64,000 nt of DNA, from positions 89,530,001 to 89,594,000 of the forward strand of contig CM059432.1 in NCBI GenBank assembly GCA_030390025.1. Reading direction: 5' to 3'. The notes under the pieces are model-generated. The model made no database searches. It saw only the letters and a list, made by a program, of their open reading frames with translations, and was not told the origin of the DNA. The position numbers and the translations under genes are program-made. Within the stretch, counting starts at the first letter, position 1. Each line of letters begins with the position of its first letter. Shown one piece after another: positions 1 through 64,000 of the stretch. This stretch comes from Squalus acanthias (Eukaryota).

Positions 1-164
1 AAAGGTTCTTGCTCATTCCATTCTGTCCACAGATTTCGGTGTCTGCAGCTTGCAGGCCATTTTTGAAACCTCGGAAGCCACTCTCACCACATTGCTACTC
101 ACTATCACAACATTGAGGGGTTGGCCCTCTGATCACCACTTTATCTGCCATCTACTATATCAGC

Positions 165-1494
165 ATGGGTGCTGCTTATACTGTCTCACCTTGGTCCTCA
201 GAATCGGACCAAGATGAGCCCCACCACAAACAACACCAGCAGCACCAGCAGCAACAGCAACAACCACAACAGCAGCATTTTCTTCAACTACCTGATGCTC
301 CACAGGAGAGAGGGGTAATCACAGGGCCTCAGCGCACTGGAGGCGATACCCCCAACACAGGGTATACAGGCAGAGGATGAGCTTCCTCAACATGACTGAG
401 CAGCAGTGCTTCAGGAGGCTCAGGCTATCGCATCAGGTCATCGCCGACGTTTGTAGTTTGCTGGAACAAGACCTGCTACCCAGAGGTCCTGGTGGACACT
501 CCTTACCAGTGGCTGTCAAAGTCACCACTGCCGTCAACTTCTTCACCTCAGGCTCCTTCCAGAGATCTGCAGCAGACACTTGCAGGATTTCGCAGTTGGC
601 TGCACACAGATGCATCAGCCAGGTGAGCGATGCCACATTTCACAAGTCAGCCAATTATATCAACTTTGCCACTGATGAGGCCAGTGTGCTGAGCGGGCGC
701 TCGGCTTTGCGGCTCTGACTGACTTCCCACAGGTGCAGGGCGTCATCGACTGCACACAAGAAAGAAAGAAAGACCTTTCACGACCACCGGACGTCTCAAA
801 GCGCTTTACAGCCAATGAAGTACTTTTGAAGTGGAGTCACTGTTGTAATGTGGGACACATGTGGCCATGAAGGCACCCCTTCATCACCCAGGAGTGTTCA
901 AAGGGCTTCCACCCCCTCAATGTGCAGCTCATCTGCAACCAAAGAAAGATGACTATACATGTGTGCATCAGATTCCCTGGCAGCTGTCATGACTCTTTCA
1001 TTCTGCACCAGTCCACCCTCCCTCAGCTCTTCACACCTCCAAACAGACTTACCGGCTAGCTGCTTGGAGACAAGGGCTATCCACTGAAGATGTGGCTCAT
1101 GACACCCTTGAGGACGCCAAGTACTGAGGCTGAGGACCATTATAATGAGAGCCACATCTCCACCAGATGTGTCATAGAGCAAACAATAGGCATGCTGAAG
1201 ATGAGCTTCAGATGCCTTGACAGATCTGGAAGAGCCCTTCAATACAGGCCAGCCAGGGTCTCCAGAATCATCATTGTCTGCTGCACGCTGCACAACATGG
1301 CACAGCTGTGAGGATTGGAGCTGCAGGAGAAGCAAGGCGCACAGCACTCAGCATCTTCAGAGGAGGAGGAGGAACAGTTGGAAGACGAGGAGGAGGAGGA
1401 GGAGGAGGAACCTGAGGTGGAGATGTCACCAGCAGTGGCACACATTGCTGCCTGGGAGGCCCGCGATGGTTTCATCATGGCCAGATTTACTTAA
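165..1494 (+). pseudogene. HARBI1-like DDE transposase, frameshifted and interrupted by a SINE
   Basis: Motifs [54 protein letters not shown] and CCTLHN are split across ORFs 165-380, 377-718 and 1090-1311. Poly-Q N-terminus, poly-E C-terminus. Confidence 0.92.
759..854 (-). mobile_element. 5'-truncated Deu-SINE 3' tail inserted in the transposase
   Basis: Reverse complement of the SINE tail at about 27440-27550, flanked by ACACA duplicates (754-758, 855-859). The uninterrupted site GACTGCACACATGTGGCC is present in copy 2. Confidence 0.9.
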
Positions 1495-1801
1495 CTTGCT
1501 CCAATGCAGCCACATGGCTACGACATGCTGTACTTCGAACCCCCCAACCCCACCCCCGCCCAACAACACCATAAAGCATCCCTACAAAGACCAAGCCATT
1601 CCTCTCACCCAAAGCCCTAATGCTTGAGATTAAGTAATGTCTCACCATTCACTCCAAGTGACAAAGCCACTTCCAAGGTTTGAGGCAAAAATGGACAAGA
1701 TCCGAAAGTGGTGCAAAGAAAAACATTTCTGTGTGTAATCAAAATAACTGAAACTTACCACGAACATTTTTTGATACATATATGTGCATACCCTTGTGCA
1801 T

Positions 1802-3618
1802 CTACTTTTGTGTCATTTTTCTTTTCCGAGTGCTTCTACAAGGTGCAACCTCTGAGGTAGAGGCAGGCTGCTCACTTCCCTGCTGCGACTGGTTAGACTC
1901 TTTTGGCGGACGTCCTCTGGGTTTTGGAGCCTGTGATGGCCCCGCCAAAGTCTGCTCCTCTTGCAACTGTGGAGGGGCAGATTCGGCCATCGGGATCTGA
2001 GGAAGCATGTGGGACTCTGACTGAGGGGGGAGGCAATGGGGGGAGAAGTGTGAGCGCTTTGAGAAGAGCCCCCACTTCCATGTCCCCTCTCAGCATTATC
2101 CCTGTCATGGGCCACCCGCACTTCCATGCTAGCAAAGAGCTGGAGAGCACCTTGCTGCACATCAGTGGGGTGATGAAGGCCCAAGTCTATGTTTACATCC
2201 CTCCTTGAGAGGAAGTCTATGAGCGCCTACCATCTGTTGTCCACAGCTAGCATGTGCTCATGTGACTGACGCATTTGCTGCTCCATGCAGGTGGCCATCC
2301 TTTCCATGGAGGAGCACATCATCGCCATCGCCTGCGACATGGTGGTGCTCATGTTGGAGATGGACTCCTCCATTCTCTGAACATTTGCAGACATTGCAGC
2401 TGCAAAAGATGCCATAGCCTCATGCAGTTGTTGCTGCCCCTCCAAGATCACTCTCTTTCTCGATGGCCCCCGAGGTTCAGCGCCTGCACGCAGCTCAGCA
2501 GAGCTTGGAGCGTCCTGCGCCCTCCGGCGAGGAGTCTCCACTCCTGTCCCTGTCAACATCACCTGCTCTTGCTCACTTGTGAATTGTGAGACACCAGGTG
2601 ACAACACTACTCTATCTCGCGTGGGACCCACCGAGGTGTGCGTATCTGCGCTGGTGCTGGGTGCGCTTGGGTCTGCTGCTGATGCACCCTCAGAGGCTGG
2701 AAGTTCCTCTGAGGAGTTGTCTTTCTCCTCCGGCAGGACAGTGGGTGGGGGGGGGGGTGCGGGGGGTGCAGTTGATGGACCTGTGGGAGAGTAAAGAGAT
2801 TAATTAGAAGTGTTATAATAAGAATAGGTAATGTTACCATTATGCACATGATAGCATTTCACTGGTTGCTGACATCAGTCACCATATGAGTGACTGTTGT
2901 ATACCATGTGGCTGTATGAGATGTGATTCTGTCACCATCTCTCCAATTCACGTGACCTCCAGAGCCCCCTCCTCTGCCGCTGTTAGTTGGGTGAAGACTG
3001 GAGGGCCACCTCCGGTTCTCTGTCCCTCCTGTATGTTCTGGGCTCTTTTCTCCTGCAAGGAGGGAAAGAAAAGTTTGAGTGAGAGTGATGGAATGAGTGT
3101 AAGGAATGGATAGATTACATATGCAGAGGGTGACTATGAGGGAGTGGGGTGCCAATGCCAAATGGCCTCCTTCTGTGGTGTTACTTGCTATGATTGCATT
3201 CGGATGAGGATGAGGGTGAGTGTGAGGGGTGGTTAGTCAGATGGGGATGTGAGTATGTACATAGAGAGAGAGGGATGGGTGGATGAGCAAGGTGGGTTGG
3301 TGTGAGCAATGATGTGCAGGAGTAGGCTTGGGAAGGCAGCGTGATGGGGATGTGTTGACAGGCACATCAGGATGAAGGTGAGTGTGGCCTTGCACTCACC
3401 TTTCCTGACCTCATGAGATCATTGATTTGTTTCCTGCACTGGATCCAGCTCCTCCTCACCACATCCTTGCTGCTGACCTCCTCAGCTCTTTTGGACTCTT
3501 GTGGAGGTCTCCTTCGCCTATCAGCAGGGAAGAGGACCTCCCTGCGTGCTCTGACTGCCTCCACTAGAGTATGCAGCGATGAATCAGAGAAGCATGGTGC
3601 ACCCCTCTGCCTGTCCAT
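1802..3618 (-). pseudogene. Harbinger Myb/SANT-like DNA-binding protein gene, 3 exons (3618-3400; 3052 to about 2936; 2780-1802), frameshifted
   Basis: Exon 1 reads RAPxFSD..L..LVE.V..RREVLFP...RSWIQCRKQINDL followed by a GTGAGT donor. Polypyrimidine-CAG acceptors. C-terminal KPRGRPPK and RSTRKRK. Confidence 0.85.
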
Positions 3619-3984
3619 CCTTGCTACTTTATAACTGTACTCAGGCCTTTGTCAGGTTCCACCCTCCTCTAGCAACCTTCAAATTACTTGAGTGCAAGGC
3701 TGCTTTGAATATCAGCGCTGGAAACAAGTCATCAATGACGTAATCAGACCCCTACCATTTAATAGGGCTGGGAAACATGCATGAGTCTTTCAATTGAGGC
3801 CATGAAGTTAAAGGTGCTCTGAACAATGCGCTGCTCAGAACATCGCATTCCTGACCCGCTATGCAGCCCGCACGCACCCAACCCAACTCCAAGGTAAAAA
3901 TTCTGACCATAATGGTTGCAAGCAAGAAATTATATTGGTAAACAGACAAATTAGTCATTGGGGTGAAATTTGTCTTGGCCGATG

Positions 3985-5684
3985 GCGTAAAGTGGGCGGA
4001 GTGTAATGTGGGCAGTGTGTTAAGTGTTACATGGGTGGAGTGTTAAGTGGGCGGAGTGTTAAGTGGTGGTGTGTAAAATGGGTGGAGTGTAAAATGGGTG
4101 GAGTGTAAAATGGGTGGAGTGTAACATGGGCTGAGTGTAACATGGGCTGAGTGTAACATGGGCGGAGTGTAACATGGGTGGAGTGTTAAGTGGGTGGAGT
4201 GTAACGTGGGCGGAGTGTAATGTGGGCGGAGTGTAAAGTGGGCGGAGTGTAAAGTGGGCGGAGTGTAAAGTGGGCAGAGTGCAACATGGGCTGAGTGTAA
4301 AGTGGGCGGAGTGTAAAGTGGGTGGGGTGTAAAGTGGGCGGAGTGTAACATGGGCTGAGTGTAAAGTGGGCGGAGTGTAAAGTGGGTGGGGTGTAAAGTG
4401 GGCGGAGTGTAAAGTGGGCAGGGTGTAAAATGGGCGGGGTGTAAAATGGGCGGGGTGTAAAGTGGGCTGAGTGTAAAATGGGCGGGGTGTAAAGTGGGCG
4501 GAATGTAAAATGGGCGGGGTGTAAAATGGGCGGGGTGTAAAGTGGGCGGGGTGTAAAGTGGGCTGAGTGTAAAATGGGCGGGGTGTAAAATGGGCGGGGT
4601 GTAAAGTGGGCGGGGTGTGAAGTGGGCTGAGTGTAAAGTGGGCGGGGTGTAAAGTGGGCGGAGTGTAAAATGGGCTGGGTGTAAAGTGGGCGGGGTGTAA
4701 AATGGGCTGGGTGTAAAGTGGGCGGGGTGTAAAGTGGGCTGAGTGTAAAATGGGCGGGGTGTAAAATGGGCGGGGTGTAAAGTGGGCGGGGTGTGAAGTG
4801 GGCTGAGTGTAAAGTGGGCGAGGTGTAAAGTGGGCGGAGTGTAAAATGGGCTGGGTGTAAAGTGGGCGGGGTGTAAAATGGGCTGGGTGTAAAGTGGGCT
4901 GAGTGTAAAATGGGCGGGGTGGAAAGTGGGCGGGGTGTAAAGTGGGCTGAGTGTAAAATGGGCGGGGTGTAAAGTGGGAGGGGTGTAAAGTGGGCGGAGT
5001 GTAAAATGGGCGGGATGTAAAGTGGGCGGAGTGTAAAATGGGCTGTGTGTAAAGTGGGCGGAGTGTAAAATGGGCTGGGTGTAAAGTGGGCGGAGTGTAA
5101 AATGGACTGGGTGTAAAGTGGGCGGAGTGTAAAATGGGCGGGGTGTAAAGTGGGCGGAGTGTAAAATGGGCGGGGTGTAATATGGGCGGAGTGTAAAATG
5201 GGCTGGGTGTAAAGTGGGCGGAGTGTAAAATGGGCTGGGTGTAAAGTGGGCGGAGTGTAAAATGGGCGGGGTGTAAAGTGGACGGGGTCTAAAATGGACT
5301 GGGTGTAGAGTAGGCGTGGTGTAAAGTGGGCGGGGTGTAAAGTGGGCAGGATGTAAAGTGAGCGGAGTGTAAAATGGACTGAGTGTAGAGTAGGCATGGT
5401 GTAAAGTGGGCGGGGTGTAAAGTGGGCATGGTGTAAAATAGGTGGGGTGTAAAATGGGCAGGGTGTAAAGTGGGCGGGGTGTAAAGTGGGCGGAGTGTAA
5501 AATGGGTGGAGTGTAAAATGGGCGGGGTGTAAAGTGGGCGGGGTATAAAGTTGGCGGGGTTTAAAGTGGGTGGAGTGTAAAATGGACTGGGTGTAGAGTA
5601 GGCGTGGTGTAAAGTGGGCGGGCTGTAAAGTGGGCGGGCTGTAAAATGGGTGGGGTGTAAAGTGGGTGGAGTGTAAAGTGGGCT
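3985..5684. repeat. 16-bp G-rich tandem array, consensus GTGTAAA(G/A)TGGGCGG(A/G), about 105 units
   Basis: Direct 16-nt periodicity. Preceded by the TIR-like GGGGTGAAATTTGTCTTGG at about 3960. Confidence 0.97.
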
Positions 5685-5977
5685 GCCGATTCACTCGCCC
5701 CAATCTTGCACTGCGCATAGTAAAGCTTTTCATAGCCAATAAAGTGCTATTGGAAGTGTAGTCACTGTTGTTTTGTAGGCAAGCATGGCAGCCAGTGCGC
5801 ACACAACAAAGTCCCACAAACAGCAATTAAATAAATGTGCAGTTAATCTGTTTTTTGCAGTGTTGGCTTGAGATAAATGTTGGTCAGGACAACAGGAGAA
5901 CTTCCATGCTTTTGTTCAAATAGTGCCATGGAATCTTCTGTGTTGACCTGAGTAGGCAGATGGGCCCATGTCTTAAT

Positions 5978-7303
5978 GGCCCAAAAATTTGGCCGTTCTC
6001 GGGTGAGTACTCAGTGCGTACTCACCCGTATTCATTCCCGAAGTGCCGGTTTCCTGCATGCACTGCGCATGCGCGGGAAACCGGCACTTCCGGTATGGCG
6101 AAGGGGGCGGTTCCTAGGTGAACCGCGTGCACACTAGAGGCTGCGCGCACGCAGCACACTTAGGTTTTTTTTCAGGTTTCAACGCGAGGGTAAGTATTGA
6201 ATCTTCTACGCTAGTAAAAAGGAGGCGTAAGACCCCTTTTGAACAAGGTAAGTAGTTAATTAAGTATAATTTAAAAAAAAATTCAACAGGTTTATCTTTT
6301 TTAGAGACTTTAAAGAAAGGTAAATTTATTTTTATAACTTTTAAAAAGTATTTTAATTTTTTCAAAAATATAACTTTTTGTTTAAAGTGGTTAATTTATT
6401 TAACTATAGTTATTTTATTAATGTGATGGTTTTTAAAAAAATTTATTTGAGGTTTAGCTGTTCTTTTGGGGCCGATTTCAATTCACAGATTTGACAGGTC
6501 TCCTGTCAAATCTATGAATGAAAGATGGTCTGCTGCCATGGGCTCTCCATGGCCCACGTGATCCCAGGGGTCGCATTACATAAGAACATAAGAACATAAG
6601 AAATAGGAGCAGGAGTAGGCCAATCGGCCCCTCGAGCCTGCTCCGCCATTCAATAAGATCATGGCTGATCTGATCCTAACCGCCAATCTACTATCTACTA
6701 TCACAGAACCATCTCCTGCATCTAACAGAATTGCACACACGAAATAGGAGCAGAATCAGGCTACACGGTCCCTGGGCCCGCTCCACTACCCACAGGGCCA
6801 TGACCGATCCGAACCTAGACTCATGTCCAAATTCCTGCTCGCTCCCCGTAACCCTTAATGCCCTTTACTTCTAGGAAACTGTCTATTTCTGTTTTAAATT
6901 TATTTAATGATGTAGCTTCTACAGCTTTTTGTGGCAGCATATTCCATGGACCTACCACCCTCTGAGTGAAGTAGTTCCTCCTCATCTCAGTTTTGAAAGA
7001 GCAGCCCCTTATTCTAAGACTATGCCCCCTAGTTCTAGTCTCACCCGTCATCGGGAACATCCTCCCCGCATCCACCCGATCCAACCCCTTCACAATCTTA
7101 TATGTTTCAATAAGATCGCCTCTCATTCTTCTGAACATTGCACTAACTGCGCCCCTGGAACACGCAAGCACTGCGCGCCGGCACTAGGGAGAGGCCCAGG
7201 ACCCGAAGTTCCTGCGGGGGCAAACAAGAACGGCAGACGCGGTGGGTGATATCGCGCGCGATCCTTACCCCCGCGGCAAGCCTCCGAATCGAATTTCTAG
7301 GCC
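5978..7303. mobile_element. Non-autonomous Harbinger-type element (MITE) with AAT target duplication
   Basis: Ends GGCCCAAAAATTT and GAATTTCTAGGCC form an imperfect TIR. AAT at 5975-5977 and 7304-7306. Several internal hairpins. Confidence 0.85.
6578..7135 (-). mobile_element. CR1 LINE 3' fragment nested in the MITE
   Basis: RRMRGDLIETYKI...TRGHSLRI ORF2 C-terminus, (TTCTTATG)n tail, CATT duplicates at 6574-6577 and 7136-7139. Nearly identical to 17362-17908. Confidence 0.95.
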
Positions 7304-10300
7304 AATGTCTTATCCGAAGGTCTGTGCTTCTGACAATGCAGCAACCCCTTAGTACTGCGCTGAAGCGCCAGTATAGATTACGTGCTCAGGTCCCTAGAGT
7401 GGGCTTAGAAATGTGCTATGTCATTCCAATCATGGTCTTGTAGTAAAATGTTAATAATAAAATTATTTTAAAATCTTCACTTCCATTGTTCTGGCTCCTG
7501 TCATCACAGTAACAGCTCAGCACTTGAAAAACATTATCTTTGTTTCATATTGAGAGTTTCTGTTAACAAAAAGGCTGAGAAGGAAGTTTTTATTTTTGCC
7601 TTCCATTTTCTCCAACTTTTACATGAAGTTTTATTTTCTGAATGCTGCCTTTGTGCTACAGTAAAGAAGGGCACCTTAAATAGCGGCCTGGCTGAGCAAA
7701 TTGAGAATATTACCAGAAGAAAAGCATAAAAATTATGTTACCAAGCTATTGTGATTTTGTATTTTATTGGAATTGCGATGATAAGCTAAAAATGCATTTA
7801 AAACAAATAATGACAAGTCAAAGGTATGAGTGGCTGATTAAAAAGATTTCTTTTTTGGATGGCCTTAGGCTGCTCCAAGCTGTCACTATAAATATTCTGT
7901 CTCTTGCCCTCCCCAATGGCGTATCTGTCAAATACTACCTGTTTTGTGTGAGACTCACGTATTTTCAGCCCTCGCACTCAAGTCTCACAATCTCATGTCA
8001 AGTCACTCCTGTGGAACATTTATTTAAAATTACCAGTTTAGCAGGAGAAGAACAAAAGTTTATCTAAGGATTGTACTGATCTTTATTCTCCAACAGGATA
8101 AGAGGGCGAGAATCCGTTTGTTGCTTGCCTACCTGCCAACTAGTAAAATTCCTACCCGCTCCTCTTGGCAGAGAAATCACAGCCCCCTGTCCAAGATCTA
8201 TCCATAAGATCAGAATGCTGCTTAGCACCCCTCACTCCCACATGAAGATCAAACTGACAGCACCATTAATCACTCCCTTCTACCATTTTCATATTATACA
8301 TTTTGGAGATTTTTATTTGATGATACTGCCAAATCAGACAATTTTGAATCTTTAAACAATGAATCTTACTATCGTAAAGACAAAATTAACTTAGAAATCT
8401 TTTTGGGTGGGTTTGACCACTTTTGTTGAATTTTCAAAGATAGACCACATTTTTGTGCTTTTTTGTGAGATGGAAGCATATCACATAGGTTTCTATCAGT
8501 GCATGCATAGGTCTCGCTACAGCAGGTCATTCATGACTTTCCTCCTAGACCTTGGAGGCTCCAGAACAAGTTAGCTTTCAAATTAAACTTCATAAAACCT
8601 TCAGTCTAAAAACTCCACCTCCCTAACTAATGTAGCTTTTTATAAAATTGATACAGTGAAGATAACTCTGAATACTTGGCAGGAATTTTAAATCTCCCTT
8701 ATCTAAAAATAGCAAATTTCCTAAATTGTCCCCATACAAAGTTCCATAATAATTTGGGACTGTAAAGTCCCAGCCAAAATTGTGCTTAGATAATATCCTC
8801 CCATAATTAATTACTGAGATCAAACAGGCTCTATTCATGTCCATACATAATTTATATATATTTTTGATTATCAGTAAACAAAATGCCTGACTTAATATAT
8901 TCCCAGGGTGCTTTTAAGAGTACTTGAAAGAAATAGTCTGAGAGAAGCATTTATGAGATCATTTACCAATTGTTATAACAAATCTACATTATTGGTATTG
9001 ATGATTGATCTTGCAGCCCTTCCCCTGCCTTGGCTTCCTCTTCAAAGGGGTTCATGACAGAAGGTATCCATTTTCACCTATCCTCTTCCTGCTTGGTTGG
9101 GCTACTCGATATCCAGTGCAAGCAGGAGATGCACCTCTACCCAGCAATATTTTATCTTATATCACTGGTCTAATTTCTTAGTATATTCAACACTATAGAA
9201 TAATATGGACTCACTCTGGATAAAAATTGAATAGGACTAAAAGGAGATCTTACTATTAGCCATGTGAAATCAATGATTGCTGGCCAAAGGGAAGCCTCAG
9301 TACTATCATAACACAAGTCAAAATGAATGTAACTTCTCTGGATCACTCTAATCCAGCTATGGAATAACTACCAGCTCCCACCAACTGACCTTCCTAAATT
9401 TAGCTAGCTGTAGCATTTCATCCTGACAACACCAATAAAGATAAACTTCTTCAACTCCTCACCCAACATAAATCTCATCTTCAGATCAAAAATTATGTGA
9501 ATGACTTATTATTCCATTGGACAACTTTTTAATTCAGATGGCTCTATCAATTCATCAGTCACAGGAACCTGATCTTCAATAGGCTCTAAAGGGTGAGAAA
9601 TGGGATTAATTATGAGCATTCAGTTTCCACCTACAGAAGAGTTAGAAAGGGAATATTCGCTATTGTTCAGCATACATATTATGCCTCACAAATCTGCCTC
9701 ACTTTGAAGATGCAACAATCCCAAATAACTACTAGAAAAGCAACAAAACAGTCAACATTTCAGGAATATAATCAAAATGGAACATTTGAATTTTAACACT
9801 GAGATCCTTGTGCAATTCCAATGTGCACAGTGGCTCTCACCTGACCTGCCAGTATACTAGCTGCAGATGAAAGCCTATAGCTTCATGTTTTGTGTGGCTG
9901 GGAAGCATTTCAGTGTTATAGAAACAGATGCAGACTAATATGGCAATCAGTAGGTCAAAGCGTTGGAGGATACTGCAGTATCTGAGAAAATCATGGATGC
10001 AATGTAATATTTTTAATAAAAGTTAGTTTTACATTCATGAAACACTGTTGATGTTACTGAGGAACAGAACAGGAGAATGGAAGAGAATATTATGTCACAC
10101 AAAATATAATTGGGCCTAGACTCAAACTTCACTTTCAATAATAAGTGAGCTCTGATGACACACTAGACCATAATACTTGTCTAAGCGATGGATAGCATAT
10201 ATATTTTTATAATTACTTAGAATTCACATTATCCTCCATGAGTTCATATAGGCCCTCAAATCCGCATGCTTTATACTTCTGAAATATACACATTTGAACA

Positions 10301-10804
10301 CTTATATAATTTGCAAGAATATCAGTGATTATTGTCATATTGTTGCACTGCTGATGATATTCTTATGGTAGTCTCTGAGTCTGACCATGCAACAGCGTTT
10401 AATTAGCATACATAGACAAAACAAAACAATTGTTGAACTGTACAATGTTAATAACCATGGCCTGGAAATGACTGTGGCTGATGTTATCACATGAATGCTT
10501 ATCAAATTTCCCTCTCTACTATTTTAATGGAGGCATTAGCCTACTCATTTTAAACAATAACAGTCGTCTCTAACCTTGTTTGTCGACCATGTTGGGCTCA
10601 GTTATGTCATCAAGCCTGTTGCTCTGGTATCAGCATTCTGTGCTCAAGCAAAATTGTTCAAACATTCAACACAAATAAAAATTGTATTATAATCATCATT
10701 CTTTGTAACTGTTTAATTTTTAAAAGACTGCCTGAGAATCGCTCTTTAAACTCCTTGAGTAGTAGTTTATGGTCAACTCTGTCAAAGTTAAAAAAAGTCA
10801 ACTA

Positions 10805-11810
10805 CAACAACAACAACTTGCATTTATATAGCGCCTTTAATGTAGTAAAACATCCCAGGGTGCTTCACAGGAGCGTTATCAAAAAAATGTGACAGCAAGC
10901 CACATGAGGTGATATTAGGGCAGATGACCAAAAGCTTGGTAAAAGAAGTAGAGAGCCAGAGAGATTTAGGGAGGGAATTCCAGAGCTTAGGGCCTCAGCA
11001 GCTGAAGGCATGGCCGCCAATGATGGAGCAACTAAAATCGAGGATGCTCAAGAGGCCAGAATTGGTGGAGAACAGAGATCTCGGACGGTTGTAGGGCTGG
11101 AGGAGGTTACAGAGATAGAGAGGGGTGAGGCATTGGAGGGATTTGAAAACAAGAATGAGAATTTTAAACTTGACGCTTTGCTTAACCAGGAGCTAATGTA
11201 GGTCAGCGAGCACAGTGGTGATGGGTGAACAGGACTTGTTGGGAGTTAGGATACCGGCAAAGTTTTGGATGAGCTTAAGTTTATGGAGGATGGAACATGG
11301 GAGGCTGGCCAGTAGTGCGTTGGATTGGTCAAGTCTAGAGGTAGATTTTTGAATATTAAGGGAATCAAGGGATATGGGGATAGTGCGGGAAAGTGGAGAT
11401 GAGATAGAAGATCAGCCATGATCTTATTGAATGGCAGAGAAGGCTCAAAGGGCCAAATAGGCCTGCTCTTATTTCCTTATGTAACAAAGGCATGGATAAG
11501 GGTTTCAGCAACAGTTGAGCTGAGGCAGTGGCGGAGTCGGGCGATGTTACGGAGGTGGAAGTAGGCAGTCTGGTTCAGCCGCAGACAGTTGCCAGGGAGA
11601 GGGATGGAGTCAGTGGCTAGGGAACAGAGTTTGTGGTGGAGACCAAAAACAATGGCTTCGGTCTTCCCAATATTTAGCTGTGGAAATTTCTGTTCATCCA
11701 GTACTGGATGTCGGACAAGCAATGTGACAAATTAGACAGTGGAGACGTCAAGAGAGGTGATGGTGAGATAGAGCTGGGTGTCGTCAGCATACGTGTGGAT
11801 CCTGACGTAC
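10805..11810 (-). mobile_element. L2-clade LINE 3' fragment, decayed
   Basis: The minus strand encodes YADDTQLYL, QLNIGKTEAIVFG and AYFHLRNIARLR. Its tail GGCGCTATATAAATGCAAG(TTG)n is shared with the Deu-SINE. Confidence 0.85.
11344..11480 (+). mobile_element. Short CR1 3' end nested in the L2 element
   Basis: GGGAATCAAGGGATATGGGGA...GATCAGCCATGATCTTATTGAATGG CR1 3' UTR, with GTA repeated at both junctions. Confidence 0.8.
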
Positions 11811-13590
11811 CCTATTCAGTTGTCATGTTAGCGTAGTCCTCACTAACTCTAACAATAGGAAACCAGAACTATTAAACAATAATGAAAAGTTGAATATATG
11901 TTGACATTAATATTGGATTTTTAGCTCTGAATCCCAAATTATTCTAGTCAGTGACCCCTTTTGAATCAACAAATTTCTGTATGATACAACCACGCTTACT
12001 ATGTATGAAATGTATTGACACTAATCTTACTCACCAATGTTCCTTATAACTGTCCAATCTGTAAAATTCGTAACTCATGTTAAATGAACTTTATAGCAAG
12101 ACAGATTTGTTTAATAGATGAAGAATTAGATTGCAGGCTCTTGTTAACCAACATGATTAAAAGAGAATTCTCTACATAAATTCTTAACTATTGCCGAAAG
12201 CCTCCACAGCTGTCATAAGGTAATAAGTCCTACTTTCTTAGTCTTGCCCATATCTTCATTTTGTCCGGTTGTCCAATCAGTGGTATCCCAAAAATTCCAG
12301 TAAAACATTAAGCAGGTTAAGAAATAGCACTAGGTTGAGCAACAACTGTTATTTTTATACAACATATATGTGAGTTTATTTACCAATGATAATTTATTTT
12401 TTGTTACCAGTACGTTTACTTTCTCTGAATATGAAGGCCTAAGAAAGAAGTAAACAAACATACTTGACCAAGCAAGATAAATCAATTTTAGAATCTTTCT
12501 ATTCTAACATTGCCACCTTGTTAAAAAGCCTAACCAAAGTGCCTGCTGAGAGAGTGAAAATCGTGGGCTGAAGGTACTCTCCCTTCAACTTCTCCAGGTT
12601 AGGAAAAACACCACAAGGGTAAGGGATTAGTTGTTGGAGTTAGTGAGGACTACAATAACATGGCAACTGCTTAAGATATGTGTTAAGGTTAGGGAACATG
12701 TCCCTGTGATGAAAATAAGAGATCATCACATTTCAAATCATAAGAAAGTCAATATTTTCTTTTAATATTTATTTGTAAGAGGGAATGCTCATCTAGTTGA
12801 TTATACAAAGTTGCCAGTAAACTCAAAAAGCAAATATGATGAAATGGAAAGCTTCATAACCGGCTGTGCTAATTGCAACCTTGGTTACTTATCTAGTTCT
12901 ATGAATGGTCAGTTGAGTCAGACAGAGTCTAGAGGGCCTTATAATGTTAATGATTTTTAATTGCAAAGCCATCAGCGTTAATCAAAACTCTCCCTGATAA
13001 TCTTCTGTTTAGCTATCAGTCTACAAATAGGTACTTTAGGAAGTGTTTCTTTCTGAATAGTTGGGGGCGATTTTCCCAGCCCCGAGGAGGCGGGTTTGGA
13101 GGCGGGACAGTTGGCAAAATCGCAAAAAGTGAGGGCGGGTTCGGAACCCGCCTCCAATCCGCCTCCGTGCAATTTTGCCGGTGGCGGGTTTGATAGGTGC
13201 GATTCGGTCCCGCCTTCCTCAGTCGGGAGAGGTAGTTAAGACCCTTAAATAGTCATTAAGGGCCTCTATAATCCTATTTTGACAAACCTTTGTTATTTTG
13301 CCACTTTTTGTGCATGTCGCACGGCCCTCCTAAACCATGCCAGCTAATCCTGGCGGGTTGACAAGTGGGTAGGCCTCCTCACAGCTGCAGCTCCACCATT
13401 AAAACGGAGCTTTCATCAGGGATCAGTTGCAGGTGGCAGAACTTTTGTTCCAAAGGTCTTTCAGAACTTTTAGCAGGCCTACCAAAGTCGGAGGTGCTGC
13501 AGCTTCTATCTCTCAACTGTGGGACCTCCTTGGAAGACCCTCTCCCTGCTTGGACTGAGCGCTTCCCCAACGGAGGTATCTGCCAGCAGC

Positions 13591-14813
13591 ATGGGAACCA
13601 TTTATTTCCTTTCACCGTGGACCTCAGAGTCGGATGAGGAGCAGCCACGGCAGCAGCAGAACCAGGCAGCTCAGCAGCAACAGCAGCAGGAGCCCCAACC
13701 TCCTGCTCACCCACCTGATGCTGCACAGGGCAGAAGGCGCCAGCACATGGAAGCACGTCACCGCAGGAGATACCCCCCTCTCAGAGTTTACAGACAGAGG
13801 ATGAGCTACCTCAACATGAGTGAGCAGCAGTGCCAAAGAAGGATGAGACTTTCGCGAGAGGTTGTCGGAGTCATCTGCGCACTGCTGCAGCAAGACCTGG
13901 TGCCCAGAGGAACGGGTGGACACCCCTTACCAGTGGCTGTCAAAGTCACCACCGCACTCAACTTTTTTGCCTCAGGCTCCTTCCAGGGATCATCAGCAGA
14001 CATCAGCGGCATCTCCCAGTTGGCCACCCACAGTTGCATCAAGCAGGTTACCGATACCCTTTTCGCAAAGGCGCACAATTACATCCACTTCTCAAGGGAT
14101 CAAGCAAGTGTAACCACGCGTTCAGTTGGCTTTGCAAATATGGCAGGCTTGCCAATGGTGCAGGGCGTTATAGACTGCACACATGTGGCCCTTAGGGCAC
14201 CCCATCACAACCCAGCTATCTTTGTCAACCACAAGGGCTTCCACTCCCTCAACGTACAGCTGGTGAGTAACCACAAGAAGGAGATTTTGCATGTTTGCGC
14301 CAAGTTCTGTGGTAGTTGCCATGACTCATTCATCCTGCGGAACTCTTGTGTTCCTCCGCTCTTCAATCCGCCAAACCAACTTAACGGATGGCTCCTTGGT
14401 GACAAGGGCTACCCCTGAAGAAGTGGCTAATGACGCCGATCAGGAGGCCAGCTAACGAGGCTGAAGAGTGCTACAACACCAGCCACATTTCGACCAGGTC
14501 CATCATCGAGCAAACCATTGGATTGCTGAAGATGTGATTCCGATGCCTTGACAGATCAGGTGGAGCCCTGCAGTATTCAGCAGCCAGGGTCTCCAGAATG
14601 GTTGTGGTCTGCTGTGCACTGCACAACATGGCACAGCGTCGTGGCTTGCAGCTTCCTGATGAGCAAGTGGCTCAGTTCATAGCCTCCTCAGATGATGAGG
14701 AGGAGGAGGAGGAGGAGGAGGACTGAGCGGTGGCGTATCAACCAGCAGCAGCACGCGAGCACATAGCTGCCCATGATGCAAGGGATGCACTCATCCTGGT
14801 CAGATTTGCATAG
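13591..14813 (+). pseudogene. HARBI1-like transposase (1-bp deletion after GDKGYP, internal stop near 14535)
   Basis: ATG at 13591 matches the copy-1 start. [25 protein letters not shown] and LLGDKGYP are present, then [19 protein letters not shown] in another frame. Confidence 0.93.
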
Positions 14814-15070
14814 GTTGCCCAATGTGGCACATGTGCTTGGCTCCTTCTTAACACATGATAGACAATGGACATGACTCTCTGGCCTCCTTTCATTCTGACC
14901 ACAAACCTGACCACGCAAGTGTCGCGGAGCCCGCAATGTGGAGCTGCCTAAGGCGAAATAACAGATGCAATCACGCCAACAGTTTGCCATCACCTCATTT
15001 TTATACATTCAAACAGGGATGGCATTTCATCAATAAACAGAAACAATCACCCAAGTGCCTACCCCTGTGA

Positions 15071-17018
15071 CTAATGGTGCTTTATTTTTCTCTTACGCGT
15101 GCTCCTACGTGGTGCTCCCCCTGTGGCTTCAGCAGAAGTGGAGGCCCCTTGCTCACTTTCATGCTGCTCCTGCTTCAATACCTTTGGCGGGCATCCTCTG
15201 GGTTTCCGAGCCTGTGAGGGCTCGGCAAACGTCTGCTCATCCTGCGGCAGTGCAGGGGCTGAGACGCCCACCTCAGTTGGGTGCGGACTCTGGTGGGGCT
15301 CTGACCAAGGGCTACGGAGTGGCATGGAAGTGTGAGCGCTTGGAGAGGAGCCTCCACTTCCTTGTTCTCTGTCACCAACTTCCCTATCATGGGTCAGGTC
15401 TACCTCAGCGCTTGCAAGTGGCTTGAGAGCACATTGCTGCACATCAGGGGGGGCCACGGGGAGCTGTATCTGCACTGGCAGTCCTACTCAAAAAGACTTC
15501 CATGAAGCTTTGGTTTCTCTGCTCAATAGCTGCCCATTGCTCCTCCAGAGATGTCAGTCTATTCTGAACATTCACCATGTTTTTCAGACACTGGCGACTT
15601 ATTTCCTCTATGGCCGTAGCCAGCCTTTCCACGGAGGTTGCCATCCTTTCCGTGGTGGTGCGTTGATGCTCCATTGCCTCCACAAAGGCACTGCTCATGT
15701 TAGAGTTGGACTCCTCCATCCTCTCCACACTCGCAGTGACCCTGGAGACAAAACCTGTCAGAGACTCCTGCACCTGCTCCTGGAGTTCCAGCACCACTCT
15801 CCTTCTGGATGGACCCAGAGGCACAGGGTCCACATGCAGCAGAGCAATGCTCAGAGAGTCCTGCGACCTCCGACGAGGACTCTCCACTGCTGTCCCTGTC
15901 TCCACCACCTGTTGATACTCACTTGTGAGATGTGATACACACGGTGACAACACCACTCTATGTCCCAAAGGTCGCACCGAGGTGTGCGTATCTGCGCTGG
16001 TGCTGGGTGCGCTTAATTCTGCTGACCCTGCGTCCTCAGAGGTTGCAGGTTCCCGAGGAGTCTTGCTGCTCAGCCTCTTCCTCGTCGACAGTGTGGGGGG
16101 GGGGAGCTCTGTGGATGGTCCTGTGGGGGAGTAAAGGCATGGGTTAGACATTTGACGGAAGTGTGGCATGCACATGCAATAGTGCAGATGCTCAAGTGGC
16201 ATTCTAATAATGTACACTAGCAGCCATTTCAGTCACTCAAGCAGTGTAAATGAGAGAGACGCAAAACTATTCTGTCACCAGCTTGGTCTGCATCGCCCGT
16301 CTGTCCGTCCCCCACTTCCACCTCCACCTCTGCGCCGGTGATGTCCATGGCCTCCTCTTCAGCCTGGGTGAGAAGGGCGAGGGAAGGTGGCCATCCTCCT
16401 GTCTTTGCCCTTTCCCTTCTATTGTGGGCTCTCTTTTCCTGCAGTGAGGGAGACAAGTGGAGTTGGAGTGAGAATGATGGAGTGAGTGTAGAGAGTCCAG
16501 AGCATAGATGCTTAGAAGGAGACAAAGATGGAGTGAGGTTCCATGTCCAAGGGCTCTCCCTGTGCATTGTTAGTCGTTGTCATTGCATAACATTGAAAGG
16601 GAGTGCGAGGGCAGTATAGTCGAATAGTGAAGTGATTGAGTTCATAGAGTGAGAGGGATGGTGAAGAGTGCAAGGGTTGTAAGGGTAAAGTGGGATGTGT
16701 AGGAGGAGGTTGACAATGCAGTGTGCTGGTGATGAGAGGAGAAGGGGAGCAGAAGGAGGGTCAAGCTGAAGGTATACTCACTTTGCCTGATCTTACAAGG
16801 TCATTGAATCTTTTACGGCACTGCAGCCATGTCCTGTTGCACACCGATCTGGAGGTTATATCCCTTGCCAGCTGGACCCACACAGCCTTGGTTTCTTTGG
16901 GAGGCCTCTTCCTCCCAGATGAGGGGAAGAGCACCTCCCTGCTGGCTCGCGCCCCCTCAACCAGCATACCCAGCGCCTCATCCAAAAACCTCGGGGCCCT
17001 TGCCTTGGAGCTGGCCAT
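15071..17018 (-). pseudogene. Myb/SANT-like gene, exons 17018-16782, 16438-16279, 16120-15071; one frameshift in the G-run near 15447
   Basis: GT/AG sites with compatible phases (237 nt phase 0, 160 nt phase 1). RAPRF...RTWLQCRKRFNDL trihelix motif. Exon 2 has the same 160-nt length in copy 4. Confidence 0.9.
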
Positions 17019-17361
17019 TCTTCAAGGAGATAACAGTTTGGAGGTGGTGCACCATCGACCAAAAACCAGTGGAATGAGCCAAGGCAGCAAGCAGCCCTTA
17101 AATGAAGCTGGATAAGTGACGTCAGCAGAGGCGAGTTTCAGTCCCAAAAGTCTAATTGGCCCAGGGGAACCCACACCTCTGAAAGTAACTGGCCAATTAG
17201 GGGAAAATCGCAATTTTTTCTCACCTGACAGTGGAGGCGGGTTTGGAACCCACCCAAACCGAAACCCGCTTCCAAGCCACCTCCATTGGGAAAATTGCGC
17301 CCGATGTGTTCAAATGTGCATGACAGTTATTTGTCAATCACCCTATTTTCTCCTGAGATTG

Positions 17362-19447
17362 AGAACATAAGAACATAAGAAATAGGAGCAGGAGTAGGCC
17401 AATTGGCCCCGCGAGCCTACTCCGGCATTCAATAAGATCATGGCTGATCTGATCCTAACCGCCAATCTACTATCACAGAACCATCTCCTGAACCTAACAG
17501 AATTGGACACACGAAATAGGAGCAGGATCAGGCTACACGGCCCCTGGGCCCGCTACGCTACCCACAGGGCCATGACCGATCCGAACCTAGACTCATGTCC
17601 AAATTCCTGCCGACTCCCCGTAACCCTTAATTCCCTTTACTTCTAGGAAACTGTCTATTTCTGTTTTAAATTTATGTAATGATGTAGCTTCTACAGCTTT
17701 TTGGGGCAGCATATTCCATGGACCTACCACCCTCTGAGTGAAGTAGTTCCTTCTCATCTCAATTTTGAAAGAGCAGCCCCTTATTCTAAGACTATGCCCC
17801 CTAGTTCTAGTTTCACCCATCATCGGGAACATCCTCCCCGCATCCACCCGATCCAACCCCTTCACAATCTTATATGTTTCAATAAGATCGCCTCTCATTC
17901 TTCTGAACTCCAATGAGTATAGTCCCAATCTACCCAACCTCTCCTCATATGTCCATCCCCTCATCCCCGGGATTAACCGAGTGAACCTTCTTTGTACTGA
18001 CTCGAGAGCAAGTATGTCTTTTCTTAAGTATGGACACCAAAACTGTATGCAGTATTCCAGGTGTGGTCTCACCAATACCTTGTACAACTGAAGCAATACC
18101 TCCCTATTTTTATATTCTATCCCCCTAGCAATGAAAGCCAACATTCCATTGGCCTTCTTAATCACTTGCTGCACCTGCATACTAACCTTTTGAGTTTCGT
18201 GCACCAGGACCCCCAGATCCCTTTGTACTTCAGTACTTTCCAGTTTCTTGCCATTAAGATAATAACTTGCTCTACTATTTTTCCTGCCAAAGTGCATAAC
18301 CTCACACTTTCCAGTATTGTATTTCATCTGCCAAATCTCTGCCCACTTACTTAGCCTGTCTATGTCCTCTTGCAGATTTTTTATGTCCTCCTCACTCACT
18401 ACTTTCCCTCCCATCTTAGTATCATCTGCAAACTTTGATATGTTACACTCGGTCCCCTCCTCCAAATCGTTAATATAGATTGTAAAGAGTTGGGGACCCA
18501 GCACTGACCCCTGCGGAACACCACTAGTTACTGATTGCCAGTCTGAGAATGAACCATCTATCCCAACTCTCTGCCTTCTGTTAGATAGCCAATCCTCTAT
18601 CCATGCCAAAATATTACCCCCAATCCCGTGATTTTTTATCTTAAGCAATAATCTTTTGTGTGGCACCTTGTCAAATGCCTTTTGGAAGTCTAAATACACC
18701 ACATCCACTGGTTCCCCTTTATCCACCCTGTATGTTACTTCCTCAAAGAACTCCAGCAAATTTGTCAAACATGACTTCCCCTTCATAAAACCATGCTGAC
18801 TTTGTCCTATTAAATTATGATTATCCAAATGTCCCATTACTGTCTCCTTAATAATGGACTCCAAAATTTTACCTACCACAGATGTTAGGCTAACCGGTCT
18901 ATAGTTTCCAGCCTTCTGTCTACTGCCCTTTTTAAATAAGGGTGTTACATTAGTAGTTTTCCAGTCTGCCAGGATCTTTGCTGAGTCCAGGGAGTTTTGG
19001 AATATTATTACCAATGCATCCACAATTCCTACCGCCACTTCCCTCAAGACCCTAGGATGTAAGCCATCAGGTCCAGGTGATTTATCCGCCTTGAGTCCCA
19101 TTATTTTACCAAATATCACTCCTTAGTGATTTTGATTGTGTTTAGCTCCTCCCCCCCCTATAGCCCCTTGTTTGTCCAGTGTTGGGATATTCTTAGTGTC
19201 CTCTACTGTAAAGACTGATACAAAATATCCATTCAGTGTATTTGCCATCTCCATATTTCCCACCATTAATTTCCCGGTCTCATCCTTAAGGGACCAACAT
19301 TTACTTTCGCCACCCTTTTTCTTTTTATATAACTATAAAAACTCTTACTATCTGTTTTTATATTTTTTGCTAATTTACTTTCATAATCTATCTTCCCTTT
19401 CTTAATCAATCTTTTTGTTATTTTTTGCTGTCTTTTAAAGTTTTCCC
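17362..19447 (-). mobile_element. CR1 LINE, 5'-truncated, young; RT domain open over 17593-19119
   Basis: KSPGPDG, NYRPVSLTS, YLDFQKAFDKVPH, GVPQGSVLGP and KFADDTK motifs; octamer tail. Confidence 0.97.
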
Positions 19448-20221
19448 AGGGGCATGCAGGGTTATAATTCCATAAAGAGTCCCTGCTCCTCAGTTCTCTT
19501 GCATCACTATACTGCAGCTCATACGGAGATGGTCTCTTGAAGTTTTGTGAGTTATTATGCATCCCCATGTTTAAGAATTTCAGTACAGATGTTAGTGTAG
19601 GTTTAGTATTATCAGCAAACTTGTGAACTGTCACATCTTTTGTTATTTTTGTGTCCAAAGTGGGAGCATGAGTTAAAAGTTCTGTAAAAAAAAATGCAAG
19701 CTACTATATTGTCTTTTGCTATCGCTTATTTGTTATTTTGATAATCCTGTTCCAGTTTAAACCCTAAGCCACAGTCCAATAAAATGTTTATTCTTCTACT
19801 ATCCAATATCTAGGAAATTGTGCAAAGACCCATATGATATCTAGTAAACTAAACAGTTATAGTAAGGGTTTCGGGACAATGCTACTATATCAGACATTGA
19901 ATTTGTACGGTCACACTCGGGAGTTAGGGCTTGGTTATGGAAGTGCTTGTTAGCACTGAGCATGAGAGAAATGTCTAAGGGCTATTTTGTTGAAGTCATG
20001 CTCCTAATGTAGTGCCTTGCTCTCTAGGTGCACATATCAGAAGTTCGGGCACATGCTGCCCGTGACTTCCCAACCAGAAGAGGAAATTTTTTTAATGATC
20101 CCTCTGCAGTAAAGCCTAAAATTGTAGCCATTCCATCAAGGAAGTGCCACAGATTGGAGACCTGTGAGCTTCGTTCAGATCAGACGGCACTTAACTTGAG
20201 TCTACAAACAATAGAAGGAAG

Positions 20222-21465
20222 TTTTGAGGAGGTAACAAGGAGGGTCGATGAGGGTAGTGCGTTTGATGTAATATATATGGATTTTAGCAAGGCTTTTGAT
20301 AAGGTCCCGCATGGCAGACTGGTCACGAAAGTAAAAGCCCATGGGATCCAAGGCAAAGTGGCAAGTTGGATCCAAAATTGGCTCAGAGGCAGGAAACAAA
20401 GGGTAATGGTCAAAGGGTGCGTTTGTGACTGGAAGGCTGTTTCAAGTGGGGATTAGCAGGGCTCAGTACTGGGTCCTTTGCTTTTTGTGGTATATATCAA
20501 TGATTTGGACTTGAATGTAGGAAGTATGATAAAGAAGTTTGCAGATGTTACAAAAATTGGCCGTATGGTTGATAATGAAGAAGAAAGCTGCAGACTGCAG
20601 GAAGATAGCAATGGACTGGTCAGGTGGGCAGAACAGTGGCAAATGGAATTCAATCTGGAGAAGTGTGAGGTAATGCATTTGGGGAGGGCTAACAAGGCAA
20701 GGGAATACATTATAAATGGTAGGACACTGAGAAGTGCAGAAGATCAGAGGGACCTTGGAGTGCATGTCCACAGATCCCTGAAGGTAGCAGGACAGGTAGA
20801 TAAGGTGGTTAAGAAGGCATATGGGATACTTGCCTTTATTAGCTGAGGCATAGAATATAAGAGCAGGGAGGTTATGCTTGAACTGTAGAAAACACTAGTT
20901 AGGCCGCAGCGAGAATACTGCATGCAATTCTGGTCACCACATTACAGGAAGGATGTGACTGCACTAGAGGGGGTGCAGAGGAGATTTACGAGGATGTTGC
21001 CTGGGCTGGGGAATTTTAGCTATGAGGAAAGATTGGATAGGCTGGAGTTGTTTTCTTTGGAACAGAGGAGGCTGAGGGGAGACCTAATTGAGGTGTATAA
21101 AATTATGAGGGACCTCGATAGAGTGGATATGAAGGACCTATTTCCCTTACCAGAAGGGTCAATAACCAGGGGGCATAGATTTAAAGTAATTGGTCGGAGG
21201 TTTAGAGGGGATTTGAGGAGAAATCTTTTCACCCAGAGGGTGGTGGGGGTTTGGAACTCACTGCCTGAAAGGGTGGTAGAGGCAGAGACCCTCATCACAT
21301 TTAAAAAGTACTTGGATATGCACTTGAAGTGCCATAATCTACAAGGCTACGGACCAAGTGCTGGAAAGTGGGATTAGGGTGAATAGCTCTTTGTCGGCCG
21401 GCACGGATAAGATGGGCCGAATGGCCTCCTTCTGTGCTGTAAATTTCTAGGATTCTATGATTCTA
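20222..21465 (+). mobile_element. CR1 LINE of a second subfamily, 5'-truncated, with stops
   Basis: YMDFSKAFDKVPHGRL, KFADVTK and RRLRGDLIEVYKI motifs; tail ATTCTATGATTCTA. Confidence 0.95.
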
Positions 21466-22130
21466 AGCTAGATGTAGCAATGCCTAGTGGATTTCAGCAC
21501 CAACTCCGAGTCTACCAAGAGTGAGCCAGCATTGATTGATGCCGAAATCCAATTGATGGGAAAGTGCTAGTAGAAAACAAGCACTTGGTCAGCTCTAGTG
21601 TCAAGTTATCTGGGGACACAGCAGCAGTACTCAAGAGGTTTTCCAATGCTGGCACAAATTATGGCCAACTTGAACAGTCACATTGAAGGACTGCAGCATC
21701 ACTAACAGTTGAAAGAGCATGAGCATCAGCAAATACTTCTGAGGGCATAAACTCATATTCTTGCACTACCCAGTATTGGATGGGTTTTAATGCCAGTGGA
21801 TATTAAAGGCCACCATAACTACCAAGAACCATCTTCAACATTACCAAAAAACAATGGACATGGTACAGCTATAAGGTTACATCTCCCTCCCTTCATGAGA
21901 CTACCAACAATCAGATGGCATTTACTATTATTTATTATATGTACTAGGCTAACTTCCTCTCTCATTACTTTGTGTTGCTGTTTCTTTCTGTCTTTCCTCT
22001 AATGCTTCTGTCTCTTTCCTCTGCTGCTTCTCTCCCTTTAACTCTTCTTTATGCTCTTCTCTCTGTATCTTCTTTTTTATTCTTTCCATGGTGTGTCAGA
22101 GAAAGGTACCATCAATATCCACAGGCTGCA

Positions 22131-22635
22131 TTTGGGGTGGGGAATGCTGATGTCATCAGGACTCGACTGCTATTGTAACCATGGGCCTGAGTGGGGAAAA
22201 TATTTTCCAGCCAGGTAAAGCTAGTGGCAAGAGAAACCAGAGCCAGAAGGGTCCCAAAGAGATAAGTCTTTTTAACTTTTTCTAACTTGCCTTGTGAGGC
22301 TGAGAGGAGCAGGAGTGCTCCTCTGTGTCCCACAAGGAAAGTTTCGACATCCCCTGCTCTGACTCACCCCTGGTCCCCGCCGATCAATAGAAACCCCCCC
22401 AAAACCCCTTTCCTGCAGATCCCCATCGGTGGCCTCCTGCTGCCCAACATTGTGCTCCGTCCACTGGCCAGCTGCTGCTTCCCACCGGTTTCGTGTGGGA
22501 ATCTGACCAGTGGCATACAGATGAGGCCCGGGAATTAAAATAGCCTGGGCCTCATGCTGACAAGATCAGGACGGTTTGCTGCCTGCCTTTGATGCCCCCA
22601 CCCCCCAAACTCCAGCCCTGAGGTAGAATCGGGGC
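22131..22635. mobile_element. Degenerate GC-rich Harbinger-type MITE fragment
   Basis: Shares the GGAGCAGGAGTGCTCC...CCCACAAG core with 27880-27920 and 57890-57930 (opposite strand). Ends in the TIR-like GGTAGAATCGGGGC. Confidence 0.55.
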
Positions 22636-23847
22636 TATTGTATCCAAACTAATTTTCAGATTAATCAACCTGAGCTTGTAGACAATTCATTTCCAGGACT
22701 CTGTTTTGAAATTGCATAATGAAGGACAACTTTAATTTTAACTCTAGCCATTTTAATACTGTAAGAAATAAAATAGAGAGCTGCTTATCTTGTCACAATG
22801 CGATTGCTAATTCTAAATTCTTGATAACTTAATGCTTCTTGAGCATCACAAATTCTCATGCACTACAGCCACAGAATATATTAGATTGTGCAAAGGTTTC
22901 ATCTCTGAAAAATAAAATTGAGTTTAATAATTATTTTTCTGTCCACCCTCTGCAAATGGTGCTGCATAAGTACTAAGGCAATGCACGCCAGTGCAAATAT
23001 ACATGTAAAGAGAGGGATGGCAGCTTATTGGTTATTTGGCTGAACTGATACATGGGAAAGTTGTTCTGTGCTCTCACATCTTTGACTTCTCTTGGAGGAT
23101 AAATACATAGGTCTTTATCTAAGGTACCAGCAAATGATCGACATAGCACAGTTCTCAGTGTGGATCCTTATTATAACCAAAGAGCAGTTCTCAGCAATAT
23201 CCTGTCAGCAATAGATATTGAGTCACAACTGGGGGTGACATTAATTCTGACTCAAACTGAAAGGCTTTTTGTGTCTTTTACATTTTGCAGTTCTTGATCA
23301 TATATTGGACATTTGAACAATTGCGAGCATTTCTCAGCATGTTACATTTTCATCTTTCAACAATATGCAATTTAAAAGAAAATCACCAAATCCGTTCACA
23401 CTTTCTTATTTCCTGAAGCACTTCTATATAGTTATCTCAGAGTTGTTAGCATTTAAACAAGCGAAACACCATTTAATGTATGGGACAAACCACAACTCAA
23501 AGGTATATGTGGAGAAAGGCAAAGAGAGCACACACCTATTCTGAAAAAACCAAGGACTCATTTTCAGGATGCTAAGTTTCTTTCTCAGTTTAGGTAACAA
23601 CTGCTGTAAGTGTTTTTAAATTAGCTACTTGGTCAATAAAGATTGAAATGTTTTTTTGGAAAGCGTTGGACTCACAATCTATGGATTGGCGTAATGGTGA
23701 TTTTCATTTTAAAGGGCACAATGATGTGATCTTGGGATAGAATTTCCACAGGGGTTGTCCTGAGCTTCTGCTGTAACTCCACCAGAAGATTGGCAGAAGC
23801 CCCCAAAGAAATGGTGAAACAGCCATTTATGCCAGTTCTCTGGGACA

Positions 23848-25408
23848 TGATGGCCTACATCCTAGGGCTTTAAAAGAGGTGGCTACAGAGATAGTGGAAG
23901 CATTGGTTTTGATCTTCCAGAATTCTCTAGATTCTAGAACGGTCCCATTATTCAAGAAATGAGGGAGAGAGAAAACAGGGACCTATAGGCCAGTTAGCCT
24001 GACATCAGTAAGAACATAAGAACATAAGAAATAGGAGCAGGAGTAGGCCAATCGGCCCCTCGAGCCTGCTCCGCCATTCAATAAGATCATGGCTGATCTG
24101 ATCCTAACCTCAAATCTAAAGAACACAAGAAGTAGGAGCAGGACCCGGCCACACAGCCCCTGGGCCCGCTACGCCACCCACAGGGCCTTGACCGATCCGA
24201 ACTCAGCCTCATGTCCAATTTCCTGCCTGCTCCCCGTAACCCCTAATTCCCTTTACTTCTAGGAAACTGAAAGTAGTAGAGAAAATATTAGAAGCTACTA
24301 TTAGGGACGTGGTAACAGGGCACCTAGAAAATCATAATATGATTAGGCATAATCAACACGGTTTTATGAAAGGGAAATCGTGTTTGACAAATCTATTGGA
24401 GTTTTTTGAGGGTGTAACTTGTAGGGTAGATAAGGGGGAACCTGTGAATGTAGTATACTTGGATTTTCAAAAGACATTCGATAAGGCGTCACACAAGAGG
24501 TTGTTACATAAGATTAGGGCTCATGGAATTGTGGTAATATATTAGCATAAATTGAGGATTGGTTAATGGCCAGAAAAGAGAGTAGGAATAAATGGGTCAT
24601 TTTCGGGTTGGCAGGTTGTAACTAGTGGGTACCGCAAGGATCCGTGCTGGGGCCTCAGCTATTTACAAGCTATGTCAATGATTTAGATGAGGGGACCGAG
24701 TGTAATGTATCCAAATTTGCTGATGATATAAAGATAGGTGGGAAAGGAAGCTGTGAGGAGGATGCAAAGAGGTTGCAAAGGGATATAGACAGGTTAAGTG
24801 ATTGGGCAACAAGGTGGCAGATGGAGTATAATGTGGGGAAATGTGAAATTATCCACTTTGTATGAAGAATAGAAAAGCAGAATATTTTTTAAAAGGTGAA
24901 AGACTGCTAAAAGTTGGTATTCAGAGAGATTTGGTTGTCCTTGTACATGAATCACAGAAAGTTAACATGTAGATACAGCAAGCAATTAAGAAAGCAAATA
25001 ATATGTTAGCCTTTGTTGCAGGGGGTGTGGAGTATAAGAGTAAGGAAGTCTTGCTGCAATTATGTAGTGCTTTGATGAGACCATGCCTTGAGTACCCTGT
25101 ACAGTTTTGGTCTCCTAACCTAAGGAAAGATATACTTGCCTTAGAGGGGTTGCAATTAAGGTTCACTAGATTGATTCCTGGGATGAGAGGGTTGTCATAT
25201 GAGGAGAGATTGAGTAGATTGGGCCTATATTCACTGGAGTTTAGAAGAATGAGAGGTGATCTCGTTGAAACGTATAAAATTCTTAGAGGGCTTGACAGGG
25301 TAAATGCTGAGAGGTTGTTTCCCCCCTGGAGAGTCTAGAACTAGGGGTCATAGTCTCAGGATAAGGGTTGGCCATTTAAGACCGAGAGGAGGAGGAATTT
25401 CTTCACTA
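23848..25408 (+). mobile_element. Older CR1 LINE RT fragment, interrupted at 24011-24271
   Basis: QHGFMKGKSCLTNLLEFFE, KFADDIK and RRMRGDLVETYKI in several frames. Confidence 0.93.
24011..24271 (-). mobile_element. CR1 3' end nested antisense in an older CR1
   Basis: Same tail and 3' UTR as 17362. AGTA duplicates at 24007-24010 and 24272-24275. Confidence 0.92.
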
Positions 25409-25690
25409 GATAATTTGTATCTGGTGATGTTGGTTAAGGAATAATTATTGGGCGGAACACGAGGAGAGCTCTCCTCCTCTTCTTTGAAAAGTGCAATGGG
25501 GTCTTTTACGTCCAGCTGAGCAGCCAGGCAAGGCCTTGGTTTAATGTTTCATCCAAAAGACAATGTAGCACTCCCTCAGTACTGCACTGAAGTGCCAGTT
25601 TGGATTATGTGGTCAAATCTCTGGAGTGGGGCTCGAACGCATGATTTTCTGACTCAGCAGCAAGAATGCTACCACTGAGCCAAGTTTGAC
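25408..25690 (-). mobile_element. Deu-SINE fragment (tRNA head plus Deu domain)
   Basis: Matches the reverse complement of about 27080-27380 and ends in GCTACCACTGAGCCA (A-box). Confidence 0.8.
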
Positions 25691-27073
25691 GCCACCAAGA
25701 CAATTATTTGTCAATCATTATGACTTTTATACAGCTTAACTGTATGTCACTGGTCTTGACTCAAGGGTAGATTTTACAAACTCATGTTCCCGATGCAGAG
25801 CTTTGTAGAGTGGGAACACCCATCAGGAATTTAGACGTAGAGGTTAGCGGGTTCTTCAGGATTTTCAGCCAGTTGGACAATCTCATAAAATTATAAATAG
25901 TCATTTCAACTTAAACAAATCTGCTCTAGTATTTTTTAGTTTAAATACAATGAAAGTGGTTGTAGAGTAAAGAGAACTGTTTTGTAGCACATTTTCTGAT
26001 TAGTTAGTTTCTCTGTACACACCAAGCTGCCTGAATATCCATCCTGTTATGCTGACCTGGGGGTTAGGATCCAAAGGCAAGTCATGATGTCATGTCTGAT
26101 GTTTCTGATTTGCTAATTATAATGTATGATTAATCATGCATTGTTTTCCCAGTGTCTAGAGAGTCTGGTAGCTGGTAATGCAGAACATTCTGAAGGTGAA
26201 GTGTTGCATTTAATTTTTCAAAAATTGCCACGTGCACTAGGCCCAAACTCAACAGGAAAGATGCAAGTATTAGTTATGGATTAGCACTGAAATATAATTC
26301 CTCAATGTCCCACGTACAACAACATTGCTTAGAATAGCTGATAGCAGTTCAATAATGAATTCTAGATTTAGCTGTTCATAGACAGGTGCTCTCTCATTAC
26401 AGTCTGAATTAGTCATTTATTTTCAAATGAATTACCGATAAGCACTGATGTATATTGGACGGGTTCAAGTTTAAAAATCAAATCTTCTGCCTCTTTGGTT
26501 TGATTAGGTTCAGATTATCTTGAATTTGTTTTCAGTTTCTTTCCTTCATTTCCTGACTGGAAAGGCAGTGCAAACGGGTGCCACCTGGGATTATTTGTGA
26601 CATGTCAAGCACATGTGACTTGAAGATTTCAGACATTCCTGTGAAGAACTGGTTGAGAGAAAATGTGTTTGCCTGCTGTGCGCTGAACAAAAAAAAGTCC
26701 AGACAAGTGGAGACCACACACTGTGAAACTACAGCAGAAAGCACTGTACTTGATTTTCCCCGTCTCTGTCATTGATGTTGATACGTGCACAAAGTCTGTC
26801 AACCTTATTGCTGAATTTTCACTATGGGGCAAAATTAAAGCCATTGTTATCGGATTGTTGCTTTTCGGAAAAGCAGTATGGGAAACCGTGCTGTGGATAA
26901 AAGTAAGTTCAACCATTTTCTTTTGCTCACTCCCTTTCCCTACATGTGGCCAGGTTGGCTTAAGAGCGGGTACTTAGGGGAGAGTTATGTTTCATATTTC
27001 TAGAGTGATCTACCTCATTGTGCAGTCCATAAAACAAATTACTATCATTTAAACCACTTGGTATTCTGCAATG

Positions 27074-27550
27074 TGTGTCAGCTGTGGCTCAGTTGGTAGC
27101 ACCCTCGCCTCTGAAGTCAGAAGGTTGTGGGTTCCAGTCCCACTCCAAGGGCTTGAGCACGTAAAGCTAGGCTGACACTCCAGTGCAGTGCTGAGGGAGT
27201 GCTGCACTGTCGGAGGTGCTGTCTTTCGGATGAGGCGTTAAACCGAGGCTCTTTCTGCTCTCTCAGGTGGATGTAAAACATCCCATGGCACTATTTCGAA
27301 GAAGAGCAGGGGAGTTATCCCCGGTGTCCTGGTCAATATTTATCCCTCAACCAACACAACAAAAAAAACAGATTATCTGCTCATTATCACATTGCTGTTT
27401 GTGGGAGCTTGCTGTGCGCAAATTGGCTGCCGTGTTTCCCACATTACAACAGTGACTCCACTTCAAAAGTACTTCAATGACTGTAAAGCACTTTGAGACG
27501 TCCGGTGGTCGTGAAAGGCGCTATATAAATGCAAGACTTTCTTTCTTTTT
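27074..27550 (+). mobile_element. Full-length tRNA-derived Deu-domain SINE (SacSINE1-like)
   Basis: Pol III A-box TGGCTCAGTTGG (27085) and B-box GGTTCCAGTCC (27130), a Deu-like core, an L2-type tail and a (CTTT)n end. Confidence 0.9.
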
Positions 27551-27724
27551 AATACTGATGACCATGTTGTTAGGGAGTAAAAGTGCAGCTGTCTATCTCT
27601 ATGTGACCCTGGCCCTTGGGGGGCCGATATAAATGTTACAGATTTCTAAATCTGCTTATAGGTAGATAGCAGAAAATCTGATCCTTCTGCTAATTGTACT
27701 GATACAGTTTTATGCAAATCAAAA

Positions 27725-30700
27725 AGGCCGGGTTGAGGGTGGGGGTCAGACACTCGGGAGGTTCAGACATCGCGGGGGGGTCTGGCATCGCGGTGGGTGG
27801 GGGGCAAATCAGACATCACGGGGGGTGGGAGTCGGCCAATTGCAGGGGTCCGATCGCGTGGAGGTAAGCTTGTTGGGCCTGAAAGAAACACTCCTGCTCC
27901 TCCTGGCCCACAAACAGTGCTGTAAATACACTTACCTCATGGATCCATCCCTTCTTGCCTTTTACCGGCTGTGATTTCCGAGGCCTGGGATTCCCAGCTT
28001 CCACGAGTTAAAAATAAAAATGCTGTTAAAATGGAGGCACGCAGCCTCCTTAAAAGATTTCAGTGGCAGACGCCCCTCCTGAGAGCGGGTTGGTCGCCTG
28101 CCACCCGACTGCCTCCGTTAAAACCGGGAGTGGGTGGGTTGGAGGCAGGTTAGAGGTGGGTTGGGGTTGGGGGCGGGTTGGAGGTGGGTTGGGGTTGGGG
28201 GCGGGTTGGGGTGGGGTTGGGGGCGGGTTGGGGTGGGGTTGGAGGCGGGTTGGAGGCAGGTTGGAGGTGGGTTGGTGTTGGGGGTGGGTTGGGGGTGGGT
28301 TGGAGGCGGGTTGGAGGTGGGTTGGAGGCGGGTTGGGGGCGGGTTGGGGGCGGGTTGGGGGCGGGTTGGAGGTGGGTTGGAGGCGGGTAGGGGGGCGGGT
28401 TGGGGCGGGTTGGGGGCGGGTTGGGGGCGGGTTGGGGGCGGGTTGGGGGCAGATGGAGGCGGGTTGGGGGCAGGTTGGAGGCAGGTTGGTGGCGGGTTGG
28501 AGGCAGGTTGGAGGCGGGTGGGGGTTGGGGTTGTAGGCGGGTTGGGTTGGGGTTGGGGTTGGAGGCAAGTTGGGGTTGGAGGCGGGTTGGGGTTGGCGTT
28601 GGGGGCGGGTTGGGGTTGGGGTTGGGGGCGGGTTGGGGTTGGAGGCGGGTTGGGGTTGGGGTTGGGGGCGGGTTGGGGTTGGGGGCGGGTTGGGGGCGGG
28701 TTGGGGGCGGGTTGGAGGCGGGTTGGGGCAGGTTAGAGGCGGGTTGGGGGCGGGTTGGAGGCGGGTTGGAGGCGTGTGGGGGTTGGGGTTGGAGGCGGGT
28801 TGGGTTGGGGTTGGGGTTGGAGGCAGGTTGGTGGCGGGTTGGAGGCAGGTTGGAGGCGGGTGGGGGTTGGGGTTGGAGGCGGGTTGGGTTGGGGTTGGGG
28901 TTGGAGGCAAGTTGGGGTTGGAGGCGGGTTGGGGTTGGCGTTGGGGGCGGGTTGGGGTTGGGGTTGGGGGCGGGTTGGGGTTGGAGGCGGGTTGGGGTTG
29001 GGGTTGGGGGCGGGTTGGGGTTGGGGGCGGGTTGGGGGCGGGTTGGGGGCGGGTTGGAGGCGGGTTGGGCAGGTTGGAGGCGGGTTGGGGGCGGGTTGGA
29101 GGCGGGTTGGAGGCGGGTGGGGGTTGGGGTTGGAGGCGGGTTGGGTTGGGGTTGGGGTTGGAGGCAGGTTGGGGTTGGAGGCGGGTTGGGGTTGGCGTTG
29201 GGGGCGGGTTGGGGTTGGGGTTGGGGGTGGGTTGGGGTTGGAGGCGTGTTGGGGTTGGGGTTGGGGGTGGGGTTGGGGTTGGGGTTGGGGTTGGGGTTGG
29301 GGGTGGGGTTGGGGTTGGAGGTGGGTTGGGGTTGGGGGTTGGGTTGGGGTTGGGTTGGGGTTGGGGTTGGAGGCAAGTTGGGGTTGGAGGCGGGTTGGGG
29401 TTGGCGTTGGGGGCGGGTTGGGGTTGGGGTTGGGGGCGGGTTGGGGTTGGAGGCGGGTTGGGGTTGGGGTTGGGGTTGGGGGCGGGTTGGGGTTGGAGGC
29501 GGGTTGGGGTTGGGGTTGGGGTTGGGGATGGGTTGGGGTTGGAGGCGGGTTGGGGTTGGGGTTGGGGTTGGGGGCGGGTTGGAGGCGGGTGGGGGTTGGG
29601 GTTGGAGGCGGGTTGGGTTGGGGTTGGGGTTGGAGGCAGGTTGGGGTTGGAGGCGGGTTGGGGTTGGCGTTGGGGGCGGGTTGGGGTTGGGGTTGGGGGT
29701 GGGTTGGGGTTGGAGGCGTGTTGGGGTTGGGGTTGGGGTTGGGGTTGGGGGTGGGGTTGGGGTTGGGGGTGGGGTTGGGGTTGGGGGTGGGGTTGGGGTT
29801 GGGGGTGGGGTTGGGGTTGGGGGTGGGGTTGGGGTTGGGGGTTGGGGTTGGGGTTGGGTTGGGGTTGGGGTTGGGGTTGGGGTTGGGGGTGGGGTTGGGG
29901 TTGGGGGTGGGGTTGGGGTTGGGGGTGGGGTTGGGGTTGGGGGTGGGGTTGGGGTTGGGGGTGGGGTTGGGGTTGGGGGTTGGGGTTGGGGTTGGGTTGG
30001 GGTTGGGGTTGGGGTTGGGGTTGGGTTGGGGTTGGGGTTCGGGTTGGGTTGGGGTTGGGTTGGGGTTGGGGGTGGGTTGGGGTTGGGTTGGGGTTGGGGT
30101 TGGGTTGGGGTTGGGGTTGGGGGTGGGTTGGGGTTGGGGTTGGGGTTGGGGTTGGGGTTGGGTTGGGTTGGGGTTGGGGTTGGGTTGGGGTTGGGGGTGG
30201 GGTTCGGGTTGGGTTGGGGTTGGGGTTGGGGTTGGGTTGGGGGTGGGTTGGGGTTGGGGTTGGGGGTGGGTTGGGGTTGGGGTTGGGGTTGGGGTTGGGG
30301 TTGGGTTGGGTTGGGGTTGGGGTTGGGTTGGGGTTGGGGTTGGGGTTGGGTTGGGGTTGGGGGTTGGGGTTGGGTTGGGGTTGGGGGTGGGTTGTGGTTG
30401 GGGTTGGGGTTGGGGTTGGGTTGGGGTTGGGGTTGGGGTTGGGGTTGGGGGTTGGGGTTGGGTTGGGGTTGGGGGTGGGTTGTGGTTGGGGTTGGGGTTG
30501 GGGTTGGGTTGGGGTTGGGGTTGGGGTTGGGTTGGGTTGGGGTTGGGGTTGGGTTGGGGTTGGGGTTGGGGTTGGGTTGGGTTGGGGTTGGGGTTGGGTT
30601 GGGGTTGGGGTTGGGTTGGGGTTGGGGTTGGAGGCGGGTTGGGGTTGAGGTTGGGGTTGGGGTTGGGGTTGGGGTTGGAGGCGGGTTGGGGTTGGGGGTG

Positions 30701-32428
30701 GGGTTGGGGTTGGAGGCGGGTTAGGGTTGGGGGTGGGGTTGGGGTTGGGGTTGGAGGCGGGTTGGGGTTGGGGGTTGGGTTGGGGTTGGGGGTGGGTTGG
30801 GGGTGGGGTTGGGGTTGGGGTTGGGGGTGGGGTTGGGGTTGGGGTTGGGGTTGGGGTTGGGGTTGGGGGTGGGTTGGGGGTGGGGTTGGGGTTGGGGTTG
30901 GGGTTGGGGTTGGGGTTGGAGGCGGGTTAGGGTTGGGGGTGGGGTTGGGGTTGGGGTTGGAGGCGGGTTGGGGTTGGGGGTTGGGTTGGGGTTGGGGGTG
31001 GGTTGGGGGTGGGGTTGGGGTTAGGGTTGGGGGTGGGGTTGGGGGTGGGGGTGGGGTTGGGGATGGGTTGGGGTTGGGTTGGGGTTGGGGGTGGGTTGGG
31101 GTTGGGTTGGGGTTGGGGTTGGGGTTGGGTTGGGGTTGGGTTGGGGTTGGGGTTGGGGGGTGGGTTGGGGTTGGGGTTGGGGTTGGGTTGGGGTTGGGGT
31201 TGGGGTTGGGGTTGGGGGTGGGTTGGGGTTGGGGTTGGGGTTGGGGGTGGAGGCGGGTTGGGGTTGGGGGTTGGGTTGGGGTTGGGGGTGGGTTGGGGGT
31301 GGGGTTGTGGTTGGGGTTGGGGGTGGGGTTGGGGTTGGGGTGGGTTGGGGTTGGGTTGGGGTTGGGGTTGGGGTTGGGGTTGGGGTTGGGTTGGGGTTGG
31401 GGGTGGGGTTGGGGTTAGGGTTGGGGGTGGGGTTGGGGTTGGGGGTGGGGTTGGGGTTGGGTTGGGGTTGGGTTGGGGTTGGGGGTGGGTTGGGGTTGGG
31501 GGTGGGGTTGGGGTTGGGTTGGGGTTGGGTTGGGGTTGGGGGTGGGGTTGGGGTTGGGTTGGGGTTGGGGTTGGGGTTGGGGGTGGGTTGGGGTTGGGGT
31601 TGGGGTTGGGTTGGGGTTGGGGTTGGGGTTGGGGGTGGGTTGGGGTTGGGGTTGGGTTGGGGTTGGGTTGGGGTTGGGCTGGGGTTGGGGTTGGGGGTGG
31701 GGTTGGGGTTGGGGGTGGGTTGGGGTTGGGGTTGGGGTTGGGGTTGGGGTTGGGGGTTGGGGTTGGAGGCGGGTTGGGGTTGGGGGTTGGGTTGGGGTTG
31801 GGGTCGGGGTTGGGGTTGGGGTTGGGGGTTGGGGTTGGGGTTGGGGTTGGGGTTGGAGGCGGGTTGGGGTTGGGGGTTGGGTTGGGGTTGGGTTGGGGTT
31901 GGGTTGGGGTTGGGTTGGGGTTGGGGTTGGGGTTGGAGGCGGGTTGGGGTTGGGGTTGGGGTTGGGGTAGGGGTTGGGGTTGGGTTGGGGTTGGGGTTGG
32001 GGTTGGGGTTGTGGGCAGGTTGGGGTTGGGTTGGGTTTGGGGTTGGGGTTGGGGTTGTGGGCAGGTTGGGGTTGGGGTTCGGGGCGGGTTGGGGTTGGGG
32101 TTGGGGTTGGGTTGGGGTTGGGGTTGTGGTTGGGGTTGGAGGCGGGTTGGGGTTGGGGTTGGGGTTGGGGTAGGGGTTGGGGTTGGGTTGGGGTTGGGGT
32201 TGGGGTTGGGGTTGTGGGCAGGTTGGGGTTGGGTTGGGGTTGGGGTTGGGGTTGGGGTTGTGGGCAGGTTGGGGTTGGGGTTCGGGGCGGGTTGGGGTTG
32301 GGGTTGGGGTTGGGTTGGGGTTGGGGTTGTGGTTGGGGTTGGTGTTGGGGTTGGTTTGAAATTTAACATTTTTTTACCTTCCCACCTGGCCACAACCCAC
32401 CTCTCCTTGGGGGTTAAATTTCCACCCC
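27725..32428. mobile_element. Harbinger-type MITE hosting a 4.2-kb satellite; left TIR not found
   Basis: 27930-28135 and 32355-32400 are collinear with 51605-51900. The right end GGGGGTTAAATTTCCACCCC is followed by CAG|GTCTTT. Confidence 0.75.
28130..32355. repeat. G-rich telomere-like array: GGAGGCGGGTT / GGGGGCGGGTT units grading into (GGGGTT)n
   Basis: Directly visible. Only a few TTAGGG units (for example 30721, 30928, 31021, 31415). Confidence 0.97.
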
Positions 32429-32444
32429 CAGGTCTTTAAGAACC

Positions 32445-32830
32445 ATCTCAAAACTCTTCACAAATAATGAATCACAGTAAAGTGTAGTGACTTGTTATGT
32501 GGGCAAATCTGGCAGACATTTTTCACAAAGCATGATTTTGTAAATATCAGTGTGATTAATAACCAATTAATCTATTTGCTGTTGGTTTTGGTTGAGGGAG
32601 CAATGTTGTTCGGGACACTCGGAGAACTAGCTTCTCTTCATCAAATAGTTACAAGGTACATTTTCATTTGCCTAAACTATTAGAACAGGAAGTTTAACAT
32701 CTCATCTTACGAATGGCACCAAGAACAATAAAACACCCTCAATGCTGCTCTGGAATGTTAGCCTAAATCTATGTACTTAAGGAACCCACAACCTTCTCCC
32801 CTCAGAAGTGAGAGACTATTAATTAAGCTA
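32445..32830 (-). mobile_element. Old Deu-SINE copy
   Basis: Diverged match to the reverse complement of the 27074 SINE. Confidence 0.6.
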
Positions 32831-33011
32831 AGCTGACAAACCAACCAACAAACACAGCTAAATCCAAGGGATCTATGTGAATTAGATGTAAATAACACAC
32901 AAGCTGAATTTAAAATGGCCTCAGTGATATGTAAATCAAAAGAAAGATGACCGCTTGGCTAATTCTGAAACAAACACATGTAATAAGCATCACAAACAAT
33001 GCATCCTGAGG

Positions 33012-33224
33012 TAAAAACAGAAAATGCTGGAGAAACTCAGCAGGTCAGGCAGCATCTGTGAAGAGAGAAAAAGAGTTAACATTTCAGAACTGACGAAAGG
33101 TCATTGACCTGAAACGTTAACTCTGTTTCTCTCTTCACAGATGCTGTCTGACCTGCTGAATTTCTCCAGCATTTTCTGTTTTTATTTCAGATTTCCAGCA
33201 TCTGCAGTATTTTCTTTTTGTATT
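33012..33224 (+). mobile_element. Penelope-like palindromic remnant with 14-bp target duplication
   Basis: Inverted arms of about 75 bp (33012-33087 and 33109-33184). AATGCATCCTGAGG at 32998-33011 and 33225-33238. Confidence 0.85.
33085..33125 (+). ncRNA. Minimal hammerhead-ribozyme-like motif
   Basis: CTGACGA (33090), stem II AGGTC/GACCT, then GAAACGTT (33111). Stem I is imperfect. Confidence 0.6.
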
Positions 33225-33739
33225 AATGCATCCTGAGGATTCACTTGTTGAAAAAATTCTTCACAGCAAGAGCAACTTACTTGATACTTGACCCCATGTG
33301 CAAGAGAATCAAAATGGCTGGGAAGGTCAGATCATGCAATCTCTGAGCTGCAAAGTGAAGAGTGAATTTGTTGGAAATATCTTAATGATATCCAGAGACA
33401 AGACAGACAAAAATTGACCTCTGCAAAGACAAATAAAGGTAGTGAGCGTGGCACTGTAGAGTAACTTATTGAAGCATGGGAGCGAACTACTAAATCATGT
33501 GCCCCATGCAAAGGAATTTGAGTTGAGTGGGCCCTGGATGAAAGGTAATCCTAATCAAGGAGACTGCTTTTCATATCATGAGGCTGGAGACCAGAGTAGA
33601 AAAAGGTAAGGGACAGCCTGGAGGCTCTCCCAAAGCTCAGGTCTAGTAATATCCTTTTTTTAAATTCATCTTCCTCCACCTACTCATTCACTTACAGGCA
33701 TATACTACATAGAAGGAAAGACAGAACTTTACATCGTAT

Positions 33740-33955
33740 TACTTAGAACGTATAGCATTGAACAAGGCCATTTGGGCCAACAAGTCCAATTTGGTGTTTA
33801 TGCTCCACACGAGCCTCCTCCCACCCTTCTTCATCTAACCCGATCAGCATAACCTTCTATTCCTTTCTCTCTCATGTGTTTATCTAACTTCCCCTTAAAT
33901 GCATCTATACTATTCGCCTCAACCACTCCCTGTGGTAGCAAGTTCCACATTCTAA
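33740..33955 (-). mobile_element. CR1-type LINE 3' end fragment
   Basis: AGGCCATTTGGGCC stem followed by CCACTCCCTGTGGTAGCAAGTTCCACATTCT, the antisense of the WNxLP motif. Confidence 0.65.
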
Positions 33956-34390
33956 CCTGCATTTATACTGTGTCTTTCATGACCTCGGGGCATGACAAAG
34001 CACGTCACAGACAATGAATTACTTTTGAAGTGAAGTCATTGTTATCATGTAGGGAAACACAGCAGCCAATTTGCGCACAGAAACTTCCCAGAAACTGAAA
34101 TGATATAAATGACAAGATAATCTGTTTTTTAGTGATGTTGGAGGAAGGGTACATATTGGCCAGGATACCAGAAGAACTTTCATGCTCTTCTTCAAATAGC
34201 TCCATGGGATCTTTTAAGTCCACCTGAGCAGGCCAGGTGAACTTAAAAGTTCAACATCTCATCTAAAAGACAGCAGCTCTGACAATGTAGTACTTCTTCA
34301 GTACTGTAGTACTATGATCTCTGAAGTGGGACTTCAACACATGACCTTCTAACTCAGAGATGAAAGTGCTACCACTGAGCCAAGGCTGAT
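33956..34390 (-). mobile_element. Deu-SINE, near full length
   Basis: Tail, Deu core and tRNA head all match the reverse complement of the 27074 SINE. Confidence 0.85.
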
Positions 34391-34825
34391 AATTACAAGT
34401 CACCACTCAAATCGTTCTTCAGCTGCTGAGCCCAGGGATTGGCATATCATGGAGCCCACATGTGGAGGAAGGCTGCTATCTGAGAACCAGTGCTTCATGC
34501 AGTAATTTGAGGGTGCTCAAAGCACCCTGCAAGTTCTGGCAGTGACTGTGAAAGAATCCACTACTCTTGTGTACTGCGATGTAGAATTGATTTACAGAAC
34601 CGCAAGCCATCAAGGAGCACATGGGAACTACACAGCCATCTTCAGCAGATCACCCAATCACAAAGATCTTCAGCCCAATCACAGTTTATCTCTAGAATGC
34701 TCTGACTGCGACTGAGACCAATGTACAGGAGTCAACATACCGGAGAGTCAGGTTGAAAGAAAATTGGTGCAGAGCTTCACACGTTTCAGTGCTGGCCAAC
34801 AGTCTGTTCACATGCTTTTCCCTGG

Positions 34826-35208
34826 ACGGGCACGGTAGCATAGTGGTTATGTTACTGAACTCATAATCCAGACTAATGATCTGGGGGAACATGAGTTCAC
34901 AATCCCACCACAAGCAGATGTGGAATTTTAATTCAATTAATTAAATAAATCTGGAATAAAAAGCTAGCATCAGTAATGGTGAACATGTAACTACCAGATT
35001 GTTGTAAAAGTCCATCTGGTTCACTAATGTCCTTCAGAGAAGGAAATCTGCTGTCCTTACCTGGTCTGGCCTATAGGTGACTCCAGCAATGTGGTTGACT
35101 CTTAACTGCCCTCTGTAATGGCCCAGTAAGCCACTCAGCTAAGGGTAATTAGGGCAATAAATGCTGGGCTTGCCAGCGACACCCACATCCCGTTAATGAA
35201 TAAAAAAA
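34826..35208 (+). mobile_element. Second tRNA-derived SINE family
   Basis: A-box TAGCATAGTGG and B-box-like GAGTTCACAATCCC. The tail GCAATAAATGCTGG...CCCACATCCC...GAATAAAAAAA is shared with the LINE at 46862. Confidence 0.8.
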
Positions 35209-35280
35209 ATATAGTGAGTATTCAGCAGCTGGGGCACGGCAAGAAGAAATTCTTGCATCTTGGGGCAATGCCATATCTGT

Positions 35281-36645
35281 GAACATAAGAAATAGGAGCA
35301 GGAGTAGGCCATTCAGTATTTAGAGCCTGCTCTGACCATTCAACAAGATCATGATCTTCGACCTCAACTCCACACGATTCCCTTAATATCCAAATATCTA
35401 TTGATCTCTGTCTTGAATACGCTCAATGACTGAGCATCCGCAGCCCTCTAGGGTAGAGAATTCCAAAGATTCACAACCCCTTTGAGTGAAGAAATTTCTC
35501 CTCATCACAGTCCTAAATGGCCAAACCTTTATTCTGAGATTGTGATCCCTAGTTCTAGATTCCCCAGCAAGGGGAAAACATCCTCCCAGTATTTACCCTG
35601 TCATGAGATCACCTCTCATTCTTCTAAACTCTAGGGAATATATAGGCCTAGTCTACTCAAACTCTCCTCATTGGACAATCCAGGAATCAGTCTAGTGAGC
35701 CTTTATTGCACTCCCATCTAAGGCAAGTATATCCTTCCTTAGGTAAGGAGACCAAAATTGTACACAGTACTCCAGGTATGGTATCACCAAGGCCCCTATG
35801 TAATTGCAGTAAAACTTCTTTACTCTTCTACTCCAATCCTTTTGTAATAAAGGCTAACATACCATTTGCTTTCCTAATTGCTTGCTGTACCTGCATGTTA
35901 ACTTTCTGTGATTCGAGTACATGGAAACCCAGATCCCTCTGAATACCAACATTTCCCAATCTCTCACCATTTAAAAAATATTCTGCTTTTCTATTTTTCC
36001 TACCAAAGTGGATAACTTCACATTTCTCCACAATATATTCCATCTGCCAAGTTCTTGCTCATTCACTTAACCTATCTATAATCCCTTTGCAGCCTTTTTA
36101 TGTCCTCCTCATAAGTTACTTTCCCACCTAGCTTTGTATCATCACCATCCTTGGATGCGTTACACTCAGTTCCTTCATCTAAGTCATTAAGATAAATTGT
36201 AAGTAGCTGAGGCCCGATCACTGACCCCACTAGTTACAGCCTACCAACCCGAAAATGACCCGTTTATTCTTACTCTCTGTTTTCTGTCCGTTAACCAATC
36301 CTCAATTCATGCTAATATATTACCCCCAATCCCATGAGCCATAGTTTTGTGTAATAATCTCTTGTGTGGCACCTTATCGAATGCTTTTTGAAAATCTAAA
36401 TGCATTACATCCACTGGTTCCCCCTTATCTACCCTGCTAGTTACAACCTCAAAAAACTCTACCAGATTTGTCAAACATGATTTCCCTTTCATAAATCCGT
36501 GTTGACTCTGCCCAATCATATCATGATTTTCTAAGTGCCCTGTTGCCACGTCCCTAATAATAGGTTCTAGCACTTTCCCTACTACTGATTTCAAGATAAC
36601 TGGTATATAGTTCCCTGTTTTCTGTCTCCCTCCTTTCTTGAATAG
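35281..36645 (-). mobile_element. CR1 LINE, decayed, 5'-truncated
   Basis: HLDFQKAFDKVPH and KCEVIHFGRKN motifs; CR1 tail. Confidence 0.92.
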
Positions 36646-38351
36646 ACACAAGGGTCAGATAGCAGGTACAACTAAGCAGCCACTACAATATCAGATGCGG
36701 CATTCACAGTTACAGGGCCATTCTCTGACCTAGTACAAAGAGGTAGAAGGGCAGCACCATTACAAGAGGTGCCCATAGACATCCAGCAACAAATGTCTAG
36801 TTCACTGCTGCTTCAAATAATAGTGGCAATATGGATTATCATAAAATGAAGGCATCATGCCTCTTACTAGAGTATCAGGCATTAACCTGCATTATTTAAT
36901 ACCCATAGTCACATACCATCTGCACGTTAGTTGAATGAAATCAATTTATGTTCATGAACAACATGGAGTTGTTAGTAGGGACTAGAATGACCATATGCGT
37001 GTCATTTATGATGTCACATACTTCAGAACAACTTGACTCCTGGTAAAACTACTGCCATCATCGTTCCATGGGGAAAGTGGCAAAAGGGAAAAAGTGTTTC
37101 CTGTCACCAGCTTGATGTATCATAAACACAACAGACTGATTTATTTGGCAAAAATGCACCTTCACAGTGACCAGCAGAGCAATCCCTGTGGTCAATGTAT
37201 ATCCAGCTAGAGGGGCTCGCATAATTCAGTCACTGCCTCCCTCCCATGTGATGTGCAGGTGGTGAAGACAGGTCTCCTGATATACTAGCTGGCTCTGCCA
37301 AGGTTTACAGCACTGGCTGCTGGGGTAAAGGTAGGTGCAAACAGAACGCCTCTAATGTAATCTCACCTGCAGAAATTCATCTTCCTTTCACAAATCTCTG
37401 AGTGCAAGAGGATTTTCCATCCTCGGATTGCAGCAACTGAAATTGCAGCTGGCAGCAATAATGTAATGGGATAGCCAGATGGGGAAAAAGTAATGCAACA
37501 GTAAAAATGCACCAATAAACAAACTGCAACAGGAAACAATACAGCACATCATTGAGAATCCAACTCAAAGGCCAGATTGTGCCTCCTCTCCGTTGCTCAT
37601 TTTATATGGAGCTGAAAAGCTATTGGTGTATTTCCAACAAATAAAATATGGGGAATTGTAGCTGACAGCTATTTACTTGAATTTACATGGACTTCAGGGA
37701 TTTAAGGAGATTCTTACATGCCTTGTGCAAGAGCACTCTGAGCCTATTTTTAATACTGCAGGGAAATCAAACACAGTACATAAAGGGCAGGGAACAGATT
37801 TGTGGCCTACTCACCTGCTTCTCCAACCAGAGGTGCCTGCACTACTGGCACATCTGATCAGAAGATCCATGATATGTAGTGTAATGTGAGAAGAAAAACA
37901 ATATCATAATAAAAGGTACTACACTCTAGTTATATAGGGTTATGAATGGCCAGCATGAATTTGCATAAAGGTTTCACTTTTGTGTTTAACAGCAGCTTTA
38001 ACCACAGCAAGAATCTTACGACCATCTTTAAGAATCAATTCAATTGCCCGCGAAAATGGGCGCAGGGATCATGATGTGCGATTAACCCACGCCCATTCAA
38101 ACTAATGCAGGAAGCATGTAAACTTCGTGCTACCTACTAATTAAAATGATCGTGGTGTGCAGCCCAGCGCTAAACGCACTGCTGATTGGCTGCACTCTCA
38201 GCAGGGGGCCCAAGTTTGTGCGAGGCTAGCACCAATTAAAGCTAGCCTGCACTTCTTAAAGCCAGCCTGCACCTCTTAAAGGGGGAGGGGGATGTAGTTT
38301 GACAACACCAGGTGCTGGAATTCATTCCAGAAAGCAGTTTCAACTGGGAAA

Positions 38352-40278
38352 TATTCAGCAGGCCAGGGAAAAGGCTCTAAGGTTCTCAGACACAGCACTG
38401 GAGGCTTAGTGCAGGAGGTGGAGAGGAGGAGAGAGCTTCTGTTTCCACAGGGGGCCAGGAGGCCCTCCAGACAGACATTGCAAAAGCAGTGGGAGCAGAT
38501 ACCCACAGAGGTCAATGCCAACGGTGTTGCCCCGAAGATCTGGATACAGTGCCGTAAGAAGTTCAATGACCTCACATGAGTGGTCAAAGTCAGTGAATTC
38601 ATCTTCAAATGCCATATCCCACAAACTGCACCACTAGCCTCACACACTGCTCAATTCACCACATCCCCATCACTCACCTACCAACAATCTCTATCAATCA
38701 CGACTCATACCTCATATTCCTATGCTCCATCTCACCCTCACACACTTACCACTGCTGCAAGCCTCACACCCACATCTCACAGCCTGCACACACTTACAGC
38801 TATTCAACAATGACAGCCACATCAGCCAAACACACTGCACCACACTCACTGACACACTCCCTTCTCTCTTGCCGGACAAGGTGGCACACAACCGTAGGAA
38901 GTGGCAACTAACCAGAGGGAGACAGGTGTGCCTCCATATCCTGACCCCGCTTGAGGAGCTGGTACTTGGCATAATTGGAGTGGCTGTGACGGAGGCTGCG
39001 GCCAGCGGTGGCGCTGAAAAAATTGAACATGACGGTATGCCCTAATCCTTCTTCTCACATCCCAGATCCCCCTCATCCCACAATCTCTTCTGACTTACAA
39101 GCTGCCAATGGTGTAAGCACACACCTCTTGCTCTCCCCAGCGCCCCACCATCACCTCAAACCTACCCTTGCGCCTTTCTAATTTCAGATACCCAAGAAAT
39201 CCAACCTGGCCAGGCAGTGGAGGAAGAGGAAGAGGAGAGTGATGATGAAGAAGAAACAGTCACTCAATCTGACACTCGCAGCCACCAGCTCAGTTACTGG
39301 CACTGCACTGGACTTTAGAGGGTAGCTTGGGGGTGGGATCTGCACATGGTGAGTCACCGGGCATGAGTGGGCTGTGGCCAGGGCAGGGGGAAAGAGTAGC
39401 GTGATTGCCAGCTCCCTAGAGGGCGAGGTTGCACACATGTTCTGCTGCACAGGACTCCGATGAGGACTTCAATGGGGTGACCTACAGAACAAAGCTGATG
39501 GATATGCACAACAAAATGCTTGGTGCATTGGCAGGCCAGCCAGAAAGCCTGAATGCAATGTCAAGGAGCATGGAAGAGTTCAGCTCCAACCTTGCACAGG
39601 GCTTTGGGCAGAGCTTGGAGCCCATTTTTTCCAGCGTGGAAGGTGTGGGCAGATCCATTAGCGCACTTGTGGGCCCAACCATCATGCCGCATCTGATGGT
39701 CGAGTCTCAGCTTCCATTGTAGCACAAGCCACCCAATGTCTGAGTGCTGCAATGGAAGTTCAGACTGCTGCCATCAGACTGAAGTCATGCAAGCTCAGCT
39801 TGCTGCCATGCAAGCACAGACTGCTGCCATCATGGCTGTGGTTACCAGTGTTTAAAAGGGTTTGCAGGGTGTCACAGCAGTCCAGCAATCTGTCCTCCAA
39901 CAGATTACTAGGATTGCTGAGGCACCGCCCCAGGGGAGTGGCAGTGGCCCCGTGGAGCATGAACCTGCTGTCCTCTCTCAGGATGACAGCGTTCGTCCTC
40001 CCACCACTGCCACTCCGCCAGTGTCCATACTATTGCCAGTCAGCCAACCAGCCCAGACTGCTGCCACCCATACCGAAATGGTGCAGTCTGAAGCTGGGCC
40101 TTCTAGGCCCAGAGCTACTTGAGGTCGTCCTCCAAGGTCATCTGCAGTCTCCCCCACTGATAGTCAGCAGCCTTCCACCAGCCATGCTGCAGCCACTGGG
40201 GAAGCACTGCATAAGAGTACTAGGACAGGCAAAGGCACACTGAAGACAGGTACTACGGGAATGCACCAGGGTGATTAG
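38352..40278 (+). pseudogene. Myb/SANT-like gene remnant (exons about 38352-38589, 38876-39034, 39187-40278)
   Basis: RRELLFPQGARRP...WIQCRKKFNDL, KVAHNRR...LTPLEE and GRPPR near the end; many stops and frameshifts. Confidence 0.8.
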
Positions 40279-40448
40279 TTGACTCTTGAATGAAATATTG
40301 TAATGGTTTGATTCATAAAATTGGTATGGAATGTTTGTTTTGTGGTGGCTTTTATTGTAGCTTTGTGGCCAAGAGGACGCTGTGATGGTCAGTAAAGAAG
40401 GGAAGGTAAAGTGTGGGACTATTAGTGAATGGGGAATTGGAGTTGCGT

Positions 40449-41495
40449 TCACTGGTACCACAGTCGGATGAGTCGATCACGGACAGTCCGGGCAGAAAGG
40501 GGCTGTCTGGGTTGCCTCCTCCCTTCCTCCTCCTCCTCTTCTGCTTCCTCCTCTTCCTCCTCAGCTGGTCGCAGTATGCCTGGTGGCAAGAGCTGTGCCC
40601 TCATGATGGCAAGGTTGTGGAGCGTGCAGGAGACCACAACGAATTTTGAGACACGCTCTGGCAAGTACTGCAGGGCTCCTCCAGAGCGGTCCAGGCAGCA
40701 GAAGCGTTGTTTAAGGATGCCAATGGTCTGCTCCATCAGATTCCGTGTGGCAACATGGCTTTCATTGTATGCATGCTGCCCACGTGTGTGTGGAGTCATG
40801 AGCCAGGTGGTCAGCGGATAGCCCTTGTCATCCAGTAACCACCCTCTGGTTTGTTGTGGTGGCTCAAATGCTGATGGTACAATAGACAGCCGCAGAATGA
40901 AGGCATCATGACTGCTGCCAGGGTATCGAGCATTGACCTGCATGATGCGCTGAGTATGGCCACACACCAGCTGGATATTGAGGGAGTGGAATCCCTTCCG
41001 TTTGCGATACATTCCAAATTGAGATGCGGCGCCCGAAAAGCAACTTGTGTGCAGTCAATCGCGCCATACACCATGGGGAAGTCTGCTATCATGGCAAAGC
41101 CGTGTGTTCGCTCCACCTGCTTTTCTCTAGCAAGAAAGCATAAAATGTATTCAAGGAGCCCGACGTGAAGAAGTTCAAGGCCACGGTTACCTTTACAGCC
41201 ACTGGCAATGCCGTCCTCGCCCTGGACTGAGGCTGCAGGTCTGCCTACAACAGTTGGCAGAGTTCAGTGAGTACCTCCTTAGTAAAATGGAGATGTCGAA
41301 TGCACTGTTCCTCACTGAGGTTGAAGTAGGAGAACGGCATCCTGAAGACGCTGGGTGGATTTGACCTCCTGCTGAAATTCCTTCTCCCCCTCCTTCTTCT
41401 GCCTCTTCTAGCAGCTTGTCCTGCTCTGTGTCGTCTCTGCTCATTCTCCCTGTCATGCTGCAGGCCAAGGGGGATACAAACTACTGCACCCGTGT
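40449..41495 (-). pseudogene. HARBI1-like transposase remnant
   Basis: [37 protein letters not shown] and EQTIGILKQRF in ORFs 40449-41012, 40811-41116 and 41245-41610. Confidence 0.9.
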
Positions 41496-42778
41496 CTGGG
41501 AGCAACTGGTCTGAGCAGACCCCTTGCAAGTCAGTACCAAGTCCTTGAGCACGTGCCACACTACTCCTTGTAGACTTTAGGCAACTTAAAAAAAATCTAG
41601 AAAGCACCAAACACTTCTACAAAGCAAGCACCAGCTAATAGAAATCAATCAGCAACTAACCAGTAAGTAGGTGATGATCAGTAAGTAGATGGGGGTCCTT
41701 CCTGCTGCTGAACTCATGTTTGGCAGTGCGAGGTTAAGAGAGGGTGTTAGCTCCAGTGTTGAGATCGAAAATGGCAGCGCTGGCGTCAGGTCAGTATAGC
41801 ACGCTGATTGACATCACGATCTGCGTACTCTGCATACTTCTGGCGCACGATCCCAGTGCCGACTCTAACGCCCTCACCAAAATGGCGTCCACTGCAACCC
41901 TCATCAGAAGTGACCGCGTGCTGCTCGGACGCCATTTTTGACCCAAAACGGCACCCGTAGCGCCCAAACAATGAGCGCTACGCAACCGAATTTTTAGCCC
42001 AAAAGCTTCTTTAAAGTTTATTGTTGTGGGAATCAACTGCTTTTATCCAATCTGCTAGGTACAAGACAAGGTGAAATTGAGGTTTTCGGTCCAAGGGTGA
42101 GTGCTTCAAAATTGAACAGAAAACATTGTTCATTCCTGATAACAATACAATCCTGCGCAATGCATTCCTTTGCTTTAATAACATTATTGTCTACAGCAAA
42201 ATCTAGTGCAACCCAAACCATTGGTACAAATAGAATGAGGACCAAAGAGAAGTGGCAGGGTGCAATTTTCTGCTGGCACAAATAGCATACTACTGTGCCA
42301 AAGGGACAATTGAAGACAAATGTGTTTACTTTGCTGCTTGCTAGTTTGAATTAACCCTTTAGTTCAACAGCTGTTGGAGTCAATGAGCTGCCAGTGAGTT
42401 GACTTGTTCAGCAGAGCCCCTCTTATTTTGATGCATTTTTACACATCAGGGATTGACACGGTCATATTTATGATGCAATCATGCCAACCATTAGAACTAG
42501 AGCTTTGGTTTGGAAGCCAGATTTCAGGCAACTAAAGCAAATTTTAAAAAGATTCTCAGATTTGGAAATGAGGGCTAGGAAGAAAAAGAAAATGAGTAAA
42601 GAAAAGAGTTTAAGAACATTTTTAATGTTATAACAGAATTAGAATAAAAAATAAGAGAATGTGAATAAGGAAGATGAGCCTCACATAACCGTGTTCCTGT
42701 GGGTTCCCTTGTTGATCCCTCTGATGTTCAGATTCTTCCATCTTCTGCGCCTTGCCTCCACACTGGCACAGCGTTGTA

Positions 42779-43200
42779 AGAAAGAAAGATTTGCATTTAT
42801 AAAGTGCCTTTCATGATTTTAGGACATCCCAAAGCACTTTACAACAAATGAAATACTTTTGAAGTGTAGTCACTGTTGTAATGTAGGAAACGCGGCAGCC
42901 AATGTGCACACAGCAAGCTCCCACAAACAGCAATGTGATAATGACCAGATAATCTGTTTTTGTGATAAATATTAGCCAGGACACCGGGGATAACTCTCCT
43001 GCTCTTCTTCAAAATAGAGCCTTGGAATCTTTTACACCCACCTGAGAGAGAAGACGGGCCTTGGTTTAACCTCCAACAGTGCAGCATTCCCTCAATACTG
43101 CACTGGAGTGGCAGCCTAGATTATGTGTTCAAGTCTTTGAAGTGTGACTTGAACTCACAACCTTCTGACTCAGGCGAAAATGCTGCCCACTGAGCCACGG
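42779..43200 (-). mobile_element. Deu-SINE, near full length
   Basis: Reverse complement match to the 27074 SINE from tail to A-box. Confidence 0.88.
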
Positions 43201-43384
43201 CTTTGTAGCTCAAAGCCCTTCACTCCTACTTTCATTTCATTGCTGCCTATTGTTGGTCAGGGCATTGCTTCACTTGAATCTTCAGTATGCCTTTGTAATG
43301 CTTTTGTTGTCCTCCCTATTTTCTTCTGCCATCCACCAGATATCTATAAGGCACCTGCTTTGGCAACTGTATGTCGTCAATCCT

Positions 43385-44437
43385 AAGAGGCTTGGATAGT
43401 CTACCAAAGGCCACACTTGCTCTGTGTGTGTGAGCCATCACTTGTTATCGATCCTTGTATCATCAGATAATATACTTCCAAGATAGGTGCACTCCTTCAC
43501 TGCATCCAATTCAGTTTCACCAATAGTGATCGACGGTCCAACATATGACTTTCCAGGAGCTGATTGATACATTACTTTAGTCTTCTTTAGACTGATAGTC
43601 AGCTCGTAGCTGATAACAGAAGCTGCGACTATATCCATCATCAGATGATGATGGCTTTCCTGGACAGATTTACAAGATTGAATGTAGAGCTCTTACTGAG
43701 CACCTGCACAAGCTGTTCTGCCTAATCTGGAGAGAGGAGAAGGTCCCGCAGGAACTAAAGGATGCAACCATCATCGCGATATAAAAGAGCAAAGGAGAGA
43801 AGTCTGACTCTGATCCACTTCTATCTATAGCTGGCAAGATTCTGAGTCAGATTCTTCCCGATCGCCTGCTCCTGAATAAAGTGGATAGGAGCTTTCCGGA
43901 ATCGCAATGCAGCTTCAGGGTTAGCTGAGGTTCCACTGACAATGATCTTCATTGCTTGCCAAATTCAGGAGAAATGCAGGCAGCAAAATCGAGTCCTATG
44001 TATGGCATTTGTTGACTTGACGAAAGCTTTCAACACTGTCAGCCGGCCCAGACTTTGGAAACTTGTGAGAAAATTTGCTTGTCCAGCGACATTCTTGCCA
44101 GTTCTGAAACAGCTGCATGATGGGATGCATGACAGTGTGAATTGACAGTACTCTGTCCGAATCATTCCCTGTTTTGAATGGTATGAAACAACCATGTGTA
44201 CTGGGCCCTGTTCTATTTGCACGCCTTTACGCGCCTATGCTGGAAGATGCAACTGGGGATTCACGGGTAAGAGTTGGGATATAAATCCGCACAACGGGGA
44301 AACTGTTTGATCTATCAAGGTTGCGAGCATAGAGTAAGGTCTCTAAATTATACAGGAACCTCTGCATGCTGATGACTGCACCCGTGTGGCACATTCCAAA
44401 AAGGGCCTTCAGCTGACGATGGATAGATTTTCAGCTT
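43385..44437. mobile_element. RTE-clade (BovB-like) LINE RT remnant in two oppositely oriented pieces (about 43385-43643 on -, 43645-44437 on +)
   Basis: PQELKDATII, AGKIL, QIQEKCRQQN, AFVDLTKAFNTVSR and HADDC on +. LTISLKKTKVMYQ and YLGSILS on -. Confidence 0.82.
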
Positions 44438-44946
44438 TCGCTAGCAGAACAGGGGAATAAAGAAAAATAAAGGGGGCTGATTCTGTGATCTGCTGCTCCC
44501 AGCAAGGCGTAGCACTCACAGGATGCACATCTCAAGAAATTGCAGGTCCGCAGTCTGTGAACATCAGAGATTGCCAGCCCGAATGCACTGTCTGCAAGTG
44601 GAGCTACCCACTGAGAGTACTGGATCACAGAATCTCCCCTGAGGTGACCAGGTTTAAAGCATTTAAAAATAAATCAAATTGTGTTACAGGTATTTTATTT
44701 TTGTAGTTTGTGGTTAACTTCTGGGATTGATTTCATTGGAAGAGAATATCGGACGGGTTGCTGATTCGCTTTCGCGCCACCGCCAAAGAACAATTTCAGC
44801 CCCATATTGTTTCCGATGTGTGGGGGAGTATTAAATGTTGATATGGCACACTGATTTTCTTTGTTCAGTTCCCTGTACAAGTAGCATGAGTATTTGCATA
44901 ATGTTGTTACATATGTTGACCATATTTATTTTTGGTCCATTTTATC

Positions 44947-45078
44947 GGGTTAATTTTGTGAGATGAGGCTCCTGGCATGGAACCTTACTAGACAAGAGGA
45001 CAGGATGGAGATGGGATAATTCTGTGCTCCCGTCTAGTGAGGCTTCCTGCTAGGAGTGGAAACTTGTAAAATTACCCC
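44947..45078. mobile_element. Small palindromic MITE
   Basis: GGGTTAATTTT / AAAATTACCCC ends. Inner arms CTCCTGGCATGGAACCTTACTAGAC and GTCTAGTGAGGCTTCCTGCTAGGAG. Confidence 0.65.
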
Positions 45079-45468
45079 TTACATGCCTACCTGACAAATT
45101 TGCAGGTTTGATTTAATTAAAAATTTTATTTAGCTTTTCATAGGAAACTTTATTTTGTATTGCAAGATTTATAAGGAAAGGGAGAAAAAGTGGAGGTGTG
45201 GCGACAACAATGACAAATGGAGTATAAGTGGTCTAATCTTAGAGATTCAGGGCTCGATTTTACCAGCCCTGAGGAGGCGGGTTTGGAGGCAGGTCAGGTG
45301 GTAAAATGGCTAAAAATGCCGGCGGGTTCCGATCCCGCCGTCAACCCGCCTCTGTGCAACTTTGTCAAAGGCGGACTTGCAGACTCCCGTTCGGTCCCGC
45401 CACCAAGCGGCGGGATAGGCCCTTAAGGCAGTTAACTGGTTGTTAACTGCCTGTATAATCCTGTTTTG

Positions 45469-46377
45469 CACCAACACCTGGAGCCCAGAGGAGCGGGTGG
45501 ACACCCCTTACCAGTGGCTGTCAAAGTCACCACTGCCCTCAATTTTTTTGCTTCAGGGTCCTTCCAGGGCTCATCAGCAGCATTTCCCGGTCGGCCGCAC
45601 ACACCTGCATCACGCAGGTAACCGATGCCCTCTTTGCCAAGGCGCCCAATTACATACACTTCTCCACGGATCAAGCAAGTGTAACCGCGCGTGCGGTTGG
45701 CTTTGTAAATATGGCAGGCTTGCCAAGGGTGCAGGGCATTGTAGACGGCACACATGTGGCCCTTAGGGCACCCCATCACAACCCAGCTGTATTTGTCAAC
45801 CGCAAGGGCTTCCACTCCCTCAACGTGCAGCTGGTGTGTAACCACAGGAAGGACATTTTGCATGTTTGCGTGAAGTACCCTGGCAGTTGTCATGACTCGT
45901 TCATCCTGCGCCAGTCTAGTGTGCCTCTGCTCTTCAATCCACCAAACCAACTTTCCAGGTGGCTACTTGGAGACAAGGGCTATCCCCTGAAGACGTGGCT
46001 GATGACGCCGTTGAGGAGCCCATCGAACAAAGCTGAGGAGCACTACAATGCAGGCCACATTTCCACCAGATCCATCATCGAGCAAACCATTGGCTTGCTG
46101 AAGATGCGATTCAGATGCCTTGATAGATCAGGTGGAGCCCTGCAGTAGTCAGCAGCCAGGGTCTCCAGAATCGTCGTGGTCTGCTGTGCACTGCACAACA
46201 TCGCACAGCATCGTGGCTTGCAGCTGCCTGAGGAACAAGTGGCTCAGCGCATATCTCCTCAGAAGAGGAGGAGGAGCAGGAAGAGCTTGCGGAGGCGGAT
46301 GCGCCAGTTCCAGCAGCACGCGAGCACATTGCTGCCCATGATGCAAGGGATGCAATAATCTTTGCCAGATTCGCTTA
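45469..46377 (+). pseudogene. HARBI1-like transposase lacking its 5' part, with an internal stop at 46146
   Basis: [34 protein letters not shown] and [14 protein letters not shown]. About 600 bp are missing relative to copy 2. Confidence 0.92.
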
Positions 46378-46653
46378 AGCAGACGAATCAAACAAATGTG
46401 GCTGGCACCTTCTTAACACACCATACACAATGTACAAGAACCTGTGGTTTCCTATCACTCTGACCAACATCATTACAAATGCAAGTCGCCCTGAGCCCTC
46501 AATGTGGAACTTCCATTTCCGAGATTACATAGGCCAGAACGTCAACTGTTTGCTATCACTTCTGTTTAATCCATTCACAAAAGGATGACAATGTCAAATA
46601 TTAAAGAAAACAAAAGACAACAGAAAAGAACACCCAAGTGACTACCCTTGTGA

Positions 46654-49444
46654 CTAATTGTGCTTTATCTTCCTCTTACGTGTGCTTCTACGTGGTGCCT
46701 CCCCTGTGGCTTCAGCAGATGTGGAGGCACCTTGCTCACTTTCATGCTGCTCCTGCTTCGACACCTTTGGCGGGTGTCCTCTGGGTTTGCGAACCTGTGA
46801 GGGCTCGGCAACAGTCTGCTCCTCCTGCATCTGTGCGGGTGCTGAGACGCCTAACTCAGTTTTTTTTTATTCGTTTATGGGATCTAGGCATCGCTGGCAA
46901 TACCAGCATTTATTGCCATCCATAGTTGCCCTTGAGAAGGTGGTGGTGAGCCGCCTTCTTGAACCGCTGCAGTCCGTGTGGTGAAGGTACTCCAACAGTG
47001 CTATTAGGTAGGGTGTTCCAGGATTTTCACCCAGCGACGATGAAGAATCGGCGATATACTTCTAAGTCAGGATGGTGTGTGACTTGGAGGGGAACCTGGA
47101 GGTGGTGGTGTTCCCATGCACCTGCTGCCCTTGTCCTTCTAGGTGGAAGAGGTTGTGGGTTTGGGAGGTGCAGCCGAAGAAGCCTTGGCGAGTTGCTGCA
47201 GTACATCTTGTAGATGGTACACACTGCAGCCACGGTACGCCGGTGGTGGAGGGAGTGAATATTTAAGGTGGTGGATGGGGTGCCAATCAAGCGGGCTGCT
47301 TTGTCCTGGATGATGTCGAGCTTCTTGAGTGTTGTTGGAGCTGCACTCATCCAGGCAAGTGGAGAGTATTCCATCACAATCCTGACTTGTGCCTTGTAGA
47401 TGGTGGAAAGGCTTTGGGGAGTCAGGAGGTGAGACACTCGCCACAGAATACCTAGCCTCTGACCTGCTCTTGTTGCCACAGTATTTATGTGGCTGGTCCA
47501 GTTAAGTTTCTGGTTAATGGTGACCCCCAGGATGTTGATAGTGGGGGATTCGGCGATGGTAATGCCATTGAATGTCAAGGGGAGGTGGTTAGACTCTTGC
47601 TTGTTGGAGATAGTCATTGCCTGGCACTTCTGTGGCGCGAATGTTACCTGCCACTTATCAGCCCAAGCCTGAACATCGTCCAGGTCTTGTTGCATGCGGG
47701 CAGGGACTGCTTCATTTTTTTTTTCTGTGGAGTTGTGAATGGCGCTGAGAAAGTTGGGTGAGGACGCTGGTGGGGCTCTGATCGAGGGCTACTCAGTGGC
47801 ATGGGAGTGTGAGCGCTTGGAGAGGAGCCCCCACTTCCTTGTTGCCTGCCACCAACATCCCTCTCATGGGTCAGTCCCACTTCAGTGCTAGCAAGTGGCT
47901 TCACAGCACCTTGCTGCACATCAGTGGGGCCATGAGGACCCGTATCTGCACTGGCAGTCCTACTCAAAAGGACTTCCATGAAGCTCTGGTCTCTCTGCTC
48001 AATAGCTGCCCATCGCTCCTCCAGAGATGTCAGTCTATTCTGAACATTCACCATGTTTTCCAGACTCTGGCGACTTATTTCCTCCATGGCTGTAGCCAGC
48101 CTTTCCACGGAGGTTGCCACCCTTTCTGTGGTGGTGCATTCGCTCGCTATTGCCTCCTCAAAGGCACTGCTCATGTTAGACATGGACTCCTCCATCCTCT
48201 CCACACTCGCACTAACCCTGGAGACAAAACCTGCCAGAGACTCCTGCAGCTGTCCCTGGAGTTCCAGCACCTGCTCTCTTTCTGGATGGACCTGGAGGCA
48301 CAGGGTCCACATGCAGCTGAGCAGAGCTGGGAGCGCCCTGCGGCCTCCAATGAGGACTCTCTACTGCTGTCCCTGTCTCCACCATCAGCTGATGCTCACT
48401 TGTGAGCTGTGATACAACAGGTGACAACGCTACTCTATCTCCCGAAGGTCCCACCGAGGTGTGCGTATCTGCGCTGGTGCTGGGTGCGCTTAATTCTGCT
48501 GATGCTGCGCCCTCAGAGGTTGCAGGTTCCTCTGAGGAGTCTTCTGGCTCTGGCTCTTCCCCCTGGACAGTGGGGAGAGTGGGGGAGTAAAGGCATGAGT
48601 TAGACATGTGATATTAATGTAGCATGCACTGAAATTGTGCAGATGAACATCAGAAGCCATATCAGTCACTCATGCAATGTAAATGAGAGAGATGCAAAAC
48701 TATTCTGTCACCAGCTTGCTCTGATGCACCCATCTGTCTGTCCCCCACTTCCAGATCCTCCTCGGCTCCAACGATCTCTAGGGCCGCCTCCTCAGCGCTG
48801 GTGAGAGGGGCTATTAAGGGTGGCCCTCCTCCGGTCTTCACTCTTTCCCTCTTATTGTAGGCACTGTTTTCCTGCAATGAGGGACACAAGTGGAGTTTGA
48901 GTGAGAATGATGGAGTGAGTGTAGAGAATCCATAGCATAGATATTTAGAAGGAGACAAAGATGGAGTGAGGTCCCAATACCATGGGCCCTCCCTGTGTGT
49001 TGTTAGTTGTTGTCATTGCATAACAGTGATAGGGAGTGTGAGGGCAGCATAGTCGAATAGTGAAATGATTGTGTACATAGAGAGAGAGGGATGGGTAAGG
49101 GTGCAAGGGATGCAAGGATGTGTAGAAGTAGGTTGACAATGCAGAGTGCTGGTGCTGAGAGGAGATGGGGAGCAAAATGAGGGTAAAGGTGATGGTATAC
49201 TCACTTTTCCTGTGCGGACAAGGTCATTGAACCTCTTTCGGCACTGCAGCCAGGTTCTGCTGCACGTTAATCTGGAGCTGACCTCCTGTGCCAGTTGCAG
49301 CCACACAGCTTTGGTCTGCTGGGGAGGTTTTTTCCTCCCAGAGGAAGGAAAGAGCACCTCCTTTTGAGCTCTGGCTCCCTCCACTAGAGCATGGAGGGCA
49401 TCATCATCGAAGCGGGGTGAGGTCTTGGGCCTTGAGCTAGACAT
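46654..49444 (-). pseudogene. Myb/SANT-like gene (exons 49444-49205, 48871-48712, about 48565-46654), exon 3 disrupted by a LINE
   Basis: RTWLQCRKRFNDLVRTGK|GTGAGT; collinear with the copy-2 gene. Confidence 0.88.
46862..47751 (-). mobile_element. CR1-group LINE 3' fragment of a distinct family, inserted in Harbinger copy 4
   Basis: ORF 47027-47695 (WADKWQVTFAPQKCQ, IYKAQVR.MEY). AGTT duplicates at 46858-46861 and 47752-47755; the empty site is seen in copy 2. Confidence 0.9.
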
Positions 49445-50615
49445 TTCAGGAGTATCAAACAATTAGCACAGTAGTCACTCTGGAAGTACATAGGGAAAAA
49501 ATGAACCAAGGCTGCTTGGAGCCCTTAAAAGCAGCTGGATAAATGACGTCAGCAGGGGCGAGTTTCAGACCCAAAAGACTAATTGGGCCAGGGGAGCGCA
49601 CACGCAGGGAATCAATTGCCCAATTAGGGCAAAATCGCAAATTTATCCCGCCTGACAGCGGAGGCGGGAGCGGGACCCGCCGACCACCTGACCCGCACCA
49701 ACCCGCCTCTATTAGTAAAATCGCGGCCTCAAAGTCTTACAATCCTTAGGCAGAATAAACCAAATTTAAGATTGCTTATAGCTGTAAAAACATAGCTATG
49801 GAATAAGAAAAGACCATTAGCTCCATCAAACCAGCTCCTTCCAACATGTAAGTTCGCACTTTCAGGGACTCTATCCAACCTGTTTGATATCCTGAAGGGG
49901 GTGAGTAACCATAGGTACAGTTTCCAAAAACAGAAGGTTCTACAAAATTCACGCACCAGCTCTGGAGATAATTTAGCAAAGAAATTCGCAGATTTAGATC
50001 TGATAGTGCAATTTCTTATTACTCTGTCAGGTTGCATTCCAGAGAAACATGGTCCCTTTAAAACTGCTGAAAGCACCAGAGTCCGGCAGCTGCGGGGATT
50101 TTCTGCACTCCACCCTTCTCCCAGCGTGCTCCATGGTGCAGACAGAAACCCCAATGGGAGCCTGTCAAAAATATGTAAATTTGGCTGGCTCCGGGAAATT
50201 TGCCAGGGAAAGACGCATCTGTCAAGCAAATGGAATTCCCATCCTCCTGAAGAGGAAAATCCCTGGCTTAAGTCCCAAATCATCACTCCTATTCTTCTCA
50301 AACTCCTATCAAATGCATTAATGTTCTTTTTAAAGTAATGTATTCAAAAATAGCACAGTCAAATGTTCAGCTACCCAATTTCAAAACCTGCATTCCTCAA
50401 AAGAGTGCCAATTATATTGGATCCGACAGTGTGTTTGAGAGCAGCAATAAGGGTGAGATCAATATTAGAGATGAGATCAATAGCTCTGGAATTTCCAGCA
50501 CCCGCCTCCTTCCCACCCCCAAACCTCTCCACCCCCCTCTCCTCTTTTAAAACCCTCCTTAAAATCCACCTCTTTGACCAAGCTTTTAGTCACTCCTCCT
50601 AATAAAAAAGAGAAT

Positions 50616-51908
50616 GGCCGGAATTTTAATCGGGAGGTGGATAGGGAGCGGGGTGGGGATTGGGGGGGCGTGGCTAGGAAGCGGTCGGGAAACCCGGGAG
50701 AATGGGTTTCGTGCAGGCCCTGCTGAATTTAACGGCAGGGACTGATTTGTATTTCAAATCTCTGTTTCCCGCCCGCAGCTAGCCAGATTGAGAGGCTGGC
50801 TGGCTGTGGGCATGTAGGCCTGTGTCACTAGGCTGCAGAAAGGAGGGAGGGAGGGATCAGGTGGGTCCGGGGGGGGTGGTCAGGGGCCGGAGGAGGATCG
50901 GGGTGGGGGAGGGAGAGAACATCGGGGCTGGACTCTGAAGCATCGGAGGGGAGGGAGAGAGGATCGGGGCCGGAGCATCTGAGGGGAGGGAGAGAACATT
51001 GGGGTCAGAGCATCGGCGGAGAGGAGGGGGGAGAGGGAGACAACATCCTGGGAGAGAGACAGAACATCAGGGCTGGAGCATCAGGGGGGAGGGAGAGAGG
51101 AGCGGAGCCAGCCTGAGGATCATCGGTCAGGGGGGGAGAGAGGAGCGGAGCCAGCCTGAGGATCATCGGTCAGGGGGAGAGAGGAGCGGAGCCAGCCTGA
51201 GGATCATCGGTCAGGGGGGGAGAGAGGAGCGGGACCGGCCTGAGGATCATCGGTGGGGTGGGCGGGGGGTGGGGGGGGGAGTCCAGGAAGGTGATCGGAG
51301 GCCTCGTGGGGGGGGGGATCGGAGGCCTTGTGGGGGGGGAATCGGAGGCCTCGTGCGGGGAGATCAGAGGCCTCGTGGGGAGGGATCAGAGGCCTCGTGG
51401 GGGGGGATCAGAGGCCTCGTGGGGGGGTATCAGATGCCTCGTTGGGGGGGAATCGGAGGCCTCGTGGGGGGGGATCAGAGGCCTCGTTGGGGGGGGGGAT
51501 CAGAGGCCACGTGGGGGGGGATTCAGAGGCCTCGTTGAGGGTGTCCGATCGCGGGGGTGTGGGTGAGGCAGGGACGCTGGATCCAGGAGGTAAGTGTAAA
51601 AGCACTTATCGCCTGGATCCAGAAGTCCTTGCCTTACTTTAGATGACGGCTTCCCCGAGGCCTGCGGAACCCGACCAGCCAGAGTTAATTTTGCAATGCT
51701 GGTTAAATCTGAGGCATGCCAGTCTCATTATAATATTTAAATAAACTACCCGCCACCTGGGAGCGGGTTGGCTGCTCACTCCCCACCACCCCCTGCCCCC
51801 CCCCCCCCCCCCGGTCCCTCCTCCGTTTAAACCGGAAGTGGGAGGGTTGGAGGTGGGTTGTGGTCGGGATTCAGTTTTTTAACACTTTAACCTCCCACCC
51901 CACCCCAA
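50616..51908. mobile_element. Harbinger-type MITE with internal minisatellites
   Basis: Starts with the TIR-like GGCCGGAATTTTAA. The distal part is collinear with 27930-28135 and 32355-32400. Confidence 0.75.
51095..51540. repeat. Two adjacent minisatellites: about 41 bp (GAGAGGAGCGGAGCCAGCCTGAGGATCATCGGTCAGGGG) x4, then about 20 bp (GATC(A/G)GAGGCCTCGTGGGGGG) x about 12
   Basis: Direct repeats at 51095-51255 and 51290-51540. Confidence 0.9.
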
Positions 51909-52182
51909 TGCAAGTTGCTGTTTGTTTTTTTATGAATGGTATATGCGACTCTCTATGTACATTGGAGGTGAATGCTGCTGCCTCTTAGTACCTCTTAAAC
52001 AATAATTGACACCTCAATGTTTTTCATATGGTTTCTGAATCACAGCTATAAAGCTTCTGATTAGTACAATCTGGATTGGCTACTAGTTTATTTCTTGTAG
52101 AAGTCCATAGCTTATTTGCTGCTTACTGAAGTACTAGCCTTTAATTGTGGCTCCACATAAATTAGTTCACTAAATTCATAAT

Positions 52183-55100
52183 GTTTTTTATTCATTCTTG
52201 GGATATGGACAGCAATGGCAAGGCCAGTGTTTATGGTCCATCTCTAGTTGCTCTTGAGAAGGTGGTGGCGACCCTCTTCTTGAACCACTGCAGTCCGTGT
52301 AAGAACATAAGAAATAGGAGCAGGAATAGGCCACTTGGCCCCTCGAGCCTGCTCCATTCAATAAGATCATGGCTGATCTTGGGCTCAAAGCCACTTCCCC
52401 GCCCGCTCCCCATAACCCTTCACTCCCTTATCTTGCAAAAATTTGTCTATCTCCACCTTAAATGTATTTAATGACCCAGCCTCCACAGCTCTCTGGGACA
52501 GAGAATTCCACAGATTTACGACCCTCTGAGAGAAGAAATTCCTCCTCATCTCAGTTCTAAAAGGGCGACCCTTTATTCTAAAACTGTGCCCCCGTGTTCT
52601 AGATTTCCCCACGAGGGGAAACATCCTCTCTGCATTTACCTTGTCGTGCCCCCTCAGTATCTTATATGTTTCAATAAGATCACCTCTCATTCTTCTAAAT
52701 TCCAATGAGTATAGGCCCAGCCTGCTCAACCTTTCTTCATAAGTCAACCCCCTCATCTCTGGAATTAACCTAGTGAATCGTCTCTGAACTGCCTCTAATG
52801 CAAGTATATCCTTCCTTAAATAAGGAGACCAAAACTGTATGCAGTACTCAAGGTGTGGTCTCACCAATACCCTGTACAGTTGTAGCAGGACTTCCCTGCT
52901 TTTATATTCCAACCCCTTTGAAATAAAGGCCAACATTCCATTTGCCTTTTTGATTACTTGCTGTACCTGCATGCTAACTTTTTGTGTTTCATGCACAAGG
53001 ACCCCCAGGTCCCTCTGAACTGTAGCATTTTGTAATCTCTTTCCATTTAAATAATAATTTGCTTTTTTATTTTTCCTGCCAAAGTGTATAACCTCGCACT
53101 TTCCCACATTATACTCCATCTGCCAAATGTTTGCCCACTCACTTAGCCTGTCTATATCCCTTTGCAGGTTCTTTGAGTCCTCTGCACAACTTGCTTTCCT
53201 ACCCATCTTTGTATCATCTGCAAACTTGGCTACATTACACCCAGTCCCTTCATCCATGTCATTAATGTAGATTGTAAATAGTTGAGGCCCCAGCACCGAT
53301 CCCTGTGGCACCCCACTAGTTACCGTTTGCCAACCGGAAAATGACCCATTTATCCCGACTCTCTGCTTTCTGTGAGTTAGCCAATTCTCTATCCATGCTA
53401 ATATATTACCCCCAATTCCGTGAGCTCTTATCTTATGCAGTAACCTTTTATGTGGCACCTTATCGAATGCCTTCTGGAAATCTAAATACACCACATCCAC
53501 TGGTTCACCTTTGTCCACCCTACTCATTACCTCCTCAAAGAACTCCAGCAAGTTTGTTAAACATGATTTCGCTTTCATAAAACCATGCTGACTCTGCTTG
53601 ACTGCATTATGATTTTCCAAATCCCCTGCTACTGCTTCCTTAATGAAGGACTCCAGCATTTTCCCAATGACAGATGTTAGGCTAACTGGTCTATAGGTTC
53701 CTGCTTTCTGTCTCCCTCCTTTCTTAAATAGGGTGTTACATTTGCAGTTTTCCAATCCACTAGGACCTCTCCAGAGTCCAGGGAATTTTGGTATATTGCA
53801 ACCAATGCATCCACTATCTCTGCAGCCACTTCTTTTAAGACCCTGGGATACAGGCCATCTGGTCCAGGGGACTTGTCATCTTTTAGTCCCATTATTTTAC
53901 CAAGTACTATTTTCTTAGTGATAGTGACTGTCTTTAGCTCCCCCCTCCCTGTGGCCCCTTGATTATCCATTATTGGGATGTTATTAGTGTCTTCTACCGT
54001 GAAGACAGATACAAAATATTTGTTCAGAGTCTCTGCCATTTCCCCTTTCCCCATTATTAATTCCCCAGTCTCATCCTCTAAGGGACCAACATTTACTTTA
54101 GCTACCCTCTTCCTTTTTATATACCTGTAGAAGCTCTTACTATCTGTTTTAATGTTTCTTGCCAGTTTACTCTCATAATTTATCTTCTCTCTATTATTTT
54201 TTGTCATCCTTTGCTGGTTTTTAAAAATTTCCCAATCCTCTGGTCTCCCACCAATCTTGGCAACATTGTATGCCTTCGTTTTCAATTTGATACCATCTTT
54301 ACTTCCTTAGTTAGCCTTGGATGGTGCTCCCTTCTCTTAAAATCTTTCTTTCTCACTGGAATATATTTTTGTTGAGAGTTATGAAATATCTCCTTAAATG
54401 TCTGCCATTGCATTTCAACTGTCTTACCCTTTAATTTATTTTTCCAGTCCACTTTAGCCAGTTCTGCCCTCATGCCAGTGTAATTGCCTTTGTTTAAGAT
54501 CAGGACACTGGTTTGAGATGCAACTTTCTCACTCTCCAACTGAATTTGAAATTCAACCATGCTATGATCACTCTTTCCTAGAGGATCCTTTACTATGAGA
54601 TAATTTATTAATTCTGTCTCATTACATAGTACCAGATCCAAGATAGCCTGCTCCCTGGTTGGTTCCATTACATACTGTTCTAGGAAACCATCCCGGATGC
54701 ACTCTTTGAACTCCTCCTCAAGGCTACCATGGCCAATTTGATGTGTCCAATCAATATGGAGATTAAAATCACCCATGATTATTACCGTACCTTTTTTACA
54801 GGCATCCATTATTTGTTGATTTATACTCTGTGTGGTGAAGGTGCTCCCACAGTGCTGTTAGGTAGAGATTATGACCCAGCATTAATGAAAGAACGGCGAT
54901 ATATGTCCAAGTCAGGATGGTGTGTGACTTGGAGAGGAACTTGGAGGTGATCGTGTTCCCATGTAGCTACAGCCCTTGTCCTTCGGGTTTGGAAGGCGCT
55001 GCTGAAGAAGCCTTGGCGAGTTGCTGTAGACAGTACACACTGTAGCCACGGTACACTGGTGGTGGAGGGAGTAGATGGGGTGCCAATCAAGTGCACTGCT

Positions 55101-55210
55101 TTGTATGGATATTGTTGAACTTCTTTAGTGTTGTTCCAGCTGCACTCAACCAGGCAAGTGGACCGTATTCCATCACACTCCTGACTTGTGCCTTGTAGGT
55201 AGTGGAACAG
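52183..55210 (-). mobile_element. Older copy of the 46862 LINE family, split (52183-52300 and 54830-55210) by a CR1
   Basis: The two halves rejoin as CAGTCCGTGTGGTGAAGG, as seen at about 46970. Confidence 0.85.
52301..54829 (-). mobile_element. CR1 LINE, 2.5 kb: partial APE endonuclease plus RT, two frameshifts
   Basis: MGDFN, PTREQAILDLVL and LGKSDH, then the full RT motif set. GTGT duplicates at 52297-52300 and 54830-54833. Confidence 0.97.
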
Positions 55211-55339
55211 CTATCGCTAAGGATGCCCTGCAGAAATTGTAAAGGGGTATCCCAGTCACTCACCATATTATCCAATGAATACCTGAGCCATACAAACCAA
55301 GAAACTACCAGTTTTGATAGGCAGTCTGTGGTGATATTG

Positions 55340-55600
55340 TTTTTCTCAGTTGGTTCAGTAGTGTGGATGGTACAGCTGGCCTGAGCTCCATTAGATTAGG
55401 GGAGAGAAAATCAGCCTGGGTTCCTGCTCCTAATTGGTATCCAGCAACAAATAGAAAACCACATCTGTGGATGTCACTGAGGACAGGGTCAGGTTTGGCT
55501 GTGATGCCCCACAATAGATTAAATCCACATAAGAAACCGTCAAAGTTCCCACATGACTAAGAGCCACTTGGGTGACGCACTGGAAAGCAAACAGCCCCAG
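55340..55600 (+). repeat. Possible ancient SINE-like repeat remnant
   Basis: AAAATCAGCCTGGGTTCCTGCTCCT and GAGGACAGGGTCAGGTTTGGCTGTGATGCCCC resemble, from memory only, old vertebrate SINE-like repeats. Family not determined. Confidence 0.4.
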
Positions 55601-56163
55601 CAAGAAGTTCATGCCATCAGGAAGGGAGAGAAGAGAATTGGCAGGAAAAAAAGAGAAAAAAAGAGGGAAAAAAAACAACAACCCTCCTGCATGTTCTTAA
55701 ATTCACTTCCTGTTTAAGGTCCTTGTGACTGACACCTGGAAATTGCCCTAAAGGTCTTTACAAACTGGTTGTTTGCCCACACAGATAGGCGCAGAAATTC
55801 AGTTGGAGGGCTTGTGGCTCTGGGGTGAGAGTGAACATCTGCAGCCCCCATGGATTCAAGGTTGATCTTATCCCCAAACCTGGGGTCACTCAACAATCAG
55901 TTGCTTTAAGGAAAGCAACCTTTTAAATTTTAAATGTCATCCCCCTAATGTCTTTAACAATGCTGTACACCAGGCAGATGCAGGCATCCCTTGCACCCTG
56001 TGCTGCTAGAGCCCAAATGGCATTATAATACATTATAATTTTAGGGTGGGTATGTAATGCACCTGCCACCATCACTGCTGGAATTTGCTCTGGGCAGAAA
56101 AAGGGACAGGGATTCGATATTAACAAGGTTGGTCGCCAAGTTGCGTTCCCACTTGCCCACGTT

Positions 56164-56470
56164 GTCACAGAATCCCCACAGTGCAGATAGAGGCCATTTC
56201 GGCCCATTGAGCCTGCACTGACACATATCCCACCCTATCCCCGTAACCCCATGTATTTAATCCCCCTAACACTAAGGGTCAATTTATCATAGCCAAATCA
56301 ACCTAACCCGCACATCTTTGGACTGTGGGAGGAAACCGGAGCACCCGGAGGAAACCCACGCAGACACGGGGAGAATGTGCAAACTCCACACAGACAGTCA
56401 TCCGAGGCCGGACTCGAATCCGGGTCCCTGGCGCTGTGAGGTAACAGTGCTAACCACTATGCCACCGTGT
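56164..56470 (-). mobile_element. HE1-like V-SINE
   Basis: V-domain GGAAACCGGAGCACCCGGAGGAAACCCACGCAGACACGGGGAGAA, tRNA head (GGTGGCATAGTGGTTAGCAC on -) and a CR1-type tail. Confidence 0.9.
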
Positions 56471-57504
56471 GACCCAGATTTGCAGAATTTTGGATCTTTA
56501 AGACAGGCTTTATTGTACTGTACATTTAAACTGAATCAAATGATCGCTGTGTGATGCTTAGTGGAAATGTTCCATTACACAAGCAACAAATTACAATAAT
56601 GGAAATACTGACACATCAAGGAGCTATTCTGTCCCCAGTTGCTGATTAACTTTTGACTGCAATGCAATGACTGGGCTAATGCAAAGTACAACAAGTTGGC
56701 CTCGTGCCAGGCTACAGTAAGGCTTGTTCCATTGCCAAGTTAATGTCTTGTGGTTGTTCCCTGTTGCTCAAGCGGCTGGTGTCCTAATATATCATTACCT
56801 ATTGCTAAGCCAATGATGTCATTATACCACACTCTTTGAATTTGCTTTGGCCATTACACCCACCTGATAACATCATTATAGCCCAGAAACAATTGTAAGT
56901 CAGCAATTAAATAAGCATTATATTCTAAATGTTTCTGAAGTTGGAATTGTCTGAAATTTGAATGACTTTTCTTTTTCATTGCTTGAGCCCTTCACTAGAT
57001 CTTGTCTATATACATGAAATATTACAGCTGTTAAGAGTAAGGATGAGAAGATTATAAAAGGTTCAGTACTTTAGTTCTGTTTTAATCAAATTAGTGAACC
57101 AGATCCATGAACTGCCGTGCCACAATCAAACCGAACGTCTCCATCCCCAAAACGTGTACTGCTATTCCTGTCTATAATGTCCCGTTTTAACCCTTAATAC
57201 AACAGATTAAGATATCCATTTCTACTTCTCCTAACAACCCAACCATATTTATTGCTGCCTGGTACAGATCAGTCTCTTTACATTTCATCTATCCTCCAGA
57301 AGTCCATTCTTAATCTTTATCAAGTACTGATCAATTCAGTCGCATTGCCAGTGCTTCAGCTGTCTTATTACAGGCACAAAAGACTTCTTCACCCAGGAGC
57401 CAATATTTCACTCTAGGCCTCTCCAAATGACATTCCACACTTACCTTTGCAAAAGTTTCATGCACCTCCACTGATCTAAGACTTTTCCACCCCAGGGTCC
57501 ACCC

Positions 57505-57678
57505 CAAAGAAATAGGTGAGGAAATTGCAGATGTATTAGTCATATTTTTCCAAATCTCTCTAGATTCAGGAATTGTGCCTTTGGATTGGAAAATTGCAAG
57601 TGTCACTCTATCATTTAAGAAGGGAAAGAGGGAGAGACCAGATAACTACAGACCTGTCAGTTTAACATCAGCTGTGGG
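57505..57678 (+). mobile_element. CR1 RT fragment
   Basis: PLDWKIASVT..FKKG...NYRPVSLTS. Confidence 0.8.
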
Positions 57679-57724
57679 ACAGCGTGGGGCGGGGCGGGGG
57701 GTTACTGGAATCTATCATCAGAGA

Positions 57725-58150
57725 CAGAGGCCTGATTTTAAAGGGGGCAGGTATGGGGGGGGAGGGGTGGGGGGCAGGCGGGGAGGTGTCAGACACAATT
57801 GGGGATCAGAGGGATCTTGTAGATGTAATTGAGGGGATTCCACTGCGATTGGAGGGAGGCTGACTGGGGAGGCCCAAGGACTCCTTGCGGGGCCTGTGGG
57901 GAGCAGTCCTGCTTCTCCTGGCCCAGAAGAAATTCGCACATAAGTCATTTTCCAACACTCACCATGGTCTGTTCTGGCCAGTCAGCGCCTCCGGTGGTGC
58001 TTCAACTGTCAGGTTGCAGTGGCACCTTTGCATATAAGGTTGGCATCTGCCTGTCTGTAGCAGGAGCCTCAGCCGACTTGAAAGTCGGTGAAGATGAAAT
58101 GGAGCCGGGCGGGAACGGAGTGACCGTAGGCTGGTAAGTGGACTCAGTCT
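57725..58150. mobile_element. Degenerate Harbinger-type MITE fragment
   Basis: GGCCTGATTTTAA start; the core GGAGCAGTCCTGCTTCTCCTGGCCCA is shared with 27890-27910. Confidence 0.5.
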
Positions 58151-58155
58151 AATCT

Positions 58156-58250
58156 TAAATAAAAACAGAAAATGCTGGAAATACTCAGCAGGTCAGGCAG
58201 CATCTGTGGGGAGAGAAGCAGAGTTAGCGTTTCAGGTTGATGACCTTTCG
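58156..58250 (-). mobile_element. Penelope-like remnant (single arm); an older palindromic copy lies at about 58437-58578
   Basis: Near-identical to the arm at 33012-33087, continuing into the antisense of GAAAGGTCATCAACCTGAAAC. Confidence 0.75.
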
Positions 58251-61101
58251 CAGGCCAACTGTTTTCAGTGAGGGTAATGGCGGAACTGCGCCAAAGTCCC
58301 ATGAAAATATGGAATGGCGTAATTAATAACGTAAGTCACTTAATCCGTAATTTGCTCTTTCTTTTGCACTGTTCAATGGTCCCGACGGTGCAGATGTCCC
58401 ATTACATTTGTACAAGTGCTCAGGACAATCTGGGCCAAAATGCTGGAAATACACAGTAAGTCCGTCAGCGAAGGATGAGATAGGTTAACATGAAGGGTCT
58501 GAAATATTCATCTGTCTTTTCTCTTTACAGGGGCTGATGGAACTGGCATGGTTTTTCCAGCATGTTCTGTTCTTATTTATTCAATTTGGTCCATGTTTGT
58601 TTTGGTCAGCCATATTGCTGAACTTTAGATATCAGTCTCAATTACAGGAGTGTACACAAAGACAGGGATTCTGTGGAATAAATTTGTGCAAATAAAAGAT
58701 AAATATAATCAGCATATCATAAATGTTTCTGATAGGCAAAGTTTATAAAAGAAACTTCAGTATTGGTGGTGATAAAACCTGAACACTGGCAACAGTTTAA
58801 GCTTGTAAAGAAAAGCATGCAACTGTAAACAGTCAGTGATCATTCAGTAATATCTGAACATTTATTTTCACCGAGCATGCCTGAAATGCTGTGTTTGTGC
58901 TGTGAGCCACTGACAGTCTGCTACTTCTGAACTCAGTGTCCTGTGTTGTTATTGGTTCTGCTGAGTAGGTAAGCAAAATTTAGCAGTTGAAATCCTCATT
59001 GTGTAAAATGTTTGACTTCTTGCATTTGATCTACTACTGTATTCAAACATGATTTTTTACAATCTTAATTTCTATCTAAACTAAATTAGTATCATGCAGA
59101 TAATGCATTAAGCAGAAAATAATGGTTGAGCAAGATTGATTGGGAGAAAATAGTCTCATCGACCAGTTCAGATGGCTTTACAAACATCTGAAAGTGATAT
59201 TCAAGCAGTTTATCTCATCTGAACCAAAGATGCGACTACTTTCATTGTGTTCCCCATCTCATCTATTTACCCATTTTCAAAATTATTTATAACAGTGTTA
59301 TTTTAATCCTAAAAATGAATCCTGATTCATTGTGATGTGGTAGGAGACTGTTTATTAACAATAGGTGTGATGGGAGACTCTGAATGAATTTAGTTGATTC
59401 ATGATAACATCATTACTGAAAGATTACACTTGTGATGTGATCATTGTGAGATTTCTAAATTTAATCTTCAATAAATGACTGAGAAATAAATTTGCTCTAT
59501 ATTATTTTTTATATAAACTGTTACCTGAAAGTGATTAAAAAGCAGTAATCTAATTGAATAGTTCAAATTATGTCATGCACCACCAGAATGAAGCTCAATC
59601 CTGAGATTAGGTTAGACTCTGATATATTTGTTTATATATATGTTGGCTTTGCATCGCTGATGAGAAGCCATGCCAATGACAACCCCTAATATAAATCCAG
59701 GGGGGGTGGGGGGGGCACACTGCACATGATTTTCTGGCCATTAGTTTAAATACCCTTTCACTGATATAACTTACAGGGCACAATCAGTCTTTTGAACTTT
59801 GATATTTACAGACGCATCCACAAAATACTAAATAATAATTCTGAATCTTATGCATAAATCTGTAAGATAGCAGAAAGCCAGAAGGGAATTGAAGTTTCTG
59901 ATACACTTTCTTGTTCAATTTTCATTTCTGCTTCAGCTTTGCTATAACGGTTTCTGGCATTAGCCAACCCCCAAATTACAGCACTCCACCTGTGTAGCTC
60001 TCTCCTAAACACTCATTAGCATTTCTTAGCTGATCGATGATTTGTGATTCCAAATAATGAGAGAACAGGAAAATTGTAAAAGTGTCATTTTCTAGAACAA
60101 GCTTAAAAGGCACAGATCTATCTATCTATCTATCTTATATTAGAAGTGGTTTGTCAACTTGGTTTTGTCACACTCCCTGTGTCACACCTGCACATTGAAA
60201 CTCAGAATCACACTTTGATATATGCAACGTTCTTACATTCAAAATCTTCCAGTTGCAGATTTCTTATATCCCAATTTCTTGTAGTTGATTTACTAATATG
60301 CAAATTTCGTGCAATTCAATGCAATTCTTTCCAGCTGATTGGTTTATATGCAATCTTATTAATTTATTTTCTTAATTACCCTCAGTCTTACAATTGCAGA
60401 TTTAAAACAAGGCTTCTAACATAATTAAACATTAAAAATTATATATGCCATGATTAAATGTAACTATATTAGATATAAAACCTGCTGTCTTTAAAGAAGT
60501 AATGATACAGCCTTCTGAAGACTTCTCCTAGGACTCAGACAAAGTCTGCGGACAGTCAAAGCCCGTGAACTCAGTCATTTTTTGATTGAATAAGTCATAC
60601 GGGTAATGTATCTCTCTTTTCTACGGGCTTAAGTTAAATCAGGTGCAATTCTGGTGTAAATGATGGAATTTCTGGGAAAGCAGCTTTTGCCCTCATTATC
60701 CTTGTTCACTTTGGGACAGGCACGCTTTTTGTTAGCAGCAACTTCTACCAGAAGTTAGCGCATATTCAGATGGATTAAACTGAGGCATATCTGACTGATG
60801 CTTGAAGTTCCAGCCCGCTCTGCCGGAACTAACCCACTTCTGCCCAAAAAAAGACCATGGAATTTCAGGCCCCAGGGACCTGCCTCTCCCTGGTGCATTT
60901 TGTCTCCCATCTTGATGTGTATCCTTTATCCTTAAAAAAGGAAAAAAAAGGAAATCATCATATAAATATAAATAAATCCTTTGATTTACATGAAAAAATT
61001 TGATCCCCAAAAGATTTCTTAAATTACCAGACCATCATGCAACAAAACACAATTTTACTTATTCATCCAACATAAATGAATGGCTCTGATAATAATATCT
61101 T

Positions 61102-62752
61102 GGCCACAAAATTGAAGCCTTTATCTCCAGCCATTAAGGCCAGTTTGGAAGAAAAAATGGCGGCGGCCGCCATTTTGGACAGGTCGGCAGCGCTTCCATT
61201 GCCTGTGCTCACTGCAAAAATGGAAATGAGGCAGATCATGACGTCAATGCGTGTGCAACGCTGATTTGATGAGCGATCTGCCATTTGGTCGTCGCCGCTC
61301 CATTTTTATCGCCCTCTCCTAAACACGACCAGCTGACAATGTGTTCAGCAGCAGGAAGGACCCCACCCCAGCAGTGCTAATTAAAGGGATCATCAACAAC
61401 TGGCAGCTGACTTGCTTTTTCATTTCTACTGGCTCTGTGTAAGTTTGTGCAACTGTTTGGAGCTTTCTACAGTTATTTGAAGTTACTGAGCTGACAGGGA
61501 GTGTTGCTGCAAGTGGAGAATGCCTTGCTTCTCATTTAAAGGCTCACACCACTTGCTCCCAGTCATGGGGGCTCTACATGCAGTCCCCCTCGTGCTCGAG
61601 TATGGCAGGGAGATGGAGCGGAGGCAGCAAGAAGAGGACAAGATGCTCGCAGGGGGAGGAGGAGGAGGGGCTGGAGGGTTCTCAGCAGGATGCCTTACCT
61701 ACCTAGGGTCTTCCGAGAGCACTTCTCCTAGCTGCATTTAACCCAGGAGCAGTGTATTCGGAGGCTCCGCTTCATAAGGAGGTGGTCACAGAACTCTGCC
61801 ACCTCCTGCAACCAGACCTGCAGCCTCAGAGCAGGGAGTTCTTGGGTATCTGAAAGGAGAAAGGCACAAGGGTTGGGTTGTGGTGAGGGGAGGGGGGAAA
61901 GCAAGATGTGTATGTTTACACTATCAGCATCTTGTAAGTGAGAAGAGATTGTGGGATAAGGAGGAAGTGGGATGTGAGAATAAGGATTAGATATGAACAT
62001 ACTGTCATCATCAGTAATGCTTTCAACTTCCCCGCTTGCCACGGCCTCTGTGACGGCCCCTCCAATAATGTCTAGAACTCCTTGCTCTAGCTCTGTCAGG
62101 TTCTGGAGACGAGCTTCCCCTTCACCTGTCTGCTCCTGGCGGTTGTGAGCCACCTTTACCTGCAAGGGAGCAGGAAGTGTGTCAGTGAGTGTGGTGCAGT
62201 GTGTTTGGGTGATGTGCCTGCCTAGGTTGAATAGCTGGCAGTGTGTGTAAGGTGTGAGATGTGGGTGTGGGTCTTGCAGCAGTGATGAGTGTGTGACGGC
62301 TTCAGCAATCTCCTCCCACAGCCTGCTGATGTTCTGCCTTGAAGGCCTCCTGCCCCCCTGCGGGCAGAGGACCTGACAGCATCTTTGAACCCCCAGGACC
62401 AAGGCCTCCAGTGCTGCATCGGAAAATCTTCTTGCCCTTTCCCTTGGCTGTTGGGCCATAGCTCTCTACACAATGACAATGAGGTGCTTCTGCAACAAAG
62501 CACCTCCCCTTTAAATAGTGCAGAGAGCCTAGGCCAAACTTTATTGGCCAGTAGTCTGCACCCGATATTGGCCCCCCCCGTTCAGCTCTCAGCCAATCAG
62601 CAGCGCGTTTAGCACTGAGCTCAGCGCTCCAATCATTATAATGAGCAGGCAGCATGAATTTTGCATGCTGCCTGCACCACTTTGAACGGGCGTGGGCACA
62701 TAGCGCTTCGCACTGCCTGTGCCCGTTTCGGGCCTTATCCAATTTCTAGGCC
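61102..62752 (+). mobile_element. PIF/Harbinger copy 5: internally deleted derivative of the copy-3 subfamily
   Basis: TIRs GGCCACAAAATTG and CAATTTCTAGGCC; flanks CTT/ATT. The transposase 5' end (61566-61836, +) is fused to the Myb gene 5' part (62459-61837, -). Confidence 0.88.
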
Positions 62753-62851
62753 ATTGTGTCTTGTATGGCATAACAATCCTATTATTATAAAACACCATGA
62801 ACTGCAGTTCACAATGAGCTATGGGAGATCCACTAGTACATAGAAACACTT

Positions 62852-63016
62852 GGGGCTGAATTTCCACAGAACATTCACTGTAACTTCAGTGGAAGAACCG
62901 TGGAAACCCTGGAAAAATGAGGTAAATGCCATTCAGTCCATTTTTCCAGAGTTTGCCCGATTCTTTCATTAAAATTGTGGCAGTCAATGGGCGAACACCT
63001 GCAGAAATTCACTCCT
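62852..63016. mobile_element. Small MITE (related fragment at about 23734-23845)
   Basis: GGGGCTGAATTTCCACAG and CTGCAGAAATTCACTCC inverted ends. Confidence 0.6.
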
Positions 63017-63296
63017 CTTGCATGTCTGTCGCACCTCAATATGTCACAGAACAAAGTATGTGTTACATTTACACCTGCTTTGTTCAAGTATCAAATTCAT
63101 AAAGCAGCAGCAAATCGCAACTGGGTAATCTTAAAAAGAAAATGTATTAGAAAAGAAACAGAAAGCCACTTAGTTCCTGGTGGTTTCCGTAACCATGATT
63201 AAACATAGTGCTAGCTTAACAGCAGACAGCTTTTTCAAGGCAGTTCCTTTACAACTATTGGGAAAATGCCATCAACATGTAAGCATTCCCCTTATA

Positions 63297-63398
63297 TTTT
63301 TGTTAGGTGAGGGTATTAAGGGATAGGGAACCAAGGCGGGTAAATGGATTTGAAATCCAGATTGGCCATGATCTAATTGAATGGCAGAACAGGCTCAA
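63297..63398 (+). mobile_element. CR1 3' end fragment
   Basis: GGGTATTAAGGGATAGGGAACCAAGGCGGGTAAATGG...GCCATGATCTAATTGAATGGC. Confidence 0.75.
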
Positions 63399-64000
63399 TG
63401 TAACTGTATTTACCCCCTTTTCCTTTACTTAGTGTCTGGGAAATGAGTATTCCCCGGGTCCTAGGGAGAACAATATCAGGGTCACTGTGCAACAGCACGG
63501 GAAATCTGCTAATAGTTACCTCATTATCTATGTATAATGCACATAACCAGGACCTGATCTTTATTATAATCATATTCATTCCCTAGGGGGTTTATTTTCC
63601 TCTGTTTACTCATTTTAGAAAAATGTATATATAAGTATTAAGTCTAATTCCCTGCTTTATCTCTATGTCTACTTTTTACTGAAATTAGTGAATGGAGGAA
63701 AATATAGCCCTGGATGTTGTTGGTGTTTTATTACAAAGAAATAGAGCAATGTTCCACATGCATGAAATATCACTTAGTGGCCTCCACTGTTCACTACATT
63801 CTGGAATGGATTTAAATGCCAGCCCAGTAAGACATTAGCTCATGGTGTGTTGCAATAGTTCAAAATGCACCCTCACCTGGTGTGATATTCCATTTATTCT
63901 ATAAATGTTAAACATGTGTTTTTCTGGATGTGATTGCTGAAATCAATACAAAATTCTGTTGTGCTTGTTTTCATTTTAACATTTCTTGTCAAGTAAAAAT

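What the first reader, a model, noticed from the sequence alone, without database searches (positions are those of the whole stretch)
13063..13225. The satellite seed equals the subterminal motif of the autonomous Harbingers: possible arrays of Myb/SANT binding sites
Seen: GGCGGG/CCCGCC, often as GGAGGCGGGTT, is repeated in both orientations at both ends of copies 2 and 4 (13085-13215, 17233-17270, 45270-45415, 49660-49710). The same motif builds the left half of the 28-kb array, and GGGCGG is the core of the 16-bp satellite. Known: the zebrafish Harbinger3_DR Myb-like protein binds short repeated subterminal motifs. Inference (speculative): these satellites are large arrays of the element's own protein-binding site and could act as decoys or chromatin-recruitment platforms, a transposon protein/satellite pair.
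Basis: inference. Interest (0 to 1): 0.7.

Follow-up and report, generated by a model that had tools for sequence, protein, structure and literature searches.

The report
Repeat array grown inside Harbinger MITE
A 4-kb G-rich repeat in a shark-like genome grew out of a short motif near the end of one copy of a very common miniature jumping gene; that motif is probably where the jumping gene's own protein binds, but repeats born this way are already known, and nothing here shows that this one acts as a decoy.

Summary
The end motif is real: 17 GGCGGG lie in the four 170-bp ends of Harbinger copies 2 and 4, against 16 in 57 kb of other DNA, and its CpGs are preferentially kept between the copies. 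It is probably the Myb-like protein's site (by analogy; untested). The array at 28 kb is 4.2 kb long. It expanded in place from a ~17-bp piece about 80 bp inside the right end of an abundant non-autonomous Harbinger-type element. An unexpanded sibling lies at 50.6-51.9 kb, and 146-203 contigs per run carry the unexpanded continuation. Only 13% of array bases still lie in an intact motif; most has drifted to (GGGGTT)n. The 1.7-kb 16-bp array does not contain this motif. It sits in a different element, and its core is an Sp1-type box resembling the ends of copies 3 and 5. A decoy role is unsupported: the family's apparently thousands of copies outweigh one array. Precedents exist (Medicago Harbinger subterminal repeats, Arabidopsis VANC/VANDAL and TnpA motif clusters). 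The scan had not noted this array before, but it had noted other transposon-born arrays, and probably this MITE family, elsewhere in this genome.

The parts
13063..17302 (.). Harbinger copy 2 (decayed autonomous element; convergent transposase and Myb-like genes; TIRs of about 14 bp; flanking triplets GTT/GAT, 2 of 3 alike)
13063..13232 (.). Copy-2 left end: TIR plus 6 GGCGGG sites, 4 forward and 2 inverted
17133..17302 (.). Copy-2 right end: 1 exact site plus degenerate copies, and CCAAT/CRE/TATA-like words upstream of the Myb-like gene (element names recalled)
13750..14415 (+). Transposase N-terminal part, Pfam DDE_Tnp_4 E=3.8e-15; the frame stops at 14416 and does not resume in frame
16782..17018 (-). 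Myb/SANT-like exon (79 aa), Pfam Myb_DNA-bind_5 E=1.2e-8; modelled fold closest to Zeste-DNA (5CQQ, TM 0.74) and GT-1, though E>0.001
45250..49728 (.). Harbinger copy 4 (decayed; TSD TCA/TCA); 6 sites at the left end and 4 at the right end
27730..28130 (+). Body of a high-copy non-autonomous Harbinger-type element (left end missing; start approximate). Decayed motif copy at 28070-28079, inverted, restored by the family's majority letters
28131..32357 (+). G-rich tandem array expanded in place: 11-mer units (GGAGGCGGGTT and variants) plus GGGGTT at left, mostly (GGGGTT)n at right; 131 G4-type motifs; internal duplications at offsets 342, 472 and 203
32358..32428 (+). Right end of the same element: degenerate inverted motif copy and TIR; aligns with the copy-4 and copy-2 left ends (p=0.0035, 0.007), not with the copy-5 end (p=0.93)
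32429..32437 (+). Flank CAG+GTCTTT, an exact match to the right 9 nt of the printed Harbinger3_DR target consensus; the only occurrence in the window
50616..51900 (+). Unexpanded sibling of the same non-autonomous family (left TIR present, right TIR missing); single seed at about 51840-51870
3984..5685 (+). 16-bp array (about 105 monomers, unit GTGTAAARTGGGCGGR); a different motif, with 52 perfect Sp1-type decamers
3960..3983 (+). TIR-like left arm of a second, different MITE family flanking the 16-bp array (right arm 5686-5722)
44690..44803 (-). Half copy of the MITE family that flanks the 16-bp array (left arm p=0.0005, right arm p=0.025)
38030..38209 (+). Myb-side end of copy 3 (second clade) with an inverted pair of AAYGGGCG; best window match to the 16-bp core

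Best explanation
The 28-kb array is a minisatellite-scale expansion that arose in place inside one old copy of an abundant non-autonomous Harbinger-type element. (1, shown) One Harbinger clade (copies 2 and 4) clusters a GGCGGG(TT) motif, often as inverted pairs, within about 160 bp of each TIR. (2, inferred, about 65%) This motif is the site of the element's Myb-like protein, as in zebrafish Harbinger3_DR. (3, shown) A high-copy non-autonomous family has similar ends and carries the motif. (4, shown) In the copy at 27.7-32.4 kb, a ~17-bp subterminal piece (motif 11-mer plus the next 6-mer) was multiplied to 4.2 kb, with the element's sequence resuming on the far side. (5, inferred) Replication slippage and unequal exchange, helped by G4-prone sequence, drove the growth, and the array then simplified towards (GGGGTT)n, losing the motif; it is most likely neutral. 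The left 1.6 kb may well bind the protein if that protein is expressed, as a by-product. (6) The 16-bp array is a separate, parallel event in a different MITE family with a different motif (origin in that MITE: likely, about 70%).
For: The left flank is homologous to the unexpanded sibling at 50616-51900 up to the seed, and the right flank to the sibling beyond it. In contigs of 4 runs from 4 coded organisms, 3,944-7,278 contigs per run lie on the left flank. At 28151, 146, 203, 189 and 171 contigs leave the array with one continuation that matches the sibling at 51860 (26 of 30 letters) and the array's own right junction at 32347 (about 23 of 30 columns); both comparisons by eye. Family letters at 28072 and 28074 (84-89% and 56-68% of depth) restore an inverted motif at 28070-28079. 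Right TIR plus a target-like flank. Motif-context CpGs are kept in 8 of 12 sites between copies 2 and 4, against 3 of 20 other end CpGs (p=0.005) and 37 of 125 interior CpGs. Motif density falls from 36.9 to 4.9 per kb along the array. Summed depth falls to 1.4-7.5% of the seed bin just past the seed, so most family copies appear unexpanded.
Against: The element has no recognisable left TIR, so a matching TSD pair could not be shown. No contig spans the array, so it is unknown whether the orthologous copies in organisms B and C are expanded. Base-level motif conservation is only borderline after correcting for how the mask was chosen (40 of 42, p=0.04; 53 of 60, p=0.32). Array-like depth of 7-38 times the unique level in organisms B-D may mean other expansions exist, though contig depth is not a copy number. 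No binding data. The 16-bp right arm matches its relative only weakly (p=0.025), and the two arms do not align with each other (p=0.85).
Confidence: 0.75

Rival explanations
1. Functional protein/satellite pair: the arrays are maintained as decoys or chromatin-recruitment platforms for the Harbinger Myb-like protein.
For: 71 intact 8-mers in one array; CpG observed/expected 1.25 in the left part against 0.34 for the window; precedents in plants (VANC/VANDAL; TnpA MC4 cluster); the domain folds like Zeste and GT-1 DNA-binding domains.
Against: 87% of array bases are outside an intact motif, and the right 2.7 kb is 98% G/T. The 16-bp array has no GGCGGGTT. The parent family appears to number in the thousands with several sites each, so one array adds little (order of magnitude only). 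The copy-2 transposase frame is broken and the other window copies are fragmented. High CpG may only reflect a young expansion.
Confidence: 0.08
2. The end motif is a host transcription-factor site (Sp/KLF- or E2F-like) in the promoters that both ends provide for the convergent genes, not a Myb-like site. The array origin is unchanged.
For: Both ends are CpG-rich (o/e 0.89-0.98 at three of four); the Myb-gene end has CCAAT/CRE/TATA-like words.
Against: 0 matches to the (recalled) Sp1 decamer at any of the four ends. Sites lie directly inside the TIRs at both ends and as inverted pairs. They are kept in a non-coding family that needs no promoter and are replaced by another motif in the copy-3/5 clade.
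Confidence: 0.2
3. The array is an interstitial telomere-like insertion or an imported satellite whose likeness to the element ends is chance.
For: Most of the array is (GGGGTT)n, a telomere-like unit, with 131 G4-type motifs.
Against: Only 4 TTAGGG against 408 TTGGGG. The element sequence runs into and out of the array in register with unexpanded copies.
Confidence: 0.04
4. The array length is an assembly artefact of low-complexity reads.
For: Low complexity; no contig spans it.
Against: It has structured internal duplications with shared variants. Array-type depth is about 100 times the unique level in a run of organism A from a second sample and study (weak, not a copy number).
Confidence: 0.04

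Closest known systems
Medicago truncatula PIF/Harbinger subfamily MtPH-A6-4 (PMC2213677; passages read)
   Same: Harbinger derivatives with a variable number of tandem repeats in the subterminal regions, each repeat holding a short repeated motif; in extreme cases filling the space between the TIRs.
   Different: There the unit is 60 bp, 2-35 copies, in 18 of 23 members. Here the unit is about 17 bp decaying to 6 bp, 4.2 kb long, apparently in a small minority of copies, G4-prone, in a vertebrate.
Harbinger3_DR of zebrafish (Sinzelle et al. 2008; primary paper not held; seen only as cited in PMC9710019, PMC2836001, PMC3016246, PMC9392472; passages)
   Same: Two-gene element; the Myb-like protein binds a 9-bp subterminal motif; the target consensus matches the 28-kb element's right flank at 9 of 9 bases.
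   Different: The letters of its 9-bp motif were not printed in the passages seen, so identity with this motif was not tested; no array is mentioned in them.
VANC/VANDAL of Arabidopsis (PMC5735166; passages)
   Same: A transposon-encoded protein binds a short motif that accumulates inside cognate elements by tandem-repeat formation.
   Different: A different transposon family and protein, with binding and anti-silencing shown. Here binding is inferred and the array loses the motif.
MC4 motif cluster bound by TnpA-Spm1 (bioRxiv 10.64898/2026.08.24.746577; abstract, passages and supplementary text 3 read)
   Different: 44 kb, 2-kb units, outside the element, binding shown by ChIP.
Tandem-repeat-containing MITEs and MITE-amplified factor sites (PMC3879986, PMC5950925; passages)
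   Same: Internal MITE repeats as proposed seeds of satellites; MITEs multiplying protein-binding motifs.
   Different: Host-factor sites or unrelated core repeats rather than the element's own subterminal motif.

Membership tests
PIF/Harbinger autonomous element (copies 2, 4) | DDE transposase of the Harbinger type | tested here: met
   DDE_Tnp_4 E=3.8e-15 for copy 2; copy 4 is 79-81% identical by tblastn
PIF/Harbinger autonomous element (copies 2, 4) | Second gene with a Myb/SANT-like domain | tested here: met
   PF13873 E=1.2e-8 and 6.2e-8; the 10 relatives looked up of 32 found are all shark or ray proteins, several named MYPOP-like or NAIF1-like
PIF/Harbinger autonomous element (copies 2, 4) | Short TIRs and a 3-bp TSD | tested here: met
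   TIRs at all four ends; TSD TCA/TCA for copy 4; GTT/GAT (2 of 3) for copy 2
Harbinger Myb-like binding site | Repeated, conserved subterminal motif | tested here: met
   (conservation from 2 copies only)
Harbinger Myb-like binding site | Bound specifically by the element's Myb-like protein | not testable with these tools
   needs SELEX or EMSA
Non-autonomous Harbinger element with subterminal VNTR | No coding capacity, high copy number | tested here: met
   no tblastn hit for the transposase or Myb queries in 27.7-32.4 kb; thousands of contigs per run
Non-autonomous Harbinger element with subterminal VNTR | Both TIRs and a matching TSD | tested here: inconclusive
   right TIR and target-like flank present, left end missing; the sibling has only the left TIR
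Non-autonomous Harbinger element with subterminal VNTR | Repeat number varies among copies at the same subterminal position | tested here: met
   unexpanded sibling and 146-203 contigs per run
VANC/VANDAL-type protein-repeat system | Motif kept and accumulated in arrays across cognate copies | tested here: inconclusive
   one expanded copy seen; motif lost over most of it; other expansions not resolvable in contigs
VANC/VANDAL-type protein-repeat system | Protein binding changes chromatin or silencing | not testable with these tools
   none
Classical satellite DNA | Very long arrays, abundant genome-wide | tested here: inconclusive
   4.2 and 1.7 kb here, so minisatellite scale; genome not held
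Sp1 GC box (consensus recalled) | KGGGCGGRRY decamer at the element ends or in the 28-kb array | tested here: not met
   0 matches; by contrast 52 in the 16-bp array
Interstitial telomeric repeat | (TTAGGG)n or a decayed form of it | tested here: not met
   4 TTAGGG against 408 TTGGGG

The most novel reading that the evidence does not exclude
Two Harbinger clades each have their own Myb-like site (GGCGGGTT-type for copies 2/4, AAYGGGCG-type for copies 3/5), and each clade's MITE family recurrently expands exactly its own site into kilobase arrays across the genome. This would be a vertebrate VANC-like co-evolution of transposon protein and tandem repeat, in which bound protein promotes the expansion or the arrays titrate or recruit it, and in which G4- and Sp1-rich arrays are then open to host co-option.
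Probability: 0.1. Interest if true: 0.6.

Novelty: new member of a known kind. Interest (0 to 1): 0.27.

Why it matters
As found, it is a clean example of a tandem array born from a transposon's subterminal motif, with the parent element and an unexpanded sibling 20 kb away, and it predicts a testable binding site for a shark Harbinger Myb-like domain. It would matter more if such expansions were recurrent and clade-specific, because that would extend the plant protein-repeat systems to vertebrates and give a route from transposon cis-sites to satellites.

Tried and rejected
No genome is held, so no genome-wide motif census was possible. Sinzelle et al. 2008 is not held, and its motif letters were not seen in citing passages. 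Literature searches listed no paper on shark Harbinger MITE arrays; the library lacks most subscription journals, and no supplementary files were opened. Searching for longer homologues of the 79-aa exon found 0 of 104 candidates; the profile-free library search then found 32. A PDB sequence search gave only lectin matches at E>=0.03, rejected as noise. The fold search had no match at E<=0.001, and it cannot name the bound sequence. The Codebook and MSANTD2 passages gave no motif letters for related domains. Single-strand folding of the four ends: only one has z=-3.0, the others -0.8 to -1.5, so a hairpin role was rejected. No RNA holder was listed. Look-alike searches in the scan's notes returned nothing. 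The element at 57729 aligns poorly beyond a short block and was not counted as a firm family member. A candidate left TIR at 27617 was rejected: orthologous contigs carry other letters there and depth is at the unique level. The table of other letters showed 40 of 103 rows, so family letters at the seed itself (28131-28151) were not seen. The ortholog state of the array is left open.

Full report
Context. No whole genome is held. The window carries five decayed Harbinger elements. Of the 32 relatives found for the copy-2 Myb exon, the 10 I looked up are all shark or ray proteins, so this is a cartilaginous-fish-like genome. Copy 2 spans 13063-17302 and copy 4 spans 45250-49728, the latter with a TCA/TCA duplication. 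The transposase matches DDE_Tnp_4 but stops at 14416. The Myb exon matches Myb_DNA-bind_5 and models as a trihelix most like the Zeste and GT-1 DNA-binding domains (TM 0.74 and 0.70, E>0.001).

The end motif is real. The four 170-bp ends hold 17 GGCGGG (25/kb) against 16 in 57,387 bp of background. Three of four ends beat all 2000 dinucleotide shuffles, while the copy-2 right end, with one hit, does not (p=0.13). Interiors and the ends of copies 1, 3 and 5 are not enriched. The two copies are related, so these are not four independent observations. Between copies 2 and 4, non-motif end positions are 72-73% identical, interiors 84% and motif positions 88-95%. After correcting for mask choice this is borderline (p=0.04 and 0.32). 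CpGs in motif context, however, survive in 8 of 12 sites against 3 of 20 elsewhere in the ends (p=0.005) and 37 of 125 in the interior. None of the end sites matches the recalled Sp1 decamer. The zebrafish Harbinger3_DR Myb-like protein binds a 9-bp subterminal motif (PMC9710019, passage; primary paper not held). By analogy, a Myb-like site is the best reading (about 65%, inferred). Host promoter sites remain possible, because both ends also drive the convergent genes.

The 28-kb array. This is a 4,227-bp array at position 28 kb, not a 28-kb array. Its left flank aligns with a non-coding TIR element at 50616-51900 right up to a single seed, and its right flank aligns with that element beyond the seed. 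The right end carries a TIR and a degenerate motif and aligns with the left ends of copies 4 and 2 (p=0.0035, 0.007) but not with the copy-5 end. It is followed by CAG+GTCTTT, identical to the right 9 nt of the Harbinger3_DR target consensus printed in PMC3016246 (passage) and found once in the window.

Contig evidence. I laid contigs of 4 of the 24 listed runs, from four coded organisms, on 27560-28190. Between 3,944 and 7,278 contigs per run were laid, with summed depth of 1e4-1e5 against 9-32 on unique DNA; this is no copy number, but it marks a very abundant family. At 28151, 146-203 contigs per run leave the array with one common continuation. By eye it matches the sibling at 51860 at 26 of 30 letters and the array's far junction at 32347 at about 23 of 30 columns. 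Majority letters at 28072 and 28074 restore an inverted motif at 28070-28079. Single contigs of organisms B and C bridge unique flank and element, so the insertion is old and shared. No contig spans the array, so its state there is unknown. Depth just past the seed is 7.5% of the seed bin in organism A and 1.4-1.9% in the others, so expansion appears to be the exception. The array therefore grew in place from about 17 bp, the motif 11-mer plus the next 6-mer, which fits the period of 17 reported by Tandem Repeats Finder.

Fate of the motif. Of 71 intact 8-mers, 58 lie in the first 1,570 bp (36.9/kb) and 13 in the last 2,657 bp (4.9/kb). Only 13% of bases are in an intact 8-mer, and the right part is 98% G/T. 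Internal duplications and 131 G4-type motifs fit slippage and unequal exchange (inferred). It is not a vertebrate telomere remnant (4 TTAGGG against 408 TTGGGG). A selected decoy should keep the site; this array is losing it, and its 71 sites are small beside a family of apparently thousands of motif-bearing copies.

The 16-bp array. About 105 monomers span 1.7 kb. GGGCGG is in the core, but GGCGGGTT never occurs, the best match to the 11-mer has 3 mismatches, and 52 cores are perfect Sp1-type decamers. Its left flank starts with a TIR-like end at 3960 and aligns with a half element at 44690-44803 (p=0.0005). The right flank matches that element weakly (p=0.025), and the two flanks do not align with each other. 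Outside the array, AAYGGGCG occurs 4 times, 3 of them at the Myb-side ends of copies 3 and 5 and 1 in a small TIR element at 62852; the best profile match to the core is the copy-3 end (found after the fact, few sites). So the 16-bp array most likely arose in a second MITE family from a second motif, perhaps that of the copy-3/5 clade. This parallel is the most interesting residue of the finding, but it rests on one array per clade.

Comparison with what is known. Subterminal tandem repeats of variable number in Harbinger derivatives are described in Medicago (PMC2213677, passages). Transposon proteins whose motifs form tandem arrays are described for VANC/VANDAL (PMC5735166, passages), and for TnpA with a 44-kb motif cluster of unknown function (bioRxiv 10.64898/2026.08.24.746577, supplementary text 3). 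MITE-internal repeats as satellite seeds and MITE-amplified factor sites are discussed in PMC3879986 and PMC5950925 (passages). Passages of PMC2836001, PMC9392472, PMC11601247 and bioRxiv 10.64898/2026.05.26.728016 added background only. My searches listed no report of this shark case; the library is incomplete and no supplementary files were opened.

Verdict. This is a new member of a known kind: a tandem array born from a Harbinger MITE's subterminal motif, probably neutral (0.75). A functional decoy or platform is unlikely (0.08). Interest 0.27; the clade-specific, recurrent-expansion reading has probability about 0.1 and would deserve 0.6.

Noticed in passing
window 38030-38209, 62583-62752, 62852-63017: A second end motif, AAYGGGCG, marks the copy-3/5 clade and a small TIR element; 4 of 4 hits outside the 16-bp array fall in these ends or elements.
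   Followed up: partly
window 3984-5685: The 16-bp array is a run of 52 perfect Sp1-type GC boxes with CpG o/e 1.25 and could bind host Sp/KLF factors (consensus recalled).
   Followed up: partly
window 27860-27935 and 51575-51600: Splice-donor-like and antisense donor-like words in the MITE body. The summed contig depth peak is at 27890-27911.
   Followed up: partly
window 28125-28133 and 51832-51840: An ETS-like word (name recalled) lies just before the seed in the sibling and in the family's majority letters.
   Followed up: no
window 50939-51550: The sibling element has its own small internal expansions (43-bp x4, 22-bp x11), so this family is generally prone to tandem growth.
   Followed up: partly
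window 774-859 and 46863-47750: Other repeats have inserted into the copy-1 transposase gene and the copy-4 Myb-like gene region.
   Followed up: no
window 5978-6580, 33006-33190, 57729-58140: Further TIR-bearing or palindromic small elements; the one at 57729 shares a short block with the 28-kb element.
   Followed up: no
P0003, P0021, P0023, P0028, P0031: Some relatives of the Myb domain have 2-4 matching stretches, i.e. tandem Myb-like domains; P0003 is a sawshark protein.
   Followed up: no
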